The position numbers were made by a program, and so were the translations under genes. A stretch of DNA of 64,000 bases from Candidatus Eiseniibacteriota bacterium (lineage in GTDB: Bacteria; Arandabacterota; Arandabacteria; Arandabacterales; Arandabacteraceae): positions 1 through 64,000 of the forward strand of contig JBDRNT010000036.1 in the NCBI GenBank assembly GCA_043810925.1, in the 5' to 3' direction. Under the pieces are notes generated by a model. That model was not told the origin of the DNA. It worked only from the letters and a program-made list of their open reading frames with translations, and made no database searches. This document shows, in pieces, positions 1-64,000 of the stretch. Every line of letters begins with the position of its first letter. The stretch's first letter is position 1.

Positions 1-939
1 CTGGCGGGCCAGACCACCGGAAACACGCCAGTCGTTGTCATGAGTAGGCGTTATGGCTGCGGCGGGGTGTGCGATACAATTCTGATGACTGACATCAGCC
101 GTGGGAACGGCAACGTAGGCGCACTTGGGAAACGGGTACGGTCCGAACGCGGTCGCATAGACATCCAGCATCGCCGGAACGTTCTCAAAATGGACCGCGG
201 CAACCTCAAGGTGCCGCGGGTAAACCAGGTAGCTGAGCCAGTCATAGGTTGAATCGATCACTTCGGCGTACTTCCCGGCGCTAACGCTCATGAGACACGG
301 GGCAACCGGGTAGTTCTCAACCCAGTGAAAGAGGGTGGTGTTGGCAAGTGTGTCTATCTCAGTGCCGACAAGAAGACCGTTACATATGACCTTCTGTCCC
401 GTTCCAGGCACGGTGATGTGGTATTCAGCCGTTGCCTTGTCGCACAAGCCGTCCCGACACGGGATCCAGTACTTCGCCATCGCTGGAGGATCTGAGGCGA
501 GATCGAATCCCACCTGGAAGGCCCGCTTGGGCACTCCTTCGAAATAGAAGCCTCCCATTGCGTCCGAGTCGATGTGTCCGGGATGGCCTCCGTAGAAGAT
601 CTCAACCTCGAAGGTGTCGCCGGGTTCGTAGATGCGGGACAGATCGATGGCAAGTACAGGATCGTCATGGAAATAGGCGAGAGACGTCCCCTCACTCAGC
701 ACAGAGTCCACTGTGAGCTCAGCAAAGTCCAGCGCTATCGAATCCAGGCCCGGTTCCACGCAGGTTGCACGCAGAACTGCGTTTCCGGAAATCAGCTCGG
801 CCTCGATCTGTATGGTAAGAGTAACATTGTAATGGGTTACATCGAACGAGTGAGGACACTCCTGAGCTCGGCCGGTGTCGGAGAAAGTCGCAAGCAACAC
901 AAGCGCCGCTGCCAGCGCTGTCCGCAAAGGTGCTCGCAT
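1..939 (-). CDS. Secreted M1-family (aminopeptidase N-like) homolog with degenerate catalytic motifs; 3' end runs off the window
   Basis: Absent from the ORF track; translated by hand. ATG at 939 with GGAGGT RBS and signal peptide MRAPLRTALAAALVLLATF. M1 N-terminal motifs FDVTHYNVTL, WIPCRD..DKAT and FGPYPFPK are present. The GxMEN/HExxH positions read ADVSHQN and GGLARQ. Confidence 0.85.
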   Translation of the reverse strand, partial: MRAPLRTALAAALVLLATFSDTGRAQECPHSFDVTHYNVTLTIQIEAELISGNAVLRATCVEPGLDSIALDFAELTVDSVLSEGTSLAYFHDDPVLAIDLSRIYEPGDTFEVEIFYGGHPGHIDSDAMGGFYFEGVPKRAFQVGFDLASDPPAMAKYWIPCRDGLCDKATAEYHITVPGTGQKVICNGLLVGTEIDTLANTTLFHWVENYPVAPCLMSVSAGKYAEVIDSTYDWLSYLVYPRHLEVAAVHFENVPAMLDVYATAFGPYPFPKCAYVAVPTADVSHQNCIAHPAAAITPTHDNDWRVSGGLARQ

Positions 940-1110
940 CTTCCATACCTCCATCGAGACAAACATCTTGAATCCACAGGGGGGGAAACTGCAAGACCGT
1001 CGTCTATGTAGTGACTCTACCCAACTTCGCCGGTAGTGTTTAGGTGTTAATTTCGGGGGTAAGTCCGGCTTCTTGCGACCGAGATCTGTCCGCTGCTCGT
1101 GAAGTAGTGG

Positions 1111-1139
1111 TTGAAACCTACCGGCTGAAGTTTCATTAT
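1111..1139 (+). promoter_or_regulatory. Sigma70-like promoter of the ABC operon
   Basis: TTGAAA-N17-CATTAT upstream of the RBS at about 1161-1169. Confidence 0.45.
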
Positions 1140-1177
1140 GGGGAAAACTTCGGTGTCACAGGAGGGAGGCATTTATC

Positions 1178-2467
1178 ATGATAAGAAATGTGAGGGTTTT
1201 GAGCACGGTCCTCTTGGGACTATTGCTTCTGACATCGACCTGCGCAAGAGACGCCGGCGAGGTGACCTTGATGATAGGCGGCGCTCCGGCTGAGCTCGAC
1301 TACTGGGAAGAGATCGCATCCGAGTTCACCCAGGAGACGGGTATCGCCGTCGACATAATGAGACAGCCCACGGATACGGACCAGCGAAGGCAGAGCCTGC
1401 TTGTGCCGCTTAAGGCAGGGGAGGACGACCCGGATGTGTTCTTGATGGATATCATATGGATCGGGCAGTTTGCTGCCTCGGGCTGGCTTGAGCCGCTTGA
1501 CGGACGCATGACTCGTGACGGTTTAGATGCCGACCTGTTCTTCGGCGGCATCGTCGAATTCGCGGACAGGTTCGAAGGGGAGACTGTCGCACTTCCGGTC
1601 TACATAGATGCGGGCTTGCTTTACTACCGGACCGATCTCCTGGAGAAGTACGGCTACAATGCGCCACCCGAGACCTGGGAAGACCTGGTCGAAATATCGA
1701 CAGCGATACAGACCGGGGAGCGAAAAGCCAATCCCGATTTCTGGGGATTTGTCTGGCAGGGGGCCCAGTATGAGGGTTTGATCTGTAACTTCCTTGAGTT
1801 TGCGCTTTCCAACGGCGGGAGCCTCATAGACCACGATGGGCGTCTCACGCTTGAACGCGCCGAGAACGTGGAGGCTCTCACCTTCATGCGAGACCTGATC
1901 ACAACCTACGCCGTATCTCCACCCAACACCTATACCGAGATGAAGGAGGAGGAAGTCCGGAGCCTCTTTGAGAGCGGCAATGCTGTCTTTGAGCGAAACT
2001 GGCCGTATGCATGGGGGCTTCATCAGGCAGAGGGATCCAATGTCAGGGGCAAGGTCGGGATCGCGCTCCTTCCCCGCTTTGAGGGCGGCAGGCACGTTGC
2101 CGCGCTCGGTGGCTGGCATGTGGGGATCTCGCGCTCGAGTAACATCAAGGATAGTGCGTGGGAGTTGGTCAAGTTCATAGTGTCCAAGAAGTCGCAGCTG
2201 GGTTTTGCGCTGGAGCTTGGCTGGAACCCGGCACGGCAGGACGTATACAATACCGAAGATATAGCGCGGAATGTCCCGCACCTTGTTAGTCTCAAGAAAG
2301 TGTTTGAGACCGCCTCAGCCCGACCGAATCTCCCGTACTACAGCCTGCTCTCACGAGCGCTTCAGCAGAAAGCCAATGCGGCACTGTCCGGTATCATGTC
2401 ACCGGAAGAGGCCCTGATGGAAGCTCAGAAGGAAGGCCTGGATATCGTAGCGACATATGGGGAGTAG
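1178..2467 (+). CDS. Carbohydrate ABC transporter substrate-binding lipoprotein (trehalose/maltose-type)
   Basis: Signal peptide ending in Cys; PDVFLMDIIWIGQFA, LLYYRTDLL, YEGL and FERNWPY motifs typical of SBP family 1. Confidence 0.9.
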   Translation: MIRNVRVLSTVLLGLLLLTSTCARDAGEVTLMIGGAPAELDYWEEIASEFTQETGIAVDIMRQPTDTDQRRQSLLVPLKAGEDDPDVFLMDIIWIGQFAASGWLEPLDGRMTRDGLDADLFFGGIVEFADRFEGETVALPVYIDAGLLYYRTDLLEKYGYNAPPETWEDLVEISTAIQTGERKANPDFWGFVWQGAQYEGLICNFLEFALSNGGSLIDHDGRLTLERAENVEALTFMRDLITTYAVSPPNTYTEMKEEEVRSLFESGNAVFERNWPYAWGLHQAEGSNVRGKVGIALLPRFEGGRHVAALGGWHVGISRSSNIKDSAWELVKFIVSKKSQLGFALELGWNPARQDVYNTEDIARNVPHLVSLKKVFETASARPNLPYYSLLSRALQQKANAALSGIMSPEEALMEAQKEGLDIVATYGE

Positions 2468-2496
2468 GGTGAACGCAAGAGAGGGAGGCCGGTCCC

Positions 2497-3375
2497 GTGC
2501 GTAGGGGCAAACAGGAGCTGGGCACCGCCTACGCTTTCGTGATGCCGCTTGTGGCCGTGATCCTCCTGTTTGTCGTCATTCCTGTCGTGGGTACGTTCTG
2601 GACAAGCCTCTTCCGTGATGTCACGTACCTGCCTGCGAAGTTCGTCAATATAGCAAACTACCGGAGGCTCCTGGCCGACCCCAACTTCTGGCGCTCCTTA
2701 AGGTTCACAGTCCTCTTCCTGGCGACCTCGGTCCCGATCGAGATGGTGCTTGGTATCATCTTCGCCCTCATCCTTAACGAGCGGCTCAAGTTCCGTAACG
2801 CCCTGAGGGCCACGGTGCTGATTCCCTGGGCCGTCCCCACCATAGTGGCGGCACGTACATGGGAGCTCATTTACAACTATGCCTACGGCCTTGCCAACTA
2901 TATCGTGGGTCTCCTCCATCTCTCAGAGACTCCCATAAACTGGCTGGGTAGCCCGGCGAGCGCCTTTTTCGCCCTTGTTTTGGCGGACGTATGGAAGACA
3001 ACTCCTTTTGTAGCAATCATCTTGCTTGCCGGTCTTCAGACAATACCTGAGGAGATCTATGAGCAGGCCAAGGTGGACGGGACGGTCTTCTACCAGAGGT
3101 TCTTTAAGCTCACACTTCCCATGCTCAAGCCCGTTATTGCCGTTGCCCTCATCTTCAGGAGCATAGACACGGTACGAATTCTCGATCTCATATACGTTGT
3201 AACAGACGGCGGACCCGGTGGCTCGACTACGTCGCTTTCGCTCTATGGGTACAAGTTCTTCAACGAGGGGGATTTCGGCTACGGCGCCGCAATTGCAGTC
3301 GTCGTCTTTATCATAGCTTTCTTGCTTTCGATATCATACCTTAAGGCAACAGGCTTCGCGAAGGCGATCCGATGA
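2497..3375 (+). CDS. Carbohydrate ABC transporter permease (MalF-like)
   Basis: Several TM helices, WKTTPF and EAA-like loop EQAKVDG; follows the SBP. Confidence 0.9.
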   Translation: MRRGKQELGTAYAFVMPLVAVILLFVVIPVVGTFWTSLFRDVTYLPAKFVNIANYRRLLADPNFWRSLRFTVLFLATSVPIEMVLGIIFALILNERLKFRNALRATVLIPWAVPTIVAARTWELIYNYAYGLANYIVGLLHLSETPINWLGSPASAFFALVLADVWKTTPFVAIILLAGLQTIPEEIYEQAKVDGTVFYQRFFKLTLPMLKPVIAVALIFRSIDTVRILDLIYVVTDGGPGGSTTSLSLYGYKFFNEGDFGYGAAIAVVVFIIAFLLSISYLKATGFAKAIR

Positions 3376-4202
3376 ACGAGGACAGAGTCAAACGGGTACT
3401 GCTCGTAGCCGGCATCATCTTCATGCTTGTCTTTTGTATCGCGCCATTTGTGTGGATGCTGGCCGTCTCCTTGAGCACGAACCCGGACTTTCTGGGTAGC
3501 GGCGTTGACTTCGCGCTCTCACTTAAAAACTACGTGGATGTGCTCACGGACAGATCGCTTCACTTCCTCGACTACCTGAGAAACAGTCTCTTGATAAGCG
3601 GGACAGTCGCGGTGACCTGCGCGATGATTGCCGCTCTCGGTGCCTATTCGATCTCGAGGATCGAGTTCAGGGGGAGGTTTGTGCTCTCTCTTGCGGTGCT
3701 GGCCTTTTCCATGTTTCCGCAGATAAGCCTCATAGGCTATCTCTACAAGTTCATGCGTTCAACGGGTCTCATAAACACCTACCCGGCGCTCGTACTTCCC
3801 TATATCGCCTGGACGACCCCGCTTGCGTTCTGGATTCTCTTAAGCTACATAATCCGTATCCCCAAGGCCTTCGATGACGCGGCCCGGGCCGACGGAGCAG
3901 GTAGATTCCTCATCTTCAGAAAGATCATTATGCCGGTTGCGGCGCCGGGGCTTCTCTCTGCGGTCCTCCTGGTCTTCATAGCGGCCTTTAACGAGTTCCT
4001 CTTTGCCCTGATGCTCACCACCGATCACGCCTCGCGGACCATACCCGTGGGGATCGCACTCTTCGAGGGCCTGCATGGCGAGATACCGTGGGGATACATA
4101 ATGGCGGCATCGGCCATCGCGAGTATACCGCTCGTCGTGCTCTCCACGCTCTTCCAGCGGTATGTGATCCAGGATGTGACCCGCGGCGCCCTCAAGGGCT
4201 GA
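3372..4202 (+). CDS. Carbohydrate ABC transporter permease (MalG-like)
   Basis: DDAARADGA EAA loop, FNEFLFAL and C-terminal GALKG; ATGA overlap with the upstream permease. Confidence 0.9.
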   Translation: MNEDRVKRVLLVAGIIFMLVFCIAPFVWMLAVSLSTNPDFLGSGVDFALSLKNYVDVLTDRSLHFLDYLRNSLLISGTVAVTCAMIAALGAYSISRIEFRGRFVLSLAVLAFSMFPQISLIGYLYKFMRSTGLINTYPALVLPYIAWTTPLAFWILLSYIIRIPKAFDDAARADGAGRFLIFRKIIMPVAAPGLLSAVLLVFIAAFNEFLFALMLTTDHASRTIPVGIALFEGLHGEIPWGYIMAASAIASIPLVVLSTLFQRYVIQDVTRGALKG

Positions 4203-4268
4203 GTTTCCAACTTTGAAACGGCAGGTGGGGAGGTTATATTGATCTCGGACTTGTGAGGCCCACGGTGC

Positions 4269-5186
4269 TTGTGGGTGTTCGGACAGTCGACCGGTAGCAG
4301 GTCGGCCGGCAAAGGCGGTGAGAGGCTGCTTTACTACGGTTACATCCTGGCGAGGATTGCAGGCGCAATGCTGCCCTTGCGCATATCCTACCGGATCGCC
4401 GAACGCGTGGCGGATATCTGGTATGCCTTGAGTCCACGTACACGGGAGAACCTCAAGTACAACCTGAACCTGGTCCCCGGCACCAAAGGAGACGAGGCCG
4501 CAATCACAAAAACCTCCCGGGCGATAATGAGAAACTTCGCTCGTATGGTGACCGAATTCCTCTATCTACCGAGGCTTAAAGCCGTCGACCTTGAACGTCT
4601 TGTCGACGTGGAGAGTTTCACGAGGCTTAAGGCGATGCTCCGGAGCGGCAGCGCCATCTTCGTCACGGCACACATGGGTAACTGGGAACTCGGTGCTGCG
4701 ATGGTTGCCATGATGGGCATAGATCTCAATGTCGTCGTGTACGATCACCCCGACCCCCGGATAGCCCGGCTCTTCCGGGAGCGGAGGGAGGCAAAGGGAC
4801 TCAAGGTGATGTCGGTCAAGGAAGCGGCGCGGCACATGCGGTCTCTGACGGAACACTCATCCGTCGGCATCGTCGCTGACAGGGACTTTACCGGCCAGGG
4901 CACCGAGGTGGATCTCTTCGGCGTGAAGGCAACCGTACCCGACGGTTACGCGGCACATGCCGTGACCCACGGCATACCCGTGATCGCCGGTTTCTGCATA
5001 AGGAAAGACGACGGCAAGTATCACCTGGTCCTCGAGGAACCGCTTTTCATCCCCGGCCGGAGCGATGTGACCGCTGCTGAGGTCGTCACGCGTTTCACGA
5101 GGCTGCTGGAGAAATGTGTGGAGGAACACACCGAACAGTGGTACTTTTTCCAGAGAGTCGGTGAGAAGGGAAAGCCCTTTGCTTGA
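4269..5186 (+). CDS. Lysophospholipid/lipid A-type acyltransferase (LpxL/PatA-like)
   Basis: HMGNWE acyltransferase motif, VADRD and C-terminal EQWYFFQ. The true start may be CTG at 4326. Confidence 0.85.
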   Translation: MWVFGQSTGSRSAGKGGERLLYYGYILARIAGAMLPLRISYRIAERVADIWYALSPRTRENLKYNLNLVPGTKGDEAAITKTSRAIMRNFARMVTEFLYLPRLKAVDLERLVDVESFTRLKAMLRSGSAIFVTAHMGNWELGAAMVAMMGIDLNVVVYDHPDPRIARLFRERREAKGLKVMSVKEAARHMRSLTEHSSVGIVADRDFTGQGTEVDLFGVKATVPDGYAAHAVTHGIPVIAGFCIRKDDGKYHLVLEEPLFIPGRSDVTAAEVVTRFTRLLEKCVEEHTEQWYFFQRVGEKGKPFA

Positions 5187-5197
5187 AAGAGGAGTCC

Positions 5198-5938
5198 ATG
5201 CCTGAAGCGCCTCCGGCAACGCTCGATGAGGCCTACAGCCAGACAGTAGTCTTGATACCTGCCTACAACGCCGCTCAGACGGTGGGACGTGTTGTCGAGG
5301 AGGTACGGGGCGTCAGCGCCGGCCTGACCACAATCGTCGTGGATGACGGCTCGGAGGATGCAACAGCACGGGTGGCGCTCGAAGCCGGCGCGGTGGTGCT
5401 TAAGCATCTCCAGAACATGGGGAAAGGCGCTGCACTCAGAACCGGTTTCAAGGAATTTCTCGGTCGCGATAAGAAGGCGGTGATCACGCTTGATGCCGAC
5501 GGCCAGCATTCACCGCAAGAGATACCGAAGCTTCTTGAGTGCTGGCTAAAGGACAATTCGGACATCGTCATAGGAACGCGGAAGCGTGATCTCAAACAAA
5601 TGCCGATTTTAAGGATTTTCACCAATACGGTGAGCACCTGGCTTGTCTCACTCTCGGCGGGAAGACGCATACCTGATTCCCAGTCCGGTTACAGGCTCCT
5701 GACACGGCAGGTGATCGACACGGTGAAGACCACGTCGCGCGGATATGGAGCCGAAAGCGAGATCCTCATAAAGGCAGCTGCAAAGGGGCTTAGCATCGGT
5801 TCAGCTCCGATCTCAACGATCTATGAAGACGAGAAAAGCTATATACATCCTCTCAAGCAACCATTACTATTCATAGGATTGATCATCAAGAGCGTTTTCT
5901 GGAGGTTCGGAAGCGGTGGCGGACAGCAACAAAAGTGA
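5198..5938 (+). CDS. Glycosyltransferase family 2 (DPM1-like)
   Basis: LIPAYN, VVDDGS, NMGKG, DADGQH and DSQSGYR motifs; ATG 5198 follows a GAGGAG RBS. Confidence 0.9.
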   Translation: MPEAPPATLDEAYSQTVVLIPAYNAAQTVGRVVEEVRGVSAGLTTIVVDDGSEDATARVALEAGAVVLKHLQNMGKGAALRTGFKEFLGRDKKAVITLDADGQHSPQEIPKLLECWLKDNSDIVIGTRKRDLKQMPILRIFTNTVSTWLVSLSAGRRIPDSQSGYRLLTRQVIDTVKTTSRGYGAESEILIKAAAKGLSIGSAPISTIYEDEKSYIHPLKQPLLFIGLIIKSVFWRFGSGGGQQQK

Positions 5939-6686
5939 CGTGAACATTCTTCTTACCAACGATGACGGGGTCCAGGCGGAGGGACTCCGCAGGCTTCGTG
6001 ATGCAGTGTCCCCGCTTGGAAGAGTAGTGATCGTAGCCCCCGAGAGGCAACAGAGCGGCTCGAGCCATGCCCTCACACTCAACGATCCTCTCAGGATGGA
6101 TTGCATTGAACCGGATGTGATCGCGGTAGATGGGACACCTACGGATTGTGTTCTGCTCGCCATGCGAGGTCTTCTTGACAAGCGCCCGGATATCCTGATA
6201 TCGGGAATCAATCACGGCCCAAACATGGGTGATGATGTCACTTATTCCGGGACAGTGGCCGCTGCTTTTGAGGGCACCCTTCTGGGGCTACCGTCCGTGG
6301 CAATCTCAGTGTGCTCGTGGAAGAAGTGCCAGTTCGATGCCGCCGCGAGATTCGCCCTTAAGATCGCGCAGGAAGTGCTGGCCCACGGTCTTCCCAACGG
6401 CACGCTTCTTAACGTGAATGTTCCTTCGATGGCTTCCGATAAGATAAAGGGTGTCAAGATAACAAAGCTTGGAAAGCGGATCTACCGCGATGATGTAGTC
6501 AAGAAGCAAGACCCCCGGGGAAAGGACTATTACTGGATCGCCGGCAAGCCTCCGATCTGGTGCGCCGGGGAAGAGACCGACTTCGATGCCACCGAGGATG
6601 ACATGGTTTCTGTTACACCGCTTCACCTTGATATGACGGACTATAAGTCACTTGACGAACTTAGGTCGTGGGACCTGACCTTCTGA
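5916..6686 (+). CDS. surE: 5'/3'-nucleotidase SurE
   Basis: ILLTNDDG, GTPTDCV, SGINHGPN, YSGTVAAA and SVTPL motifs. Confidence 0.97.
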   Translation: MADSNKSDVNILLTNDDGVQAEGLRRLRDAVSPLGRVVIVAPERQQSGSSHALTLNDPLRMDCIEPDVIAVDGTPTDCVLLAMRGLLDKRPDILISGINHGPNMGDDVTYSGTVAAAFEGTLLGLPSVAISVCSWKKCQFDAAARFALKIAQEVLAHGLPNGTLLNVNVPSMASDKIKGVKITKLGKRIYRDDVVKKQDPRGKDYYWIAGKPPIWCAGEETDFDATEDDMVSVTPLHLDMTDYKSLDELRSWDLTF

Positions 6687-6690
6687 GGTA

Positions 6691-7188
6691 TTGATGAGTG
6701 ATCCTTCATGGTTTGCGAGCCTTCCAAAGGAGCTCGTGATTTTCGTCATGGCGATGCTCCCGATACTGGAGCTTCGCGGGGCGATCCCGTGGGCGTTCAA
6801 GTTCGCCTCTGATCTCCCGCTTGCGACCATATACCTCACGGCGGTGCTGGGTAACTTCGTGCCGGTGATCCCCATTCTGCTTTTGCTCGAACCGGTATCT
6901 AGGTTCTTGCGTAAGGCTCCGATATTTGACAGATTCTTTACATGGCTCTTCGCCAGAACGAGACGGCGCGGGAAGCTGGTTGAGAAGTACGAGGCGATCG
7001 GTCTTACGCTCTTTGTGGCGATTCCGCTTCCCGTTACCGGCGCATGGACAGGGGCCGTGGCGGCATTCGTCTTCGGCGTACGCACGAGATGGGCAGCCGT
7101 CTGTATAGCACTTGGCGTATTGATCGCCGGTGGTGTGGTCACACTCGCATCCAAGGGTGTGATCTCCATCTGGCATCTTGCAACATAG
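6691..7188 (+). CDS. Putative small multidrug export membrane protein (COG2426-like)
   Basis: PILELRGAIP and FVAIPLPVTGAWTG motifs; hydrophobic. Confidence 0.85.
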   Translation: MMSDPSWFASLPKELVIFVMAMLPILELRGAIPWAFKFASDLPLATIYLTAVLGNFVPVIPILLLLEPVSRFLRKAPIFDRFFTWLFARTRRRGKLVEKYEAIGLTLFVAIPLPVTGAWTGAVAAFVFGVRTRWAAVCIALGVLIAGGVVTLASKGVISIWHLAT

Positions 7189-7194
7189 ATCTGG

Positions 7195-7272
<78 letters not shown>

Positions 7273-7281
7273 GACTTTCCA

Positions 7282-8136
7282 GTGGAGGAGGCTCTCCTGA
7301 AATCCATTTTCTCTGTCGACGTTGAGGACTGGTTTCACATCCTGGATGTGCCCGGCGCCCCGCCGCTCTCCAGGTGGAGCAGCCAGGAGTCCCGCGTAGA
7401 GAAGAACTTCGTGAAGCTGCTCGACCTCTTCGATGAGAAGAGTGTGCGGGTCACATGCTTCTTCCTTGGCTGGGTGGCCGAGAAGCACCCGGGCCTCGTA
7501 ACGGAGGCATCGAGGAGGGGACATGAGGTAGCATCCCACGGCTATTCCCACAAACTGGTCTATGAAATGTCCGCGGGGGAGTTCCTCGAGGATGTGACGA
7601 GAGCTAAGAAGTGCCTCGAAGACATTGCCGGATGCCCCGTGCTTGGATACAGGTCCGCAGGTTTCTCGACAACGGAAGAAACCCCATGGCTTTTCGATAA
7701 GCTGATCGAGGCCGGGTACCAGTATGACTCATCCGTCTTCCCTGCACCGAGGGGACACGGAGGGATAAAGACCGGAGCCCGGGCGCCCCACGTTGTTGGT
7801 GGACAAGCCGGGCAGATTATGGAATTCCCCATTTCGGTGATCACTGTCCTCGGTAGACCCATCTGCTTTTTCGGAGGGGGTTATCTCCGGTTCTTCCCCT
7901 ACCCGGTCATCAGACGCATGGCGTCAAAGGTGCTCAAGGAGGGACGGCCGGTTGTCTTCTATATCCATCCAAGAGAGGTCGATCCGTATCACCCGCGCCT
8001 GCCAATGCCCGCCTGGAGACGATTCAAGTCCTACATGAACATGGGGACGGTCGAGTCGAAGATTACGAGTCTCCTGGGCGAATTCGAGATCACCACCTTC
8101 CGGGATTTCATCAAAGAGAACCCAGATCTGATATGA
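7282..8136 (+). CDS. Polysaccharide deacetylase (PEP-CTERM/XrtA-associated type, DUF3473-like C-terminus)
   Basis: SVDVEDWF, HEVASHGYSH, YDSS, GGGYLR and YIHPRE motifs. Confidence 0.9.
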   Translation: MEEALLKSIFSVDVEDWFHILDVPGAPPLSRWSSQESRVEKNFVKLLDLFDEKSVRVTCFFLGWVAEKHPGLVTEASRRGHEVASHGYSHKLVYEMSAGEFLEDVTRAKKCLEDIAGCPVLGYRSAGFSTTEETPWLFDKLIEAGYQYDSSVFPAPRGHGGIKTGARAPHVVGGQAGQIMEFPISVITVLGRPICFFGGGYLRFFPYPVIRRMASKVLKEGRPVVFYIHPREVDPYHPRLPMPAWRRFKSYMNMGTVESKITSLLGEFEITTFRDFIKENPDLI

Positions 8137-8230
8137 TGTGTACGCTTTCGCCAGGTCATCGCGAGGGTTTCATAATTAAGTATGGTGTCCCCGAAACTAA
8201 TAATGTAGAATCCTCATGTGGAGATAGACA

Positions 8231-8677
8231 ATGCATAAAATGATCGGCGTGATTGGAGGGGCGGAAGCATCGCCTGACATCCTGATGCTTGCCGAAAGCG
8301 TGGGACGTTTGATCGCCAGGACGGGCAACATCCTTGTCTGCGGCGGGCTCGGCGGTGTCATGGAGGCAGCCGCGAGGGGTGCGAAGAGCGAGGGTGGCAC
8401 GACCGTCGGCATACTGCCCGGACCTACCGGTGCAGAGGCAAATCGCAACATCGATATTGCAATAGCGACCAATATGGGCCATGCGAGAAATGCAATCATT
8501 GCCCATACGTGCGATTCCCTGATTGCCGTCGGTGGCAGGTACGGGACGCTCTCGGAAATCGGGTTCGGCCTGGCACTCGGTAAGAAGGTAATCGGTCTGA
8601 GATCATGGGATTGCGATCCGGGCATCATACCGGCCAGGGATCCGGAAGACGCAATAGAGAAGGCGGCCGGCACATAG
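8231..8677 (+). CDS. LOG-like Rossmann-fold nucleotide-binding protein (TIGR00725-type)
   Basis: CGGLGGVMEAA, ARN and GGRYGTLSEI motifs. Confidence 0.88.
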   Translation: MHKMIGVIGGAEASPDILMLAESVGRLIARTGNILVCGGLGGVMEAAARGAKSEGGTTVGILPGPTGAEANRNIDIAIATNMGHARNAIIAHTCDSLIAVGGRYGTLSEIGFGLALGKKVIGLRSWDCDPGIIPARDPEDAIEKAAGT

Positions 8678-8692
8678 CCCTGAGCTATTGAC

Positions 8693-8974
8693 ATGGGGGA
8701 GATCGTAAGAGTACGCGTGAGGGTAAGCGGTGTAGTTCAGGGAGTGGGCTTCAGATACTTCGCACGAAAGGCCGGCACCTCATTCGGGCTGGCCGGGTCT
8801 GTGAAGAACCTTCCTGATGGGTCGGTCGAAGTCGTTGCCCAGGGGGAAGAGCAGGCTGTTCACGGGTTTCTGAGCGAGCTTAAGGTAGGCCCGCGTTATG
8901 CAAGTATTGAAAGAGTCGACATCCGCTGGGAGAAGCCTGAAAACGATTTCAGAGGCTTTGACTATGCATTCTGA
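8693..8974 (+). CDS. acyP: Acylphosphatase
   Basis: GVVQGVGFR and VKNLPDGSVE motifs. Confidence 0.95.
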   Translation: MGEIVRVRVRVSGVVQGVGFRYFARKAGTSFGLAGSVKNLPDGSVEVVAQGEEQAVHGFLSELKVGPRYASIERVDIRWEKPENDFRGFDYAF

Positions 8975-9006
8975 TGCAACGAGGTTCTGCGAAAGGAGGA
9001 TCAAGA

Positions 9007-9528
9007 TTGCCGGCTGATCTAAGAGAACTGATAAGGAGCATTCCGGATTTTCCCAAGCAGGGCATACTGTTTCGAGACATAACTACCCTGCTCAAGGACG
9101 GTGGGGGCTTCAGGCAGGCGATAGACACGATGGCATCCCACTACAAAGACACACAGATAGACAAGATCGTATGCATCGAGGCAAGGGGATTCCTGCTTGG
9201 CGGGGTACTTGCATACCAGATGGGATGCGGTGTTGTACCTGTACGTAAGCCCGGCAAGCTACCGTCAAAGACCGTCAAGCAGACCTATGAGCTCGAGTAC
9301 GGCACAGACGCGGTGGAGGTGCACGAGGATGCGATTCAGCAGGGGGACAGGGTGCTCCTGGTGGATGACCTCCTGGCCACCGGTGGTACCGCACGGGCAG
9401 CGGTGGACCTCGTTGAGAAGCTGGGTGGCGAGATAGTGAGTTGCGGATTCTTGATAGAACTTGCCGATCTTAACGGCAGAAAACTACTTGACAATCACGA
9501 CGTTTATTCCGTCATTACTTATGATTAA
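9007..9528 (+). CDS. apt: Adenine phosphoribosyltransferase
   Basis: PDFPKQGILFRDI, EARGF, YELEYG and VDDLLATGGT motifs; TTG start after AAAGGAGGA. Confidence 0.97.
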   Translation: MPADLRELIRSIPDFPKQGILFRDITTLLKDGGGFRQAIDTMASHYKDTQIDKIVCIEARGFLLGGVLAYQMGCGVVPVRKPGKLPSKTVKQTYELEYGTDAVEVHEDAIQQGDRVLLVDDLLATGGTARAAVDLVEKLGGEIVSCGFLIELADLNGRKLLDNHDVYSVITYD

Positions 9529-9533
9529 GGGGT

Positions 9534-9611
9534 GCCCCCGTAGCTCAGTTTGGACAGAGCAACGGTTTCCTAAACCGTGTGCCGCAAGTTCGAGTCTTGC
9601 CGGGGGCACCA
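9534..9611 (+). tRNA. tRNA-Arg (anticodon CCT)
   Basis: Acceptor stem GCCCCCG/CGGGGGC, anticodon arm ACGGT-TTCCTAA-ACCGT, GTTCGAGTC T-loop, encoded CCA. Confidence 0.95.
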
Positions 9612-9630
9612 AGTTTTATGGAGGCCTGTA

Positions 9631-9852
9631 GTGGAATCCAGGCAGATTGCCGACCTCGTCCGTGGTGCGATCTTGCTGGCAATAGCGGTGCTTATGGTAG
9701 TTCTGCTTGTGAGGCTCTACCAGGCCCTCCCGAGGATGGGTATTTCGGTCAAGCAGGTGTATTATTTTCCGATAGCTATTATAGCCGCGGTATGCTGGCT
9801 TGCCTACCGAGGGGTGAGAACCATTCTGGCGGCCTTCAGGAACACAGGATAA
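9631..9852 (+). CDS. Small two-TM membrane protein, unknown function
   Basis: GTG start after GGAGG; two hydrophobic helices; lies directly upstream of the GGDEF gene. Confidence 0.65.
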   Translation: MESRQIADLVRGAILLAIAVLMVVLLVRLYQALPRMGISVKQVYYFPIAIIAAVCWLAYRGVRTILAAFRNTG

Positions 9853-9868
9853 GGGGTCCAGTGCACTT

Positions 9869-10948
9869 ATGCCGAGAGTAAAGACAACCGAAAGACCTCT
9901 TCCCGGACGGCTCGATCTCGTTTTCTCTGCCTTCATCGAAGTCACGGGTCTCATAACCTCAGGGGCATCCATCGCGAGAATAGTGTCGCCCATTCTTGCC
10001 TGTGCAAGCGAGATCTTATCGGGCAAGGCCGCCTTTGCCATTCTCGAGCAGCATGGCACATTCACACGGATCTCCCACCTCTACGATACCCGAAGGGGGC
10101 GTCCGGTGATCAGGGAGGACAGCATAAAGATCACAGGCCCACTGGAGAAGATTTACAGGAAGCGGAAGGCCGCCGTCATATCCAGTGTCGGCACGGCCAG
10201 GCAGTTTGAGCGGCTGACCGGTTTCGACGAGAGCAAGATGTTGGGCCCCGTGATTACGGCGGGACTCATGTACCGGAGAGCAAAGCTCGGCACAATCGGA
10301 GTGGTTCTCCGCAAGGGCCGCACCCCCGCACCCGATGAGGTTGGGCTCTTTGATCTGCTCGCTCATGAGGCGGGCGTGGTCATTAAGACCGCGAGGGAGT
10401 TTGAACGCACTCAGACGCTTTCAATCACGGACGGTCTCACGGGTGCATACAACTACCGCTTTCTGATCGATTCCATCAGGAAGGAGATCGGCCGGGCGGA
10501 GCGCTTCAGGGAGGAATTCGCTATAATAATGCTGGATGTCGATGGGCTCAAGGAGTATAACGATGTTCACGGCCACCTCGGTGGCAGCGGTGTGATAAAG
10601 CGAATCGCCGCAATTGCCGGCGCGAAACTGAGAGCAATCGATATGCTGTGTAAGTACGGAGGAGACGAGTTCGTCGTGGTGCTGCCCAGAACGCCCAAGA
10701 AAGGCGCAGCGCTCGCCGCAGAACGCATAAGGCAATCCATAGAGGACCATGCCTTTCCGGGTGAGAGTAAGACCGGCAAGATCACGATGAGTATGGGGAT
10801 AGCATCGTTTCCCGAAGACGGGAGAACCGTTCACGATCTTATCGAGAGAGCCGACAGAGCGCTCTACAAGGCCAAGAGACACGGAAGGAACACGGTATGG
10901 GTAAGCGGAGACAGAACAGCATATTCACTAAGCTTAGACGGAAGATAA
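9869..10948 (+). CDS. GAF-GGDEF diguanylate cyclase
   Basis: TDGLTG, DVDGLKEYND and an intact GGDEF, with an RxxD I-site (RAID) five residues upstream. Confidence 0.93.
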   Translation: MPRVKTTERPLPGRLDLVFSAFIEVTGLITSGASIARIVSPILACASEILSGKAAFAILEQHGTFTRISHLYDTRRGRPVIREDSIKITGPLEKIYRKRKAAVISSVGTARQFERLTGFDESKMLGPVITAGLMYRRAKLGTIGVVLRKGRTPAPDEVGLFDLLAHEAGVVIKTAREFERTQTLSITDGLTGAYNYRFLIDSIRKEIGRAERFREEFAIIMLDVDGLKEYNDVHGHLGGSGVIKRIAAIAGAKLRAIDMLCKYGGDEFVVVLPRTPKKGAALAAERIRQSIEDHAFPGESKTGKITMSMGIASFPEDGRTVHDLIERADRALYKAKRHGRNTVWVSGDRTAYSLSLDGR

Positions 10949-12222
10949 GACATCGTGAAGCCAGCCTGGCCGTGATCGGTCTCGGCTATGTCGGCCTCCC
11001 GCTCGCAGTGGAGATGGCGAGGGCGGGGCTTAAGGTCTACGGGATCGATGTCGACGCTGAGAAGGTCAGGATGGTGAATGCGGGAGACTCCTATATCCAG
11101 GACGTCCCCAGCAAGACCCTGAAATCGGTCGTCAGGCGTAAGAGCCTCATGGCCACCACCGACTTCAGCATCCTGGCCCGGTGCGATGCAATCGATATAT
11201 GCGTTCCGACACCTCTTCGCAAGACCAAGGATCCCGACATATCCTACATAATCAGTGCCGTCGAACACATCGGCGCCCACTTGAGAAGAGGGCAGCTCGT
11301 TATACTTGAGAGCACCACGTATCCGGGGACAACCGAGGAAGTGATACTTCCGAGGCTTGAGCAGACAGGATACAAGGTCGGCAAGGATTTCTTCCTTGCG
11401 TTTTCGCCTGAGAGGGTGGACCCGGGTAACCGCGAATACACGACCGGCTGTATCCCCAAGGTGGTTGGTGGTATCACAGAGAGCTGCACGCAGATCGCGT
11501 CAGAGCTTTACATGATCAGTATCGACGCTGTCGTGCAGGTATCCTCTAGCACGGTTGCAGAAATGGTGAAGTTGCTTGAAAACACTTTCAGGAGCGTCAA
11601 CATCGGGCTCGTCAATGAAATGTGCTTGATGTGCGACCGGATGAATATCGATGTCTGGGAGGTGATTGAGGCCGCCGCTACCAAGCCTTTCGGATTCCTC
11701 AAGCACTATCCCGGTCCGGGCCTCGGCGGTCACTGCATCCCGATTGACCCCTTCTATCTTTCCTGGAAGGCCAAGATGGCGGGCTTTGAACCGAGGTTTA
11801 TCGAGCTCGCGGGCCAGATCAACTCAAGCATGCCCGACTATGTGATCTCGAAGATCAACGATGTCTTAAACGACAGCAAGAAGAGCATAAGGGGTTCAAA
11901 GGTACTGATCCTGGGAGCGGCGTATAAGCCCGACGTGAGTGATACGCGCGAATCACCGGCAATAGACATAATCCGGATGCTGATTGAACGAGGAGCAAGA
12001 GTCGTCTATGCCGACCCTCATGTGGATGAGATCAAATTCGACGGGATAACGATGCAAAGTGTCCCGATCTCAGGTAAGAAGATAAGCGTATACGACTGTG
12101 TGGTTATTGTAACAAACCACGCTGCGTTTAATTATGATATGATAGTAAGGTGCTCACGTGCTGTTGTAGATACACGTAATGCGCTCAAGGACTTTAGTTC
12201 GAGGAAGATAAGGACGATCTGA
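10897..12222 (+). CDS. UDP-N-acetylhexosamine 6-dehydrogenase (WbpA/WecC-like)
   Basis: GLGYVGLP, CVPTP, ESTTYPGTT, SPERVDPG and GGHCIPIDP motifs. Confidence 0.93.
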   Translation: MGKRRQNSIFTKLRRKIRHREASLAVIGLGYVGLPLAVEMARAGLKVYGIDVDAEKVRMVNAGDSYIQDVPSKTLKSVVRRKSLMATTDFSILARCDAIDICVPTPLRKTKDPDISYIISAVEHIGAHLRRGQLVILESTTYPGTTEEVILPRLEQTGYKVGKDFFLAFSPERVDPGNREYTTGCIPKVVGGITESCTQIASELYMISIDAVVQVSSSTVAEMVKLLENTFRSVNIGLVNEMCLMCDRMNIDVWEVIEAAATKPFGFLKHYPGPGLGGHCIPIDPFYLSWKAKMAGFEPRFIELAGQINSSMPDYVISKINDVLNDSKKSIRGSKVLILGAAYKPDVSDTRESPAIDIIRMLIERGARVVYADPHVDEIKFDGITMQSVPISGKKISVYDCVVIVTNHAAFNYDMIVRCSRAVVDTRNALKDFSSRKIRTI

Positions 12223-12230
12223 GGAACAGG

Positions 12231-13163
12231 ATGGCCAAGTATGTGATTACAGGCGGCGCAGGTTTTATTGGCTCCAACATCGCCAGGAAGCTCATCGGTC
12301 TCGGTGAGGAAGTTGTCATACTCGATGATTTTTCAACGGGTAAGCGTGAGAACCTCGAGGATATTAAGAGCAAGGTCAATCTCGTCGAGGGCGACATCTG
12401 TAACGTTGACGTCGTCGAGCAGGCGGTAAAAGGGGCCGATTACGTGCTTCACCACGCGGCCGTTGTCTCCGTCCCGAGATCGGTCGAGGACCCGGTGCGT
12501 ACCAACGAAGTCAATGTGGACGGGACCCTTAATTGCCTGCTGGCCGCGCGGGATGCCGGAGTCAGGCGGTTCGTGTTCGCGGCTTCCTCATCAGCCTATG
12601 GCGACAGCGTGGAGCTCCCCAAACGCGAGGACATGAGACCTGATCCGCTTTCGCCTTATGGAATTGCCAAGCTGGTGGGGGAGATGTATTGCAAGGTGTT
12701 CTTCGATGTCTACGGTCTTGAGACCGTAAGCTTGAGATACTTCAACATCTTCGGTCCCTACCAGGACCCCGCTTCGCAGTACGCCGCGGTTGTACCCATC
12801 TTCATAACGAAGCTCCTTGAGGGTGAGAGTCCGATAGTCTACGGCGACGGCGAGCAGTCGAGGGACTTCACCTACATCGATAATGCGGTTGAGGCCAATA
12901 TTCTGGCTACGACATCGCCCAGGGCACCGGGCAAGGTCATCAATGTGGCCTGCGGCACCAGGTTCACCCTCAATGATCTCTTCAGGCGGGTTTCCGATCT
13001 CATTGGAACCAAGACGCCGGCGACCTATACCGAACCGAGAGCAGGTGACATCCTCCATTCCCAGGGTGACATCTCGGTCGCCTCGGACCTGCTCGGATAT
13101 AGCCCCAGGATCACTTTCGAGGCAGGCCTCGCGAAGACCGTGGACTGGTTCAGAAGTAGGTAG
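12231..13163 (+). CDS. NAD-dependent nucleotide-sugar epimerase (WbpP/GalE-like extended SDR)
   Basis: TGGAGFIG, YxxxK (YGIAK), RYFNIFGP and GDGEQSRDF motifs. Confidence 0.93.
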   Translation: MAKYVITGGAGFIGSNIARKLIGLGEEVVILDDFSTGKRENLEDIKSKVNLVEGDICNVDVVEQAVKGADYVLHHAAVVSVPRSVEDPVRTNEVNVDGTLNCLLAARDAGVRRFVFAASSSAYGDSVELPKREDMRPDPLSPYGIAKLVGEMYCKVFFDVYGLETVSLRYFNIFGPYQDPASQYAAVVPIFITKLLEGESPIVYGDGEQSRDFTYIDNAVEANILATTSPRAPGKVINVACGTRFTLNDLFRRVSDLIGTKTPATYTEPRAGDILHSQGDISVASDLLGYSPRITFEAGLAKTVDWFRSR

Positions 13164-13185
13164 CGTCGGGTCTCTGTGCCCGACG
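13160..13185 (+). repeat. REP-like palindrome (GTAG + hairpin)
   Basis: GTAG-CGTCGGG-tctctgtg-CCCGACG, overlapping the epimerase stop codon; further copies occur in the window. Confidence 0.7.
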
Positions 13186-13223
13186 TAATCTCGAAGCCGT
13201 CACCGCATCTCTGTCAGAAATGT

Positions 13224-14195
13224 CTACCTGAACATCGCCTTTATGCTGCCCCAGGTCTCGGGTTCGGCAGCACCAGGGCATTCCCAGTAGAGTCCCGTGC
13301 AGCCCGGGCCGGTCCACGGTACGTAGTTGATACTTCCTTTGTGAGCGACGATCTTACTTGGATCGGGACACAAGGTTCCCCAATAGGTCATACGGAGATC
13401 TGTCACTGACCTCGGATCATCGACCCCGCTGTATACATCGTAGTCTCCATTGTCATTAATCTCATTCCCGTCCGCCGGCAGAAAGGTACCAGCGAAATAG
13501 GGCTCACAGAAGACGTCCGTGACGATCACCAAGCCATAGTGCCCGTTCTCCGTGAGGACATTCCTGGTGAGTAATGCTGGAGAGCACTTCCAGAACTCGA
13601 TTCCTGTGATGAACGATTGTGTAATGAGGTTTCCGGTAATGGTCGGGGCGGCGTCATAGCACCAAATACCCAGATTGCAGTTGGTGATTGTGTTGTTCTC
13701 AATTGCAAGATCGGCGTTTGAAGGAACGTTCCCGCAATCGATCCCTTCCTCGCAATATGAGATGTGGCAGTTCCTAATCTTGGTGGGCCCCTCACCGACT
13801 CCGTATACAGCGATCCCGTAACGAAACGAATAGACTATATTGTCTTCCACAAGCACCCCTGATGAGGAGATAGAAATCCCTTCATCCAGATAGCCGCTCA
13901 TACTGCGCACGTAACATCCCGTGTCGCCGATTGTGAAGCCCTGTACCACGGCGTCCGTAATCGAACTGCAGGAGATGGCGAAACCAGCGAATTCAGAGCT
14001 GTAAAGCAGGGTAGTCACCTCCGGCCCTCCTTCGGACATAAGTACAACGCCGCTCTTCATCTCTATCCAGACGTAATACCCGTAGGGGTTCACCACCTCT
14101 CTCTCCATGCAGTACGTTCCGGGGGCAACCAGAACCGTATCACCATATCCTGCCGAGTCCACAGCCCCATAGATCGTGAGATGCTCCGAGGGCAC
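13224..14195 (-). CDS. Right-handed parallel beta-helix (pectin lyase-like) exported protein with C-terminal TWGSIKAMFR tail; 5' end appears truncated
   Basis: GDTVLVAPGTY start motif and repeated (I/V)xxNxI strands. Only the end of a signal peptide (LTVASAGFAYS) lies in frame upstream, with no in-frame ATG nearby. Confidence 0.8.
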   Translation of the reverse strand: MPSEHLTIYGAVDSAGYGDTVLVAPGTYCMEREVVNPYGYYVWIEMKSGVVLMSEGGPEVTTLLYSSEFAGFAISCSSITDAVVQGFTIGDTGCYVRSMSGYLDEGISISSSGVLVEDNIVYSFRYGIAVYGVGEGPTKIRNCHISYCEEGIDCGNVPSNADLAIENNTITNCNLGIWCYDAAPTITGNLITQSFITGIEFWKCSPALLTRNVLTENGHYGLVIVTDVFCEPYFAGTFLPADGNEINDNGDYDVYSGVDDPRSVTDLRMTYWGTLCPDPSKIVAHKGSINYVPWTGPGCTGLYWECPGAAEPETWGSIKAMFR

Positions 14196-14254
14196 CCGCC
14201 AGCTATAGGCAAAACCAGCTGAGGCAACGGTGAGCCGGCAGAAGCGCCCCTCGC

Positions 14255-14282
14255 TAAAGGGATCATGCTGAAAGGCCGAAGT
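14255..14282 (+). promoter_or_regulatory. Sigma28-like promoter upstream of the kinase/activator pair
   Basis: TAAA-N16-GCCGAAGT; same 16-bp spacing as the cheA promoter. Confidence 0.55.
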
Positions 14283-14310
14283 ATATGTATACCAGGGGAA
14301 TTGTATGGCC

Positions 14311-14379
14311 GCCGGGCGCGGAGACCCGATTCGCCGGGTACAAAGGCCCGGCTCGTCGGGCGCAGAGGCCCGACGCTAC
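14311..14379 (-). repeat. Three tandem REP-like hairpins
   Basis: The minus strand reads GTAG-CGTCGGG-cctctgcg-CCCGACG, followed by two degenerate copies with 8-nt loops. Confidence 0.65.
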
Positions 14380-14389
14380 GGCCCTTTGG

Positions 14390-15973
14390 ATGGAGACGAA
14401 CGTGCTTTCAATACCGGTCATTAAAGATTTCATCAAGTCCCGACACACCCGGAGGCAGGGACCCGATCTGGGCGAAGGATTCTTCCATGGTCCGGGCGGG
14501 ACTCCCATTGCCGATACCACGTCGTATCTTCTACATCTCGCCAAGCATCTTGATCTTGACTTGCTTGCACTCATTGAACTTGACCCCGAGGGCAAGTCGG
14601 CAAGACTGACAGCGGCCGGAAACGGCGGGGTCACTTGTGAGCTCACGATACCTTCATTTGAAAACGGCGGGATGATCTCAAGACTGGTCACAGAGGCCAG
14701 ACCGGCAAGTGGGTCGGGCAAGGTTTTCACAAGGGATGAGGTATTCCCGTGTGGCGAAACCTGGTGTGACTTGATCCCGATGGATTCAAGCGTACCGTAT
14801 TTCTTCGTGCCCTGGAGCACGCTGCCTGCCCCACCGGAAAATCCCCGAATATCCAATGAGACAGCGAAACGCCGGTTCGTACTCGTGACCTCGGACACGG
14901 GACCTGGTGAGGACGCCAACCTGGCGCTTAAAGCTCTAGCGTGTGCCGGTTTGATCTCCTGCGAAGCCGCGGGGCCGGAAGCAGGTGGAGTCTCTCAGTC
15001 CACCGAGACGCTGGGCGGGTTTCTGCTGAGGGAAGGGTACTCGTTCTGCACCGTCACTCACGATGGTATCGTCTCGGATACGACCGGAGGCATTTTCGAG
15101 AAGTATGATTCAGACTCGCTTATGAGTCTGATGCGAAAGATCGAGGCCCTGAGTGACCCCAAAGCCAGTGGGAGCGGTGGGCCGCATGACATTACACCTG
15201 AGAGCATTCAGGATACGAGGATACTCGCGCACACCATTGCCTCATCCGACGGACGGGGCCGCCGGGTCATACTGAGGACGGGCGGCATAGCACCGACCCG
15301 CGAGGCACACCAGGACAGGTTTACGATGCTCAGTCGGTTCATGTCGAGCATCGCACATGAAATAAAGAATCCGCTCACCGGAATCGCCGCCGGAGTCCAG
15401 TATCTCTCCAAGAAACTCGAGTCCGGTAGCACCGAAGATGAGACCGTCGAATTCGTGCTGACCGAGATCAACAGGCTCAACAGGATCGTAGACGACCTCT
15501 ACCGGATAGCCAAGCCGCCCGAACTCGTTCTTGCCAAAACCTCTGCAAACGTAACGGTCGGAAAGAGCCTGCTCTGCCTGAGTGAAGAGATCCTGAGGAA
15601 GCGGTTGTCCGTCGAGCAGGATCTCGATAAGGACATACCCGAGTTCGACGCCGATGCCGACAGATTACAGCAGGTATTGATCAACATCATAAAGAACGCT
15701 GTCGAGGTGAGTTCAGAGAACGCCACCGTGAGAATAAAGACTGCACGGCAGGGACCAAATGTTGTGATTCGCGTCTCGGACAGCGGCACCGGCATCGCGG
15801 AGGCGGATGCGGAGAGGATCTTTGAGCCGTTCTACAGCACGAAGAAGGGCGGTACGGGTCTGGGGCTATGCATCTGCCAGCGAATAGTCGATCAGCACGG
15901 AGGCCGGATCCTCATCGAAACATCTCGGGATGGAGGGACGACCTTCATTATCGAGCTGCCGCTTAAGGAGTAA
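14390..15973 (+). CDS. Cytoplasmic NtrB/PilS-like sensor histidine kinase
   Basis: H-box IAHEIKNPL, N-box QVLINIIKNA, DSGTGI, IFEPFYSTK and GTGLGL motifs; no TM segment seen. Start chosen downstream of the promoter. Confidence 0.9.
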   Translation: METNVLSIPVIKDFIKSRHTRRQGPDLGEGFFHGPGGTPIADTTSYLLHLAKHLDLDLLALIELDPEGKSARLTAAGNGGVTCELTIPSFENGGMISRLVTEARPASGSGKVFTRDEVFPCGETWCDLIPMDSSVPYFFVPWSTLPAPPENPRISNETAKRRFVLVTSDTGPGEDANLALKALACAGLISCEAAGPEAGGVSQSTETLGGFLLREGYSFCTVTHDGIVSDTTGGIFEKYDSDSLMSLMRKIEALSDPKASGSGGPHDITPESIQDTRILAHTIASSDGRGRRVILRTGGIAPTREAHQDRFTMLSRFMSSIAHEIKNPLTGIAAGVQYLSKKLESGSTEDETVEFVLTEINRLNRIVDDLYRIAKPPELVLAKTSANVTVGKSLLCLSEEILRKRLSVEQDLDKDIPEFDADADRLQQVLINIIKNAVEVSSENATVRIKTARQGPNVVIRVSDSGTGIAEADAERIFEPFYSTKKGGTGLGLCICQRIVDQHGGRILIETSRDGGTTFIIELPLKE

Positions 15974-15975
15974 AC

Positions 15976-17397
15976 ATGGCGAGCGTGTTGGTAGTCGATG
16001 ACCAGGACTCCATACGGCATTTCGTCTCAAAGGCGATGGAAGATGAAGGACATGATGTGCGTTCCGCATCTTCCGGGGAAGAAGCACTTGAGCAGTGCGC
16101 TTCCGACCCGCCTGACGCTGTCATCCTCGATCTGAAAATGCCCGGCATAAGCGGCATGGAGGTCCTGGACAGGATAAAGGAATCGCACAGGGAGACTATC
16201 GTCATCATGATAACCGCCTATGGCGAGATCTCCTCGGCGGTCAAGGCGATGAGAAAGGGCGCGTTCGACTATATTGTAAAACCAGTTGATCTCGATCATC
16301 TCATACTCAGTCTGAACAGGGCGCTTGAGTCGAAGAAACTCTGGCTTGAGATCGCCCACTGGCGCAAGAAACAGCTCCTGAGGTTTGATTTCGATTTTGT
16401 TGTGGGTGTGAGCCGTGCGATGCAGGAACTGATGAGCGTGGTTGAGAATCTTGCCAGGAGCAATACAACCACCGTCTTGATAGAAGGGGAGAGCGGTACA
16501 GGCAAGGAACTGATTGCCAACATGGTCCACAGGCTGAGCCCGAGACGGGATGAGCCCTTGATGGAGATAAACTGCGCGTCGCTCCCCGAGCAGTTGCTCG
16601 AAAGCGAGCTCTTCGGCCACGAGCGGGGTTCCTTCACTGATGCCAAGACCCAGAAGCGGGGCCTCTTTGAGCTCGCCGATGGCGGTACGATCTTCCTCGA
16701 TGAAGTCGGTGAGATGAGTCTCACGATCCAGGTGAAACTCCTGAGGGTGATGGAACGCATGACTTTTAAGCGTGTGGGAGGCACACACGATATCAAGGTC
16801 GACCTCAGGATAGTCTCGGCCACAAACAAGGACCTTGCGAAGGCGGTCAGTGACGGCAGCTTCAGGGAAGACCTCTACTACAGGCTCAAGGTAGTGCCGC
16901 TTAAGTTACCCGCCCTGCGTGAGCGAAAGGAAGACATAGAACTGCTGGCGAAGCACTTCCTCAATCATTACAACACCATTTTTTCAAAGAACTTCCGCGG
17001 CATATCGGAAAGGGCGCTCAGGGTGATGCAAACGTACCGGTGGCCCGGGAACGTGAGAGAACTTAAGAACGTGATGGAGCGGGGAGTACTCCTCTATGAG
17101 GGCGATCTTATAGAGCCCGAACACCTTTCACTGGGTGAACTTGCCGGTACTGAGCGGCGCCGGTCCATACAGACGATTGAGGACGCTATGTCGGCGGGCA
17201 TCCCCGAAAACGGCATTGATTTCGATAACTTGATATGTGATATTGAAGGGGAATTGATAGAAAGGGCGCTCAGACAGAGCGACTATAACCAGAGTTCGGC
17301 AGCCCGCCTGCTCGGGATAAAGCGGGACAAGCTGCGCTACAAGATCAAGGGGCTGGGACTTGCGATCGATGCTAAGGAAGGCATTAGCCCGACATAA
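15976..17397 (+). CDS. Sigma54-dependent response regulator (REC-AAA+-HTH; NtrC/AtoC/PilR-like)
   Basis: VVDD...LDLKMP receiver, GESGTGKE, ELFGHERGSFTDA, FREDLYYRL, WPGNVREL and a Fis-type HTH. Confidence 0.95.
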   Translation: MASVLVVDDQDSIRHFVSKAMEDEGHDVRSASSGEEALEQCASDPPDAVILDLKMPGISGMEVLDRIKESHRETIVIMITAYGEISSAVKAMRKGAFDYIVKPVDLDHLILSLNRALESKKLWLEIAHWRKKQLLRFDFDFVVGVSRAMQELMSVVENLARSNTTTVLIEGESGTGKELIANMVHRLSPRRDEPLMEINCASLPEQLLESELFGHERGSFTDAKTQKRGLFELADGGTIFLDEVGEMSLTIQVKLLRVMERMTFKRVGGTHDIKVDLRIVSATNKDLAKAVSDGSFREDLYYRLKVVPLKLPALRERKEDIELLAKHFLNHYNTIFSKNFRGISERALRVMQTYRWPGNVRELKNVMERGVLLYEGDLIEPEHLSLGELAGTERRRSIQTIEDAMSAGIPENGIDFDNLICDIEGELIERALRQSDYNQSSAARLLGIKRDKLRYKIKGLGLAIDAKEGISPT

Positions 17398-17881
17398 GCA
17401 CATCGCACCCGTTTGTCTCCTCCTCGCCCTGGCCTGCGGTTACTCTGCAGGCAACCTCCTTCCCGGACACATAAAGAAGATCTACATCCCCACATTCGAA
17501 AACGAGACCACCAAGTACGGTATCGAACAGGACCTCACGACAGCCGTCACCGACGTATTCACGGATGACAACAGGCTCTCGGTCGTCTCCGAGGGTGAAG
17601 CCGACGCCATGCTCAGGGGCGTCATAATCAAGTACGAGAAGGGTGCGCTCACCTTCGACAGGGCGCAGACGGTGGATGAGTTTAAGATCGAGATCACCGT
17701 ATCGGTTCAACTTGAGGACTTGCATGAGGGTAAGATTCTGTGGGAAGAGGACAACTTCCGGGCATGGGAATCCTATACCGAGGGAGGCGATGAAGCGGAG
17801 GGAGGCGAGACTCAAGCCATCGAAGCAGCGATAGCGACACTCGCATCAGACATGCTTTCCCGGACTATGGAGGGTTGGTAG
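17360..17881 (+). CDS. lptE: LptE-family LPS-assembly lipoprotein
   Basis: Lipobox LALAC-GY, LPGHIKKIYIPTFENET, ADAMLRG and C-terminal W; near leuS as in many genomes. Confidence 0.75.
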   Translation: MRSMLRKALARHKHIAPVCLLLALACGYSAGNLLPGHIKKIYIPTFENETTKYGIEQDLTTAVTDVFTDDNRLSVVSEGEADAMLRGVIIKYEKGALTFDRAQTVDEFKIEITVSVQLEDLHEGKILWEEDNFRAWESYTEGGDEAEGGETQAIEAAIATLASDMLSRTMEGW

Positions 17882-17882
17882 T

Positions 17883-18812
17883 ATGGCGGCGACCGATGTC
17901 ATAATCGTGGGTGCCGGCCCGGCCGGGCTTACGGCGGGACTCTACGCATCACGGAGCGGGCTGGCCACAACCATATACGAGCGGGGCTTACCGGGCGGTC
18001 TTGCCGCCTCCGCGGCACTGATAGAAAACTACCCCGGTTTTCCCGAGGGGATCTCAGGTATGGACCTCGGAGAGCGGATGCACGAGCAGGCGAAGAAGTT
18101 CGGGGCGAAGATCGTGAGTGAAAGTGTGGACCGCGTGCGCAAGGATGGAAACCGGATTCTCGTGTCCGTCAAGGGCGAGGACATTGCCGCACGGTCCGTC
18201 ATCATCGCGGCAGGTTCCACGCCCAAGTCGATCGGTGTTCCCGGTGAACGTTCGCTCACCGGCAAAGGGGTATCCTACTGTGCGACGTGTGATGGGCCGC
18301 TTTATAAGGATGCGCTGATCGCAGTCATAGGTGGTGGGGATTCGGCCCTACAGGAGGCGATCTTTCTTGCGAAATTCGGAAGCAAGGTTACGGTGATCCA
18401 CAGACGGGATGAGCTCCGGGCGGCTTCGGTACTTCAGAAAGAGGTCAGTGACAATCCCAAGATCGAGCTGGCTTTGAACAAAAATGTGAAGAGCATAGAA
18501 GGGGATAGCGAAGTGAAGGGTGTGCTCCTCGAAGATAAGAAGACACACGCTGAAGAGATGATAGCTGTCGATGGGGTCTTCATATATGTCGGCCTCAACC
18601 CGAATGTCGCAATGCTGGGTCCGGAGTTTGAACGGGGCAAAAGCGGTTTCCTCGTCACGGACTGTAACTTGGTAACCTCGGTCGCAGGAGTCCTTGCGGC
18701 GGGAGATGTGAGAGAGAAAGAACTGAGGCAGATCTCTACGGCGGTCGGTGAGGGCGCGATCGCTGCGATGTCGGCCTACGCCTACCTTGAAAGCCTTGAT
18801 AAGCAGGCTTGA
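17883..18812 (+). CDS. trxB: Thioredoxin reductase
   Basis: GAGPAG, IENYPGF, GVSYCATCDG, GGGDSA and AAGDVR motifs. Confidence 0.96.
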   Translation: MAATDVIIVGAGPAGLTAGLYASRSGLATTIYERGLPGGLAASAALIENYPGFPEGISGMDLGERMHEQAKKFGAKIVSESVDRVRKDGNRILVSVKGEDIAARSVIIAAGSTPKSIGVPGERSLTGKGVSYCATCDGPLYKDALIAVIGGGDSALQEAIFLAKFGSKVTVIHRRDELRAASVLQKEVSDNPKIELALNKNVKSIEGDSEVKGVLLEDKKTHAEEMIAVDGVFIYVGLNPNVAMLGPEFERGKSGFLVTDCNLVTSVAGVLAAGDVREKELRQISTAVGEGAIAAMSAYAYLESLDKQA

Positions 18813-18837
18813 CAGGGCTACGGATACCTTGTAGCTT
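18809..18837 (+). promoter_or_regulatory. Sigma70-like promoter of leuS
   Basis: TTGACA-N17-TAGCTT. Confidence 0.5.
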
Positions 18838-18887
18838 CATTCAAACCAAGCCGGTTCGTGGGAACCTCTACCGGAGCAGATGACCAC

Positions 18888-21371
18888 ATGAGAGAATACA
18901 GATTCAAGGAAATCGAAGAGAAGTGGCAGGTACTCTGGGAGTTCAACAAGACCTTCAGCCCGGGAAGACACAGGGACAGACCCAAGTACTACTGTCTTGT
19001 GATGTTTCCTTACCCGTCCGGCGATCTTCACGTAGGCCACGGCCGTAACTATATCCTCGGTGATTCGCTCATGCGCTGGAAGACCAAGGAAGGCTATCGC
19101 GTGATGTTTCCCATCGGCTGGGACGCTTTCGGTCTTCCTGCGGAAAACGCCGCCATCCAGCACAACGTACACCCGCGTATCTGGACGCAGCAGAACATCG
19201 CCCGTATGAGGGAGCAACTGGACGGCTGGGGTATCGGTTTTGACTGGAAACGTGAGGTTGCAGCCTGCGATCCCGACTACTACAAGTGGACCCAGCTCTT
19301 GTTCCTGTGGATGTACAGGAGGGGTCTCGCCTACCGGAAGCAGGCGTCGGCCAACTGGTGCCCCAAGTGTGCCACGGTGCTGGCAAACGAGCAGGTGGTC
19401 GCCGGTGTGTGTGAGCGATGTGAGTCACCGGTGAGTTTCACGCGGCTTGAGCAGTGGTTCTTCAAGATAACCGACTATGCCGAGGAACTCTTAACCGGCG
19501 TAGATGAGCTCGACGGCTGGCCCGAGCGTGTAAAGACAATGCAGCGTAACTGGATCGGGAAGAGCGAGGGAGTGGACATCTACTTCCGTCTTGAGGATGG
19601 AAGGGACCTCCCATGCTTTACGACCAGGCAGGATACGATCTACGGAGCGACTTATGCGGTTCTTTCACCGGACCATCCCGAGCTCGGGGCGATACTGGCG
19701 GGGAGTCCGCATGAGAAAGAGGCGCTTGAGTTCTCGGAGGAGGTAAGACGCCGGGCGCTTGAAAAGCAGCCGGATGACACCGAGAAGGAAGGTATCTTCA
19801 CGGGCAGGTACATCATAAACCCCGTGAACGACGAACGCATACCTCTGTGGATGGCAGACTATGTCGTCGGTGAATACGGAACGGGGGCGATAATGGCGGT
19901 CCCCGCCCATGACCAGAGAGATTTCGAATTCGCCAGGAAGTACGATCTGCCGATAAGAATGGTCATATCTCCCGATGGTGTCTTAAAGGATGGAGAAGGG
20001 TTGGAGGCTGCCTATGAGGGTGAGGGCACCCAGGTCAACTCAGGTCCATTCGATGGACTCTCCAACACGGAAGCAATGGGTAAGATCGCAGACTACATGG
20101 AAGAGAAAAAGATCGGACGGCGCGCTGTACGCTATCGGCTGCGTGACTGGCTGATATCCCGGCAGCGTTACTGGGGCGCACCTATACCGATGGTCTATTG
20201 TGATAAGTGTGGGATAACGCCTGTGCCTGAAGAGGATCTCCCGGTCCTGTTGCCTGAGGTGGAGAAGTTCAAGCCCACCGGTGAGTCCCCACTCACTTAT
20301 GTTAAGAGCTTTGTCGAGACTACATGCCCGTCATGCGGCGGACCGGCGAAGCGGGAAACCGACACGATGGATACCTTTGTCGACTCCAGCTGGTACTACC
20401 TCCGGTATCTGACACCGGATAACAGGGAAAAGCCGTTCGGTGTGGAAGAGGCCTTTGAGTGGATGCCGGTCGATATGTATATCGGGGGCATCGAGCACGC
20501 CATAATTCACCTTCTTTACTCACGCTTTGTTGCGAGGGTATTCGCCGATATGGGACTCATACCTGTGCGCGAGCCTTTCACAAAGCTCTTCACACAGGGC
20601 ATGATATGCAAAGACGGCGCGAAGATGTCCAAGAGCAAGGGAAACACCGTCTCGGCGGATGAGCTGATAGACAGAGTCGGATCGGACACCGTGAGGCTGT
20701 CCACGCTGTTTGTGGGCCCCCCTGAGAAGGATGTTGACTGGCTTGACCGGGGTGTGGAGGGATGCCACAGGTTTATCCACAGACTGTGGCGCGTGGTCGA
20801 CCGTGTGTCCCGATGGAACGTTCGACCCGGGACTCTGGATCCGGAGGAACTCTCACCTGAAGACCTTGCACTCTTGAGGAAGTCACACTGGACAATAAAG
20901 AAGGTCACCGAGGATGTGACCCATAGATTCCACTTCAACACGGCCATCAGTGCAGTGATGGAGCTCGTCAACGAGATGTATAAACGCTGGCCGGAGTCGA
21001 GCGATTCTGCGCCGGGCGTCACTACCGTGCTGGTGATGAGAGGTGCGGCCGAAGCTGCGCTTCATATGCTCGCTCCCCTGATTCCGCACGTCTGTGAAGA
21101 GATGTGGAGCAATCTCGGCCATGTTAAGAGCATATTCGACATGCCGTTCCCCGGCTGGGATGAGGGACTGCTTAAGACAGAGACCGTGACTGTGGTCGTT
21201 CAGATAAACGGCAAGGTGCGAGCCAATATCGAGGTACTTCAAGGTGCAAGCCGGGAGGATGTAGAGACACTGGCCAGGGAGGATGCCTCGGCAAAGAAAT
21301 GGCTGGACGGAAAAACGATCAAGAAATCCTTCCATGTGGAGGATAAACTCATCAGTTTCGTTGTTTCATAA
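18888..21371 (+). CDS. leuS: Leucine--tRNA ligase
   Basis: MFPYPSG, HVGH (HIGH motif), GTGAIMAVPAHD editing domain, RQRYWG and KMSKS. Confidence 0.98.
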   Translation: MREYRFKEIEEKWQVLWEFNKTFSPGRHRDRPKYYCLVMFPYPSGDLHVGHGRNYILGDSLMRWKTKEGYRVMFPIGWDAFGLPAENAAIQHNVHPRIWTQQNIARMREQLDGWGIGFDWKREVAACDPDYYKWTQLLFLWMYRRGLAYRKQASANWCPKCATVLANEQVVAGVCERCESPVSFTRLEQWFFKITDYAEELLTGVDELDGWPERVKTMQRNWIGKSEGVDIYFRLEDGRDLPCFTTRQDTIYGATYAVLSPDHPELGAILAGSPHEKEALEFSEEVRRRALEKQPDDTEKEGIFTGRYIINPVNDERIPLWMADYVVGEYGTGAIMAVPAHDQRDFEFARKYDLPIRMVISPDGVLKDGEGLEAAYEGEGTQVNSGPFDGLSNTEAMGKIADYMEEKKIGRRAVRYRLRDWLISRQRYWGAPIPMVYCDKCGITPVPEEDLPVLLPEVEKFKPTGESPLTYVKSFVETTCPSCGGPAKRETDTMDTFVDSSWYYLRYLTPDNREKPFGVEEAFEWMPVDMYIGGIEHAIIHLLYSRFVARVFADMGLIPVREPFTKLFTQGMICKDGAKMSKSKGNTVSADELIDRVGSDTVRLSTLFVGPPEKDVDWLDRGVEGCHRFIHRLWRVVDRVSRWNVRPGTLDPEELSPEDLALLRKSHWTIKKVTEDVTHRFHFNTAISAVMELVNEMYKRWPESSDSAPGVTTVLVMRGAAEAALHMLAPLIPHVCEEMWSNLGHVKSIFDMPFPGWDEGLLKTETVTVVVQINGKVRANIEVLQGASREDVETLAREDASAKKWLDGKTIKKSFHVEDKLISFVVS

Positions 21372-21399
21372 GGCCCGGCAGCCGGTGTCCATTTTTAGC

Positions 21400-21428
21400 T
21401 TGCATCAAAGCCCGGCCGCTGCCATAAT
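21400..21428 (+). promoter_or_regulatory. Sigma70-like promoter of the S9 peptidase gene
   Basis: TTGCAT-N17-CATAAT. Confidence 0.55.
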
Positions 21429-21510
21429 CCCGGGCGATCACAATTCACGTTACCAGCAGCGTTCGACACCCAACTGCGTTTGTAACCCCTGTGATGCAAA
21501 GGAGGGAAGT

Positions 21511-23442
21511 ATGCGGTATCCAGCACCACCTGTTGCCGGTATCCTGATCTGTCTATGCCTGGCTCTGTCACTCATGATGGGCTGCGCGGAGACTCAAACG
21601 GAGATCATACCGAGAGATGTGCTCTTCGGGAATCCCGAGAAAGTGAGCCCGACCGTCTCGCCTGACGGCACGATGCTCGCCTATCTGGCACCTGTCGATG
21701 ACGTGCTCAATGTCTGGGTAAAGACCATCGGCCAGGAAGACGACAGGGTCGTCACCCGTGACACGGATCGCGGTATCAGGATCTACTTCTGGGCGGCCGA
21801 CGGCAAGCACATCATGTATCTTCAGGATATCGGCGGCAATGAGAACTGGTGTCTCTATGCCGTCAATATCGAGACGGATGTCATGAGGCAACTCACCCCC
21901 TACGAGGGCGTAAGGGTCCAGATCGTCGAACGGGATAAGAACTACCCGGATGAGCTCTTGATCGCCATGAACAAGGAAGATCCCCGGGTCTTTGATGTCT
22001 ATCACCTGAACATTTCCAGCGGTGAGATCACGATGGTCGCCAAGAACCCCGGGAACGTGGTCGGCTGGCTCGCGGACCGAAACATGAAGATCCGCGGATC
22101 GGTTACTCCCACGGCCGAGGGGGGCTTCGATCTCCTGGTCCGGGAGAGCGAGGATTCGGAATGGGTGAAAATCTTAACGTGGGATTCAGACAATAGCCTG
22201 ACAAGCGACCTGATAGGCTTCACCAAGGACGGGAAATACATTTACTGCCAGGATTCAAGGGAAGTAAACGCCAGCCGGCTTGTCAAAATCGACGCCGCGA
22301 CGGGGGAGACGGTCGAGGTACTCGCCGAGGATCCCGTGTACGACGTCGGTGGTGTGATGATCAACCAGGACACCTACGAGCCTCAGGCCGTGGGCTTCGC
22401 CAAGGCAAGGATGGAGTGGGTCATACTTGATGAGTCCATTCGTGAGAATATCGGTGCCATAACCCGGCTGGACCCCGGAGACTTCTTCATAAGAAGCAGA
22501 GATGACGCTGACAGGACGTGGATTGTCGGCTTCACAAGGGATGACGGCCCCATACCGTATTACACCTTTGACCGTGAGACCAATGAGGCCACATTCCTGT
22601 TCTACCACAGGCCCCATCTGACCGACTACACGCTGGCATCAATGGAGCCCATATCCTACAACTCGCGTGACGGCCGCACAATACACGGCTATATCACCTA
22701 CCCGCCGGCCATGGGGAGGAGTAACCTTCCGGTGGTACTCAATGTGCACGGAGGTCCCTGGGCGCGTGACATGTGGGGTTACAATCCCGAGGCGCAGTGG
22801 CTTGCTAACCGGGGTTACGTGTGTCTTCAGGTCAATTTCAGAGGCTCATCGGGTTACGGCAAAGTGCATCTCAACGCGGGGGACAAGGAGTGGGGTGGAA
22901 AGATGCACGATGACCTGATCGACGGAGTCAACTGGGCGATAGACGAGGGCATAGCGGATCCCGAGAGAATCGCGATTTATGGAGGGTCCTACGGTGGCTA
23001 CGCGGCGCTCGTGGGGGCTACCTTCACCCCGGATGTCTTCTGCTGTGCAGTTGACCTGGTGGGCCCGAGCAACCTCATCACATTCATACAGACCCTACCG
23101 GCGTACTGGCAGCCGACGCTCGATATGTGGTATGACAGGGTCGGCAATCCGGAGACCGAGGCCGACTTCCTTAGATCCCGCTCGCCTCTTTTCAAGGCGG
23201 ACCAGATCAAGATCCCGATGCTGATCGCCCAGGGAGCGAACGATCCCCGGGTCAAGCAGAGCGAGAGTGAACAGATTGTCGCGGCGATGGAGGCAAACGG
23301 GATCGAATACGAATACATGCTCTTTGAAGATGAAGGCCACGGCTTCGCCAAGCCTGAGAACCGGCTTGAGTTCTATGCAGCTACCGAGGCGTTCCTGGCC
23401 AAGTATCTCGGAGGCCGTTCCGAGGACCAGCCGACCGAATAA
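21511..23442 (+). CDS. S9-family (acylaminoacyl/dipeptidyl) peptidase, probable lipoprotein
   Basis: ATG after GGAGGGA, lipobox MMGC, HGGP, and catalytic triad motifs GGSYGG, GANDPRV and EGHG. Confidence 0.93.
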   Translation: MRYPAPPVAGILICLCLALSLMMGCAETQTEIIPRDVLFGNPEKVSPTVSPDGTMLAYLAPVDDVLNVWVKTIGQEDDRVVTRDTDRGIRIYFWAADGKHIMYLQDIGGNENWCLYAVNIETDVMRQLTPYEGVRVQIVERDKNYPDELLIAMNKEDPRVFDVYHLNISSGEITMVAKNPGNVVGWLADRNMKIRGSVTPTAEGGFDLLVRESEDSEWVKILTWDSDNSLTSDLIGFTKDGKYIYCQDSREVNASRLVKIDAATGETVEVLAEDPVYDVGGVMINQDTYEPQAVGFAKARMEWVILDESIRENIGAITRLDPGDFFIRSRDDADRTWIVGFTRDDGPIPYYTFDRETNEATFLFYHRPHLTDYTLASMEPISYNSRDGRTIHGYITYPPAMGRSNLPVVLNVHGGPWARDMWGYNPEAQWLANRGYVCLQVNFRGSSGYGKVHLNAGDKEWGGKMHDDLIDGVNWAIDEGIADPERIAIYGGSYGGYAALVGATFTPDVFCCAVDLVGPSNLITFIQTLPAYWQPTLDMWYDRVGNPETEADFLRSRSPLFKADQIKIPMLIAQGANDPRVKQSESEQIVAAMEANGIEYEYMLFEDEGHGFAKPENRLEFYAATEAFLAKYLGGRSEDQPTE

Positions 23443-23451
23443 GTCACTGAT

Positions 23452-23485
23452 GGGGTCGGGCAGCGCTCACTGCGTGCCTGACCCC
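23452..23485. repeat. GGGGTC(A/G)GG-type palindromic hairpin, possible terminator
   Basis: GGGGTCGGGCA...TGCCTGACCCC. The same CTGATGGGGTC(A/G)GG start recurs at about 48082 after another stop codon. Confidence 0.5.
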
Positions 23486-23498
23486 GGTTCTTCCATCC

Positions 23499-23560
23499 GC
23501 AGCGTCGGGGTCTTGTCCCCGACGTTCTTCTATCCGTCGGGCGCAGAGATGCGACGCCAC
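23499..23560. repeat. Inverted pair of REP-like palindromes (REPIN-like)
   Basis: + strand GCAG-CGTCGGG-N8-CCCGACG, then - strand GTGG-CGTCGCA-tctctgcg-CCCGACG. Confidence 0.65.
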
Positions 23561-23649
23561 AACATCCTTGGTTAGACCCTACATTGTTCTTGGCGTGATC
23601 CTTACGATGGTGTAGACTCGCATCAATCCGAGTAGGAGGGAGGTGCCAC

Positions 23650-24576
23650 ATGCTGACTGCGGAGCGTTACCGCGGGGCAATGCTCGGGCTCGCCACCGGT
23701 GATGCCCTCGGCATGCCCATCGAGGGTTATCCGCCAGGCAGGTTTGAGCCTCTCACCGAGATGATAGGTGACCTGCCGCCGGGCCTCAGTGTCGGCCACT
23801 GGACAGATGACACATCGATGGCGCTCTGTCTGGCCGAGAGTCTCATTGAGAAGGGATGTTTCGATCCGGTCGATCAGCTCGAGCGCTACAAGAGGTGGAT
23901 TGAAACAGGCTACATGAGTAGCACCGGTGAGGCCTTCGGTATGGGTATCACCGTCATGGCGGCCCTGGGCCGCTTCAGAGAGACCCATGAGCCCTTTCCC
24001 GGTCCGACCGAACCGGATACGGCCGGGAACGGCTCAATCATGAGACTCGCACCCGTACCGCTGTTTTTCTCCGCCAACCCCCTTGAAGCGATCGAGATGG
24101 CAGGGGAGAGCTCCCGGACAACCAACGGGGCGACGACCGCCGTTGACGCCTGCAGATACATGGCCGCCATCATGATCGGAGCCTTGCAGGGAAAGGCCAA
24201 AGATGAGATCCTCGGGGCCGGTTTCACGCCGGAGCCCGGTTACTGGGACAGAGAACCCCTTGTGGCCGAGATCAGTGAGATTGCGGAGGGCTCCTTTAAG
24301 GAAAAGCAGCCACCCGAGATAGTTGGGACCGGTTACGTCGTAAAGTCCCTTGAGGCGGCTCTCTGGGCCTTCTATACCACAAATTCGTTCAAGGACGGCT
24401 GCCTGGCGGCCGTCAATCTCGGAGACGACGCCGACACGACAGGCGCCGTGTACGGCCAGATCGCCGGCGCCTTCTATGGGGTTCAGGCCATCCCCGAGAA
24501 CTGGCTTGACCAGCTCGTCCAGCGCGAACTCATCCAATCCATGGCCGACAGCCTGCTCATAGCCTCAGATTTGTGA
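23650..24576 (+). CDS. ADP-ribosylglycohydrolase (DraG family)
   Basis: GDALG, WTDDT, GNGSIMR and GDDADTTGA metal-binding motifs. Confidence 0.93.
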   Translation: MLTAERYRGAMLGLATGDALGMPIEGYPPGRFEPLTEMIGDLPPGLSVGHWTDDTSMALCLAESLIEKGCFDPVDQLERYKRWIETGYMSSTGEAFGMGITVMAALGRFRETHEPFPGPTEPDTAGNGSIMRLAPVPLFFSANPLEAIEMAGESSRTTNGATTAVDACRYMAAIMIGALQGKAKDEILGAGFTPEPGYWDREPLVAEISEIAEGSFKEKQPPEIVGTGYVVKSLEAALWAFYTTNSFKDGCLAAVNLGDDADTTGAVYGQIAGAFYGVQAIPENWLDQLVQRELIQSMADSLLIASDL

Positions 24577-24645
24577 CACTCCAGGCCGGAGTGTGGTGAT
24601 TTACCCCTGAAGGTTGAGTCCAGTTTTGGGCCATTTATGATGGCA

Positions 24646-24673
24646 AGTTTACATAATGTGGATTATGCGTACA
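24646..24673 (-). other. dif: dif-like XerC/XerD chromosome dimer resolution site
   Basis: The minus strand reads TGTACGCATAA-TCCACA-TTATGTAAACT (11-6-11), close to the E. coli dif sequence. It lies in a convergent intergenic gap where gene orientation switches. Confidence 0.85.
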
Positions 24674-24749
24674 TGGTATTATCAAACATCCGCCACGACT
24701 GAGGTCAATAGCAGAACGCCTTCATTTCATGTGGGTTAGAGTGTAGAGC

Positions 24750-26945
24750 CTACAGCGTACTCCAGTTTTCAGCCTCGAAATCCGGCCTCGGGACCTTGAT
24801 AGTGAGCAATGTGTGGATCGGCCGCCGCTCGACAGGCTTACCTTCCTTTAAGACAGCGACGCGCAGCGTGACAGTATCACCGGGTGATGCCTCTATGAGG
24901 TCAAACGGGACTGCGACCTCGACAATCTCGAGCGCCACGGCGGTCACGGCCTGCTGGGCATCGGCCGGCTCGATGATGAGTCCCGTGGCTGCCGGTGAAC
25001 GGGCCTCCGGCGCCCTTAACGTAATAAGCCTGTGTGCGGGGTCCTCGAATTCGAGACGAAGGCTCAGTTCGGCAAACTGGATCGCCTGGGGTGAGATCTT
25101 GGTGTCGATACGGAGGAAAAGATGCTTGTGATCGAATCCGAAGTACACGGCATCAACTATGCTGCTTCCGAAAATCACGGGCTCGCTGTCGCGGTAGCTC
25201 TCGTAGAGGCCCGCGAGCTTCCACTCGTAGAAAGTCGTGACCTTGCCATCGAGGACGGGCCTTATCACTGCGGCGGGTTGAAGCCTGATCGCCATACCGG
25301 TCGAGGGTGCCATTATGGGTTCGAGCACTTTGTGAGGTACATGCGCACCGGCGGATTCGTATATGTGCCTGAGGTGCGCTCTAAAGAGCGTGTCGAATTC
25401 CCTGTCCTCCAGCAGGGTGCGCTTCTCGCCGTACCACCAGAACCAGTCGCTTCCCTCAGCCGCGTGAACGCTTCTCCAGGCCGTGGCGCACTTCTCCTCG
25501 CTCAGGTCTTCGTCCCTGGTCTTAAGTTCGGTCCTTGCGGCCTGCAACAGGTCCCAGGCATCATTATCCTCCGGGTGACCTATCCAGGTAGTGAGATTAC
25601 AGTTTATCCACGAACCCGGATAAACGGACTCAAGCGGCGGAGCCTCGGAGTGCATATCAAGTAAGTCCGAAAGCAAGACTGTTTCGATGTCTTCACGCTC
25701 GGAAAGCGCCCCGTAAAGCAGATTGAGAAATGTGTCTCCACCTCGGTCGTAGAACTCCCAGCAATTCTCGCCGTCAAGAGCCACGAGCACAACACTCTCA
25801 CCTGTCTTCTTACCAAGACCCTTCCGTATGCCTTCCAGTCTGCCCACGAAATCCGTCACCGCCTCCCGCGCCGACCAGTCGGCGTACTCGAAACCTATGA
25901 GATCGGATAGAACCCGGTCCCTGAAGAAAATGAGAGCCTCCCCCCCACCACGCTTGAATCTGTGAGGTCTGTAGAGGATATCGCCTCGCTTGATCTCGCC
26001 CGTTTTCGCATCTCGAAGCGTAGCACCGCTGGATGCTTCCAGAATTCCCTCATCGACCGCGACCCACTTGATCCCGCACTCGCATGCGAGCTCCAGGGCC
26101 TCCTCGCTTACGGCACTCTCCGGCGGCCACATGCCGACCGGGGTCTTTCCGAAGATCTCTTCGTGAAGCCTGAGACCCGACTCAATCTGCGCCCGGGCGT
26201 CCTCAGGAAATCTGAATCTGCTTACCGGGAGTCCCGTCCCCGGCTTGGAGACGCTCGCGCTATCAGAATCGCAAAGAAGCGGGAGAATCGGATGGAAGTA
26301 TGGTGACATAGATATTTCTATTCTCCCCTCCTCTTGAAGTTGTCTGTACTTGCCGAGGACGCTCTCCATAATCTCCATGTGCTTGCGGAGCAGGTCCGTC
26401 TTCATGGTCTCGGTGAACCCGCGTTCCCTGGAGCGGAGACTCTCTACAAACGGATCGGTGCTCGCGACCGGACCGATCCATGCGAGATTGCACCAGACCT
26501 GGAGGTCAAGAAAATCCTGGGCGCTCAGCTTCTTCACGGCGGTCTGCACCTTGAACTCCGAATCAAGCGCAATACATTTCTCGAGAAGCGACCTGTAGCG
26601 GGGATAGGGCTCGATCATCGTCTTTCTGTTGCCAAGAAAGAAGTGGCGAATGAGTGAGACCTTCTCCTCGTCGCTGAGCTCGTCCACCCGCTTCATCGAG
26701 AGGTTGAGGTGGATCTCCTGTACGCCGCCTGCCGCGTAATCCCTGATCTGATCCATAAGACAGGGCACCAGATTGAAGTTGCTCTTTATCCCCGGAAAGG
26801 CGTCGAGCCTCACCACCATGTCGTTATAGTCTTTTACGGTATGGAGCCTGACCCAGGGAAGCCTGTACACACCTGTCCGCGGGTTACGGTAGTAGGGCTG
26901 GTGCATGTGCCAGAGAAAAGCAACCTTAAGCGGCAGGGCATCCAT
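24750..26945 (-). CDS. Glycoside hydrolase family 57 (amylopullulanase-like)
   Basis: HMHQP, PYFHPILPLL, WPPE nucleophile, LDGEN acid/base and AEGSDWFWW motifs. Confidence 0.93.
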   Translation of the reverse strand: MDALPLKVAFLWHMHQPYYRNPRTGVYRLPWVRLHTVKDYNDMVVRLDAFPGIKSNFNLVPCLMDQIRDYAAGGVQEIHLNLSMKRVDELSDEEKVSLIRHFFLGNRKTMIEPYPRYRSLLEKCIALDSEFKVQTAVKKLSAQDFLDLQVWCNLAWIGPVASTDPFVESLRSRERGFTETMKTDLLRKHMEIMESVLGKYRQLQEEGRIEISMSPYFHPILPLLCDSDSASVSKPGTGLPVSRFRFPEDARAQIESGLRLHEEIFGKTPVGMWPPESAVSEEALELACECGIKWVAVDEGILEASSGATLRDAKTGEIKRGDILYRPHRFKRGGGEALIFFRDRVLSDLIGFEYADWSAREAVTDFVGRLEGIRKGLGKKTGESVVLVALDGENCWEFYDRGGDTFLNLLYGALSEREDIETVLLSDLLDMHSEAPPLESVYPGSWINCNLTTWIGHPEDNDAWDLLQAARTELKTRDEDLSEEKCATAWRSVHAAEGSDWFWWYGEKRTLLEDREFDTLFRAHLRHIYESAGAHVPHKVLEPIMAPSTGMAIRLQPAAVIRPVLDGKVTTFYEWKLAGLYESYRDSEPVIFGSSIVDAVYFGFDHKHLFLRIDTKISPQAIQFAELSLRLEFEDPAHRLITLRAPEARSPAATGLIIEPADAQQAVTAVALEIVEVAVPFDLIEASPGDTVTLRVAVLKEGKPVERRPIHTLLTIKVPRPDFEAENWSTL

Positions 26946-27634
26946 CAGGAATTCTCAAGCTGCGCCTGTATCTCCAGAAGTGGCATTTTCACCAGGCTCG
27001 CCTGGTTGGAATCCGGATAGAGTTCGATGATTTCGCTGTACGTACTCTCAGCAAGCCGGAGGTCGCCGGCCAGTTCGTAACAGCGTCCCGCCCCCAACAG
27101 GGCATCGGGCGCCAGCGGACTCCCCGGGTGCTCGCGTTGGACCTTAAGATAGTTTTCGGCGGCGTCGCGGAACCGTCCGGTCTGTTCCAGACACTGGGCG
27201 ATCCCCTGCTTGGCCGAAACTGTGAATTCTTCCCTGCGTTTCTTAAGACCCAGGTACTTCTCAAAGAGAACAAGTGCACTGTCAGGTTCGCCTGTCGCGA
27301 ACTTGGCGTTGGCCATGAAGAAGTCAGCATCCGAGTGGCTCCAGGTGCCCCTGAACCGGTCCATGATGCCTGTATAGGCCTGAAGGGCGCTCGACACGTT
27401 TCCCTGCTTGAGATCGAGATTCGCCCGTGCCATCCATGACTTGGCCTCGATCTCTGCCGCCCTGCGCTGACGCATTGCAATCGTTACTATCAGTGCAGCT
27501 ATGATGACAAGCACAATAGCGCCCGCTACCCTCTTGGAATTGTCGCGAACGTACTGAACCGTCTCCATGAAGAATTCGGCAACTTGATCTTCTTTTAACT
27601 CTTTTTTTGTGAGTCTCTTGCGGTGCTTTGCCAC
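26945..27634 (-). CDS. Membrane-anchored TPR protein (YfgM-like)
   Basis: GTG start, N-terminal KKELKED, one TM helix, then several TPR repeats. Confidence 0.85.
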   Translation of the reverse strand: MAKHRKRLTKKELKEDQVAEFFMETVQYVRDNSKRVAGAIVLVIIAALIVTIAMRQRRAAEIEAKSWMARANLDLKQGNVSSALQAYTGIMDRFRGTWSHSDADFFMANAKFATGEPDSALVLFEKYLGLKKRREEFTVSAKQGIAQCLEQTGRFRDAAENYLKVQREHPGSPLAPDALLGAGRCYELAGDLRLAESTYSEIIELYPDSNQASLVKMPLLEIQAQLENS

Positions 27635-27710
27635 TGCTCTCCCCCCGTTTTGAGTAAGGTAGCAGAAGCCAACCTTGAAGGCAAGAGGTTTTTCGACCTC
27701 CCGAAAAAGC

Positions 27711-27738
27711 TTGACAATCGTCCCTCTCCACTTATACT
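27711..27738 (+). promoter_or_regulatory. Sigma70-like promoter of the PP2C sensor gene
   Basis: TTGACA-N16-TATACT. Confidence 0.55.
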
Positions 27739-27801
27739 GCCCGTGGCAAGAAAGCCCTAAAGCCCTGCCCGGCTTTTTCTTGCTTGCCACGGGGGTCGTG
27801 T

Positions 27802-30390
27802 ATGCGCAGGCAGGCTGAGCCTCGATCGGACCTTCCCACTCCCCATGAACAGGCCTACATCTTCCACACAAGAATCAGGACTGTCGCAGTAGTCCTCACC
27901 ATCGTTCTAGTCGTGTTTGAGATCTTTCTGGTGAGCAAGATTCCCGGTCAACCTTACAGTGGAATCATCTTGAACAACGTCTCGGTAGCCAGAGTCTCAC
28001 GTGGCTCCCCGGCTGCAGTGGCAGGCTTCAGGAAGGGTGACCTCGTCACCGGTTTCGGGGGTGTCCGCTGCGGGAACCTCAAGGACTTCTCCGAATGCCT
28101 CTCACGAGTACTGCCCGGAGAGACGGTCACGTACGAACTCCTGAGGAACGGCAGGGCCATGGCTATTCCTCTGACGTTCGCCCGGCCGCCTCGTTCGGAG
28201 ATAGTAAGAAAAGCATCGCTCGTCACCGTCGGTTTGAGTTTTGTTGCAATCGGGCTGGTGGTGTACTTCAGGCGTGCCGATAAACTGGCTCTCGTCTTCT
28301 ACCTCCTGTGCCTTGCCTTCGGTCTCGTACTCATGAACATCGTCAATTTCGAATTCGGCACTGCCAGGTATGCATCCAGGACCGCATTTAACGATCTCCT
28401 CTTACTCTCACTCCCCGCCCTTTTCCTTCACTTCTTCCTCCTCTTCCCCGAGAAGAGCCGTTTCCTCCCCGGGCGGCCTCGTCTCGAGCAGCTGATGTAT
28501 CTCCCGCTGGTCGCTCTCTTTGCGGTGTCTGTCTTCTTCAACATCATGACTTTCCTCTACGGCAGAAGCCCCGGGAGTGCGCTCGCGGCGTTTCAGAGCG
28601 TCACCGCCGTCTACTTCATTGCATTTGTCATACTCGGGCTTGTCGCATTTGTCCGCGCCTACAGGAATTTGAAGACAGCCCGTGTGAAACGGACCATGCG
28701 TCACGTCGTGTGGGGCACACTGGCCGGAACACTCCCTATTGTAGTTGTCCGGGTAATCCTCAGTATCGAGCCCGCGATTGAAGTGCCCGGCGAAAAGGTT
28801 GTCTTCCTCCCGCTGATCCTTGTGCCTCTGGCCTTCGGGCACGCGATCGTCAGGTACGGGCTTCTGGATCTTGAGATAGCCTTCAAGCGAAGCCTGGTCT
28901 ATACGTTCCTGCTCGCCGTCCTGGCATCCGTCTATTTTGCGGTCGTATACGGTATAGGCAGACTCGCGTCGAGGTTCATTGGACGGGCGGATCTTCTCTT
29001 TTCGATCATATCGATATTCGTAATAACACTCCTTATATCACCGCTTCGTCAACGAATAAGCCTGGCTGTCGACAAGGCATTCTTCAGACACGAATACAAC
29101 TACCGGAAGGACCTAAAGCAGATAAGCCGTTCACTGGCCGGCATGATCAACCTCGAAAGCCTGGCAAGTTACCTCTCGCTCAGAGTCGCCGGGGTTCTAA
29201 ATGCAAGCACAACAGTCGTCTTTCTTCTCGATGAGAAGACGGACAATTACACGGCACGCTACGGCACCCGTGTCAACCACGCGATGGTAAGAGGATTCAG
29301 CGCGGACGGGACACTGAGCAAACACCTCCTTGCAACCCGAAACGCGCTGAATGTCGAGAGGACCATTGCATCGCGAAGACCGCTGCCTATCTGTCGGGAT
29401 GAGGCCGGCACGCTTCATGATATCCAGGCAGCTCTTGTCGTTCCCTTTGTATTCAGGTCCAGTCTTCTGGGGTTCATGACGATCGGACGCAGGATGTCGG
29501 AGGAGTTCTACTTGTCGACCGATGTTGAGTTACTGGAGACCCTTGGTGACCAGGTCTCACTTGCCGTGGAGAATGCAAGACTCTATCTGGAGATGATCGA
29601 AAAGCAAAAGATGGAGAAGGACCTCGAGCTTGCCCGCGAGATTCAGCACCGTCTTTTACCCAAGACTTTTCCCAAAATACCCGGGCTTAAGACAGAAGCG
29701 ATGAACCTGCCGAGCAAACACGTGGGTGGAGACTACTACGACATCATATCGCTTTGCGAAGATGAGGTCGCGCTCGTGATTGCAGATGTATCGGGCAAGG
29801 GCGTCCCGGCTGCGCTGCTGATGGCGTCACTTCAGTCCTCCCTGAGGGCGGAGGCCGCCGCCGGGCGACCGCCTTCAGAAGTGATATCGGTGCTTAACAA
29901 GGAGATCTTCGAGCACACCGCAGGTGGTACATTCGTCACGATCTTCTATGGCGTCATGAATCTTGAAACCGAAACCTTGACTTACTGTAATGCCGGCCAG
30001 ACTCCACCCGTCATACTGGGCATGGATCTCGAAACGAGGCTCCTGGATACGACACACCTGGTCATAGGCATCGACAACTCAGCTGAATACGCGGACACCT
30101 CGGTCAATCTCACGACCGGGGATTTGATCTTCCTCTATACGGACGGCATAACTGATGAGTTGGATGAACGTGATGAGCCCTACGGTGAAACGAGACTCCT
30201 TGAGAGACTCAAGGAACTGCGCGTATCCGAACTGATCGATATCCTGAACTCCATACACGATGCCGTGGTCGAGTATACGGGAGGAAAGCCGCAGGATGAT
30301 CTCACGGCACTGGCACTAAGAATTGAGGCGTTTATCCCCACCTCAGCCCCAGCTGCAGCACGCAATGTGCAAAAGGCAAAAAAGGCATAG
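27802..30390 (+). CDS. Membrane sensor phosphatase: PDZ, multi-TM, GAF and SpoIIE/RsbU (PP2C) domains
   Basis: GSPAAVAGFRKGD PDZ, multiple TM helices, a GAF, and PP2C motifs VGGDYYD, ADVSGKG, YTDGITD and DDLT. Confidence 0.92.
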   Translation: MRRQAEPRSDLPTPHEQAYIFHTRIRTVAVVLTIVLVVFEIFLVSKIPGQPYSGIILNNVSVARVSRGSPAAVAGFRKGDLVTGFGGVRCGNLKDFSECLSRVLPGETVTYELLRNGRAMAIPLTFARPPRSEIVRKASLVTVGLSFVAIGLVVYFRRADKLALVFYLLCLAFGLVLMNIVNFEFGTARYASRTAFNDLLLLSLPALFLHFFLLFPEKSRFLPGRPRLEQLMYLPLVALFAVSVFFNIMTFLYGRSPGSALAAFQSVTAVYFIAFVILGLVAFVRAYRNLKTARVKRTMRHVVWGTLAGTLPIVVVRVILSIEPAIEVPGEKVVFLPLILVPLAFGHAIVRYGLLDLEIAFKRSLVYTFLLAVLASVYFAVVYGIGRLASRFIGRADLLFSIISIFVITLLISPLRQRISLAVDKAFFRHEYNYRKDLKQISRSLAGMINLESLASYLSLRVAGVLNASTTVVFLLDEKTDNYTARYGTRVNHAMVRGFSADGTLSKHLLATRNALNVERTIASRRPLPICRDEAGTLHDIQAALVVPFVFRSSLLGFMTIGRRMSEEFYLSTDVELLETLGDQVSLAVENARLYLEMIEKQKMEKDLELAREIQHRLLPKTFPKIPGLKTEAMNLPSKHVGGDYYDIISLCEDEVALVIADVSGKGVPAALLMASLQSSLRAEAAAGRPPSEVISVLNKEIFEHTAGGTFVTIFYGVMNLETETLTYCNAGQTPPVILGMDLETRLLDTTHLVIGIDNSAEYADTSVNLTTGDLIFLYTDGITDELDERDEPYGETRLLERLKELRVSELIDILNSIHDAVVEYTGGKPQDDLTALALRIEAFIPTSAPAAARNVQKAKKA

Positions 30391-30402
30391 GCAAGAAAAG
30401 GC

Positions 30403-30429
30403 TAAAGTCCCCCCGCCGACCACCGATTC
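30403..30429 (+). promoter_or_regulatory. Sigma28-like promoter upstream of a small ORF
   Basis: TAAA-N15-ACCGATTC. Confidence 0.45.
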
Positions 30430-30492
30430 CTAGAGAGAAGGGTAGCCCGGCACTACGCCACGCTGGGTAGGCTACGAAAGGGGGCGACACCA

Positions 30493-30567
30493 GTGTTCTT
30501 GGTTGCTCAGTTCCTTTTTGTCGACATCATTTGTGAAGCACTCGATCTCTTCTGGTGGCTCAAGTAA
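30493..30567 (+). CDS. Putative 24-aa hydrophobic peptide MFLVAQFLFVDIICEALDLFWWLK
   Basis: GTG start 8 nt after AAAGGGGG and downstream of a sigma28-like promoter; below the ORF-track cutoff. Confidence 0.5.
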   Translation: MFLVAQFLFVDIICEALDLFWWLK

Positions 30568-30740
30568 TCGGTTCCGTCCAGGCCACCACACGAGTATCGA
30601 CGACACGGTTGTCGCTTCTTAAGCGCCGACCGAGCGGGGAAGCATACGGCCTCTCCACTCCACCCTCACCACTCATACACCCGGGAACAAGTCCAACACA
30701 GGGGTGCCCTGTTGATCAGGTACCCTGTTGGCATGGAAGA

Positions 30741-30761
30741 GGCTCCCGCTAAGCGGGAGCC
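30741..30761. terminator. Strong hairpin between convergent transcripts
   Basis: GGCTCCCGC-TAA-GCGGGAGCC; U-tract is weak. Confidence 0.55.
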
Positions 30762-30787
30762 CCTGATTTATCAGCCTGTCCGACTTG

Positions 30788-31210
30788 TTATTCGTGCACC
30801 GGCTCCTCGGGATCGCTCCGGCCACCGTTGTTCCAGTAGACGCCGATCACCTGGGAGTAAGCACTCTCGTTGCCGCTCTCATCCAACGCCGTCACCCTGT
30901 AATAGGTGGCGGCCATCGGAAGTACGTTGTCGTAATACCACGGGCACAGAAGCAGCCTCGAGGTCGCCTGGTTAAACGGACCCTCCTCATACGAGGACTT
31001 ATAGAGCCTGTATCCCGCCAGATCGATCTCTGCGTTCTCTGCCCACGTGATTCGCACCTGCGCGTCGGCCTCGTCAAGCTGGAGCGCCACCGGTGGGTTG
31101 GGCGCCACTGTGTCAACCACAGCAACACCACCCCCGCTGTCCGTCCCACAGGCACCAACAACCGTCATGAACGCCGCAAGAGTCAGAAGCAGGTAAATAC
31201 GTGTTCTCAT
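30788..31210 (-). CDS. Small lipoprotein with a fibronectin type III-like domain
   Basis: Lipobox VGAC, DTVAPNPP, DLAGYRLYKS and YRVTALDESGNES; GGAGGTGA RBS. Confidence 0.88.
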   Translation of the reverse strand: MRTRIYLLLTLAAFMTVVGACGTDSGGGVAVVDTVAPNPPVALQLDEADAQVRITWAENAEIDLAGYRLYKSSYEEGPFNQATSRLLLCPWYYDNVLPMAATYYRVTALDESGNESAYSQVIGVYWNNGGRSDPEEPVHE

Positions 31211-31283
31211 CAGATGAATTCACCTCCCCGAATACCTAAGTGGTTACCTGCCGATTCATACTGCTCGGTCTACTATGTGTTTG

Positions 31284-31299
31284 AGCAAGAAGCATACCA
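31284..31299 (-). promoter_or_regulatory. Sigma54 (-24/-12) promoter of the FN3 lipoprotein
   Basis: The minus strand reads TGGTATGCTTCTTGCT (GG-N10-GC). Paired TGCA-N3-TGCA palindromes at 31404-31414 and 31424-31434 lie at enhancer distance. Confidence 0.7.
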
Positions 31300-31464
31300 C
31301 GGGGAGACCATCTCAGGCATTGCCAACCCATTGCTCTTACAGGGCTTAGGATTAGGGATCCTGGACACCCCTTTGCCTGTCCGTCCTCATATGCAAAGTG
31401 AGGTGCAAGTTGCAATTATGACGTGCACAGTGCAAGAAGCAGCATCCGGGGTTGAAGGAAAGGT

Positions 31465-32424
31465 TTATCTCAGGGTTTTCACGACTTTGCGGACATATAG
31501 TCCATAAGCGGTCCTGGCGGCAACCATGTACACACCCGGCGCCACAGGCCGCCCCTGGCTGTCATTCCCATCCCATACGATGCTGGCGCCGTCGCCTCCG
31601 GAGGGCCTGATCATACGCACGGTCCTGCCTAGCACATCAATGACCGCCGCTTCAGTTAGACTCTTATCCTGATCGGAGCCCGCCCATTTCAAGACCATGC
31701 TGGATTCAAATGGATTGGGATAGGCTGCCAACCGGCCCTCGCCCGTCTGCCGGTCAACAAGCGAAAGGAAGAAGTCTTTGAGTCCCTCTACGTCATCGGG
31801 CGGTATGATGTCATGGTTTTCTACCTCGCCGCCACAGCGAGCCATCTCTCCCCCGAAGAGCACTCTGAAGTCCTCCGCAAAGATCTCGTGCAGGTGTGAC
31901 GCGTGAGGCTGTGGCGAGGCAGGATCCGCATATTCCACCATTCTGAGATCGGCGTATGCCCTCCACAGCTCCTCACAATGGTCAGGCATGAGCAGATGGT
32001 GCACGACATGACCGATTTCGTGAGCCACGGTGTAATGCACGTGCTCCTCAGGGTACGGTATTCTACCGGGAGAAAGGAAGACCACATCACCCTCGGCAGA
32101 GGAGTTCGGAAGCGCCAGTCTGGGTGCGGGCAGGACAAGAACGTGCATCTCCATTGATTCCATTGGAAAGGTCACGGCTCTCACAGCATCGGTGACCTGT
32201 TCAACCGGCATCGGGTGATAGTCTTCCCAGTTTCCGAGCATGACCCATTCGCGTGATCCGGGGAACGTTATGCGGGTGAGATCACCGCTGCTTGAGCAGA
32301 AGTCGAGGACCTCGCCGGGCCCGTATATATGTATACTGCCCACCTCCAGCCCGGCTGTTGCAACCCGGGACAGCAAGACTGCCAGGCATAGAGTCTGGAT
32401 CAGGCATCCGGTGAGTCTTCTCAT
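31465..32424 (-). CDS. Secreted zincin-like metallopeptidase domain with a C-terminal FlgD-Ig/T9SS-like domain
   Basis: Signal peptide, HEIGH with downstream EIFAEDF, and C-terminal YPNPF...WDGNDSQGRPVAPGVY. Confidence 0.85.
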   Translation of the reverse strand: MRRLTGCLIQTLCLAVLLSRVATAGLEVGSIHIYGPGEVLDFCSSSGDLTRITFPGSREWVMLGNWEDYHPMPVEQVTDAVRAVTFPMESMEMHVLVLPAPRLALPNSSAEGDVVFLSPGRIPYPEEHVHYTVAHEIGHVVHHLLMPDHCEELWRAYADLRMVEYADPASPQPHASHLHEIFAEDFRVLFGGEMARCGGEVENHDIIPPDDVEGLKDFFLSLVDRQTGEGRLAAYPNPFESSMVLKWAGSDQDKSLTEAAVIDVLGRTVRMIRPSGGDGASIVWDGNDSQGRPVAPGVYMVAARTAYGLYVRKVVKTLR

Positions 32425-32450
32425 GCTGTCTACACACCTCACACAAATAG

Positions 32451-32550
32451 AAAAAGGCTGCCGATAATCCCGAGCGATCTTCGGCAGCCCGGTTATTCCC
32501 TTGAATACCAAGGCTTTGCGGGGATCCCCACCCTTTCGGTATCGCCCCTC
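32451..32550 (-). promoter_or_regulatory. c-di-GMP-I (GEMM)-like riboswitch variant with overlapping intrinsic terminator
   Basis: The minus strand has an ACC-GAAA-GG tetraloop arm, CGCAAAGCC, a P3 hairpin and GGGCTGCCGAA, then GGCTGCCGA...TCGGCAGCC-TTTTT ahead of the peptidase start. Confidence 0.6.
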
Positions 32551-32595
32551 AAACCTCCCGTACAGCCCCATCTCATACTACTATTTTGTACTACT

Positions 32596-32625
32596 AGTGT
32601 ATCACGTTTAGGGGGGTCAGGTCAA
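32596..32625 (-). promoter_or_regulatory. Sigma70-like promoter of the riboswitch leader
   Basis: TTGACC-N18-TACACT with an extended -10 TGn. Confidence 0.55.
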
Positions 32626-32637
32626 CCGATTTGATAC

Positions 32638-32663
32638 GTCGCGGCAGACTCGTCTGCCGCGAC
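32638..32663. terminator. Perfect 11-bp hairpin at the end of the fliA operon
   Basis: GTCGCGGCAGA-CTCG-TCTGCCGCGAC; no clear U-tract. Confidence 0.45.
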
Positions 32664-32693
32664 ATTCAGGCACAACCGGCAGTGCCGGGAGTG

Positions 32694-32867
32694 CTACCGT
32701 TGGGTGTGGTGGGCCAGGCTGCGTAGCAGGCTTTCAGCCAGGTCCAGCAGAATGTGAGAGTTGTGTACGAGGATCCCTTCTTTCCTCAGGAGTCTGCAGA
32801 TCAGCCGCCCCCTGTGGAGATCCAGAGTGTCCTGTCTTATTTGCTTTGCGGAATTAGACCGTTGCAT
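32694..32867 (-). CDS. Putative 57-aa protein, last gene of the fliA operon
   Basis: MQRSNSAKQIRQDTLDLHRGRLICRLLRKEGILVHNSHILLDLAESLLRSLAHHTQR. The ATG overlaps the upstream gene's end, has a purine-rich RBS, and the stop is followed by a hairpin. Confidence 0.5.
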   Translation of the reverse strand: MQRSNSAKQIRQDTLDLHRGRLICRLLRKEGILVHNSHILLDLAESLLRSLAHHTQR

Positions 32868-33660
32868 CGATTCTCTCTTCCTTGAGACCTATCATCTTGA
32901 CCCCGTCGACATATTCCTCAGGCGCTGCCTGCCTGAGGGACTTCAGTCTTGCCACTACCGCCTCGACCTCGTTGCACTCGGCATCCACCTTATCCAGACT
33001 GCCGGCGATCTCGGGATCGAGATTGGCTGAGTTCCTCATGACGTGCACAGCGGCCTTTATGCCTGCGATACTGTTGTTGATGCTGTGGTTGATGCTCACG
33101 ACCACCTGGCCGATCGCGGCAAGCCGTTCGACCTTAACCAGATCTTCCTGAGTCTGACTGAGAAGGTCGTTCAGGTGCTCGAGCTCCTGGACCTTATTCT
33201 GCAGTGCTTCATTGGCACCGGTCAGCTCAAAGATCAGCCGTTCGTTCTCGAGACTGAGCGATCTCTTCTCGAGGGCTTTTTCCACGTGGGCCATGATCTG
33301 GGTCGAGGTCAGAGGCTTCGTCAGATACGAGACAGCACCTCTGTGCATGGCCTCCGCAGCCGATTTGACGGAAGCATAGCCGGTGATCATTATGAACTGG
33401 GTCAGTGGAAAGACTTTCTTAACACGGGCCAGGAGCTCGATCCCGGTGACCTCAGGCATCTCCAGGTCGGTGATCACGATATCATACTCCTGTGATGTCG
33501 AAGCAAGAAGTGCATCCTTTGAGACCGTAAAAAGATCCGAAGAGTAATCCGATTGCTTGAGAACCTCGCCCAACAGTTCGACAATGTCCTCGTTATCATC
33601 AACGACGGCGATCCTGATAATCTTCTTCTCTGCTCTTCCGGCTTCCTTATTGCGTTCCAT
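32854..33660 (-). CDS. Receiver domain, coiled coil and HisKA-like helix pair without an ATPase domain
   Basis: VVDD...TDLEMP...TKP receiver, then VERLAAIGQ..SINHSINN; the protein ends without N/G boxes. Confidence 0.85.
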   Translation of the reverse strand: MERNKEAGRAEKKIIRIAVVDDNEDIVELLGEVLKQSDYSSDLFTVSKDALLASTSQEYDIVITDLEMPEVTGIELLARVKKVFPLTQFIMITGYASVKSAAEAMHRGAVSYLTKPLTSTQIMAHVEKALEKRSLSLENERLIFELTGANEALQNKVQELEHLNDLLSQTQEDLVKVERLAAIGQVVVSINHSINNSIAGIKAAVHVMRNSANLDPEIAGSLDKVDAECNEVEAVVARLKSLRQAAPEEYVDGVKMIGLKEERIDATV

Positions 33661-34870
33661 GGTCTCCCCCATTTCGCCGTGGTAGCCACACCTGGAAGGT
33701 GCTCCCGCTCCCCGGTTCACTTCTGACCTCTATACTCCCGCCGTGGGCTTCGACTATCGCTTTCGCCACCGGCAGGCCAAGTCCAGCCCCGCGAAACCGG
33801 CGCGTGTGGGTCATATCGACCTGTGTGAAGGAGTCGAATATGCCCACCACCTTCTCATTTGCTATCCCGATCCCGCTGTCCAGAACAGATATCCGTACCC
33901 CGGCCGGGTCAGCGGTCCCGGATACGCCAACTTCGACATGCCCGGAGTCCAGGTTGAACTTTATGGCATTCTCCAGCAGGTTGGTAACCGCGACTCCCAG
34001 CTTCTCAGCGTCCCCCACGATCTTCTCCGTCTTCGCCGGTTTGAAATGAATGTCGACGTCTTTGGTTCGTGAGAGAGTGTCAAGTCGGGCGATCGAATCG
34101 TCGATGACCCGGTCTATATCAACCTCATCCTCAGCCACAAGCAGGCCTCCCGTATTGGCCTCCGTCATGAGAAGAAGGTTGAGTATCAGCATGTCAAGGC
34201 GGCCCAGGTTGTCCTTCATGGCCTTGAGCCACGTTTTCTCAGTATCGCCGCTGGCTCCACCATCCGACGCTGCCTTTGTAAGCATGGTCAGGTAGCCCTT
34301 GAGCGACATCAGCGGCGTGCGGAACTCGTGCGAGACCGTGCTGACGATGTTTGACTTTATCTGGTCTATCTCTATGAGTTTCTTCGTCAGATGTGAGAGC
34401 TCTATGTTCTCCCTCGCAAGCCGTCTCCTCTCCAGCCCATGCCTGACAGTGTTTTCCAGCTCATACAACGAGAAGGGCTTGACCACATAGTCGTATGCTC
34501 CCTTCTTCATCGCATCAACGGCTGACTGCACGCTGGCATAGCCGGTCATTATGATGAAGACGGTATCGGGGTCCGAATCGATCACCTGCTCGAGAAGCTC
34601 AACCCCGTTCATGTCCGGCAACCTCAAGTCGCTGATCACAACGGTGAACTTGTGTTCGTGGATAAGGCCCAGGGCTTGACGCGAGTTGACGGCCGTCTGC
34701 ACGTCATATCCGTGTGCGGACAGGAACTCGGATAGCGCATCGACCACGCTCTCCTCATCATCAATCACCAGCACCTTCTCTTTATCGAGGGCCGCTCCAT
34801 CCGCCGATGGCAGTCTTTTCTCGAGCACGGCTGTTGATGAGTCGTATTTCGATTGCTTCTTCTCAGTCAC
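33647..34870 (-). CDS. Hybrid REC-HisKA-HATPase histidine kinase
   Basis: VIDDE...SDLRLP receiver, SHEFRTPL, NLLENAIKF, DSGIGI and GAGLGL motifs. Confidence 0.93.
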   Translation of the reverse strand: MTEKKQSKYDSSTAVLEKRLPSADGAALDKEKVLVIDDEESVVDALSEFLSAHGYDVQTAVNSRQALGLIHEHKFTVVISDLRLPDMNGVELLEQVIDSDPDTVFIIMTGYASVQSAVDAMKKGAYDYVVKPFSLYELENTVRHGLERRRLARENIELSHLTKKLIEIDQIKSNIVSTVSHEFRTPLMSLKGYLTMLTKAASDGGASGDTEKTWLKAMKDNLGRLDMLILNLLLMTEANTGGLLVAEDEVDIDRVIDDSIARLDTLSRTKDVDIHFKPAKTEKIVGDAEKLGVAVTNLLENAIKFNLDSGHVEVGVSGTADPAGVRISVLDSGIGIANEKVVGIFDSFTQVDMTHTRRFRGAGLGLPVAKAIVEAHGGSIEVRSEPGSGSTFQVWLPRRNGGDHGTQ

Positions 34871-34888
34871 GTTCCTATCCTCCGCAAA

Positions 34889-35773
34889 TCAGCGGGTGGT
34901 GGCCAACTCGCGGGTGAATATGTCATCCGCGACAGCCGCAGGTGAGTCCGGCTCCATCGACGACTTCTCAGTAACCGCCGTAAGCAGTGAGTCCTCAACA
35001 GGTCTCAGCCGGCCCTTAAGCCTGAGCATAGCTTTGGTGTGTATCTGTGATACCCTGGACTCGGAGACTCCCAGGGTTCTTCCGATTTCTTTGAGCGTCA
35101 TGTCTTCATAGTAATAGAGAGCAACTACCGTTCTCTCCTTATCGGGCAGGTTCATGATCGCCGTGGCCAGAATGTTCTTCATCTCTTCGGTCTCAAGCGG
35201 CACCGACGGGCCCGCATCGCTCTTGGAACAGACAAGGTCGATCACGCGGGTGGTGCGGTCACCGTCCTGGTTGCCGACGAAATCGTCAAGCGACAGCAAC
35301 CCGGCGGAAGCCACCTCTTCGACGATCGTCTGGAACTCGCTCAAGGACATATTGAGTTTCCTTGAGGCTTCCTCATCACTTGCGGCCCTGCCGAGCTCGT
35401 TTTCAAGCTGGCTGTATGCTTCCTCGACCATCCTTGCTTTCCGGCGGACAGACCGTGGCACCCAGTCCAGAGATCTGAGGTCATCGACGATTGCACCCCT
35501 TATCCTCGCAACGGCATAGGTCTCGAACTTCGTGTCCCTGCCGGGATCATACTTGCCTATCGCATCTATAAGACCAACCACCCCCGCACTCACAAGATCG
35601 TCGATCTCTACCGACGGAGGTACCGACATGGCCATCTTGCCCGCCACGTACCTGACCAGGTAGAGGTAGTTCTGTATGAGTGTCTCTCTCACCTGTGCTG
35701 ACTGGCCTTTGCTGTAGGCTCGCCAGAGTTCCTGCAGTTCCTCAGGTGTGCAACCCACGCATGTCCTGTTCAT
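34889..35773 (-). CDS. fliA: FliA/WhiG-family RNA polymerase sigma factor (sigma28)
   Basis: DDLVSAGVVGL, KFETYA..RIRGAIVDDLRSLDWVPRSVR and TLKEIG..LGVSESRVSQIH motifs. Confidence 0.95.
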   Translation of the reverse strand: MNRTCVGCTPEELQELWRAYSKGQSAQVRETLIQNYLYLVRYVAGKMAMSVPPSVEIDDLVSAGVVGLIDAIGKYDPGRDTKFETYAVARIRGAIVDDLRSLDWVPRSVRRKARMVEEAYSQLENELGRAASDEEASRKLNMSLSEFQTIVEEVASAGLLSLDDFVGNQDGDRTTRVIDLVCSKSDAGPSVPLETEEMKNILATAIMNLPDKERTVVALYYYEDMTLKEIGRTLGVSESRVSQIHTKAMLRLKGRLRPVEDSLLTAVTEKSSMEPDSPAAVADDIFTRELATTR

Positions 35774-35833
35774 CTTTTCACCATCCTTGCTGTAGCCGAG
35801 TGGGCCAAACTCTGCAGACCGACAATGACCAAC

Positions 35834-35849
35834 TGCAACCTCTGTGCCC
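35834..35849 (-). promoter_or_regulatory. Sigma54 (-24/-12) promoter of fliA
   Basis: The minus strand reads GGGCACAGAGGTTGCA (GG-N10-GC), about 60 bp upstream of the ATG. Confidence 0.75.
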
Positions 35850-36095
35850 GCCACAGAATTACTCAGAATTTCGTGGATCGCAGATTATATGATGTATTGA
35901 CAAAGGGTTACACGACCACAACAAGACAAAACGGTAGGCGCACGGGTCTATCATGGTGCTTTTCATGCGCGAGGCCGATAACTGTAATGATTCTAAGAGG
36001 TTATGGTGCTCCGTGGCCCTGAGGCGTGAACACTGAGTGGTAGATTCCTAACCACATAGATCGGTCAGGAGAGGCAGGATGGCGTCATTAGCTTA

Positions 36096-36206
36096 GGTCT
36101 AACGCCAAGGGTCAAAGCGATGGACTGCAGGATGTGAAAAGGTCAAACAGAGTTACAAAGAGTCAAATCGAAGGTCAAATACAGCGAGGAGATACCGAGT
36201 GGCAAA
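36096..36206. promoter_or_regulatory. Cluster of (G/A)GTCAAA direct repeats, candidate activator enhancer for fliA
   Basis: GGTCAAA at 36110, 36141 and 36173, AGTCAAA at 36161, with variants at 36096 and 36201. Confidence 0.45.
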
Positions 36207-36221
36207 TAACTGGCCGACTGG

Positions 36222-37616
36222 CTAATCTTCACCCAGTTCAGCCGGCTTCAGTTTGTTCCTCAGCGTCTGCCTGGAGATTCCAAGCACACGTGCCGCTTTG
36301 CTCTTGTTCCCATCCGCCCAATCGAGGGCCGTCATTATGGCCCTGTGCTCTGCCTCCTTCAGGCTGATCGGCACGTGGCCGCCCCGGCTTGAGATCAAAC
36401 CGGACCCATCCGGTTCCCTTCCTTCCATGATGTCTCGCGGAAGATGCTCCGGCAGGATCAGATCGGTGCTTTCAAGCAGTATCGCTCGCTCTATGACGTT
36501 GCGCAGCTCCCTGACGTTGCCCGGCCAATCATAGTCCACCAGGATCTCGCGCGTCTCTCGCGACAGTCCGCGAACGGACTTCGCCAGTTCCACGTTGAAG
36601 TAGTCTGTGAAATAGAGAGCAAGTATGGGGATATCGCTTTTCCGCTCCCTCAAGGCCGGTACATAGATCGGGATCACCATCAACCGGAAATAGAGATCGT
36701 CGCGGAACCTCCCGTGCCGCATCGCAGCACGCAGATCACGATTCGTCGCGGCTATTATCCTTGTCTTGACCTCAATGTCCTTGACACCGCCTATCCGCCT
36801 GAATCTCTTTGTCTCGATGAGCCTCAGTACCTTGGTCTGGAGATTCGGAGGCATCTCCCCCACTTCATCGAGGAACAGTGAACCACCCTCGGCAAGGTCC
36901 ACGAGGCCTTTCTTCCCGGTCTTGGCATCCGTGAACGCCCCCTTCTCATAGCCGAAGAGCTCGCTCTCAAGAAGATTCTCCGGTACCGTGGCGCAGTTGA
37001 TTTCCATAAAGGGTTTGTCTCTGCCGCTCCCCTGGAAATGAATTGCTTTGGCTACAAGCTCCTTACCCGTGCCGCTTTCGCCCTGTATGAGTACTGTAGA
37101 TGCCTTGCTCGTTGCAACCTTCTCGATCACCTCGGCGATCTTCTGCATGAGCTCGCTCTTACCGAGCACGAAGGTGTCGGAACGGCGGTAGCCTACGATG
37201 ATCTGTCTTACTGATGCGGCTTCACGCTTCAGCCGGGCCCCGTCAAGCGCCCGGTCGACGATATCGAGTATCCTGTCGATCTCAACCGGTTTTGCGACAT
37301 ACTGAGAGGCTCCCAGTCTGGCTGCCTCAAAGGCCATCTCAATCTCAACCTGGCCCGCGACGAGTACGATTGCCGCATCCCTGTTCGCACGCCGGCATGA
37401 TTTGAGGAAATCCACATGGTCCGTCTCAACCTGGTCGGTATCGGCAATGAGGACATCGCACGCAAGACGGCCCAGGAGACCCAGAGCCTCATCAGGTGAG
37501 GACAACTCGGATACTGTGTGACCGGCACCCTGAAGCGCCCTGGTTATTTGTGACCTTGTGGTGCCGTCCTGGCCCAGAACAGCTATCTCAAACCCGCGGC
37601 TGTCTTTCTCAGCCAT
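36222..37616 (-). CDS. Sigma54-dependent activator (REC-AAA+-HTH) with an atypical receiver
   Basis: GESGTGKE, ELFGYEKGAFTDA, FRDDLYFRL, WPGNVREL and an HTH; the receiver acidic pocket is degenerate (VLGQD). Confidence 0.93.
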   Translation of the reverse strand: MAEKDSRGFEIAVLGQDGTTRSQITRALQGAGHTVSELSSPDEALGLLGRLACDVLIADTDQVETDHVDFLKSCRRANRDAAIVLVAGQVEIEMAFEAARLGASQYVAKPVEIDRILDIVDRALDGARLKREAASVRQIIVGYRRSDTFVLGKSELMQKIAEVIEKVATSKASTVLIQGESGTGKELVAKAIHFQGSGRDKPFMEINCATVPENLLESELFGYEKGAFTDAKTGKKGLVDLAEGGSLFLDEVGEMPPNLQTKVLRLIETKRFRRIGGVKDIEVKTRIIAATNRDLRAAMRHGRFRDDLYFRLMVIPIYVPALRERKSDIPILALYFTDYFNVELAKSVRGLSRETREILVDYDWPGNVRELRNVIERAILLESTDLILPEHLPRDIMEGREPDGSGLISSRGGHVPISLKEAEHRAIMTALDWADGNKSKAARVLGISRQTLRNKLKPAELGED

Positions 37617-37685
37617 AATTACCCCTGCGTCAATTTGTAGGTCATCTGGGGTCATAGTATTGAGAATGCCCTGGGAAGTCAACTA

Positions 37686-37922
37686 TCAAGAAGAGATGTT
37701 CTTGTATGCGACTTCTGAGATGAGGCGGGAGGCAATACCGCCGACTACACGCTCGGAATCGTAGTAGCCGCTGCATATCCTGATCCTCGCGGCGAACACC
37801 TTTCTGTCTCTTATTGTGTCGCTCTGCTCGCTGATCTCTTTTGCCATCTGTACACACTGGGATCTGATCTCAGCAGGCAGGTCCTTCACGATCCTCTTAT
37901 TATCTTTTCTATTCAAGGTCAT
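37686..37922 (-). CDS. FlgM-like anti-sigma28 factor
   Basis: C-terminal [18 protein letters not shown]...IASRLI matches the FlgM pattern; lies in a sigma28-driven operon near fliA. Confidence 0.65.
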
Positions 37923-38163
37923 CAGGCCCCCCATCCTTCGGGACTCCACGGCCGGACTTCAATCTGTCCTTGCGTGGCGTCTTGGGAACCACCCGTCCGT
38001 TCTCCCTGACTATTGCTTCGTACACCTCTCTCCGGTGAACGGGCACGTCCTTGGGAGCATTAATGCCCAGCTGCACCTGTTCACCCCTTATATCAACAAT
38101 CACAACTTCTATGTTGTCACCTATCATTATTCGTTCGTTGCGCTTCCGTGTAAGAATCAACAA
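37909..38163 (-). CDS. csrA: Carbon storage regulator CsrA
   Basis: MLILTRK..E.I.IGDNIEV...[23 protein letters not shown] start after AGGAGG. Confidence 0.97.
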
Positions 38164-38179
38164 CTCACTAGCCTCCTGC

Positions 38180-38542
38180 TCAGGAAGCAGACGGACTCAA
38201 TACAGGGATCTCGAGTTCAGCCAGCACATCCTCTACTGCATCACGGATTCTGAAGTATTTCGCCAGCCGGGTGATTCTGAGCATCTTGCCCGCTCTCGAA
38301 TCCACACCGACGAGCCATATCGTACCGCCTGCAGATGTGATCGACTTGGCATTCCCCACCAGCGTGCCCAGACCAGAACTATCCACCCTGGCAACCGCTT
38401 TGAGATCAAGCACGATATTCTTCGAGCCGTCGGCTATAAGCGACTGAATCGCTTCCCCGACAGCGCTGGCAGTATAGACGTCGATTGTGCCGTCTATCTC
38501 CACGATCGTGGAAGAGCCTCTCTGCGCGGTCGATATCTTCAG
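38180..38542 (-). CDS. STAS anti-sigma-factor antagonist (RsbV/SpoIIAA-like)
   Basis: GTIDVYTA and the phospho-Ser motif VDSSGLG. Likely CTG start at 38542; the ORF track gives GTG 38503. Confidence 0.9.
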
Positions 38543-38589
38543 AGTCCTTCACCCCCTCCTGACACTGTCTCCGTCCCGTTCATTTATAG

Positions 38590-38617
38590 TTATCGGCAGC
38601 CAGGCGACTTCACTGAA
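38590..38617 (-). promoter_or_regulatory. Sigma28 promoter of the STAS-csrA-flgM-like operon
   Basis: The minus strand reads TTCA-N16-GCCGATAA (perfect -10). Confidence 0.7.
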
Positions 38618-38618
38618 A

Positions 38619-40367
38619 CTACTTTTTCATGCTCGCTACAGCTTGCATAGAATAGATGTCATCTTCAAGTACAGTCCTCGTGACCCGCATGACTTCTTCC
38701 AGGCTCGTGATGCCCGCCGCGACCTTATCGACGCCGTCCTCGAACATCGTCCGGTAGCCCGTGTCTCGGGCCTTTTCGACGAGATCCTGCATGGGAGCAC
38801 GTGAAACGATCAAGCGCTTCATCTTATCGTTCATGACAACGAGCTCGTAGAGTCCGGTCCGTCCCTTGTATCCCGTGCCCTCGCATGCGTCGCACCCGAC
38901 TGCGTGTAAGGGGGCTTCGATCTTCCTGACCTGGCCGGTCTCGGGAATGAAGATGTCGACCGGCGGACTCTGGGTTGCGCACTCACGGCATACCTTCCGC
39001 ACAAGCCTCTGGGCAAGCATCGCGCCAACCGATGAAGCGACGAGGAACGGTTCTATCCCCATATCTATGAGTCTTACGACGCTTGAGATCGCATCGTTCG
39101 TGTGAACGGTCGTGAACACGAGGTGCCCGGTGAGCGCGGCCTGAATGGCTATCTCGGCCGTCTCAGCATCTCGGGTCTCACCCACCATGATGATATCAGG
39201 ATCCTGTCTGAGTAAGGACCTGAGCCCGCTGGCGAACGTGAACCCTGCGACAGGGTTGGTGTGACCCTGGTTTATGCCGGGGATCTGACTCTCCACGGGG
39301 TCTTCGAGCGTGACGATGTTTTTCTCGGTGTCATTCACCTTGTTGAGAGCGGCATAGAGGGTTGTGGTCTTGCCGCTGCCTGTCGGCCCGGTCACGAGCA
39401 CTATTCCGTGTGTCAGCCCGACAACCTGACCGAACTGGCGCAGGATGTCCTCGTTCATTCCCAGTTCCTCAAGCGCAATCGTCGTAGCGCTTCGCTCAAG
39501 GATTCTCATGACCACTTTCTCACCGTGGACAGTCGGGAACGTGGAAACACGAAGGTCGATCTTCCTGCCGGCAACACGCACCGTGAAACGGCCGTCCTGC
39601 GGTATGCGCCGTTCTGCGATGTTGATCCTTGCAAGGATCTTGAGTCTGGAAACCACGGCTGCCTTGAGCATCCTGGGTATCACCAGCTCCTCGTGGAGAA
39701 CGCCGTCCACACGGTACCTTATACTGAGCGATGTGTCACCCGGTTCGACATGGATATCACTGGCCCCTTTGCCTATGGCCCGTTCGATTATAAGATTGGT
39801 GATCTTGACAACCGGGGCTTCCTGGCTGAGCCTCTCGCCGTCGATCTGGTCGTTTTCCTCGGCCTCCTCCGCGGCATCCAACTCGCCGGTCGGAAGGTCC
39901 TCGAGTTCCTCGATCACGTTATCATCCTGGCCGTAGTACATGTCTATTGCGGCACGTATTTCCTCAGGTCTGGCAATAACCGGTTCGACTTCACAACCTG
40001 TCACAAAGCGTATTTCCTTTAGGGTCTCGGAATCGGTTGGATCCGCCATCGCGACCGTGATCGTCTTCTCAACCCTGAAGAGGGGAATCGCCGTTAGATC
40101 TCGTGCCATCGGCTCGGTTACCAGCCTGACAACTTCAGGATCGATCACGGTAGTGCCCAGGCTGATGAATGGGATCTTGAGTTGTTTGGCAAGCGCCTTT
40201 ACTATCTGTTCCTCGGTGGCAAAACCCTCATCAACGGCCACCTGTCCCAGACGCTTCCCCGTCCCCAGCTGTTTTGAAAGAAGCGTTTCGAGATCTTCAG
40301 CACTGATTATGCCCGCTTCGATCAGCAACCCACCCAGTTTGTTCTTCAAGAGTCCTTTTTCGTTCAT
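38619..40367 (-). CDS. PilB/GspE-family ATPase with an N-terminal MshEN c-di-GMP-binding domain
   Basis: Tandem (K/R)LGxxxxxxGxxxxxxLxxxLxxQ-like repeats, ASDIH, GPTGSGKTTT, LRQDPD, TGHLVFTT, tetracysteine and GYKGR motifs. Confidence 0.93.
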   Translation of the reverse strand: MNEKGLLKNKLGGLLIEAGIISAEDLETLLSKQLGTGKRLGQVAVDEGFATEEQIVKALAKQLKIPFISLGTTVIDPEVVRLVTEPMARDLTAIPLFRVEKTITVAMADPTDSETLKEIRFVTGCEVEPVIARPEEIRAAIDMYYGQDDNVIEELEDLPTGELDAAEEAEENDQIDGERLSQEAPVVKITNLIIERAIGKGASDIHVEPGDTSLSIRYRVDGVLHEELVIPRMLKAAVVSRLKILARINIAERRIPQDGRFTVRVAGRKIDLRVSTFPTVHGEKVVMRILERSATTIALEELGMNEDILRQFGQVVGLTHGIVLVTGPTGSGKTTTLYAALNKVNDTEKNIVTLEDPVESQIPGINQGHTNPVAGFTFASGLRSLLRQDPDIIMVGETRDAETAEIAIQAALTGHLVFTTVHTNDAISSVVRLIDMGIEPFLVASSVGAMLAQRLVRKVCRECATQSPPVDIFIPETGQVRKIEAPLHAVGCDACEGTGYKGRTGLYELVVMNDKMKRLIVSRAPMQDLVEKARDTGYRTMFEDGVDKVAAGITSLEEVMRVTRTVLEDDIYSMQAVASMKK

Positions 40368-42166
40368 TTCTGTAAACCCACTGTCTGTGCCGTCAGGCAA
40401 TCCATGTTGTTCTTAAAAGCCCTGCACTCCGCACATCTCTTGTCTGCATGGGGGCTTCCATCCCGGGCCGAGTGACACGCCACCCCCTCGGTGAGGAAAC
40501 AGCGCCAGTCATCCTGCACGTACGCCGGGCAACGGCCCCGGAGCGCGGGATCACAGTCCGTGATCTGCCAGCACTTCCTTGAGCCCACCCCGTCGACATC
40601 GGGATGTATGTTCTTTACCGCCGCGTGTACCGCATCCGCGACATCGTCGATCGTAGTGAGATACATGGAGACTTCATCCCGTATGCGTTCAAGCGAGATC
40701 ATCGACTTATCCAGATCGTCTTCACCCCTTGCCAGCGCCTCCGAAAGAGGTCCGGTGTCAGGAGCTCGTTCAGGCCCATGAGGAGCCGCCACGTCATGGC
40801 CGGTCTGGGACAGCACTTTCACCACCGTTGCGGTGGCAAGTGTCTCTCCCGTCGTCCATTTTGCGAATTTATGCGATTCAAGCCGCCTTGCTATGTCGGT
40901 CACCCTGTGTATCGAGCGAACCACGTGACTACTGTCGATCTTGTGTTCGAACGTCGACGCCGCGATCTGCTTGGCCATGCTTCGTGAAGATTCGAATGAC
41001 TCGAACACTTTCTCAAGCACCATCCCCGCGTTGCGCGTCAGCAGCTCGCCTCTCTCGACTCTCTGCAGGCTCTTCTTCATACCCTGCACGACGTTGGCGA
41101 CATTCTGCTGTACAGCCCTGACGAGGTCACTGATCTCCTGGGTGGAGGAACTTGTTCTTTCCGCAAGTCCCCTTATCTCCTCGGCAACGACCCCGAACGC
41201 CTTGCCGTGTTCACCCGACTGGGCCGCGATGATCGCTGCGTTCAGAGCGAGAAGATTGGTCTCATCTGCAATATCTCCGATCACCTCGACGATCTTACCG
41301 ACCTCTTGCGACCATCGTCCAAGGTCTTCGACTGCGGTCGCAGCCTCTTTGACTGTTGCTATGATGGCTTCGTTCTCTTTAGCCATCTCCCCAACAACCT
41401 TGGTGCCCTCGAGGGCAACCCGGTTGGCGGTGTCTGTTGACGATTCAAGTTCCTTCCCGCTGTTGGCCATATCCTGTAAAAACGAATCAAGACGTGACAT
41501 TGAGTATGCGGTCTCTTCGGTCGAGGCGATCAACTCCTTGGCGTTGTGGTCGACCTCCCTCAGGGTCTCCCCCATCTCTCTCACGCCCGAGATTACCTCA
41601 TCGAGGACGGAACCTACCGCGGAAGGCGCGCCGGCGACCGGAATGCCCATTGCTCCGGGGTTCTCCCCTCCTGCCTTGCTTGCGGGTGCCGAAGATGCGC
41701 CGCCACCGGATGTTTCCCGCGCAGAAGCCAGTGTGGTCTTCAGTGCCGTGCACCTGTCAAGTGCGTTTTGAACCGCCTCGAGGATTCCCGCACCGGTAGT
41801 CTTTGCCGCGTCTCTTGTTCCGGACACCCGGACTGCAATCTCGTAGCAGGTTCTCAGGATCTCCCCGCACGAGAACCTGCGGTCGAGGATCCCGGCCGCG
41901 AAGTCGGAGTAACCGTCAAGACCGGGCACGGCCGTCTGGCTCGCCTCTCTGCCGTTCCTTATGGATTCCGACAGCCTTAGCAGTGGCAGCTCATACCTGA
42001 CCAGCCGCCGCAACCAGACAGCGAAGGACAGTCCGATGAAGATGACCGTGCATACCATCACAATGACGCCCCAGTGGGTAAGCACACCGGCTATGGAACA
42101 GACGAGGGCCAGTCCCATGGATGAAGTCAGGAGCCAGATGTCTCGTGGAACTTTATGCTTCGCCAA
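40364..42166 (-). CDS. Methyl-accepting chemotaxis protein with a C-terminal Cys-rich (two-CW-like) domain
   Basis: Two adjacent N-terminal TM helices, hairpin tip IADETNLLALNAAIIAAQSGEHGKAFGVVAEEIR and a Cys-rich tail; TTG start after AGGAGG. Confidence 0.9.
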   Translation of the reverse strand: MAKHKVPRDIWLLTSSMGLALVCSIAGVLTHWGVIVMVCTVIFIGLSFAVWLRRLVRYELPLLRLSESIRNGREASQTAVPGLDGYSDFAAGILDRRFSCGEILRTCYEIAVRVSGTRDAAKTTGAGILEAVQNALDRCTALKTTLASARETSGGGASSAPASKAGGENPGAMGIPVAGAPSAVGSVLDEVISGVREMGETLREVDHNAKELIASTEETAYSMSRLDSFLQDMANSGKELESSTDTANRVALEGTKVVGEMAKENEAIIATVKEAATAVEDLGRWSQEVGKIVEVIGDIADETNLLALNAAIIAAQSGEHGKAFGVVAEEIRGLAERTSSSTQEISDLVRAVQQNVANVVQGMKKSLQRVERGELLTRNAGMVLEKVFESFESSRSMAKQIAASTFEHKIDSSHVVRSIHRVTDIARRLESHKFAKWTTGETLATATVVKVLSQTGHDVAAPHGPERAPDTGPLSEALARGEDDLDKSMISLERIRDEVSMYLTTIDDVADAVHAAVKNIHPDVDGVGSRKCWQITDCDPALRGRCPAYVQDDWRCFLTEGVACHSARDGSPHADKRCAECRAFKNNMDCLTAQTVGLQK

Positions 42167-42205
42167 CAGAACCTCCTGAGTTCGGCATGATGGCATTCCT
42201 TTTAT

Positions 42206-42233
42206 CTATCGTCAAACACCCGACTTTGCATTA
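42206..42233 (-). promoter_or_regulatory. Sigma28-like promoter of MCP-pilB
   Basis: The minus strand reads TAAT-N16-GACGATAG. Confidence 0.45.
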
Positions 42234-44768
42234 GAGGTTCCGTGCAAGATCAGGTCGGGAAACGTCCCCGGACCCGTCGCGGCCCAGAAGTGCCCGGCTG
42301 AGTGTGCCGCGAATATCGAGAACCCTCACCCCGCTGCCCTTCCACTCGAATACACCGAACGTCGCGAGACCACTGGATCCGTCCTGGAGAGGATCGGGTT
42401 TCAGCCTCTGGTGTGGAAGCACGAAGTGCCCGAGCACTTCAGTGGCACCGAAGCCGCATCTTTCCGGGAACTTAAGCAAGATCATTCTGCGAATGTTCTC
42501 TTGCCCGGCCGCTCCGGGCCCCGGCATCCCGATCAACCCATGACACATTCCCCGGGCGAAGAAGAGACCCTGCCATTCCTTGCCGAGTACGGGCATAGCA
42601 GTGATTCTGCGGGTCGGGATGACCTCGCTCAGCAACCCAAGGGGTACGCCGTATAGATCGCCCCCCCGGCTGAAGACGAGGATTCTGAGCATCCTCTCCC
42701 GCGTCCATTCCTCGGCGGGGGCGGAAGTCCCCGACAGGAGCTCTTCGGCGGTATCGACTCTGACTTCGCATTCACCAGCGGATTCTCTGAGTATCTCCTC
42801 AGGCTGGATTATCACAGCAGCTCTTCCATCGTCCAGTTCCGCAGCGCCTGTAATGAAACGCGGTGCAATCATCGCTGCGGGTAGCGGCCGAGTCACGATA
42901 TCGGTCTCACCGCGTACTCTTTCTACCGCTACCGCACGTCTGCTCTCACCAACGCCCACAATCACGATGAAGCCGGCGTCACGGGGTTCGTCAATCCCGA
43001 ACATTTCCGAGAGCACCGCCACCCTTATATCGACACCCTTGTACGTGATTGTCCCCTTCTCCTCTACCTCTTCACGCCTGGCTCGGGTGAGACGCAGAAC
43101 CTCGACTACGCTGCCGAGCGGTACTACCGCCGGCACGTCGCCCTCTTCCACAAGAATACCTCTCGATACCGCAAGCGCCAGAGGCACCCAGATGGAGAAC
43201 TTGGACCCTTCGCCGGGGTGTGTGTCGACGGTTATCATGCCTCTCATGGCTTCGATCTGGGTCTTGGCGGCATCGAGCCCGACCCCGCGCCCCGAGATTT
43301 CGTCCGCCTCTTCCTTGGTGCTCAAGCCCGCTTTAAAGAGCAGAACAAGCGGAGACTCGCCGTCCTCAAGCCGGATCCCCCTGGCTTTGGCCGAAGCCCT
43401 GACCTTCTCCTCGTCTATGCCGCGGCCATCGTCCTCTATATCGATTCGAATGTGACTGCCGTCCTGTCGGGCCTTGACCAGGATCGTACCCTCAGCGGGT
43501 TTGCCGCTTTGGGTTCTCTCATCGGATGATTCGATCCCGTGGTCGACCGCGTTCCTTATGATGTGGAGTACAGGATCGTGAAGCCGCTGAAGGAGAGCCC
43601 TGTCCACCTGTGTGGACTCGCCCTCAAACGCCAGTTTGAGCGTCTTGCCCCTGTGCCTGGCAAGCCTTCTGACTTCTCCCCTGTAGCGTTCAAACAGCAT
43701 CGAAATGGGTGTCAGTCGCACCGAGGTGATCGAGCCTTCAAGGTCCGCGATCCGCTTGTCGAGCAGGATACCGAGTTTCAGGAGATCGTCCCTGAGCCTC
43801 CTTGTGCGGTCGCTGCGAGGGAGCCTGTTGGCGACTCCCATCAGTCCCGCTCTCACCGTGTAAATCTCGCTCACCGTATTCATCATGGAATCGAGAATCG
43901 CAATATCGACCTTGACCGCAAGCTGCGACTTCACCGGTACGCTATCATCGGCCTTGCTCTCACCAGGGCCCTTTCCGCCTGTATCAGCCTTTTCGGTGCC
44001 CTGACTCACGGGTTGGCCGGACGTACGCTTCCGGGGGGTGATCTCTCGAACCCGGGCGCCCACCACTGCGACCATATTCTCGAACTCGTCGTGGCTACCG
44101 CTGAGCACGTACACGAGACGTATGCTGGATCGTGCGCCTGCCGTGGTGGGAAAGACCCAGATGATCTCACCGAGACCCGCCAGGCTTCTGAGTTTCTCGC
44201 CGTTGGTACCGAAACCTGTGTCACCCGCCCCAATCTCGATGTCATAGACACGGTTCCCGCGCCTCAGACTCTTTACGACCGACCGCTGCTCCAACGGCTG
44301 GAGGTCTCTTAGAATCTCGTCATCGAGAATTGTGTCGAGCTCCGGTGAACCGCCCGTGTCCGTATCCTTAGACTGGGTGCTGAGCGAGGCAAGGAAGGCC
44401 TCTATCTTGCGCACGACTGCGGCGGAATCATCTTCAGCATCATAGCCCGTCGCTCTCTTAAGCAAGATGCCCATCTCGTCGAGAGCTTCAAGAAGGAGAT
44501 CCGCCACCGCGCTGTCGACAGCAAGATCTCCACTGCGTACAAGCTCCAGCAGGTTCTCCACGGCCTCCGCAACCTTCGAAACCCCGTGAAGATCAAACAT
44601 CCCCGCAGTGCCCTTGAGTGAATGGGCTGTGCGAAAGAGCAGGTCCACCTGTGACCGGCCTATCGACTCGTCCGGTTCTCGCCCTGTAAGGCTCCTTGAC
44701 ATCTCCTCGATTGTCTCGGAAGCGTCAGCGATGAAGTCCTGCTTCATCCGCGCCATAGGATCGTGCAT
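42231..44768 (-). CDS. cheA: Chemotaxis histidine kinase CheA with an extra C-terminal CheW-like domain
   Basis: HPt FRTAHSLKG, P4 HIIRNAVDHGIE, DDGRGI and SGRGVGLD, P5, then a second CheW-like domain (LVFSRGGDLYGVPL..LSEVI). Confidence 0.93.
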   Translation of the reverse strand: MHDPMARMKQDFIADASETIEEMSRSLTGREPDESIGRSQVDLLFRTAHSLKGTAGMFDLHGVSKVAEAVENLLELVRSGDLAVDSAVADLLLEALDEMGILLKRATGYDAEDDSAAVVRKIEAFLASLSTQSKDTDTGGSPELDTILDDEILRDLQPLEQRSVVKSLRRGNRVYDIEIGAGDTGFGTNGEKLRSLAGLGEIIWVFPTTAGARSSIRLVYVLSGSHDEFENMVAVVGARVREITPRKRTSGQPVSQGTEKADTGGKGPGESKADDSVPVKSQLAVKVDIAILDSMMNTVSEIYTVRAGLMGVANRLPRSDRTRRLRDDLLKLGILLDKRIADLEGSITSVRLTPISMLFERYRGEVRRLARHRGKTLKLAFEGESTQVDRALLQRLHDPVLHIIRNAVDHGIESSDERTQSGKPAEGTILVKARQDGSHIRIDIEDDGRGIDEEKVRASAKARGIRLEDGESPLVLLFKAGLSTKEEADEISGRGVGLDAAKTQIEAMRGMITVDTHPGEGSKFSIWVPLALAVSRGILVEEGDVPAVVPLGSVVEVLRLTRARREEVEEKGTITYKGVDIRVAVLSEMFGIDEPRDAGFIVIVGVGESRRAVAVERVRGETDIVTRPLPAAMIAPRFITGAAELDDGRAAVIIQPEEILRESAGECEVRVDTAEELLSGTSAPAEEWTRERMLRILVFSRGGDLYGVPLGLLSEVIPTRRITAMPVLGKEWQGLFFARGMCHGLIGMPGPGAAGQENIRRMILLKFPERCGFGATEVLGHFVLPHQRLKPDPLQDGSSGLATFGVFEWKGSGVRVLDIRGTLSRALLGRDGSGDVSRPDLARNL

Positions 44769-44789
44769 ATACGTTTGCCTCCATACGAA

Positions 44790-44817
44790 CAATCGGCACG
44801 TTGGCGACAAGCCTTTA
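44790..44817 (-). promoter_or_regulatory. Sigma28 promoter of cheA
   Basis: The minus strand reads TAAA-N16-GCCGATTG, just upstream of the GGAGG RBS. Confidence 0.7.
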
Positions 44818-44843
44818 TAATTGCTGGAAATGAAGGTGAGATT

Positions 44844-45218
44844 TTACTGCTGGAGAGTCCCTTCCGCCAGATACTGTTCAATCATCAGCCGGTCATAGCT
44901 GTCTATTTCCGTGAAGAAACATCCTATCTCGTATGTCTTAGTCTTGTCGTCGGGTTTCTCAGGAACAATTCGGACCACCATGCCCTCACACACAATGACG
45001 TGTTCCTCATCCTTGCCGGCCGTGTCCCGGATCGGGATTGCTATGGACACCCTGAGTTTGGTGAGTACCGGGACGAAGAAGGGCACCTTGCAATAGAACC
45101 CGCCGGCGCTCAGGTTTACGGTTCTGGCTTTGAATGCGTGTCCGTCGGCGGACAGACCCTTGGCGTCGATCGGCACCTCAAGTGTCGCGCGCCGGTGTTT
45201 TCTCCTCTCCTCAACCAT
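44844..45218 (-). CDS. Stand-alone PilZ domain protein
   Basis: RxxxR (ERRKHRR) and (D/N)xSxxG (NLSAGG) motifs; ATG after AAGGAGGG. Confidence 0.92.
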   Translation of the reverse strand: MVEERRKHRRATLEVPIDAKGLSADGHAFKARTVNLSAGGFYCKVPFFVPVLTKLRVSIAIPIRDTAGKDEEHVIVCEGMVVRIVPEKPDDKTKTYEIGCFFTEIDSYDRLMIEQYLAEGTLQQ

Positions 45219-45356
45219 TCTGCCCTCCTTGCTTGAGCCACCCAATCGTAGCAGATGACGCGACAAAGCCGCAAGATCTTTCCTTAACCATTGACTTCGA
45301 CACGGATTGAAATATCATTAAGTTGGAAGACCGACTTGGGGTATTGGAGGAGAGAC

Positions 45357-46226
45357 GTGAATCGCACGGTTCTGGTTGGCCTGTTCATCCTTGTGTTCAT
45401 GGTGGCCTGTGGCCGGGACCGGGACCGTCCTGAGCCTGTAGCCGCCAACATCACCTGGTATACGTCGATAGATGAGGCGGAACTCGACGCCCAGCAAGAC
45501 GGAGACCTCATGTTACTCAGTTTCGGGGCGTCCTGGTGTCCATGGTCAAGACTCATGAGAGAAAGCCTTTTTGTGAATAGCGCGGTAGTCGAGTCACTGG
45601 CCTCTGTCCGGTGCGTGGGAATCAACATCGATCGAGACACCAGCCTCGTTCGGGAATTCGGCGTAGTCCTCTATCCGACCGCAGTTGTGACGGACGCCTA
45701 TGGAGGCGAGATCGGCAGGATGACCGGGTACCACACGCCTGAGGAGTTCCTCGCACGGCTGACCTGTCTCAGGCAGCGTGAGGATGAGCTCGCCGGCATG
45801 TTCAAACAGGAAGAGACCCTGGCCAACGATCCTACTTTCCTCATCGCTTTCGGGAAGTTCTTGGTCGAGATGGGGATGTATGACGGAGCACTGATAAGGT
45901 TTGACCGGGCCACACAGATTGATGAGGATGACCGTTTCGGCACGCTCGAGGAGGCCACGTATTCACTTGCGGAGTGTTACATGCTCGACCACGAGTACAA
46001 GGAAGCCGCGCGCAGGTTCCGGCTGTTCACCGGGGAATATCCCGGCAGCGACAGGGCCGAGCAGGCTGCGGTCCTTGCCGCACTCTGCTATCAGGAAGTC
46101 GACTACTACAAAGTGGCTACAGAAATATACGAGGACTATCTGGAGACCTTCCCGGACGGCGAGTTTGCTCAATTCGTGAGGGCGAGGATTGACAGCCTGG
46201 AGGCGAGGAAACAAAACGGAAGCTGA
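45357..46226 (+). CDS. Lipoprotein with a thioredoxin-like domain (WCPWS) and TPR repeats
   Basis: GTG after GGAGGAG, lipobox MVAC, FGASWCPWS, YPT cis-Pro loop and TPRs. Confidence 0.85.
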   Translation: MNRTVLVGLFILVFMVACGRDRDRPEPVAANITWYTSIDEAELDAQQDGDLMLLSFGASWCPWSRLMRESLFVNSAVVESLASVRCVGINIDRDTSLVREFGVVLYPTAVVTDAYGGEIGRMTGYHTPEEFLARLTCLRQREDELAGMFKQEETLANDPTFLIAFGKFLVEMGMYDGALIRFDRATQIDEDDRFGTLEEATYSLAECYMLDHEYKEAARRFRLFTGEYPGSDRAEQAAVLAALCYQEVDYYKVATEIYEDYLETFPDGEFAQFVRARIDSLEARKQNGS

Positions 46227-46303
46227 TTTGTGCTTTTCTCTCGCCTCGGTCATGACGATATGATACAATGTGCGGCGTCTAAGTAACTGAAGGGAGACAT
46301 ACA

Positions 46304-47167
46304 ATGATTAAGTGGATATCGATCACCCTGCTACTCGCAGTCCTGGTCTCAGGATCAGCATCCGGACTTGAGAAGAGACCCTTCTTGATGAAAGAGGACT
46401 ACGGCATCGAAGCATTGACTGAGTGCACTTTGCAGTATTACTACTATATTCCCTGCCCCACGTATTCATGGTTCTGGGAGATGACCGGCTGGCAGCCCGG
46501 TGATATCATCGGGCAGCTCTTCACCGTCGGAGACACGCCGACAGGCGGCTACGTTCCATGCGATACGGTGGCTTGCTACACGTTGACAGGTGTGAGAGTG
46601 CTTGATTTCGCGGGCTACGGCGTAACCTATCCGGGCAGTTTCACTGTCGAATTCGATGTTTACTGCGCCGGTGCGGACGGCTGTCCCGTCGGCCCTTCCC
46701 TCTGGAACAGCGGTCCGGTTGAGACCCAATTCAGCTGGAATGAGATACTCATTGATCCGCCGCTGGATCTGAGTGGTTGCTATATCCATGCAGGCCCGCC
46801 TGCGTCAACACCGAGGTTCCTCGTAACTGCGACTCATACAGGTACGGACGGTACCTACCCGGCCTGGGGTTTCGATAACGTCGGTACAGCAGTCATTGAT
46901 GGCTGTGCTATGCATGCCTTTGGCTGCCTCCCAGCCCTCTATCCGAGGCCGTCTGTAAGCCACTATCCAACCATGCGCTCAGGCTTCTACGGTGAGAACG
47001 AAACGTTCGAGTATTGCCCGCCTGAGCGTTTCGTTGACGGAGCGGACACCACCTTTGATGCCAGGGTGTACGGCCTGGTTGAACTCGCCTGGCGAGTCCA
47101 ACTCGATTGCGACCCCAATGCCACAGAGGAGACAACCTGGGGCAAGGTGAAGTCACTCTACAGATAG
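46304..47167 (+). CDS. Uncharacterised secreted Cys/aromatic-rich protein, paralog 1, with TWGKVKSLYR tail
   Basis: Signal peptide; shares QYYYYIPCPTYSWFW and RVLDFAGYG blocks with the genes ending at 48224 and 53468. Confidence 0.88.
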   Translation: MIKWISITLLLAVLVSGSASGLEKRPFLMKEDYGIEALTECTLQYYYYIPCPTYSWFWEMTGWQPGDIIGQLFTVGDTPTGGYVPCDTVACYTLTGVRVLDFAGYGVTYPGSFTVEFDVYCAGADGCPVGPSLWNSGPVETQFSWNEILIDPPLDLSGCYIHAGPPASTPRFLVTATHTGTDGTYPAWGFDNVGTAVIDGCAMHAFGCLPALYPRPSVSHYPTMRSGFYGENETFEYCPPERFVDGADTTFDARVYGLVELAWRVQLDCDPNATEETTWGKVKSLYR

Positions 47168-47209
47168 GGCTGAGCCTGTCCGGGATTCAGATCTAACGCG
47201 CCCTGGAAC

Positions 47210-48085
47210 GTGACCATGCGATATGGCATCATAGTCAACCCCGCAGCCGGCGAAATACAGGTCGATGAGAAGCGAAATATAGTTGAGAGATGCGCCTCCA
47301 TCCTAGGCATCGGGACACTGACTGCCGGCTGGGATGCCGGGACGGCCGGCGAGCTGTGTGACTGTGCTGCAGAGATGGCGGACCGGGTTGACGTCCTCGT
47401 GGTCGCGGGCGGTGACGGGACTCTATCGGACGTAATCAACACCATCGACGGACAGACCGTGCTTGCCTACTTGCCCCTGGGATCGGGAAACGCCTGGCGA
47501 AACACGCTTGGTCTGCCCCGGTCGCTTGAGAAGGTTGCAGAGAGAATTCGCGACGGCAAGATACGCTTGATCGATCTCGTACTCTGTGATGAGACACGCA
47601 AAGGCCTGCTTGCGAGTGTCGGGATCGAGGGCCATGCGCTGAGCGAGCGCGAAAAACTGCTTGAGCAAGGTGTCACCGGGTTTGACGCATACTTCAGAGC
47701 TACCACGAAATCGCTCTTTGGGGGTTTCAAGGGCGAAGACGCAGACTTGACGATCGATGGCGAACCGCACAAGCTGGTCACGGCCTTATCACTCGTCGTC
47801 ACCAAGACTCCCTTCTATGGCTACGGCTTCAAGGTCGTGCCAGGTGCGAAACTCACCGACGGTCACCTCCATCTCCTTCTCGTAAGCGGCGACCCATCGG
47901 CGGCGATCTCAGGCCTTGTAACCTCACTCCTTGGCGGTAACAGAGTCGGGCTCTACACGACCTGCAAGGAAGTCTCGCTCAGGACCCGCCAGGAGCTCCA
48001 CCTGCAGGTGGACGGTAATCTCGTAAGAGAGGGCACCGACTTCAGCTTCCGCATCCTCCCCACCGCCCTCCAAATGAAATACTGA
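47210..48085 (+). CDS. Diacylglycerol/lipid kinase family protein (YegS/DgkB-like)
   Basis: IVNPAAG, AGGDGT, PLGSGN, YGYG and QVDG motifs. Confidence 0.9.
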   Translation: MTMRYGIIVNPAAGEIQVDEKRNIVERCASILGIGTLTAGWDAGTAGELCDCAAEMADRVDVLVVAGGDGTLSDVINTIDGQTVLAYLPLGSGNAWRNTLGLPRSLEKVAERIRDGKIRLIDLVLCDETRKGLLASVGIEGHALSEREKLLEQGVTGFDAYFRATTKSLFGGFKGEDADLTIDGEPHKLVTALSLVVTKTPFYGYGFKVVPGAKLTDGHLHLLLVSGDPSAAISGLVTSLLGGNRVGLYTTCKEVSLRTRQELHLQVDGNLVREGTDFSFRILPTALQMKY

Positions 48086-48190
48086 TGGGGTCAGGCTTTG
48101 ATTTCTGGAATCGCGAGCCCTGATGGAGCCAGGTCATGAAATGTAGCGGCGCGTCACCTGTGGTGGCAGGGAGTGGTGACGGGGAGTGCC

Positions 48191-48215
48191 GTAGTGGCGG
48201 GGCTCAGCGCCCGCC
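48191..48215 (+). repeat. REP-like palindrome
   Basis: GTAG-T-GGCGGG-N8-CCCGCC; the stem change relative to the 13160 copy is compensatory. Confidence 0.55.
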
Positions 48216-48223
48216 GAGTCTTC

Positions 48224-49156
48224 CTACTTGAAGAGGTTCTTGATCCCGCCCCAACTGGTCGGGAATGGAGACTCTTGATCCAGTCAGGGAGACTCACAAT
48301 ACAGGTAAATGCGCCATGCTGCCTCAGCGAAACCGTACCAGCAAAGCGCACCTTCACTGGCGTGCTTTCCATCGGGAATCCCAAGTGGCGGCAAGTGCTC
48401 GAAGGCATGCCTTCCGACATAACCCGAGTGGGCGCTAGGAGCTTCGCCGCCCGGCCAGCCCCGCGGATACACTGCCGGCAGGCACCCTGAATCATGCATC
48501 TCACAGCCCAACTCCACCGCTGTTCCCACATTGTCGAAACCGAAAGCCGGGTAGACCCCGTTGGTGCCGGTGCAGGTCATTGTGACGATTATACTCAGGG
48601 CATCGAGCCCGGATTCATAGCAGTCGCCGATGTTAACTCCGAACCACTCCTCACCAATATCAAAGTAGTTCCAACCGAAACCCGTTTCGAGAGGCCTGCT
48701 GTTCCAGATGTGCTTCAGGGGGCTCAGGCTTGCGTCCGAACACCAGACATCCATTTCAATAGTAAATAGCCCCGGATAGTACGTGCCGTAGCCCGCGAAA
48801 TCCAGTACGCGAATCCCTGTGAGCCCGTGACAGTAAGTCGGATCGCAGGCATCGAAACCACCCGTCCCAAAATCACCAATCCTGAAGCAGGCACCTATCC
48901 TGTCGCCCGGCTCCCACCCGTACACACCCCAGAACCACGAATAGGTCGGGCACGGAATATAGTAGTAATACTGGAGCGGGCAGTCATAGCGGGGCTCGCC
49001 CCCGAAGTCCTCCTCAATCTGGTAGGGTTTGACCTCAAAAGGGTGAATGTCGCTCCAGACCTTCCGGGGCCGCACTTCAATGGAGCTCGCATCGGAGACG
49101 CAAAAGCACATCGAGGCGACGGCGAGCACCCAACCAAGTCTTAGGGCTCTCAACAT
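48224..49156 (-). CDS. Uncharacterised secreted protein, paralog 2; in-frame TGA at 48284-48286 precedes the SWGGIKNLFK tail
   Basis: The frame reads ...YLYCESP*LDQESPFPTSWGGIKNLFK*, and the TGA aligns with Cys in paralog 3. Confidence 0.85.
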
Positions 49157-49198
49157 CCTGAGTCAACCTCCTCAATCGTTACTGATCATAACAGAATC

Positions 49199-52100
49199 CT
49201 ATCGGAGAACCACCATCTTCGCCGTGGACGTTTTCGGTCCTGAACCAAGTCTCACAATGTAAACGCCGGGAGAGACGGCATTGCCGGAAAGGTTACGGCA
49301 GTTCCAGATAACCCGGTGGTCGCCCTGCTCACACCCGTCAATTTCCTGTTTCCATACCAGCCGGCCTGAAACGTCGAAAACCATGACCCTTGCAGACCCT
49401 GCCGAGGTAAGTCCGAATACTATCTCGGCTCTGTCGGAGACAGGGTTGGGCGCCACACGGTGGACACCGAATCCGAGCTCAGCGAATCCGCTCTCAGTAA
49501 CTGCCGCCGCGTCGACATCACCCTCCCAGGTCCTCATATAGACCTCTGTTTCTTCATCCCTGCCATCCGTCCAAACGATCGCCACCCTGCCGTGGGCATC
49601 GGCAGCCACAGAGGGCTTGGCGGCTTCTTTTACCGGGCTGACCTCGGTTACAGCAGACCATGCATCCGAGTAAATCCTATGCAAGATCGTGTTACCGCCA
49701 TAGTCCTCATATACCAGGTGAAATCTCCCCTTCCCATCGCCGCAAAGGTTGGGCAACTTGTCCCAGAGAGCAATCACACCGACGTCAGTCCAGGCTTCGC
49801 CGTCCTTAATCATGCCCAGGAGCTTGCATGTGTAGAAGTCGTCCCTCCATACAACCATAACGCGGCCTGAGTTGTCACAGGCACATGTTGCGGTCACGAG
49901 CTGTCCTGGCTCGCATGGCATTCTCTGGTTGCCGGACCACGATTCGCCATCGTAAACATCATAGTATATGTGGAAATCTCCCTCCCTCCTGTCCGACCAG
50001 AACACATATGTGTTGCCCAGACTGTCGGAAGCAGCAGTAGCATACCGCGAATTCACACCGATGTTCGTGATTCTCTCTTCCTCGATCCAGTCGGTGCCGC
50101 CCCAACGCACGCAGAATACCTCCCAGTGTCCATATCTGTTATCGTCATAGAAGACGAACGGGTTCCCCTCTGTGTCGACGGTGAGGCATGGAAACTCCGA
50201 GTCGACGCTGTCAGCGGGACTCAGGAGTTCATCCTCACTCCATGATTCACCATCAAAGCACTTGTAATAGACCTCCCAACTGCCATCGCGACTGTCATTC
50301 CAGCACAAATGGAGGCGGCCGTCGGGGCCCAGCACGATCGAAGCATCTCTGGAAATCCACGTGTCCGTCGTAAGCCTGGTCTCTGCTTCCCACGCGTTGC
50401 CGTCCCACCTGCGGTAGTAGATTTCGTAATTCCCGTCCCTGCGGTCGTGCCAGACTACATGCACCACGCCGTTGGCCTGTCTGGACACGGACCTGCAGTT
50501 GTTCCTCCCGGTCAGTGAGGCAGCGGGATCGGATGAGACTCTTTTCTCTACGCCCCATGGTGTCTCGTAAGTTGTGATAGCATCCAAGAGTACCGTCTTC
50601 TGTAGATCGGGGTTCTTGAGATGGAGGTCCCATTGCCCGGGAACCGCATTGTTCAACCTGAACCCACACTTGATGTGGGTAGACGACATCAGCTCAACAC
50701 TGTAGGCTATCTTGTCGCTTTCGCCGGCTTTCTCGAGCCAGACGGAGCAGCCCAGTCGGAAGCCTGTACCGAAGATATCCGCGGTGATGTTAAACGTGTT
50801 CGGGGCTCGAGCAGGATAGAAGCAGTTGATGGTCGGCGGGGGTCCCACCGTGGGAAGCCAGCAGCTGCAGCAGATCTCCCGATCTCCCCATCTGTCATCC
50901 TGCCATATGACATGGACGCTCCCCATCGGATGCACTGCGACCGATGGCATCTCGGCCTTGCCCGCAGACGTCGTCACCCGCTCAGCATCACCCCAGCCAC
51001 CACCACTGTTAACCATGCAGTAGATGGCATGTTCGATCGGTTGATGGAAGGGCATATGACGATCCTCCCACACGACATAGGCACATCCGTCACCGCCCAC
51101 CGCAATCGACGGGTTGAAAATGTCGGCATACGTGCTCATGATCTCTGTTTCCGGGCTCCAGCCCGCAGCATCCTTTGACTTGTAGTATATCGCTAGGTCG
51201 TCAACATCACGGGCATCGATCCAGACCAAATGGACTCTTCCATCGGGTCCTACACACAAGGAGGGTTCCCTTGAATCCCCTGGCTCTCCCGATCGCCGCT
51301 CGTCAGGACCCCACACACCTCCCTCGCATACCTTGCAATAGATCTCGTTGCCGCTGGGGCACTGCCTCTGCCATGCCACGTGGATGTCGCCTGCCGGAGT
51401 TACGTCCAAACACGGGTGTGTCTCGTAGCTCTGGGAGTCGGACAAGCGGGTGTCCTCGCTCCAGGCAACGCCGTCAAACCTTTTGTAGTAGATGTCATAG
51501 CGTCCATTGCGGCCGTCACTCCAGACCACATGAACCCGGGCGCTGTCGTCGGCTGCGACAGCCGGGTAGAGCGACATTCCCGGATCACGGGTCAGTCTCT
51601 CATCTTTCCCCCAGGCGGATCCGTCATAGCACTTGTAGAAAATCTCATAGTTGGTGGTTCTGTGCTCATACCACACGACGTGTACCCTACCCATTGCATC
51701 GGTGGCCACTGCAGGCTCCCACGTATTGCCGGAAGAGTGAGTCAAGCGCTCCGCAGGAAACCACCCGGATTCATCGCAGTGAGTGTAGTAGACCTGCCTG
51801 ATGCCGTCTCTCTCATCCATCCAGACAGCATGGAGGTTCCCGGAGGGATCGCAGTCGATACAGCGCCCCGCACTCGTGTATGATCCGCCCGGAGCATCAG
51901 TCAGCCTTGTGGCGTCACTCCAGAGCCTCGCGGGCAGAACCTCGATGGCAGAGACAAGCGTATCCGTCTGGCGGTAGGCGTTCCTCAGAATCAGATCCCA
52001 GCCCCCAAGCGCTGCATTACCGAGTCTGATGTCACAAGTGATGGAATCGCTCGAGTGTACGAGGATGTTACGTGCTTCCAAGTCGGACTCACCGTCCCTC

Positions 52101-53371
52101 TCGAGCCACGCCCTCACGGGATACACGAAACCTGAACCTGCGATGTCGGTGATGTGCACGGTCTCATTGCTGAACCAGCTCGACGGCTCAATTGACCAGA
52201 TCTCAAGATCTGGAATGTCTCCCTCGAACTCTCTCGTCCATGCTACTCCGTATGTGCCGCTATAGTTCTGATTCCAGACCACGTGGGCACATCCATCCCG
52301 GTCAGTCGCAATCGATGGATTTCTCACATCGCCCTTGGCTTCGCTGAGACATTGCGCCTCACTCCAGAATGTCCCGTCATAAACCATGTAGTAGATTTGG
52401 GCGGTACCGGTGTCCGTGTCACGCCACGTCACGTGGATGTGACCGCTGTCACCAACCGCTATCGAAGGATGTTTGGCCGCATTCTGAGACGTCGTAAGCC
52501 TCTCCTCCACCGACCACCCCGAGTGATCACGGCGCTTGTAATAGATCTCGTCGCTCCCGGAGCGTTCATCCGACCACACAACGTGCGCCACACCGAGCCC
52601 ATCCACCACGATGCACGCATCCTCCGAGCTCGAAGCGTCATCCGTCAACCTGGTATCCTCACTCCACGAGTCTCCATTGCGAACCTTGTAGTAGATCTCA
52701 TCATTGCCGTCCCTGGCGTCTCGCCACACGACATGAACCATTCCATCCGGCCCTACCGCGACGGACGGGTAGCGAGAATCCCCCGTGCTATCCGTCAGCT
52801 GCGCATCCGCACTCCAGCTCATTCCGCCGAACTTCTTATAGAACACTTGATGGTCACCGTCCCGGTCATCATGCCAGACAACGTGTACGTAGCCGCTATC
52901 ATCGCAGGCGGCGCTGGGGTTGCCCGAGATTCCATCTGCACTGGTCAGGCGCTCATCGGGACCCCAGGAGGCCCCGTCGAATCGTTTGTAGTAAATCTCC
53001 CAGTTCCCGTCTCGGTAGTCATGCCAGAAGACATGGATGTGCTCTCCGTGGGTCGCGATGCACTCACCCGAAGAACCACCCGAATCGAACGTTAGACGCT
53101 CGCGCTCCGACCAGCCGGCATCTTCGAGCTGCCGGTAACAGATTTCATAGTTGCCCTCAAGCATCGCATTGTACACGAGATTGAGTTTCCCATCCGGCCC
53201 AAATGCGATGTTCCGTCCACCACTGGGAGATGTTCGGGCAAGAATGTCGGTCACTCTGAGGTCAATGAACCAGCCCGCACAGGATGTAGAGGGCAATGCA
53301 CAGTTGAGAATCACCGCAGAACACATGACGAATGATGCGATTCGGCACAGCCTGAGGGTCGAAATTCCCAT
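49199..53371 (-). CDS. Large secreted repeat protein: three beta-propeller-like repeat blocks separated by Ig-like domains, with a C-terminal FlgD-Ig/T9SS-like domain
   Basis: About 18 repeats of P.(I/V)A.D..G.VHVVW.D.RDG..EIYYK..DG..WS...RLT and C-terminal PNP...SPGVY; ATG after GGAGG. Confidence 0.88.
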   Translation of the reverse strand: MGISTLRLCRIASFVMCSAVILNCALPSTSCAGWFIDLRVTDILARTSPSGGRNIAFGPDGKLNLVYNAMLEGNYEICYRQLEDAGWSERERLTFDSGGSSGECIATHGEHIHVFWHDYRDGNWEIYYKRFDGASWGPDERLTSADGISGNPSAACDDSGYVHVVWHDDRDGDHQVFYKKFGGMSWSADAQLTDSTGDSRYPSVAVGPDGMVHVVWRDARDGNDEIYYKVRNGDSWSEDTRLTDDASSSEDACIVVDGLGVAHVVWSDERSGSDEIYYKRRDHSGWSVEERLTTSQNAAKHPSIAVGDSGHIHVTWRDTDTGTAQIYYMVYDGTFWSEAQCLSEAKGDVRNPSIATDRDGCAHVVWNQNYSGTYGVAWTREFEGDIPDLEIWSIEPSSWFSNETVHITDIAGSGFVYPVRAWLERDGESDLEARNILVHSSDSITCDIRLGNAALGGWDLILRNAYRQTDTLVSAIEVLPARLWSDATRLTDAPGGSYTSAGRCIDCDPSGNLHAVWMDERDGIRQVYYTHCDESGWFPAERLTHSSGNTWEPAVATDAMGRVHVVWYEHRTTNYEIFYKCYDGSAWGKDERLTRDPGMSLYPAVAADDSARVHVVWSDGRNGRYDIYYKRFDGVAWSEDTRLSDSQSYETHPCLDVTPAGDIHVAWQRQCPSGNEIYCKVCEGGVWGPDERRSGEPGDSREPSLCVGPDGRVHLVWIDARDVDDLAIYYKSKDAAGWSPETEIMSTYADIFNPSIAVGGDGCAYVVWEDRHMPFHQPIEHAIYCMVNSGGGWGDAERVTTSAGKAEMPSVAVHPMGSVHVIWQDDRWGDREICCSCWLPTVGPPPTINCFYPARAPNTFNITADIFGTGFRLGCSVWLEKAGESDKIAYSVELMSSTHIKCGFRLNNAVPGQWDLHLKNPDLQKTVLLDAITTYETPWGVEKRVSSDPAASLTGRNNCRSVSRQANGVVHVVWHDRRDGNYEIYYRRWDGNAWEAETRLTTDTWISRDASIVLGPDGRLHLCWNDSRDGSWEVYYKCFDGESWSEDELLSPADSVDSEFPCLTVDTEGNPFVFYDDNRYGHWEVFCVRWGGTDWIEEERITNIGVNSRYATAASDSLGNTYVFWSDRREGDFHIYYDVYDGESWSGNQRMPCEPGQLVTATCACDNSGRVMVVWRDDFYTCKLLGMIKDGEAWTDVGVIALWDKLPNLCGDGKGRFHLVYEDYGGNTILHRIYSDAWSAVTEVSPVKEAAKPSVAADAHGRVAIVWTDGRDEETEVYMRTWEGDVDAAAVTESGFAELGFGVHRVAPNPVSDRAEIVFGLTSAGSARVMVFDVSGRLVWKQEIDGCEQGDHRVIWNCRNLSGNAVSPGVYIVRLGSGPKTSTAKMVVLR

Positions 53372-53467
53372 CGCAGCCTCCCCGGCCGGGGCATCAAACA
53401 TAGCCCGCATGAGCGATCTTACCACGTCTCCGCCATGCGAAGCAAGGTAGACGACCTGCACCTGTTC

Positions 53468-54415
53468 CTATCTATACAAGTTCTTGATCCCGCCCCAACT
53501 GGTCGGGGGTGTAGCAGCAGGCGACATGCAGGGTCCCCAACAGTGAAGATATATGCGCCACGCCGCCTCACTGAAACCGTACCACGACAAGCACCCCCGG
53601 TTAGCATGCTTCCCGTCAGGAATCCCACGAGGCGGCCAGTATTCGAAAGAGCAATTCCCAACATAGCCGGAGCGCACCGGTGCACCATCTCCACCAGCGC
53701 AGGCTCTTGGATACACTGCGGGCAGACAGCCTATGTCGTGCATCTCACAGCCTGTCTCAACAGACGTACCGACGTTATCGAACCCGACCGCCGGATACCT
53801 ACCCTCCACCCCAATGAAGGTCATCGTGACAATTATGCCGGGATACTCCGGGTCAGACTCGAAGCAGTCGTAGACCTCGATGCCGTCGCCCTCATTGACA
53901 GCAATATAGTCCCACCCGAAAGCCGTCTCCACAGGACCGCTATCCCAGAGAGGAAGAAGCGGGTTCTGGCTCATGTCCGAGCACCAGACTCCCATCTCTA
54001 TGGTGAAGAGACCAGGATAGTATGTACCATAGCCGGCGAAATCAAGGACTCTGATATGCTCAAGCACAACACAATCAAGTGGGTCGCACGGATCAAAGCC
54101 CCCGGTGCCGACATCACCAATCCTGAAGTGGGCCCCCAGCATATCACCTGGTTCCCAGCCATACACCCCCCAGAACCATGAATATGCAGGGCAGGGAATG
54201 AAATAGTAATACTGGAGGGCGCAATCATAGCGAGGTTCATTCCCGAAGTCCTCACTCATTAGGTAGGGTTTAACCTCAAAAGGATGGATATCGTCCCACA
54301 CCTTGCGGGGTCTCACATCGACGCGTGGTATCTCATCGACAGCCGATGCATATGAGGACCACAGACATAAGACAACAGCGGCCATAACCCAAACAAGCCT
54401 TGCAGCCCTAGACAT
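53468..54415 (-). CDS. Uncharacterised secreted protein, paralog 3, with SWGGIKNLYR tail
   Basis: Signal peptide; very similar to paralog 2, including an identical 28-bp stretch (48236-48263 and 53480-53507). Confidence 0.88.
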   Translation of the reverse strand: MSRAARLVWVMAAVVLCLWSSYASAVDEIPRVDVRPRKVWDDIHPFEVKPYLMSEDFGNEPRYDCALQYYYFIPCPAYSWFWGVYGWEPGDMLGAHFRIGDVGTGGFDPCDPLDCVVLEHIRVLDFAGYGTYYPGLFTIEMGVWCSDMSQNPLLPLWDSGPVETAFGWDYIAVNEGDGIEVYDCFESDPEYPGIIVTMTFIGVEGRYPAVGFDNVGTSVETGCEMHDIGCLPAVYPRACAGGDGAPVRSGYVGNCSFEYWPPRGIPDGKHANRGCLSWYGFSEAAWRIYLHCWGPCMSPAATPPTSWGGIKNLYR

Positions 54416-54507
54416 TCTCGCTCAACTCCTCTTCACAATCATGATACCACAACCGTGCAGGGAATTGAAGCAAGAACTGACCAGCGGCACAGGTGCGAGG
54501 AGCAAAA

Positions 54508-54582
54508 TGGTAGCGCCACGGGGAATCGAACCCCGGTCTGATGGCTGAGAACCACCTATCCTAACCCCTAGACGATGGCGCC
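54508..54582 (-). tRNA. tRNA-Glu (anticodon CTC)
   Basis: The minus strand reads GGCGCCA...TGGCGCT-ACCA, with anticodon loop TTCTCAG and GGTTCGATTCC T-arm. Confidence 0.96.
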
Positions 54583-54625
54583 ACCTACTATTTCGAGAAG
54601 ATATTTCAAGGACTTTCTGAAGGCT

Positions 54626-54655
54626 AAGATAAGCGGATGGGGGCCGGATTGTCAA
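54626..54655 (-). promoter_or_regulatory. Sigma70-like promoter of tRNA-Glu
   Basis: TTGACA-N18-TATCTT. Confidence 0.5.
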
Positions 54656-54683
54656 TAAATAAGTGGGAACCGACGGTTGGATT

Positions 54684-54744
54684 GCCGGGCACGGAGACCC
54701 GACACCATGGAGATTGCTTCGTCACTCCGTTCCTCGCGATGACA
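54684..54744 (-). repeat. REP-like palindrome abutting half of a second intergenic repeat type
   Basis: The minus strand reads TGTCATCGCGAGGAACGGAGTGACGAAGCAATCTC, resembling the widespread GTCATTGCGAG...GCAATCTC repeat, then TGG-T-GTCGGG-tctccgtg-CCCGGC. Confidence 0.55.
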
Positions 54745-54762
54745 TGGGGCGGAAGGTCGGGG

Positions 54763-54791
54763 TTGACGGGACGCGGGCTCTATATTATAGT
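54763..54791 (+). promoter_or_regulatory. Sigma70-like promoter
   Basis: TTGACG-N17-TATAGT. Confidence 0.55.
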
Positions 54792-54877
54792 GTCCTTTGT
54801 AAGTCATCTTCTTCTGTGCAACGCGTCGAGTCCAATTCAAAAACCCTGGTACCTCTCCCCTGTTGAGGAGTGACTGC

Positions 54878-57112
54878 ATGAAACGATGGATCACAGGCAC
54901 AGTCTATACATGTATCGCAGCATTGGCATTGATGGCTGTGCTTCCCTGTCGAGCGGAACCACAAGAACCCCACAGGGTCCCCAAGTTGAGTTCCGATGTC
55001 AATGTCGACGGTCATCTGGATGAGCGCATCTGGGAGAAAGCCCTCCTGCTCACGCTTGACTACGAGGTGCGTCCCAGTGAGAATGTACCGCCACCGGTTA
55101 AGACCGAGATACTTCTCGCCTATGATGAGACACATCTCTACTGCGGTGTCCGCGCTTATGACCCTGATCCGTCACAGATCTGTGCCCGGCTCTGTGATCG
55201 CGACAATCTGTGGGACGACGACTGGTTTGCGCTCAATCTTGACACCTTCAACGACCAGCGCCGCTCCTACCTCCTTTTCTGTAACCCGCTTGGCGTCCAG
55301 GCCGACAACATCGAGGTCACCGGGGGCGATGGAACCGAGTGGGATCCAATCTGGGATTCGGCGGGACGAATCACTGAAGAAGGTTATGTGTTGGAGATGG
55401 CGGTACCCTTCAGTTCGCTGCGGTTCCAGCGGACCGATGAAGACCAGATATGGGGGATCGATGCCATCCGGAGCTACCCACGGAGTGTGCGCCATCACAT
55501 AGGGCTTTTCCCGCGTGACCGGGACAACAACTGCTATCTCTGCCAGGCGGAGAAACTGATCGGCTTTGCGGGGGCGACCCCGGGGAGGAATATCGAACTC
55601 GCCCCTACCTTCTCGACAGTCCACACCCAGATCCGGGAGGATGAGGATGTCGAAGAGGACTTCCTCCCGGTCGACAGCAGCTATGAACCGGGGCTTACTG
55701 CGCGGTGGGGCCTTACACCGAATCTCACCCTGAGCGGCACTCTCAATCCCGACTTCTCCCAGGTCGAGGCGGACGCAGCCCAGCTGGACATAAACACCCA
55801 GTACGCGATCTACTATTCCGAGAGACGTCCCTTCTTCCTCGAATACGCCGACATCTTCCACAGCGAACTCCAGATCGTCCATACACGCACACTGGCTGAC
55901 CCAGCATGGGGCATAAAACTCACCGGCAAGGAACGGCCCGAGAACACGATCGGGGCATTCATGGTTATGGATAAAGTTACGAACCTCCTCATACCGGGAA
56001 ACGAGGGTTCGGAGACCACTGAACTTGACACAAAGTCTCTGGGTTCGGTGCTGCGCTCACGCCGGGATGTCGGAAGCTCCTCTACTCTGGGAATGTTGTT
56101 CACCGATCGTGAGGGCAACGACTACTACAACAGGGTGGGAGGCTTTGACTGTGACATGAGGATCACTGAACAGGAACTAGTGAGGTTCAACGTGCTGGGC
56201 TCCCAGACACGCTATCCCGACACCGTCGTCTCGGAGTTTGGCCAGCCGGATGGCGTTTTCCAGGATATGGCCTTTGATTTTTTCTATATGCACTCGACCA
56301 GGGGACTCGACTACTACGCGATCCTGCGTGATGTGGGATCCGACTTCAGGGCGGACCTGGGTTACAGGCCGAAGGTGGGCTACAGATTCGGTGAGGCGGG
56401 CTGGGGTCATACCTGGCACAACGACAGCGATCACTGGTATAACATGCTCAACTTCGGCATGGGCTACGAGTATGAGGAAAAGGAAAGCGGCGACCTTCTC
56501 TATAAGGGCGTCGCATCGTGGTTTAACTTCAGCGGGCGATCACAGTCATTCGTCAACATGTGGGGCTTTTACGGAAGGCAGAAGTACGATCGTGTTGACT
56601 TCAATCGCAGGATCCTGAATTTAGAAGGGGGTTTCTGGCCCACGTGTTCGCTCTTCCTCTTCCTCGACGCAACGGTCGGAGACGGCATCGACTATGATCA
56701 CACACGGGAGGGCACGGAGATCACATTGGAACCGTTTGTCGAATACCTGCTGGGATGTCACCTGAGATTCGAGATTGGACACACCTTCCAGCGGCTCGAC
56801 GTCGATGAGGGGCGTCTTTATACCGCGAATATCAGCAGGCTCAAGGCGATCTACCAGATTAACAGACGCAGTTTTCTCCGCGCGATCCTTCAGTACATGG
56901 GCTACGACCAGAACACCGACCTCTTCGCCGATGCTGACACAAAGCCAAGGGAGACCTATCTTCTAAGCCAGCTCCTCTTCTCCTATAAGGTAAACCCGCA
57001 GACAGTCCTCTTTGTTGGGTACAACGATGGGTACTACAGTGATCAGGATATCAGCCTGACGCAATCAGACCGGACAGTGTTTGTGAAGGTTGGTTACGCC
57101 TGGACCCTGTAA
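54878..57112 (+). CDS. CBM9-like N-terminal domain with DUF5916-like outer-membrane beta-barrel
   Basis: Signal peptide, VDGHLDE..W, EMAVPFSSLRF, NPDFSQVEAD, ERRPFFLE and an aromatic C-terminal strand. Confidence 0.85.
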   Translation: MKRWITGTVYTCIAALALMAVLPCRAEPQEPHRVPKLSSDVNVDGHLDERIWEKALLLTLDYEVRPSENVPPPVKTEILLAYDETHLYCGVRAYDPDPSQICARLCDRDNLWDDDWFALNLDTFNDQRRSYLLFCNPLGVQADNIEVTGGDGTEWDPIWDSAGRITEEGYVLEMAVPFSSLRFQRTDEDQIWGIDAIRSYPRSVRHHIGLFPRDRDNNCYLCQAEKLIGFAGATPGRNIELAPTFSTVHTQIREDEDVEEDFLPVDSSYEPGLTARWGLTPNLTLSGTLNPDFSQVEADAAQLDINTQYAIYYSERRPFFLEYADIFHSELQIVHTRTLADPAWGIKLTGKERPENTIGAFMVMDKVTNLLIPGNEGSETTELDTKSLGSVLRSRRDVGSSSTLGMLFTDREGNDYYNRVGGFDCDMRITEQELVRFNVLGSQTRYPDTVVSEFGQPDGVFQDMAFDFFYMHSTRGLDYYAILRDVGSDFRADLGYRPKVGYRFGEAGWGHTWHNDSDHWYNMLNFGMGYEYEEKESGDLLYKGVASWFNFSGRSQSFVNMWGFYGRQKYDRVDFNRRILNLEGGFWPTCSLFLFLDATVGDGIDYDHTREGTEITLEPFVEYLLGCHLRFEIGHTFQRLDVDEGRLYTANISRLKAIYQINRRSFLRAILQYMGYDQNTDLFADADTKPRETYLLSQLLFSYKVNPQTVLFVGYNDGYYSDQDISLTQSDRTVFVKVGYAWTL

Positions 57113-57113
57113 G

Positions 57114-57143
57114 AAAAGCGGGGTGGGTCTCCCCCACCCCGCT
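57114..57143. terminator. Intrinsic terminator between convergent genes
   Basis: AAA-AGCGGGGTGGG-tctcc-CCCACCCCGCT; the U-tract is on the minus strand. Confidence 0.75.
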
Positions 57144-57166
57144 GTCATAGATCTCACCAAAACCTG

Positions 57167-57775
57167 CTACGCCGGCCCCTCGAACTCCTCATCCATGGTG
57201 ACGTGGATAGTGATACAGGCCTTCCAGTCAAATACCATAGGGTCGGATGGACTAGGATCAGGGTCGACGTCGCCCGTTTCGCTGACCACGGTGAATGTCA
57301 GGACCGGGTTGGCACCGCCCAGGAAGTCTTGCAAGGCCTGGTCGAGAATCGCAACGCCACCGGGCTCCAGATCCGCGGTGACACTGACTCCCAGCGTCGC
57401 CAGGATTGACAAACTCGTGTATTCAATCAGCGTCGCGTCAGCGCCCGCGTCCCTCCGGACCGTAATCTCTCCGGAGCACGTCCAGTCATGGGTGTGCGAG
57501 AAGGCGGTCACCGTGTAAGAGCCACCCACCACAACGGCGCTCACGATGTCATCCCGGCTTATGTCGTTATCCGCGAGAATGTCTTCGATTTCCTCTCCGT
57601 AGTTCACCGTCTTCGGTGTTGTGAAATTCTCTGAATCCTCATCCTCGTGGAAGTCAGCACAAGTCGTCCCAGTGAGGACGATCTCGATGACCTTATCCTC
57701 AAGGAGACAACTCACACCGCCAAACATAATGAACACGAGAAGCAGGATAAGTATCATACCTGAAATCGTTTTCAT
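57167..57775 (-). CDS. Acidic lipoprotein, unknown function
   Basis: Lipobox GVSC, GGAGAG RBS and beta-rich sequence; co-oriented with the upstream barrel gene. Confidence 0.8.
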   Translation of the reverse strand: MKTISGMILILLLVFIMFGGVSCLLEDKVIEIVLTGTTCADFHEDEDSENFTTPKTVNYGEEIEDILADNDISRDDIVSAVVVGGSYTVTAFSHTHDWTCSGEITVRRDAGADATLIEYTSLSILATLGVSVTADLEPGGVAILDQALQDFLGGANPVLTFTVVSETGDVDPDPSPSDPMVFDWKACITIHVTMDEEFEGPA

Positions 57776-57802
57776 GGTCTCACTCTCCTCCGCGCTCTTC
57801 GC

Positions 57803-58735
57803 CTAGTTGCCAATGGATACCCCGAACGAGAAACTGCTCATACCGGCAAGGCTGTACTCGACATGGCCGTTGACGGCAGGCAGATTCAGTGCCAGCCCAA
57901 CCGTGAAACGGACTGACGAATCGGTCCCGAAATCGAGATTGATCGCTTCCGCATCACCAGACGCATCACTCTCGTACGCGACCTCCATGGAGGATCGATC
58001 GAGAGAAAGACCTGTATACGGTTCTATGAAGAGTATGCCGTAGGCGAATCGCTTGCTTGCCTGGGCTCCTATGGACAGGGCGCTGCTCTTCATCAGATCG
58101 CCACCGGCAGCGTTTTCCCCGATCTTAAAACTCTGCCAGAAAAAGCCTCCCGATAAAGCAACCGGGAAGGCAGGATCCAGGTACTGCGATATGCTGTGCC
58201 TGAGACCAAACCCGAAGAGCGAGATATTGCCCAACTCGACATCACCGATATCAACCGCGATGTAACGAATCAACGCCTCAGTTCCCATGTAGGATCCGAT
58301 ACGAAGCTGGGGCGTTGCCAGAGTAAGTGCGCCGATATCGAAACCTCCCGGGAAAATGAAACTCGTCCCGGCCTGTCCGTCTACGATCGTGGCATCTCCG
58401 GGCCCCACGACGGTAGAGGTTTCCGCCGTTTTCTGCGGCAGGAAGTCACCCTCGGTGGTAGCCTCAAAAGTCTTGTCGTCGTTACCGAAGCGTGCCGACA
58501 TCATCCGCACCTCAAAGCGAAGGTACATATCCGTCTTTGGGATGTATGCCGAATGGAAGAGCCCGCTGTTTAAGTCAGCACCGACCCCGTCGGCCAGGGG
58601 CTGAAGATACCCGGTTGCGTTGTCCCCGCTGTAGTTGGATAGCTGGTCTTCTACCTGAGCCGCCGATCCGGAAACCAGACACAGGATCAGGAGAGGACTC
58701 GCAACTGCCGTCAAGAAACGCTTTGGACTTGCCAT
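57803..58735 (-). CDS. Probable outer-membrane beta-barrel protein (DUF6588-like)
   Basis: Signal peptide, GYLQPL...LNSGLFHSA, GFGLRHSISQY and alternating strands; AAGGAGGAGG RBS. Confidence 0.75.
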   Translation of the reverse strand: MASPKRFLTAVASPLLILCLVSGSAAQVEDQLSNYSGDNATGYLQPLADGVGADLNSGLFHSAYIPKTDMYLRFEVRMMSARFGNDDKTFEATTEGDFLPQKTAETSTVVGPGDATIVDGQAGTSFIFPGGFDIGALTLATPQLRIGSYMGTEALIRYIAVDIGDVELGNISLFGFGLRHSISQYLDPAFPVALSGGFFWQSFKIGENAAGGDLMKSSALSIGAQASKRFAYGILFIEPYTGLSLDRSSMEVAYESDASGDAEAINLDFGTDSSVRFTVGLALNLPAVNGHVEYSLAGMSSFSFGVSIGN

Positions 58736-58875
58736 AGCACCTCCTCCTTGGTTAAAGGCCAGTCTATGAAATCTCTATCAAACCCGTGAAAGGGATTCTA
58801 AGCACTGATGCGCAGTGATGTAAAGCTTAATGTTGGTCAAAGTCATCGAGTGCCGGCCAAGATGGTCTATTCAGA

Positions 58876-58904
58876 TTGACAAAACTGCAAATAGCCTTTA
58901 TAAT
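58876..58904 (+). promoter_or_regulatory. Perfect-consensus sigma70 promoter
   Basis: TTGACA-N17-TATAAT. Confidence 0.85.
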
Positions 58905-59027
58905 TCCGCATGAAAAGACGATAAGTGATATATGATGTGGGGGACATCCACGGAGGGGATGTACCCGTTCCAAGCCCGCTCACGGCAGAGCATACCAGGC
59001 TGACTGTTTGAATGGAGGTTACATACC

Positions 59028-60239
59028 ATGTTTCGAGGGTGCCGTGTCCGACCGACCAAACCGGGTGGATACCTGCTGGTTGTTGTTCTCATACTCGGGC
59101 TTGTGGGAATCGCGCAAGCGAAGGAATTCACCAGGGGATTGCGCGTCATTGACCGATCCACGCGCGTCGGTGTGACAGTCACATGTCCATCCGACACCAC
59201 TGTGGATTGCCCCGACTGTGCTGCTCCTGAGATGTGTGGTTGGGCAACGGCTACGGGATGTGATCCGAACCCCGCGTTAAGCTATGAAGACTCTGTCGTG
59301 TTTTTCCGCTGTCCATGGGAATACACAGTCCTCCGTACCTGGACTGCCACTGATGGATGTGGCGATACCGGATCGTGCCGGCAACTGATTGCGGTCAGGG
59401 ATACTGTGTCACCGACTATCACATTCTGCCCTGAGGACGTCGTCGCCGAGTGTGGATCCGATATGGACGCACTCGGTCATGCGGTCGCTTTTGATAACCG
59501 TAACCCAGAGCCCACGACTCTCTATGAAGCGGCAACAAGGGCCGGCCAGGCTCCGTGCGAGTTTGTGGTGGTCAGGTCCTGGGAGTTCAGCGACGGCTGC
59601 TGTAACATGACTCACTGCCAGCAGGTGGTCACAATGGTAGACACAGAGGCGCCGGTCCTCACGTGCGCGCCTCCCGACACCTTCGCATGCGATGAAGAGG
59701 CCCATTTCACTCCTCCGGCTGTAAATGAGTGCTGTGATCCCTCACCTGTACTGACTGCCGCTAACACGGACACGATACCGGGACCGGGACCGGGCACGTA
59801 CACGAAATGCTGGTTCGCGACTGACCGGTGCGGCAATGTGTCGAATGTGTGTTGTCAGAGGATTGTCATAGAGCCGTGCTTCAAGTCTGAGGATGCCCCG
59901 TTTGCAGCTTCAGCCGGTGGATTTGAGGCGCTCGCCCCTGAGCGCACGGAGACTGACCTGCCCTCAAGGTTCGGAGCAAGCTGCCACCCTAACCCGCTCA
60001 GCGGGAGTACGACAATCAGCTACACCCTGCCCGTCCCAAGCGAGGTTGCCATAGGGATCTTCGATATCCACGGCAGGAAGGTGGCCTCTCTCTTATGCGG
60101 GCACTCCCCCGCCGGTCATCACAGTGTGGCCTGGAACGGAACAGATGATAGAGGTGTTCCGGTAGCCTCCGGTATGTATGTCTTGAAGGTGGACTTCGAC
60201 ACTGGGCCCGACATCCTCAGAAAACTGGTCAAGATGTAG
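59028..60239 (+). CDS. Secreted Cys-rich HYR-like repeat protein with FlgD-Ig/T9SS-like C-terminus, paralog A
   Basis: Three CPxD..C...RTW.ATD.CG....C.Q.I.V.D repeats and PNP...ASGMY tail. Confidence 0.88.
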   Translation: MFRGCRVRPTKPGGYLLVVVLILGLVGIAQAKEFTRGLRVIDRSTRVGVTVTCPSDTTVDCPDCAAPEMCGWATATGCDPNPALSYEDSVVFFRCPWEYTVLRTWTATDGCGDTGSCRQLIAVRDTVSPTITFCPEDVVAECGSDMDALGHAVAFDNRNPEPTTLYEAATRAGQAPCEFVVVRSWEFSDGCCNMTHCQQVVTMVDTEAPVLTCAPPDTFACDEEAHFTPPAVNECCDPSPVLTAANTDTIPGPGPGTYTKCWFATDRCGNVSNVCCQRIVIEPCFKSEDAPFAASAGGFEALAPERTETDLPSRFGASCHPNPLSGSTTISYTLPVPSEVAIGIFDIHGRKVASLLCGHSPAGHHSVAWNGTDDRGVPVASGMYVLKVDFDTGPDILRKLVKM

Positions 60240-60381
60240 CGGCACCAGTTTCAGCTAAAGAATCCACAAAGGTGGTCGACCAACTGGGTGAGGTGCGGCC
60301 ACCCCGGGCGGTGAGTATATTGCTCCCGCACCCGCCACGTTTAGGCAATCGCGCCAGGGATCGTAGCGGAGGTAAGGAATC

Positions 60382-61575
60382 ATGTTCCGAAGGCATCAGG
60401 GCCCAGGACAGGGTGTGTTTACAGTTTTGCTCTTCGCAGTGATTATTGTGACTCTTGCCGGCAATGCTGACACCAGGGGCTTACAGCAAAGGGCCGTCAC
60501 GGCAGATATGGCCGCCGACGTGCTGACCCTCTTCTGCCCGTCGGACATTACGCTCGACTGCCCCTTCGACATTGCCCCCGAGTACACGGGCCGGCCGAGG
60601 ATCACCGGTGGTACTCCGCCCTATGATACGACCTATCTCGATGTCGGGAGAGAATGCTGCTGCATAGACACGTTCGTGCGTGTCTGGTGTGTCACCGATT
60701 TTGTGGGCACTGTCGATACGTGTATGCAGACCATAGTCTTCAAAGACGACGTTCCCCCGGAGATCACCTGTCCGCCCGATGTTGACTATGAGTGTGACAG
60801 CATCGGCGACTTCGGGTATGCAACCGCAACCGATAACTGTGACTTGAACCCCAGGATCACCCACATCGACTCTGTCATGTTTGAGCGCTGCCCCTGGGAG
60901 GCATGGGGCATCCGTACATGGATCGCGACTGACTACTGCGGCAACGCCGATACCTGCTACCAGAGGATCTCCGTCCAGGACAGTAAGACGCCTGTGATCG
61001 TCTACTGCCCGCCGGACACTGTGGTTGCGTGCGATTTCAACATGGCGGAGCTCAGTCACGCAATCGCAATCGACAACTGTAATCCTCAGCTCGATATGGA
61101 CTACGAGGTGGCGAGGCTTCCCGGACAGGCACCGTGCAACTACTCGATTGTCCGTTCATGGGAGTTCACTGATGGTTGCTGCAACACGATCGCGTGCCAG
61201 CAGCGGGTGACCGTGCGAGAAGTCCCGGGCGCGGCGGACGCAGCCGACGATGGTATCGCGATTCGTGAAGTCCCGGAGCAGTCCGTGGCCGTAGTACCCG
61301 CTGAAATCAGGGTGAGCTGCCGTCCCAATCCGACGGACGAAGGTACCGCCATCATGTATTCGCTGCCGGTTCAGGGTAGCGTGACCGTTGATATCTATGA
61401 CATTCAAGGCAGAAGAGTGATATCGCTTGTTCGTGATGAGAAACCCGCCGGCAGCCATGCAGTTGACTGGACGGGGAGCGATTCCGATGGTAGACCGGTC
61501 ACCTCGGGGGTCTACTTCTGTCGCGTCAAAATCAAGGACGGGCCCGGTATTCTCGAGAAGATAATCAAGATGTAG
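60382..61575 (+). CDS. Secreted Cys-rich HYR-like repeat protein, paralog B
   Basis: Same repeats, including RCPWE and [11 protein letters not shown], and PNP...SGVYF tail. Confidence 0.88.
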   Translation: MFRRHQGPGQGVFTVLLFAVIIVTLAGNADTRGLQQRAVTADMAADVLTLFCPSDITLDCPFDIAPEYTGRPRITGGTPPYDTTYLDVGRECCCIDTFVRVWCVTDFVGTVDTCMQTIVFKDDVPPEITCPPDVDYECDSIGDFGYATATDNCDLNPRITHIDSVMFERCPWEAWGIRTWIATDYCGNADTCYQRISVQDSKTPVIVYCPPDTVVACDFNMAELSHAIAIDNCNPQLDMDYEVARLPGQAPCNYSIVRSWEFTDGCCNTIACQQRVTVREVPGAADAADDGIAIREVPEQSVAVVPAEIRVSCRPNPTDEGTAIMYSLPVQGSVTVDIYDIQGRRVISLVRDEKPAGSHAVDWTGSDSDGRPVTSGVYFCRVKIKDGPGILEKIIKM

Positions 61576-61595
61576 TATCGTTCGCAATGGAGCCG

Positions 61596-61627
61596 ACAGA
61601 GCCCACCCCACGGTGGGCTTTGTTGTG
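61596..61627 (+). terminator. Intrinsic terminator after paralog B
   Basis: AGCCCACC-ccac-GGTGGGCT followed by TTGTTGT. Confidence 0.65.
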
Positions 61628-61628
61628 A

Positions 61629-61657
61629 TTGACAGTACAGCTGATCCGCGGTATAAT
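61629..61657 (+). promoter_or_regulatory. Perfect-consensus sigma70 promoter
   Basis: TTGACA-N17-TATAAT. Confidence 0.85.
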
Positions 61658-61782
61658 GGTATACAGAGTCGGGAAGTGAGCAGGGTGTGTGGGGCATATC
61701 CAGGATGGACAGGTACCCGTGTCTTAGGGGCAATTACAATGTTCGAACGAGCCGGCTTCATTGCCGGCGGAGGTGGTCAAAG

Positions 61783-62994
61783 ATGACGCGGTGCTACAGG
61801 GAAACACTATCGAAATCAGCCGGGTTGGTCTTGATCCTGGTCTTGCTTGCAGCGCTTGTCGGTGGCGTCCAGGCCGAAGAGATCAAGAAGCACAGTGGGA
61901 GTGGAAAACTCACCGACGACGAATTGACCGTAATATGCCCGCGTAACATAACAGTGGATTGTCCCACCCATATCGGTCCTGAATACACCGGCCGGCCATC
62001 GATCAGAGGCGGCACCGGACCGTTCGATACTTCCTTTGTCAATATAGGGATGAAGTGCGGTTGCGATTTCAGGTTCACGCGTGTATGGATCGCGGCCGGT
62101 GCTGAAGGTAGATGTGATACTTGCCTGCAGACTATAACGGTCCATGACAACGTGCCACCCGTGCTCAACTGCCCGGAAGATGTGGTCTATGAGTGTGATG
62201 CCGTCGGGAGTTTCGGTCGGGCCACTGCTACCGACAATTGCGACCCTAACCCGACCATCCGCTACAGCGACTCTATCGCATTCGAGCGATGTCCCTGGGA
62301 GTTCACGACAATACGCACGTGGAGAGCCCACGACCGTTGCGGCAACGTGACCACGTGCGAGCAGGAGATCAAGATCGAGGACTCCACACCACCTGTCATA
62401 ATCTGCTGTCCGCGCGATACAATCGTCTGCCGCGGCTTCAACGTTGATCGCCTCGGCGATGCGATTGCGATTGACAACTGCAACCCCAGACTCGAGATGT
62501 CCTACGAGACGGCGAGACTCCCCGGACGGTCCGAATGTGATTACTCGGTCATCCGCTCATGGGAGTTCACCGACGGCTGCTGTAACATGGTGGCCTGCCA
62601 GCAGCGCGTGACATTCCGCTGTGAGCGTGACCTCGACACCCGGGCACGTGACCACGAGGATGGTGATGAGGACGAAGAATCCGATCGCCGTGAGCCCGGA
62701 ACGGAATCACCGGTACCGGCCCAGCTGGCCTTGAGCAGTCAGCCCAATCCGCTGAGTGGGGCCACCACGATAAGATACGCCCTTCCGGCGGCCGGAGACG
62801 TCTCCGTGGCGATCTTCGACATCCAGGGCAGGGAGGTTGCTATACTCACCGGTGGACACCACGAGGCGGGCTATCACAGTGTCACATGGGACGGGCATGA
62901 CAGCCAGAACCGACCGGCGGTTTCCGGAGTTTACTTCTGCAGGCTCGAGTGTGGTACGGAGCCGGCTATCCTGGAGAAGCTCGTCAAGTTCTAG
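61783..62994 (+). CDS. Secreted Cys-rich HYR-like repeat protein, paralog C
   Basis: ATG after GGAGGT; same repeats and C-terminal domain. Confidence 0.88.
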
Positions 62995-64000
62995 GTCTTC
63001 TGATCGGCCTTCCGGATCTTTGCCCAGGCATCGCGTAGCGTCACCGTGCGATTGAATACCAGCTTCTCACGTGTCGAATCAACGGAGTCAACACAGAAGT
63101 AGCCCAGACGTTCAAACTGATAACGGCTCCCCGGATCGGCACCTGCCACACTCGGTTCAACCCGGCATGAGTCGAGGATCTTCAGGGAGTCGGGGTTGAT
63201 ATACGAAGTGAATTCCTTCCCCTCTTCGACATCGAGTGGGTTCTCTTTGGTGAAGAGATTTTCATAGAGCCTTATCTCGGCCGGTAGCGAGTGGGCGGCC
63301 GAGACCCAGTGAAGCGTAGCCTTCACCTTGCGGCCGTCGGGCGCATCACCTCCGCGGGTGGCCGGGTCGTAGGTGCAACGGAGCTCGGTCACCTCGCCCG
63401 TACGCTCATCTTTGACCACGCCGACACACTTGATGAAGTATGCGTACCTGAGCCTTACCTCCCTGCCGGGTGCAAGCCGGTAGAACTTCTTGGGAGGATC
63501 TTCAAGAAAGTCGTCCCGCTCGATATAGAGCACCCGCGAGAACGGGACCTTGCGTGTCCCCATCGAGGGATCTTCGGGGTTATTGACGGCATCCAGATCC
63601 TCCACCTGATCTTCCGGGTAGTTGTCTATCGTCACCTTAAGAGGTCGCATGACGCCCATCACACGCGGCGAGCGCTTGTTGAGATCCTCCCGCACGCAGT
63701 ACTCAAGAAGCGCGATATCCACGATGCTGTCAGCCTTAGCAATTCCTATTCGGCTTAAGAACTGTTTGATCGCCTCCGCCGTATATCCGCGCCTTCGCAT
63801 GCCTACCAGTGAAGGCATCCGGGGATCGTCCCATCCACTTACGTACTCTCCTTCAACAAGCTGCATCAGCTTCCGTTTGCTCAGGACCGTCTGACCCATA
63901 TTGAGGCGGGCGAACTCGATTTGCTGTGGGTGATGCACCTTGAGCTAGTCGAGAAACCAGTCGTAAAGCGGACGGTGATCCTCAAACTCCAGACTGCAGA
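62991..64000 (-). CDS. glnS: Glutamine--tRNA ligase, 3' part, with an in-frame TAG at 63945-63947
   Basis: [53 protein letters not shown] and QFERLGYF motifs. Confidence 0.95.

Follow-up and report, generated by a model that had tools for sequence, protein, structure and literature searches.

The locus described here raises the question of whether flagellar-type regulators can serve a bacterium that has no flagellum. The source is a metagenome-assembled genome of Ca. Eisenbacteria, an uncultured phylum (185 contigs; completeness, 91.74%; contamination, 1.83%), and the window analysed is a 64-kb stretch of one of its contigs.

Gene content of the island

The twelve co-oriented genes proposed in an earlier sequence-only reading were confirmed at positions 32694–45218 by the ORF list, Pfam and NCBIfam. 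In gene order, followed by the closing hairpin and a neighbouring gene, the features are:

44844..45218, minus strand: single-domain PilZ protein, candidate c-di-GMP receptor (PF07238; E-value, 1.8e-11)
42231..44810, minus strand: CheA fused to two CheW (Pfam: Hpt, dimerisation, HATPase_c, CheW, CheW; likely ATG near 44768)
40364..42196, minus strand: methyl-accepting chemotaxis protein, MCP (PF00015; E-value, 9.6e-35)
38619..40400, minus strand: MshEN-PilB/GspE-like secretion ATPase (T2SSE; E-value, 6.1e-135; MshEN; E-value, 7.5e-24)
38180..38542, minus strand: STAS anti-sigma-factor antagonist (TIGR00377; 69 bits; cut-off, 53.45)
37909..38163, minus strand: CsrA (TIGR00202; 85.7 bits; cut-off, 70.1)
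37686..37922, minus strand: FlgM-like protein, 78 aa, candidate anti-sigma-28 factor (weak profile evidence and a complex model)
36222..37682, minus strand: REC-AAA+ sigma-54 activator with a Fis-type HTH (HTH_8), NtrC/AtoC-like (Sigma54_activat; E-value, 8.1e-66)
34889..35773, minus strand: FliA/WhiG-family sigma-28, 294 aa (TIGR02479 FliA_WhiG; 270.1 bits; cut-off, 189.6)
33647..34870, minus strand: REC-HisKA-HATPase_c hybrid kinase (Pfam)
32854..33720, minus strand: REC-HisKA protein without an ATPase domain (Pfam; orthologues found in relatives)
32694..32867, minus strand: conserved 57-aa ORF, overlapping the stop of the preceding gene
32638..32663, minus strand: perfect 12-bp inverted repeat (hairpin) closing the block, read from the sequence, with no T-run after it
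27784..30390, plus strand: PDZ-GAF-SpoIIE (PP2C) phosphatase, candidate STAS phosphatase (SpoIIE; E-value, 4.3e-49)

The PilZ ORF extends to 45266, with a likely ATG at 45218; it contains an RxxxR-like 'RRKHRR' and a 'NLSAGG' sequence, which we take to be PilZ motifs, and its orthologues occupy the same position at six loci. The Hpt domain of CheA has the histidine motif 'HSLKG', and the two CheW domains of this protein are the only ones in the genome. The MCP has a hydrophobic hairpin at the N-terminus and a Cys-rich tail at the C-terminus. The ATPase carries the c-di-GMP motif NF053729 (56.7 bits; cut-off, 38), scores under both the GspE and PilB equivalog cut-offs of NCBIfam, and is an orphan third paralogue among the three PilB/GspE-like ATPases of the genome. 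The STAS protein bears a 'DSSGLG' serine motif and probably starts at a non-ATG codon (CTG at 38542). The island csrA, the end of which overlaps the start of the FlgM-like ORF, encodes the sole CsrA of the genome, with a conserved basic extension at its C-terminus.

The REC domain of the activator retains the acceptor Asp and the Lys, with Q-D in place of D-D and Ala in place of Thr; the protein is NtrC/AtoC-like by score, and no FleQ, FlrA or FlgR equivalog was matched in NCBIfam. For sigma-28, the probable start is the ATG at 35773 rather than the GTG at 35854, and the protein has a conserved C-terminal extension of ~35 aa. The hybrid kinase always adjoins the sigma-28 gene, even in outgroup flagellar clusters, and the REC-HisKA protein is possibly a phosphotransfer protein. 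The 57-aa ORF, which has no Pfam match, is found in the same position at seven loci with 36–52% identity (tblastn).

The term 'self-contained', applied to this island earlier, is too strong, because rpoN, all RsbW-type kinases of the genome and any output genes lie outside it. Of the proposed sigma-54 layer, the island holds the activator and a sigma-54 promoter, but rpoN itself is located on another contig. Pfam scans revealed no RsbW-type kinase in the window. The PP2C phosphatase adjoins the island in all five relatives checked, as well as in f3 and at two outgroup loci.

Absence of flagellar genes

As had been proposed, Pfam revealed no structural gene of the flagellum in the 64-kb window when 58 ORFs selected from a greedy call were scanned. 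The 'FlgD_ig' matches in the window are not flagellar, as they represent Ig-like domains of T9SS-tailed proteins. The absence extends to the whole assembly, in which 0 matches were obtained with six Pfam families (FHIPEP, Flagellin_N, Flg_bb_rod, YscJ_FliF, FliW and FliG_C), and in which 13 flagellar proteins of the family-level relative G005 had no tblastn match at E ≤ 1e-3. The search of the assembly for FliW leaves the island CsrA without this partner in the genome.

FlgM-like protein and its predicted binding to sigma-28

The label 'FlgM-like' stood in part. The 78-aa protein has no Pfam or NCBIfam match of its own, and its failure to match the Pfam FlgM model weakens the assignment. On the other side, weak PF04316 (FlgM) matches were obtained for 3 of 11 orthologues (best E-value, 0.054), and a profile of the protein finds a second weak match on flagellar contigs in 9/9 flagellated f1/f2 genomes and in 0/7 non-flagellated ones. 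The structural model of the FlgM-like protein with sigma-28 reached an ipSAE of 0.62 (best of three controls, 0.00), a mark attained by 116 of 157 solved complexes and by 2 of 215 mismatched pairs. The runs share at least 81% of contacts, with a partner pLDDT of at least 77. Since a sigma-28/FlgM complex structure has already been solved, this result shows likeness to that complex, and the model supports binding of sigma-28 by the 78-aa protein.

Conserved promoters and putative regulon

Three sites were predicted within the island:

35834..35849, minus strand: sigma-54 promoter GGCAC-N5-TTGCA, about 60 nt upstream of the sigma-28 ATG
44791..44817, minus strand: sigma-28-type promoter TAAAG-N15-GCCGATT, between PilZ and cheA
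36368..36392, minus strand: second sigma-28-like site TCAAG-N15-GCCGA, within the 3' end of the activator gene

The sigma-54 site is the best match of the window (one mismatch), and GGCA[C/T]-N5-[T/C]TGCA is present 52–77 nt before the sigma-28 ATG in 13/13 f1/f2 loci. The sigma-28-type pattern has three matches in the window against 0.20 expected, and T[A/C]AAG-N15-GCCGA is kept before cheA in all seven loci that cover the PilZ-cheA spacer. The site inside the activator gene recurs in seven f1 loci; its status is uncertain because it lies within coding sequence. At the sequence level, the sigma-28 gene is thus driven by a predicted sigma-54 promoter, and cheA-W and the genes for the MCP, PilB-like ATPase, STAS, CsrA, FlgM-like protein and activator by a predicted sigma-28-type promoter, so that sigma-28 would feed back on its own activator and its own inhibitors. 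Together, the two predicted conserved promoters close a loop.

Across 16 genomes, the strict sigma-28 pattern had 77 matches vs. 11 in the reversed control, and in the non-flagellated genomes 35 vs. 4. In the present genome, 13 of 22 relaxed matches are intergenic vs. 1 of 16 in the control (coding fraction, 0.89). These sites, which define a putative regulon by motif matches and a crude ORF call, mostly precede signalling and envelope genes, plus one small-RNA candidate. Alignment of the sigma-28 leaders revealed a conserved AAGGAUGGUGA at the ribosome-binding site and no conserved fold; the AAGGAUGG motif may be no more than the ribosome-binding site.

Conservation in flagellated and non-flagellated relatives

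Orthologues of sigma-28 (64–78% identity) were found in 12 of 15 other genomes of the order. The island gene order is common to 12 other genomes of the order, both flagellated and non-flagellated, so the arrangement is not due to chance, and the conservation on which the earlier proposal depended is borne out. In one assembly of the same genus (G001; 86% complete), no island gene was found. A class-level version of the island is without the PilB-like ATPase and retains CheA, the MCP, the FlgM-like protein, the activator and sigma-28.

The question of whether relatives possess a flagellar gene set has a divided answer. FlhA is encoded in 11 of 18 genomes of the class, but the flagellar clusters sit away from the island and have a fliA of their own, a csrA-fliW pair and a weak match to FlgM. 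A second FliA-family match (37–43% identity) is present in eight flagellated genomes, and in seven of these it is no more than about 2 kb from flhA. Two CsrA copies are present in seven genomes; non-flagellated genomes carry either the island copy or no copy. The flagellar cluster of G005 holds fliA, fliW and csrA, with the fliW-csrA pair located behind flgK/flgL.

In the LeuRS tree, the flagellar state changes at least four times. The non-flagellated genomes fall into four groups, three of which have the island, as does the present genome. None of the 12 ORFs is disrupted, either here or in the other non-flagellated genera. In the sigma-28 tree, the island copy is less divergent and the flagellar-cluster copy is on a long branch; deep nodes of this tree have only 83–87% SH-aLRT, and the program warns of long branches.

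Alternative explanations

Since non-flagellated lineages retain sigma-28, the FlgM-like protein and CsrA, flagellum-independent use is the best reading, and we consider it rather probable that the island is a flagellar-type sigma-54 → sigma-28 transcription circuit working without a flagellum in the present genome. Among the points that weaken this reading are the departure of the activator REC from consensus at two positions, the failure of the 78-aa protein to match the Pfam FlgM model, the absence of an RsbW-type kinase from the window, a regulon drawn from motif matches and a crude ORF call, an assembly in 185 contigs, and the lack of island genes in G001. This last point would also fit an island that is the chemotaxis/late-gene unit of the flagellum in relatives and, in the present genome, a remnant of little or no function after recent flagellar loss. 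In flagellated G002, G005, G013 and G014, no CheA-type match other than the island CheA was found, and G007, G010, G011 and G015 have none, so the island may still serve the flagellum in flagellated species. The nearest outgroup sigma-28 copies (49–52% identity), with the REC kinase, lie directly behind flhB-flhA-flhF, and the promoter type is the canonical one of flagellar sigma-28. For these reasons of CheA distribution and outgroup position, the earlier term 'repurposed' needs care. A remnant is nevertheless unlikely: the 12 ORFs are intact across non-flagellated genera, the sigma-54 and sigma-28 promoters are both conserved, the island persists in three of the four non-flagellated groups plus the present genome, sigma-28-type promoters are enriched in non-flagellated genomes (the 35 vs. 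4 given above), and the flagellar clusters of relatives have regulators of their own.

The block might instead be a Chp/Frz-like chemosensory pathway that steers a type IV pilus via the PilB-like ATPase and PilZ, with sigma-28 as a side branch. It does contain PilZ, a PilB/GspE-like ATPase whose MshEN motif is of the c-di-GMP-binding kind, and the only chemosensory core of the genome, and other pilus ATPases are encoded elsewhere. We regard this as quite improbable, given that Pfam detected no pilin, PilC, PilM-Q or CheY/PilG-like output in the island, that the third-paralogue ATPase falls under the PilB and GspE cut-offs, that the class-level island dispenses with it, and that the conserved promoters link the block with the control of transcription. 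The link to a pilus/T2SS-type ATPase claimed earlier is one of adjacency, and the ATPase concerned is one of three paralogues and is missing from the class-level version. Least probable of all, and only a slight chance in our view, is that the island and flagellar-cluster sigma-28 read the same promoters, the island adding, in flagellated species, only a second input to flagellar late genes, and non-flagellated species having inherited the non-flagellar part of a shared regulon. The enrichment of the same canonical pattern in flagellated and non-flagellated genomes agrees with this, as does the less divergent island sigma-28 in the tree, but the modest deep-node support and the long-branch warning count against it.

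Comparison with known systems

FliA-family sigma factors run developmental programmes without flagella in Streptomyces (WhiG) and Chlamydia (sigma-28). Of the NCBIfam models, PRK06288 (WhiG) fits the island sigma-28 best, but the score (322.7 bits) is under the cut-off of 343, and the anti-sigma partners and inputs of the island differ from both. In Bacillus subtilis, FliW, CsrA and flagellin form a partner switch; the island likewise has a CsrA with a C-terminal extension among flagellar-type regulators, but without a FliW or flagellin partner in the present genome. In the polar flagellates Vibrio, Pseudomonas, Legionella and Campylobacter, an enhancer-binding protein and sigma-54 stand above fliA, and sigma-28 drives che, MCP and flgM genes. 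Unlike these hierarchies, which are partly covered in PMC5655016, the island has no structural genes and no basal-body checkpoint, and its activator is NtrC/AtoC-like.

Precedents exist in the FliA/FlgM pair of Legionella oakridgensis without flagella, HsbA-FlgM of Pseudomonas and Che3-CrdA of Myxococcus. L. oakridgensis retains FliA/FlgM after loss of the flagellar regulon, with flgM sigma-28-dependent and degradation proposed as a non-export route of FlgM release, and non-flagellated L. longbeachae retains che genes (PMC5655016). The likeness lies in a sigma-28 and anti-sigma factor kept without a flagellum (PMC5655016). The pair here, in contrast, is part of a 12-gene block that also encodes CheA/MCP, a sigma-54 activator, CsrA, STAS and a PilB-like ATPase; a second full set exists in the flagellated relatives, Pfam does not recognise the small protein as FlgM, and the phylum is uncultured.

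In the HptB-HsbR-HsbA system of Pseudomonas aeruginosa, sigma-28 is freed when the STAS antagonist HsbA, under the control of a PP2C-type phosphatase, binds to FlgM; flgM, cheW/cheR and a PilZ gene are neighbours of the system's genes, and a c-di-GMP link is described (PMC5085249). The island similarly groups STAS, FlgM-like, CheW and PilZ genes with a PP2C gene close by; it differs in that no HsbR-type REC-PP2C-kinase protein, Hpt protein or flagellum is present, and the PP2C protein has PDZ and GAF domains and is encoded 2.3 kb away. This precedent (PMC5085249) and the conserved PP2C nearby make STAS partner switching a plausible route of FlgM release by analogy. The output of Che3 in Myxococcus xanthus is the NtrC-like CrdA, which controls gene expression (PMC3147164). 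The island resembles Che3 as a chemosensory pathway without CheY and with a sigma-54 activator as its proposed output, but Che3 has CheB, CheR and a separate kinase, CrdS, and is not known to have a sigma-28, FlgM or CsrA layer.

Proposed circuit

In the flagellum-independent circuit that we favour, the MCP and CheA-CheW2 would form the only chemosensory core of the cell, without CheY, and pass phosphate to the activator REC and perhaps also to the two REC-HisKA proteins. A sensed signal would thereby lead to sigma-28 synthesis, as with Che3 via CrdA. The FlgM-like protein would wrap regions 2 and 4 of sigma-28 and so hold it in an inactive state. Because no flagellar export gate is present, release would have to proceed either by a STAS partner switch, set by the conserved PP2C phosphatase and a kinase as in HsbA-FlgM, or by proteolysis, as proposed for L. 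oakridgensis. In the sigma-28 leader, the AAGGAUGG ribosome-binding site may be a target of CsrA, which is without FliW in this genome. The c-di-GMP responsiveness suggested earlier has as its two bases the PilZ domain and the MshEN motif, through which such an input may arrive. The output of the island, the STAS and CsrA roles and this c-di-GMP input are what we infer.

A genome without flagellar genes thus keeps an intact, conserved sigma-28 island, and for this reason the flagellar-type regulators appear to have acquired a task that does not involve the flagellum.

Gene Content of the Island

The sequence-only reading had listed a co-oriented block of chemosensory, sigma54, sigma28, FlgM-like and csrA genes. 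From the ORF, Pfam and NCBIfam calls, this gene list can be taken as correct, with two reservations: "sigma54" denotes an activator plus a promoter, and the FlgM-like gene is present, but its label is not a database assignment.

Genes and elements of the island (window 32694–45218, minus strand), in gene order
First gene, minus strand: single-domain PilZ protein (Pfam)
After PilZ, minus strand: CheA-CheW-CheW fusion, the CheA part having Hpt, dimerisation and ATPase domains (Pfam)
After CheA, minus strand: MCP (Pfam)
After MCP, minus strand: ATPase with MshEN and T2SSE domains (Pfam)
Probable CTG start at 38542, minus strand: STAS protein (TIGR00377, 69 bits; cut-off 53.45)
After STAS, minus strand: CsrA (TIGR00202, 85.7 bits, cut-off 70.1; NF002469, 90.4 bits, cut-off 73)
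After CsrA, minus strand: FlgM-like 78-aa ORF (no family hit)
After the 78-aa ORF, minus strand: sigma-54 activator, REC-AAA+-HTH (Pfam)
Probable ATG start at 35773, minus strand: sigma-28 of the FliA/WhiG subfamily, 294 aa (TIGR02479, 270.1 bits; cut-off 189.6)
After sigma-28, minus strand: REC-HisKA-HATPase kinase (Pfam)
After this kinase, minus strand: REC-HisKA protein without an ATPase domain (Pfam)
Last ORF of the block, minus strand: 57-aa ORF
Block end: perfect 12-bp hairpin (sequence)

The sigma-28 contains all of the Sigma70_r2, r3 and r4 domains (Pfam) and passes the subfamily cut-off of TIGR02479, while its score against the WhiG equivalog NF004935/PRK06288 (322.7 bits) lies below the cut-off of 343. 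Its start is most likely the ATG at 35773, as the orthologues begin there and five of them have no start codon upstream of the match. For the STAS protein, the CTG at 38542, with AGGAGG ahead of it, is the most likely start. This protein carries a DSSGLG motif, which we take to be a phosphorylatable serine motif and which is kept in 11 of 11 orthologues among the matches listed, once as DSTGLG. CsrA (also PF02599) is above the equivalog cut-offs of both of its models. The MshEN part of the ATPase passes the c-di-GMP motif model NF053729 (PF05157; 56.7 bits, cut-off 38), and is a predicted binder. Judging by its recurrence at one place in seven loci (36–52% identity), the 57-aa ORF is a real gene. 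The ORF at 45284–45640 (minus strand) was discarded as spurious, as it has no family hit and lies nearly entirely within a thioredoxin-like gene on the opposite strand.

Two C-terminal regions lie outside the recognised domains. The last ~70 residues of the MCP form a cysteine-rich tail, in which nine cysteines are counted (window 40364–40600, minus strand; no family hit). This region is reached by tblastn matches in four orthologues; the tail could hold a metal or an Fe-S cluster and serve in redox sensing. The sigma-28 extends about 35 residues past region 4 (window 34889–35000, minus strand) to a conserved E-L-V-S-T-H end, and this extension is present in the order-level orthologues and absent from the 251-aa FliA of the flagellar cluster.

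The 78-Residue FlgM-like Protein

The alignment of 11 orthologues of the 78-aa protein has the core R-x-D-K-I-x-A-A-R-x-R-I-x-S-G-Y-Y-D-S-x-x-V-x-x-x-I-A-x-R-L-L. At its gathering score, Pfam FlgM (PF04316) does not match the window protein. It is the top family but a weak one, found for 3 of the 11 orthologues (best E-value, 0.054), and over the class it matches in 1 of 18 genomes, below cut-off; in this phylum, the model is too insensitive to decide. A profile made from the alignment gives a second weak match (E-values, 1.8 × 10−5 to 0.078; positions ~43–68) in all nine flagellated genomes of the order and none in the seven non-flagellated ones. Seven of these nine matches are on contigs that also carry flagellar genes, and one is the sole Pfam FlgM hit of the class. 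Class-level relatives have an ORF between MCP and activator with a similar terminal G-Y-Y-D-x-P-E-V motif. In a large protein collection, the family comprises 117 clusters, all of which lack Pfam domains; where a source gives a name, it is "hypothetical protein", the one exception being an automatic HEPN label. An Atlas cluster ranked sixth carries FlgM in 10% of its members. Searching the PDB with a profile of the alignment returned a single chance-level match (E-value, 1.1).

Complex prediction from the sigma-28 and FlgM-like alignments gave an ipSAE of 0.62 (best of three controls, 0.00). Of 157 solved complexes, 116 come up to this mark, compared to 2 of 215 mismatched pairs. At least 81% of contacts are shared between runs, the partner pLDDT is at least 77, and the modelled contacts fall on sigma residues 30–69 and 195–252, corresponding to regions 2 and 4. 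As a sigma-28/FlgM complex has already been solved, such a score speaks for the likeness of the pair and is not a proof of binding. The model supports binding of sigma-28 by the 78-aa protein, which we file as FlgM-like in predicted function and not as a member of PF04316.

Absence of Flagellar Genes

Sigma-28, FlgM and CsrA are textbook regulators of flagellar assembly, with FlgM being switched off by export through the structure that is controlled. The sequence-only reading had found no flagellar structural gene in the window, and this held for the whole assembly (3.85 Mb, 185 contigs including the window as C36, 91.74% complete, 1.83% contaminated), where six families, FHIPEP, Flagellin_N, Flg_bb_rod, YscJ_FliF, FliW (PF02623) and FliG_C, gave no match; the same searches were positive in named control genomes. 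In addition, 16 translated genes of the flagellar cluster of a family-level relative (G005) were searched against the genome by tblastn (E-value ≤ 1 × 10−3). Thirteen structural or assembly proteins (FliW, FlgL, FlgK, FlgJ, FlgI, FlgH, FlgA, FlgG, FlgF, FapA, FlhF, FlhA and FlhB) had no match, and the flagellar FliA matched the island sigma-28 with 45% identity. MotA was left out of the searches because its family also covers ExbB/TolQ. Within this scope, no late flagellar gene (flagellin, motor, hook-associated) was found as a possible sigma-28 target, FlgM export would be without the FlhA and FlhB of the type III gate, and CsrA is without a FliW partner by both the PF02623 and the tblastn search.

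Proteins with Por_Secre_tail and/or FlgD_ig C-termini are encoded elsewhere in the window and represent T9SS cargo; the "FlgD" of the Pfam name refers to an Ig-like fold and is no sign of a flagellum.

T9SS cargo genes of the window
31465–32571, minus strand: Por_Secre_tail and/or FlgD_ig C-terminal protein
49199–53461, minus strand: Por_Secre_tail and/or FlgD_ig C-terminal protein
59028–62994, plus strand: Por_Secre_tail and/or FlgD_ig C-terminal protein

Conservation and Origin

The order includes 15 other genomes, 12 of which have an orthologue of the island sigma-28 (64–78% identity), as do both of the other class genomes (52–53%). The synteny survey bore out the island as a unit, its gene order being identical in 12 order-level genomes wherever the contig reaches. 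The separation from a flagellum stands for the genome under study and has to be qualified for its relatives: of the 18 class genomes, 11 have FlhA and seven, this one included, lack it, and the island occurs in both kinds. Eight flagellated genomes have a second FliA-family match (37–43% identity), in seven cases about 2 kb or less from flhA. Seven genomes have two CsrA copies, and the non-flagellated genomes of the set have the island copy or none. The G005 flagellar cluster reads flhB-flhA-flhF-fliA-fapA-HDOD-flgF-flgG-flgA-flgH-flgI-flgJ-(flgN-like)-flgK-flgL-fliW-csrA.

On a LeuRS tree of the 18 genomes, a single-marker tree with one relevant node at 80/68 support, FlhA presence and absence takes at least four changes. 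The non-flagellated genomes form four groups (G006; G008; G000, the genome under study, with G001; and G003 with G009 and G012), and the island was found in all of them, with the exception of G001 itself. This genome of the same genus (86% complete) has no match to the island sigma-28, CsrA, FlgM-like protein or CheA, and it shares sigma-28 promoter sites with the genome under study, one of them letter for letter. Its lack of the island is either an assembly gap, which is possible because its LeuRS contig is only 3.3 kb long, or a real loss.

A tree was built by quick search from 57 FliA-family sequences, with warnings about long branches. In it, the order-level island copies form a clade (99% SH-aLRT) that groups, with 84–87% support, with the copies of class-level relatives outside the order, three other Eiseniibacteriota-type sequences and two further ones. 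FliAs from the flagellar clusters of this class make up a clade of their own, on a long branch. The possibility that the island gene is a recent duplicate of the flagellar fliA was rejected, as the tree, whose deep nodes are weak, does not pair the two copies as sisters. Because three outgroup sequences sit in a flhB-flhA-flhF-sigma28-...-REC-kinase-...-PP2C context, the sigma-28/REC-kinase/PP2C trio looks like an old flagellar-cluster neighbourhood. In the class, the trio would have been joined with PilZ, CheA, MCP, the FlgM-like gene and the activator, and in the order, the ATPase, STAS and CsrA genes would have been gained.

Promoters and the Putative Closed Loop

Promoter-type sites and associated genes of the window
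35834–35849, minus strand: sigma-54 promoter GGGCAC-N5-TTGCA, the best sigma-54 match in the window, in the 450-nt spacer ahead of the sigma-28 gene
44791–44817, minus strand: sigma-28-type promoter TAAAG-N15-GCCGATT, between PilZ and cheA
36368, minus strand: sigma-28-like site within the 3' end of the activator coding sequence
14255–14281, plus strand: sigma-28-type site TAAAG-N15-GCCGAAG, 4 nt ahead of a HisKA-HATPase kinase ORF
14285–15973, plus strand: HisKA-HATPase kinase, followed at 15976–17397 by a second REC-sigma54 activator

A GGCA[C/T]-N5-[T/C]TGCA motif lies 52–77 nt upstream of the sigma-28 ATG in 13 of 13 order-level loci. The GG-N10-GC promoter is conserved, the activator is adjacent and rpoN is present on another contig. 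The motif T[A/C]AAG-N15-GCCGA stands between PilZ and cheA in all seven loci covering this spacer, and the window contains three matches to it (0.20 expected), the other two being the sites at 14255 and 36368. By count, neither the sigma-54 pattern with two mismatches (16 matches in the window, 15.1 expected) nor the strict sigma-28 pattern with three (2 matches, 2.47 expected) exceeds chance, and only conserved, best-scoring sites are relied on here. The site at 36368 is of doubtful status because it lies in coding sequence, though it is conserved in f1, one part of the order-level loci. The site at 14255–14281 may represent a second link from sigma-28 to sigma-54.

As the two promoters are placed ahead of the sigma-28 gene and cheA, the circuit reads as a putative loop, in which sigma-54 and the activator would drive sigma-28, and sigma-28 in turn the operon of CheA, MCP, ATPase, STAS, CsrA, FlgM-like protein and activator. 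The same sigma-54/sigma-28 layout is known from the hierarchies of polar flagellates, from which the island differs in having no structural genes.

In the sigma-28 leader, AAGGAUGGUGA is conserved at the ribosome-binding site, and 5 of the 13 leaders contain another GGA 11 nt upstream of it. Folding revealed no shared structure (alifold energy, 0.0), and a conserved CsrA hairpin was dropped as an explanation. The AAGGAUGG motif of the leader may simply be the ribosome-binding site, and the conserved AAGGAUGGUGA is the sole lead for a target of the island CsrA.

Putative Sigma-28 Regulon and a Candidate Small RNA

The cognate TAAA-N15-GCCGATAA promoter has six strict matches in the genome, versus none for the reversed control. 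Over 16 genomes of the order, TAAA-N14-16-GCCGATA[A/T] has 77 matches (reversed control, 11), and the strict pattern is found 35 times in seven non-flagellated genomes (reversed control, 4). With a relaxed pattern, 13 of 22 matches in the genome under study are intergenic by a crude ORF call, compared to 1 of 16 for the reversed control, the coding fraction being 0.89. This call scored two further relaxed matches as coding, one on contig C103 and the one before cheA, the latter because the CheA ORF is over-long. Several sites recur in G001, and a short list of candidate targets was obtained.

Candidate sigma-28 targets (motif-based)
PAS protein with a PAS-GAF kinase
Two HEAT-repeat proteins, with an HD_5 domain protein after one of them
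TonB-dependent receptor
YfiR/HmsC-like protein
129-aa CheY-like receiver (contig C68)
ABC substrate-binding protein
MoxR ATPase
Contig C15, ~29440–29711 (L117, ~3441–3712), minus strand: non-coding stretch with two tandem TAAAGTC-N13-GCCGATAA promoters, 103 nt apart

The C15 stretch contains no credible ORF, and has a short hairpin followed by a long terminator-like hairpin with a U-run. Its core is conserved in G001 and in G008, of another group, with five compensatory pairs, and has a match in G007, another genome of the class. When the intergenic DNA was compared with 16 genomes, long stretches matched the same genus only; the search also returned an 85-nt conserved core in two other genera and an unrelated repeat of about 90 nt. 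Rfam gave nothing above noise around this stretch or the sigma-28 leader, and over the window only three tRNAs and no other known RNA family. The stretch is a candidate for a sigma-28-dependent small RNA; non-coding RNAs dependent on sigma-28 are described in Campylobacter (PMC4626219). The repeat (L117, 3030–3119, on C15), a neighbour of the small-RNA candidate, is also present on contigs C89, C35 and C161, with 27 matches in G011 and several in G007, two other genomes of the class. Rfam has no family for it, and it could represent a miniature mobile element.

Signal Flow and Release of Sigma-28

The genome has no CheW domains besides the two in the island CheA. MCP, CheA and CheW with no CheY in the block, and a REC-sigma54 activator alongside, make the arrangement Che3-like. 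CheB and CheR are absent from the island; the only CheR domain of the genome lies in a 1007-residue open frame on another contig. The block has three REC domains. Those of both HisKA proteins are canonical. In the activator domain, the acceptor Asp and the conserved Lys are retained, but the acidic pair is replaced by Q-D and Thr by Ala; the activator orthologue from outside the order has a strong REC match. By analogy to Che3-CrdA of Myxococcus, phosphotransfer from CheA to the activator is the most economical reading that can be inferred, and the REC-kinase pair may act as a side relay or sink.

A PDZ-GAF-SpoIIE (PP2C) phosphatase is a conserved neighbour of the island in 5 of 5 further relatives, one locus from outside the order and two outgroup loci. 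RsbW-type kinases (HATPase_c_2) are absent from the window, and six are found elsewhere in the genome. In Pseudomonas aeruginosa, the dephosphorylated STAS protein HsbA is described as binding FlgM and freeing FliA (PMC5085249). Given this precedent, a STAS-FlgM switch is the leading candidate for release of the island sigma-28. Alternatively, the FlgM-like protein would be degraded, a route proposed for Legionella oakridgensis (PMC5655016).

Three observations concern possible accessory genes. On contig C170 (~45752–47200, plus strand), a sigma-28-like site, TAAAT-N15-GCCGATAC, precedes a HATPase_c_2 RsbW-type kinase and a 115-aa ORF, which by eye is STAS-like, the end of the upstream ORF being SpoIIE/PP2C-like; this second partner-switching set could supply the kinase missing from the island. 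Downstream of the PP2C phosphatase, a 240-aa ORF (window 30785–31507, plus strand; no family hit) recurs at the corresponding position in all five relatives compared (27–34% identity) and so probably represents a genuine member of the phosphatase operon. A GGDEF diguanylate cyclase encoded in the window (9869–10948, plus strand) could provide c-di-GMP locally to the PilZ and MshEN proteins.

Interpretation of the Island

It is fairly probable that the genome has a working sigma-54/sigma-28 circuit independent of a flagellum. The island might instead be a decaying leftover of flagellar control. This is unlikely: the ORFs are intact, both promoters are conserved in non-flagellated genera, sigma-28 promoters are still enriched where the flagellum is absent, the island was kept through several flagellar losses, and flagellated genomes hold a separate set of regulators. 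A role mainly in pilus control has still less to recommend it and is rated improbable; the block includes the MshEN-T2SSE ATPase, which scores below the PilB/GspE equivalogs (605.7 bits versus 675.65 for TIGR02538; 610.4 versus 630.25 for TIGR02533), and no pilus or T2SS partner gene is found inside it by Pfam.

A module of purely non-flagellar function, however, is also opposed by several observations. The island CheA is the only CheA-type match in four flagellated relatives, with four others having none and an additional canonical CheA occurring in G004 and G017 only; furthermore, the promoters belong to the canonical flagellar type, the outgroup copies have flagellar surroundings and G001 has no island. 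That the two sigma factors are interchangeable and share one regulon is considered very unlikely. Returning to the autonomous circuit, a joint reading may tentatively be offered, at rather low confidence for its whole. A chemoreceptor array would act on transcription and not movement, with CheA acting through the NtrC-like activator and sigma-54 on sigma-28, which would be held by an export-independent FlgM-like family and freed by a STAS/PP2C switch. The FliW-less CsrA, with a new antagonist (possibly a sigma-28-driven small RNA or an island protein), would be a translational brake. The entire flagellar control logic would have undergone duplication and acquired a non-flagellar regulon (envelope, c-di-GMP and signalling genes) before several lineages lost their flagella.

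Parts of this are known: FliA with FlgM, or che genes, kept without flagella in Legionella (PMC5655016), STAS-FlgM switching in Pseudomonas (PMC5085249), and chemosensory control of an NtrC-like activator, Che3-CrdA, in Myxococcus (PMC3147164). Unlike in these systems, counterparts of all these features lie together here in a single conserved operon pair, whose promoters would close a loop. This combination is new, as are the inclusion of a FliW-less CsrA, the unannotated FlgM-like family and the comparison offered by sister genomes with and without flagella. Among the matches listed, the Eisenbacteria literature included no regulation study by title or abstract start, and that on non-flagellar sigma-28 paralogues no such island.

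As the organism is uncultured, the value of the finding lies in design principle and annotation, the FlgM-like proteins of the 117 clusters now defining an unannotated family. Sister genomes that carry the island with or without the flagellar set provide a natural comparison. If the reading is true, other uses of flagellar control logic would be shown by a lineage that jointly keeps all three regulators (sigma-28, FlgM and CsrA) under conserved sigma-54 and sigma-28 promoters, keeps them alongside its sole chemosensory kinase, and has retained them through several independent losses of the flagellum.
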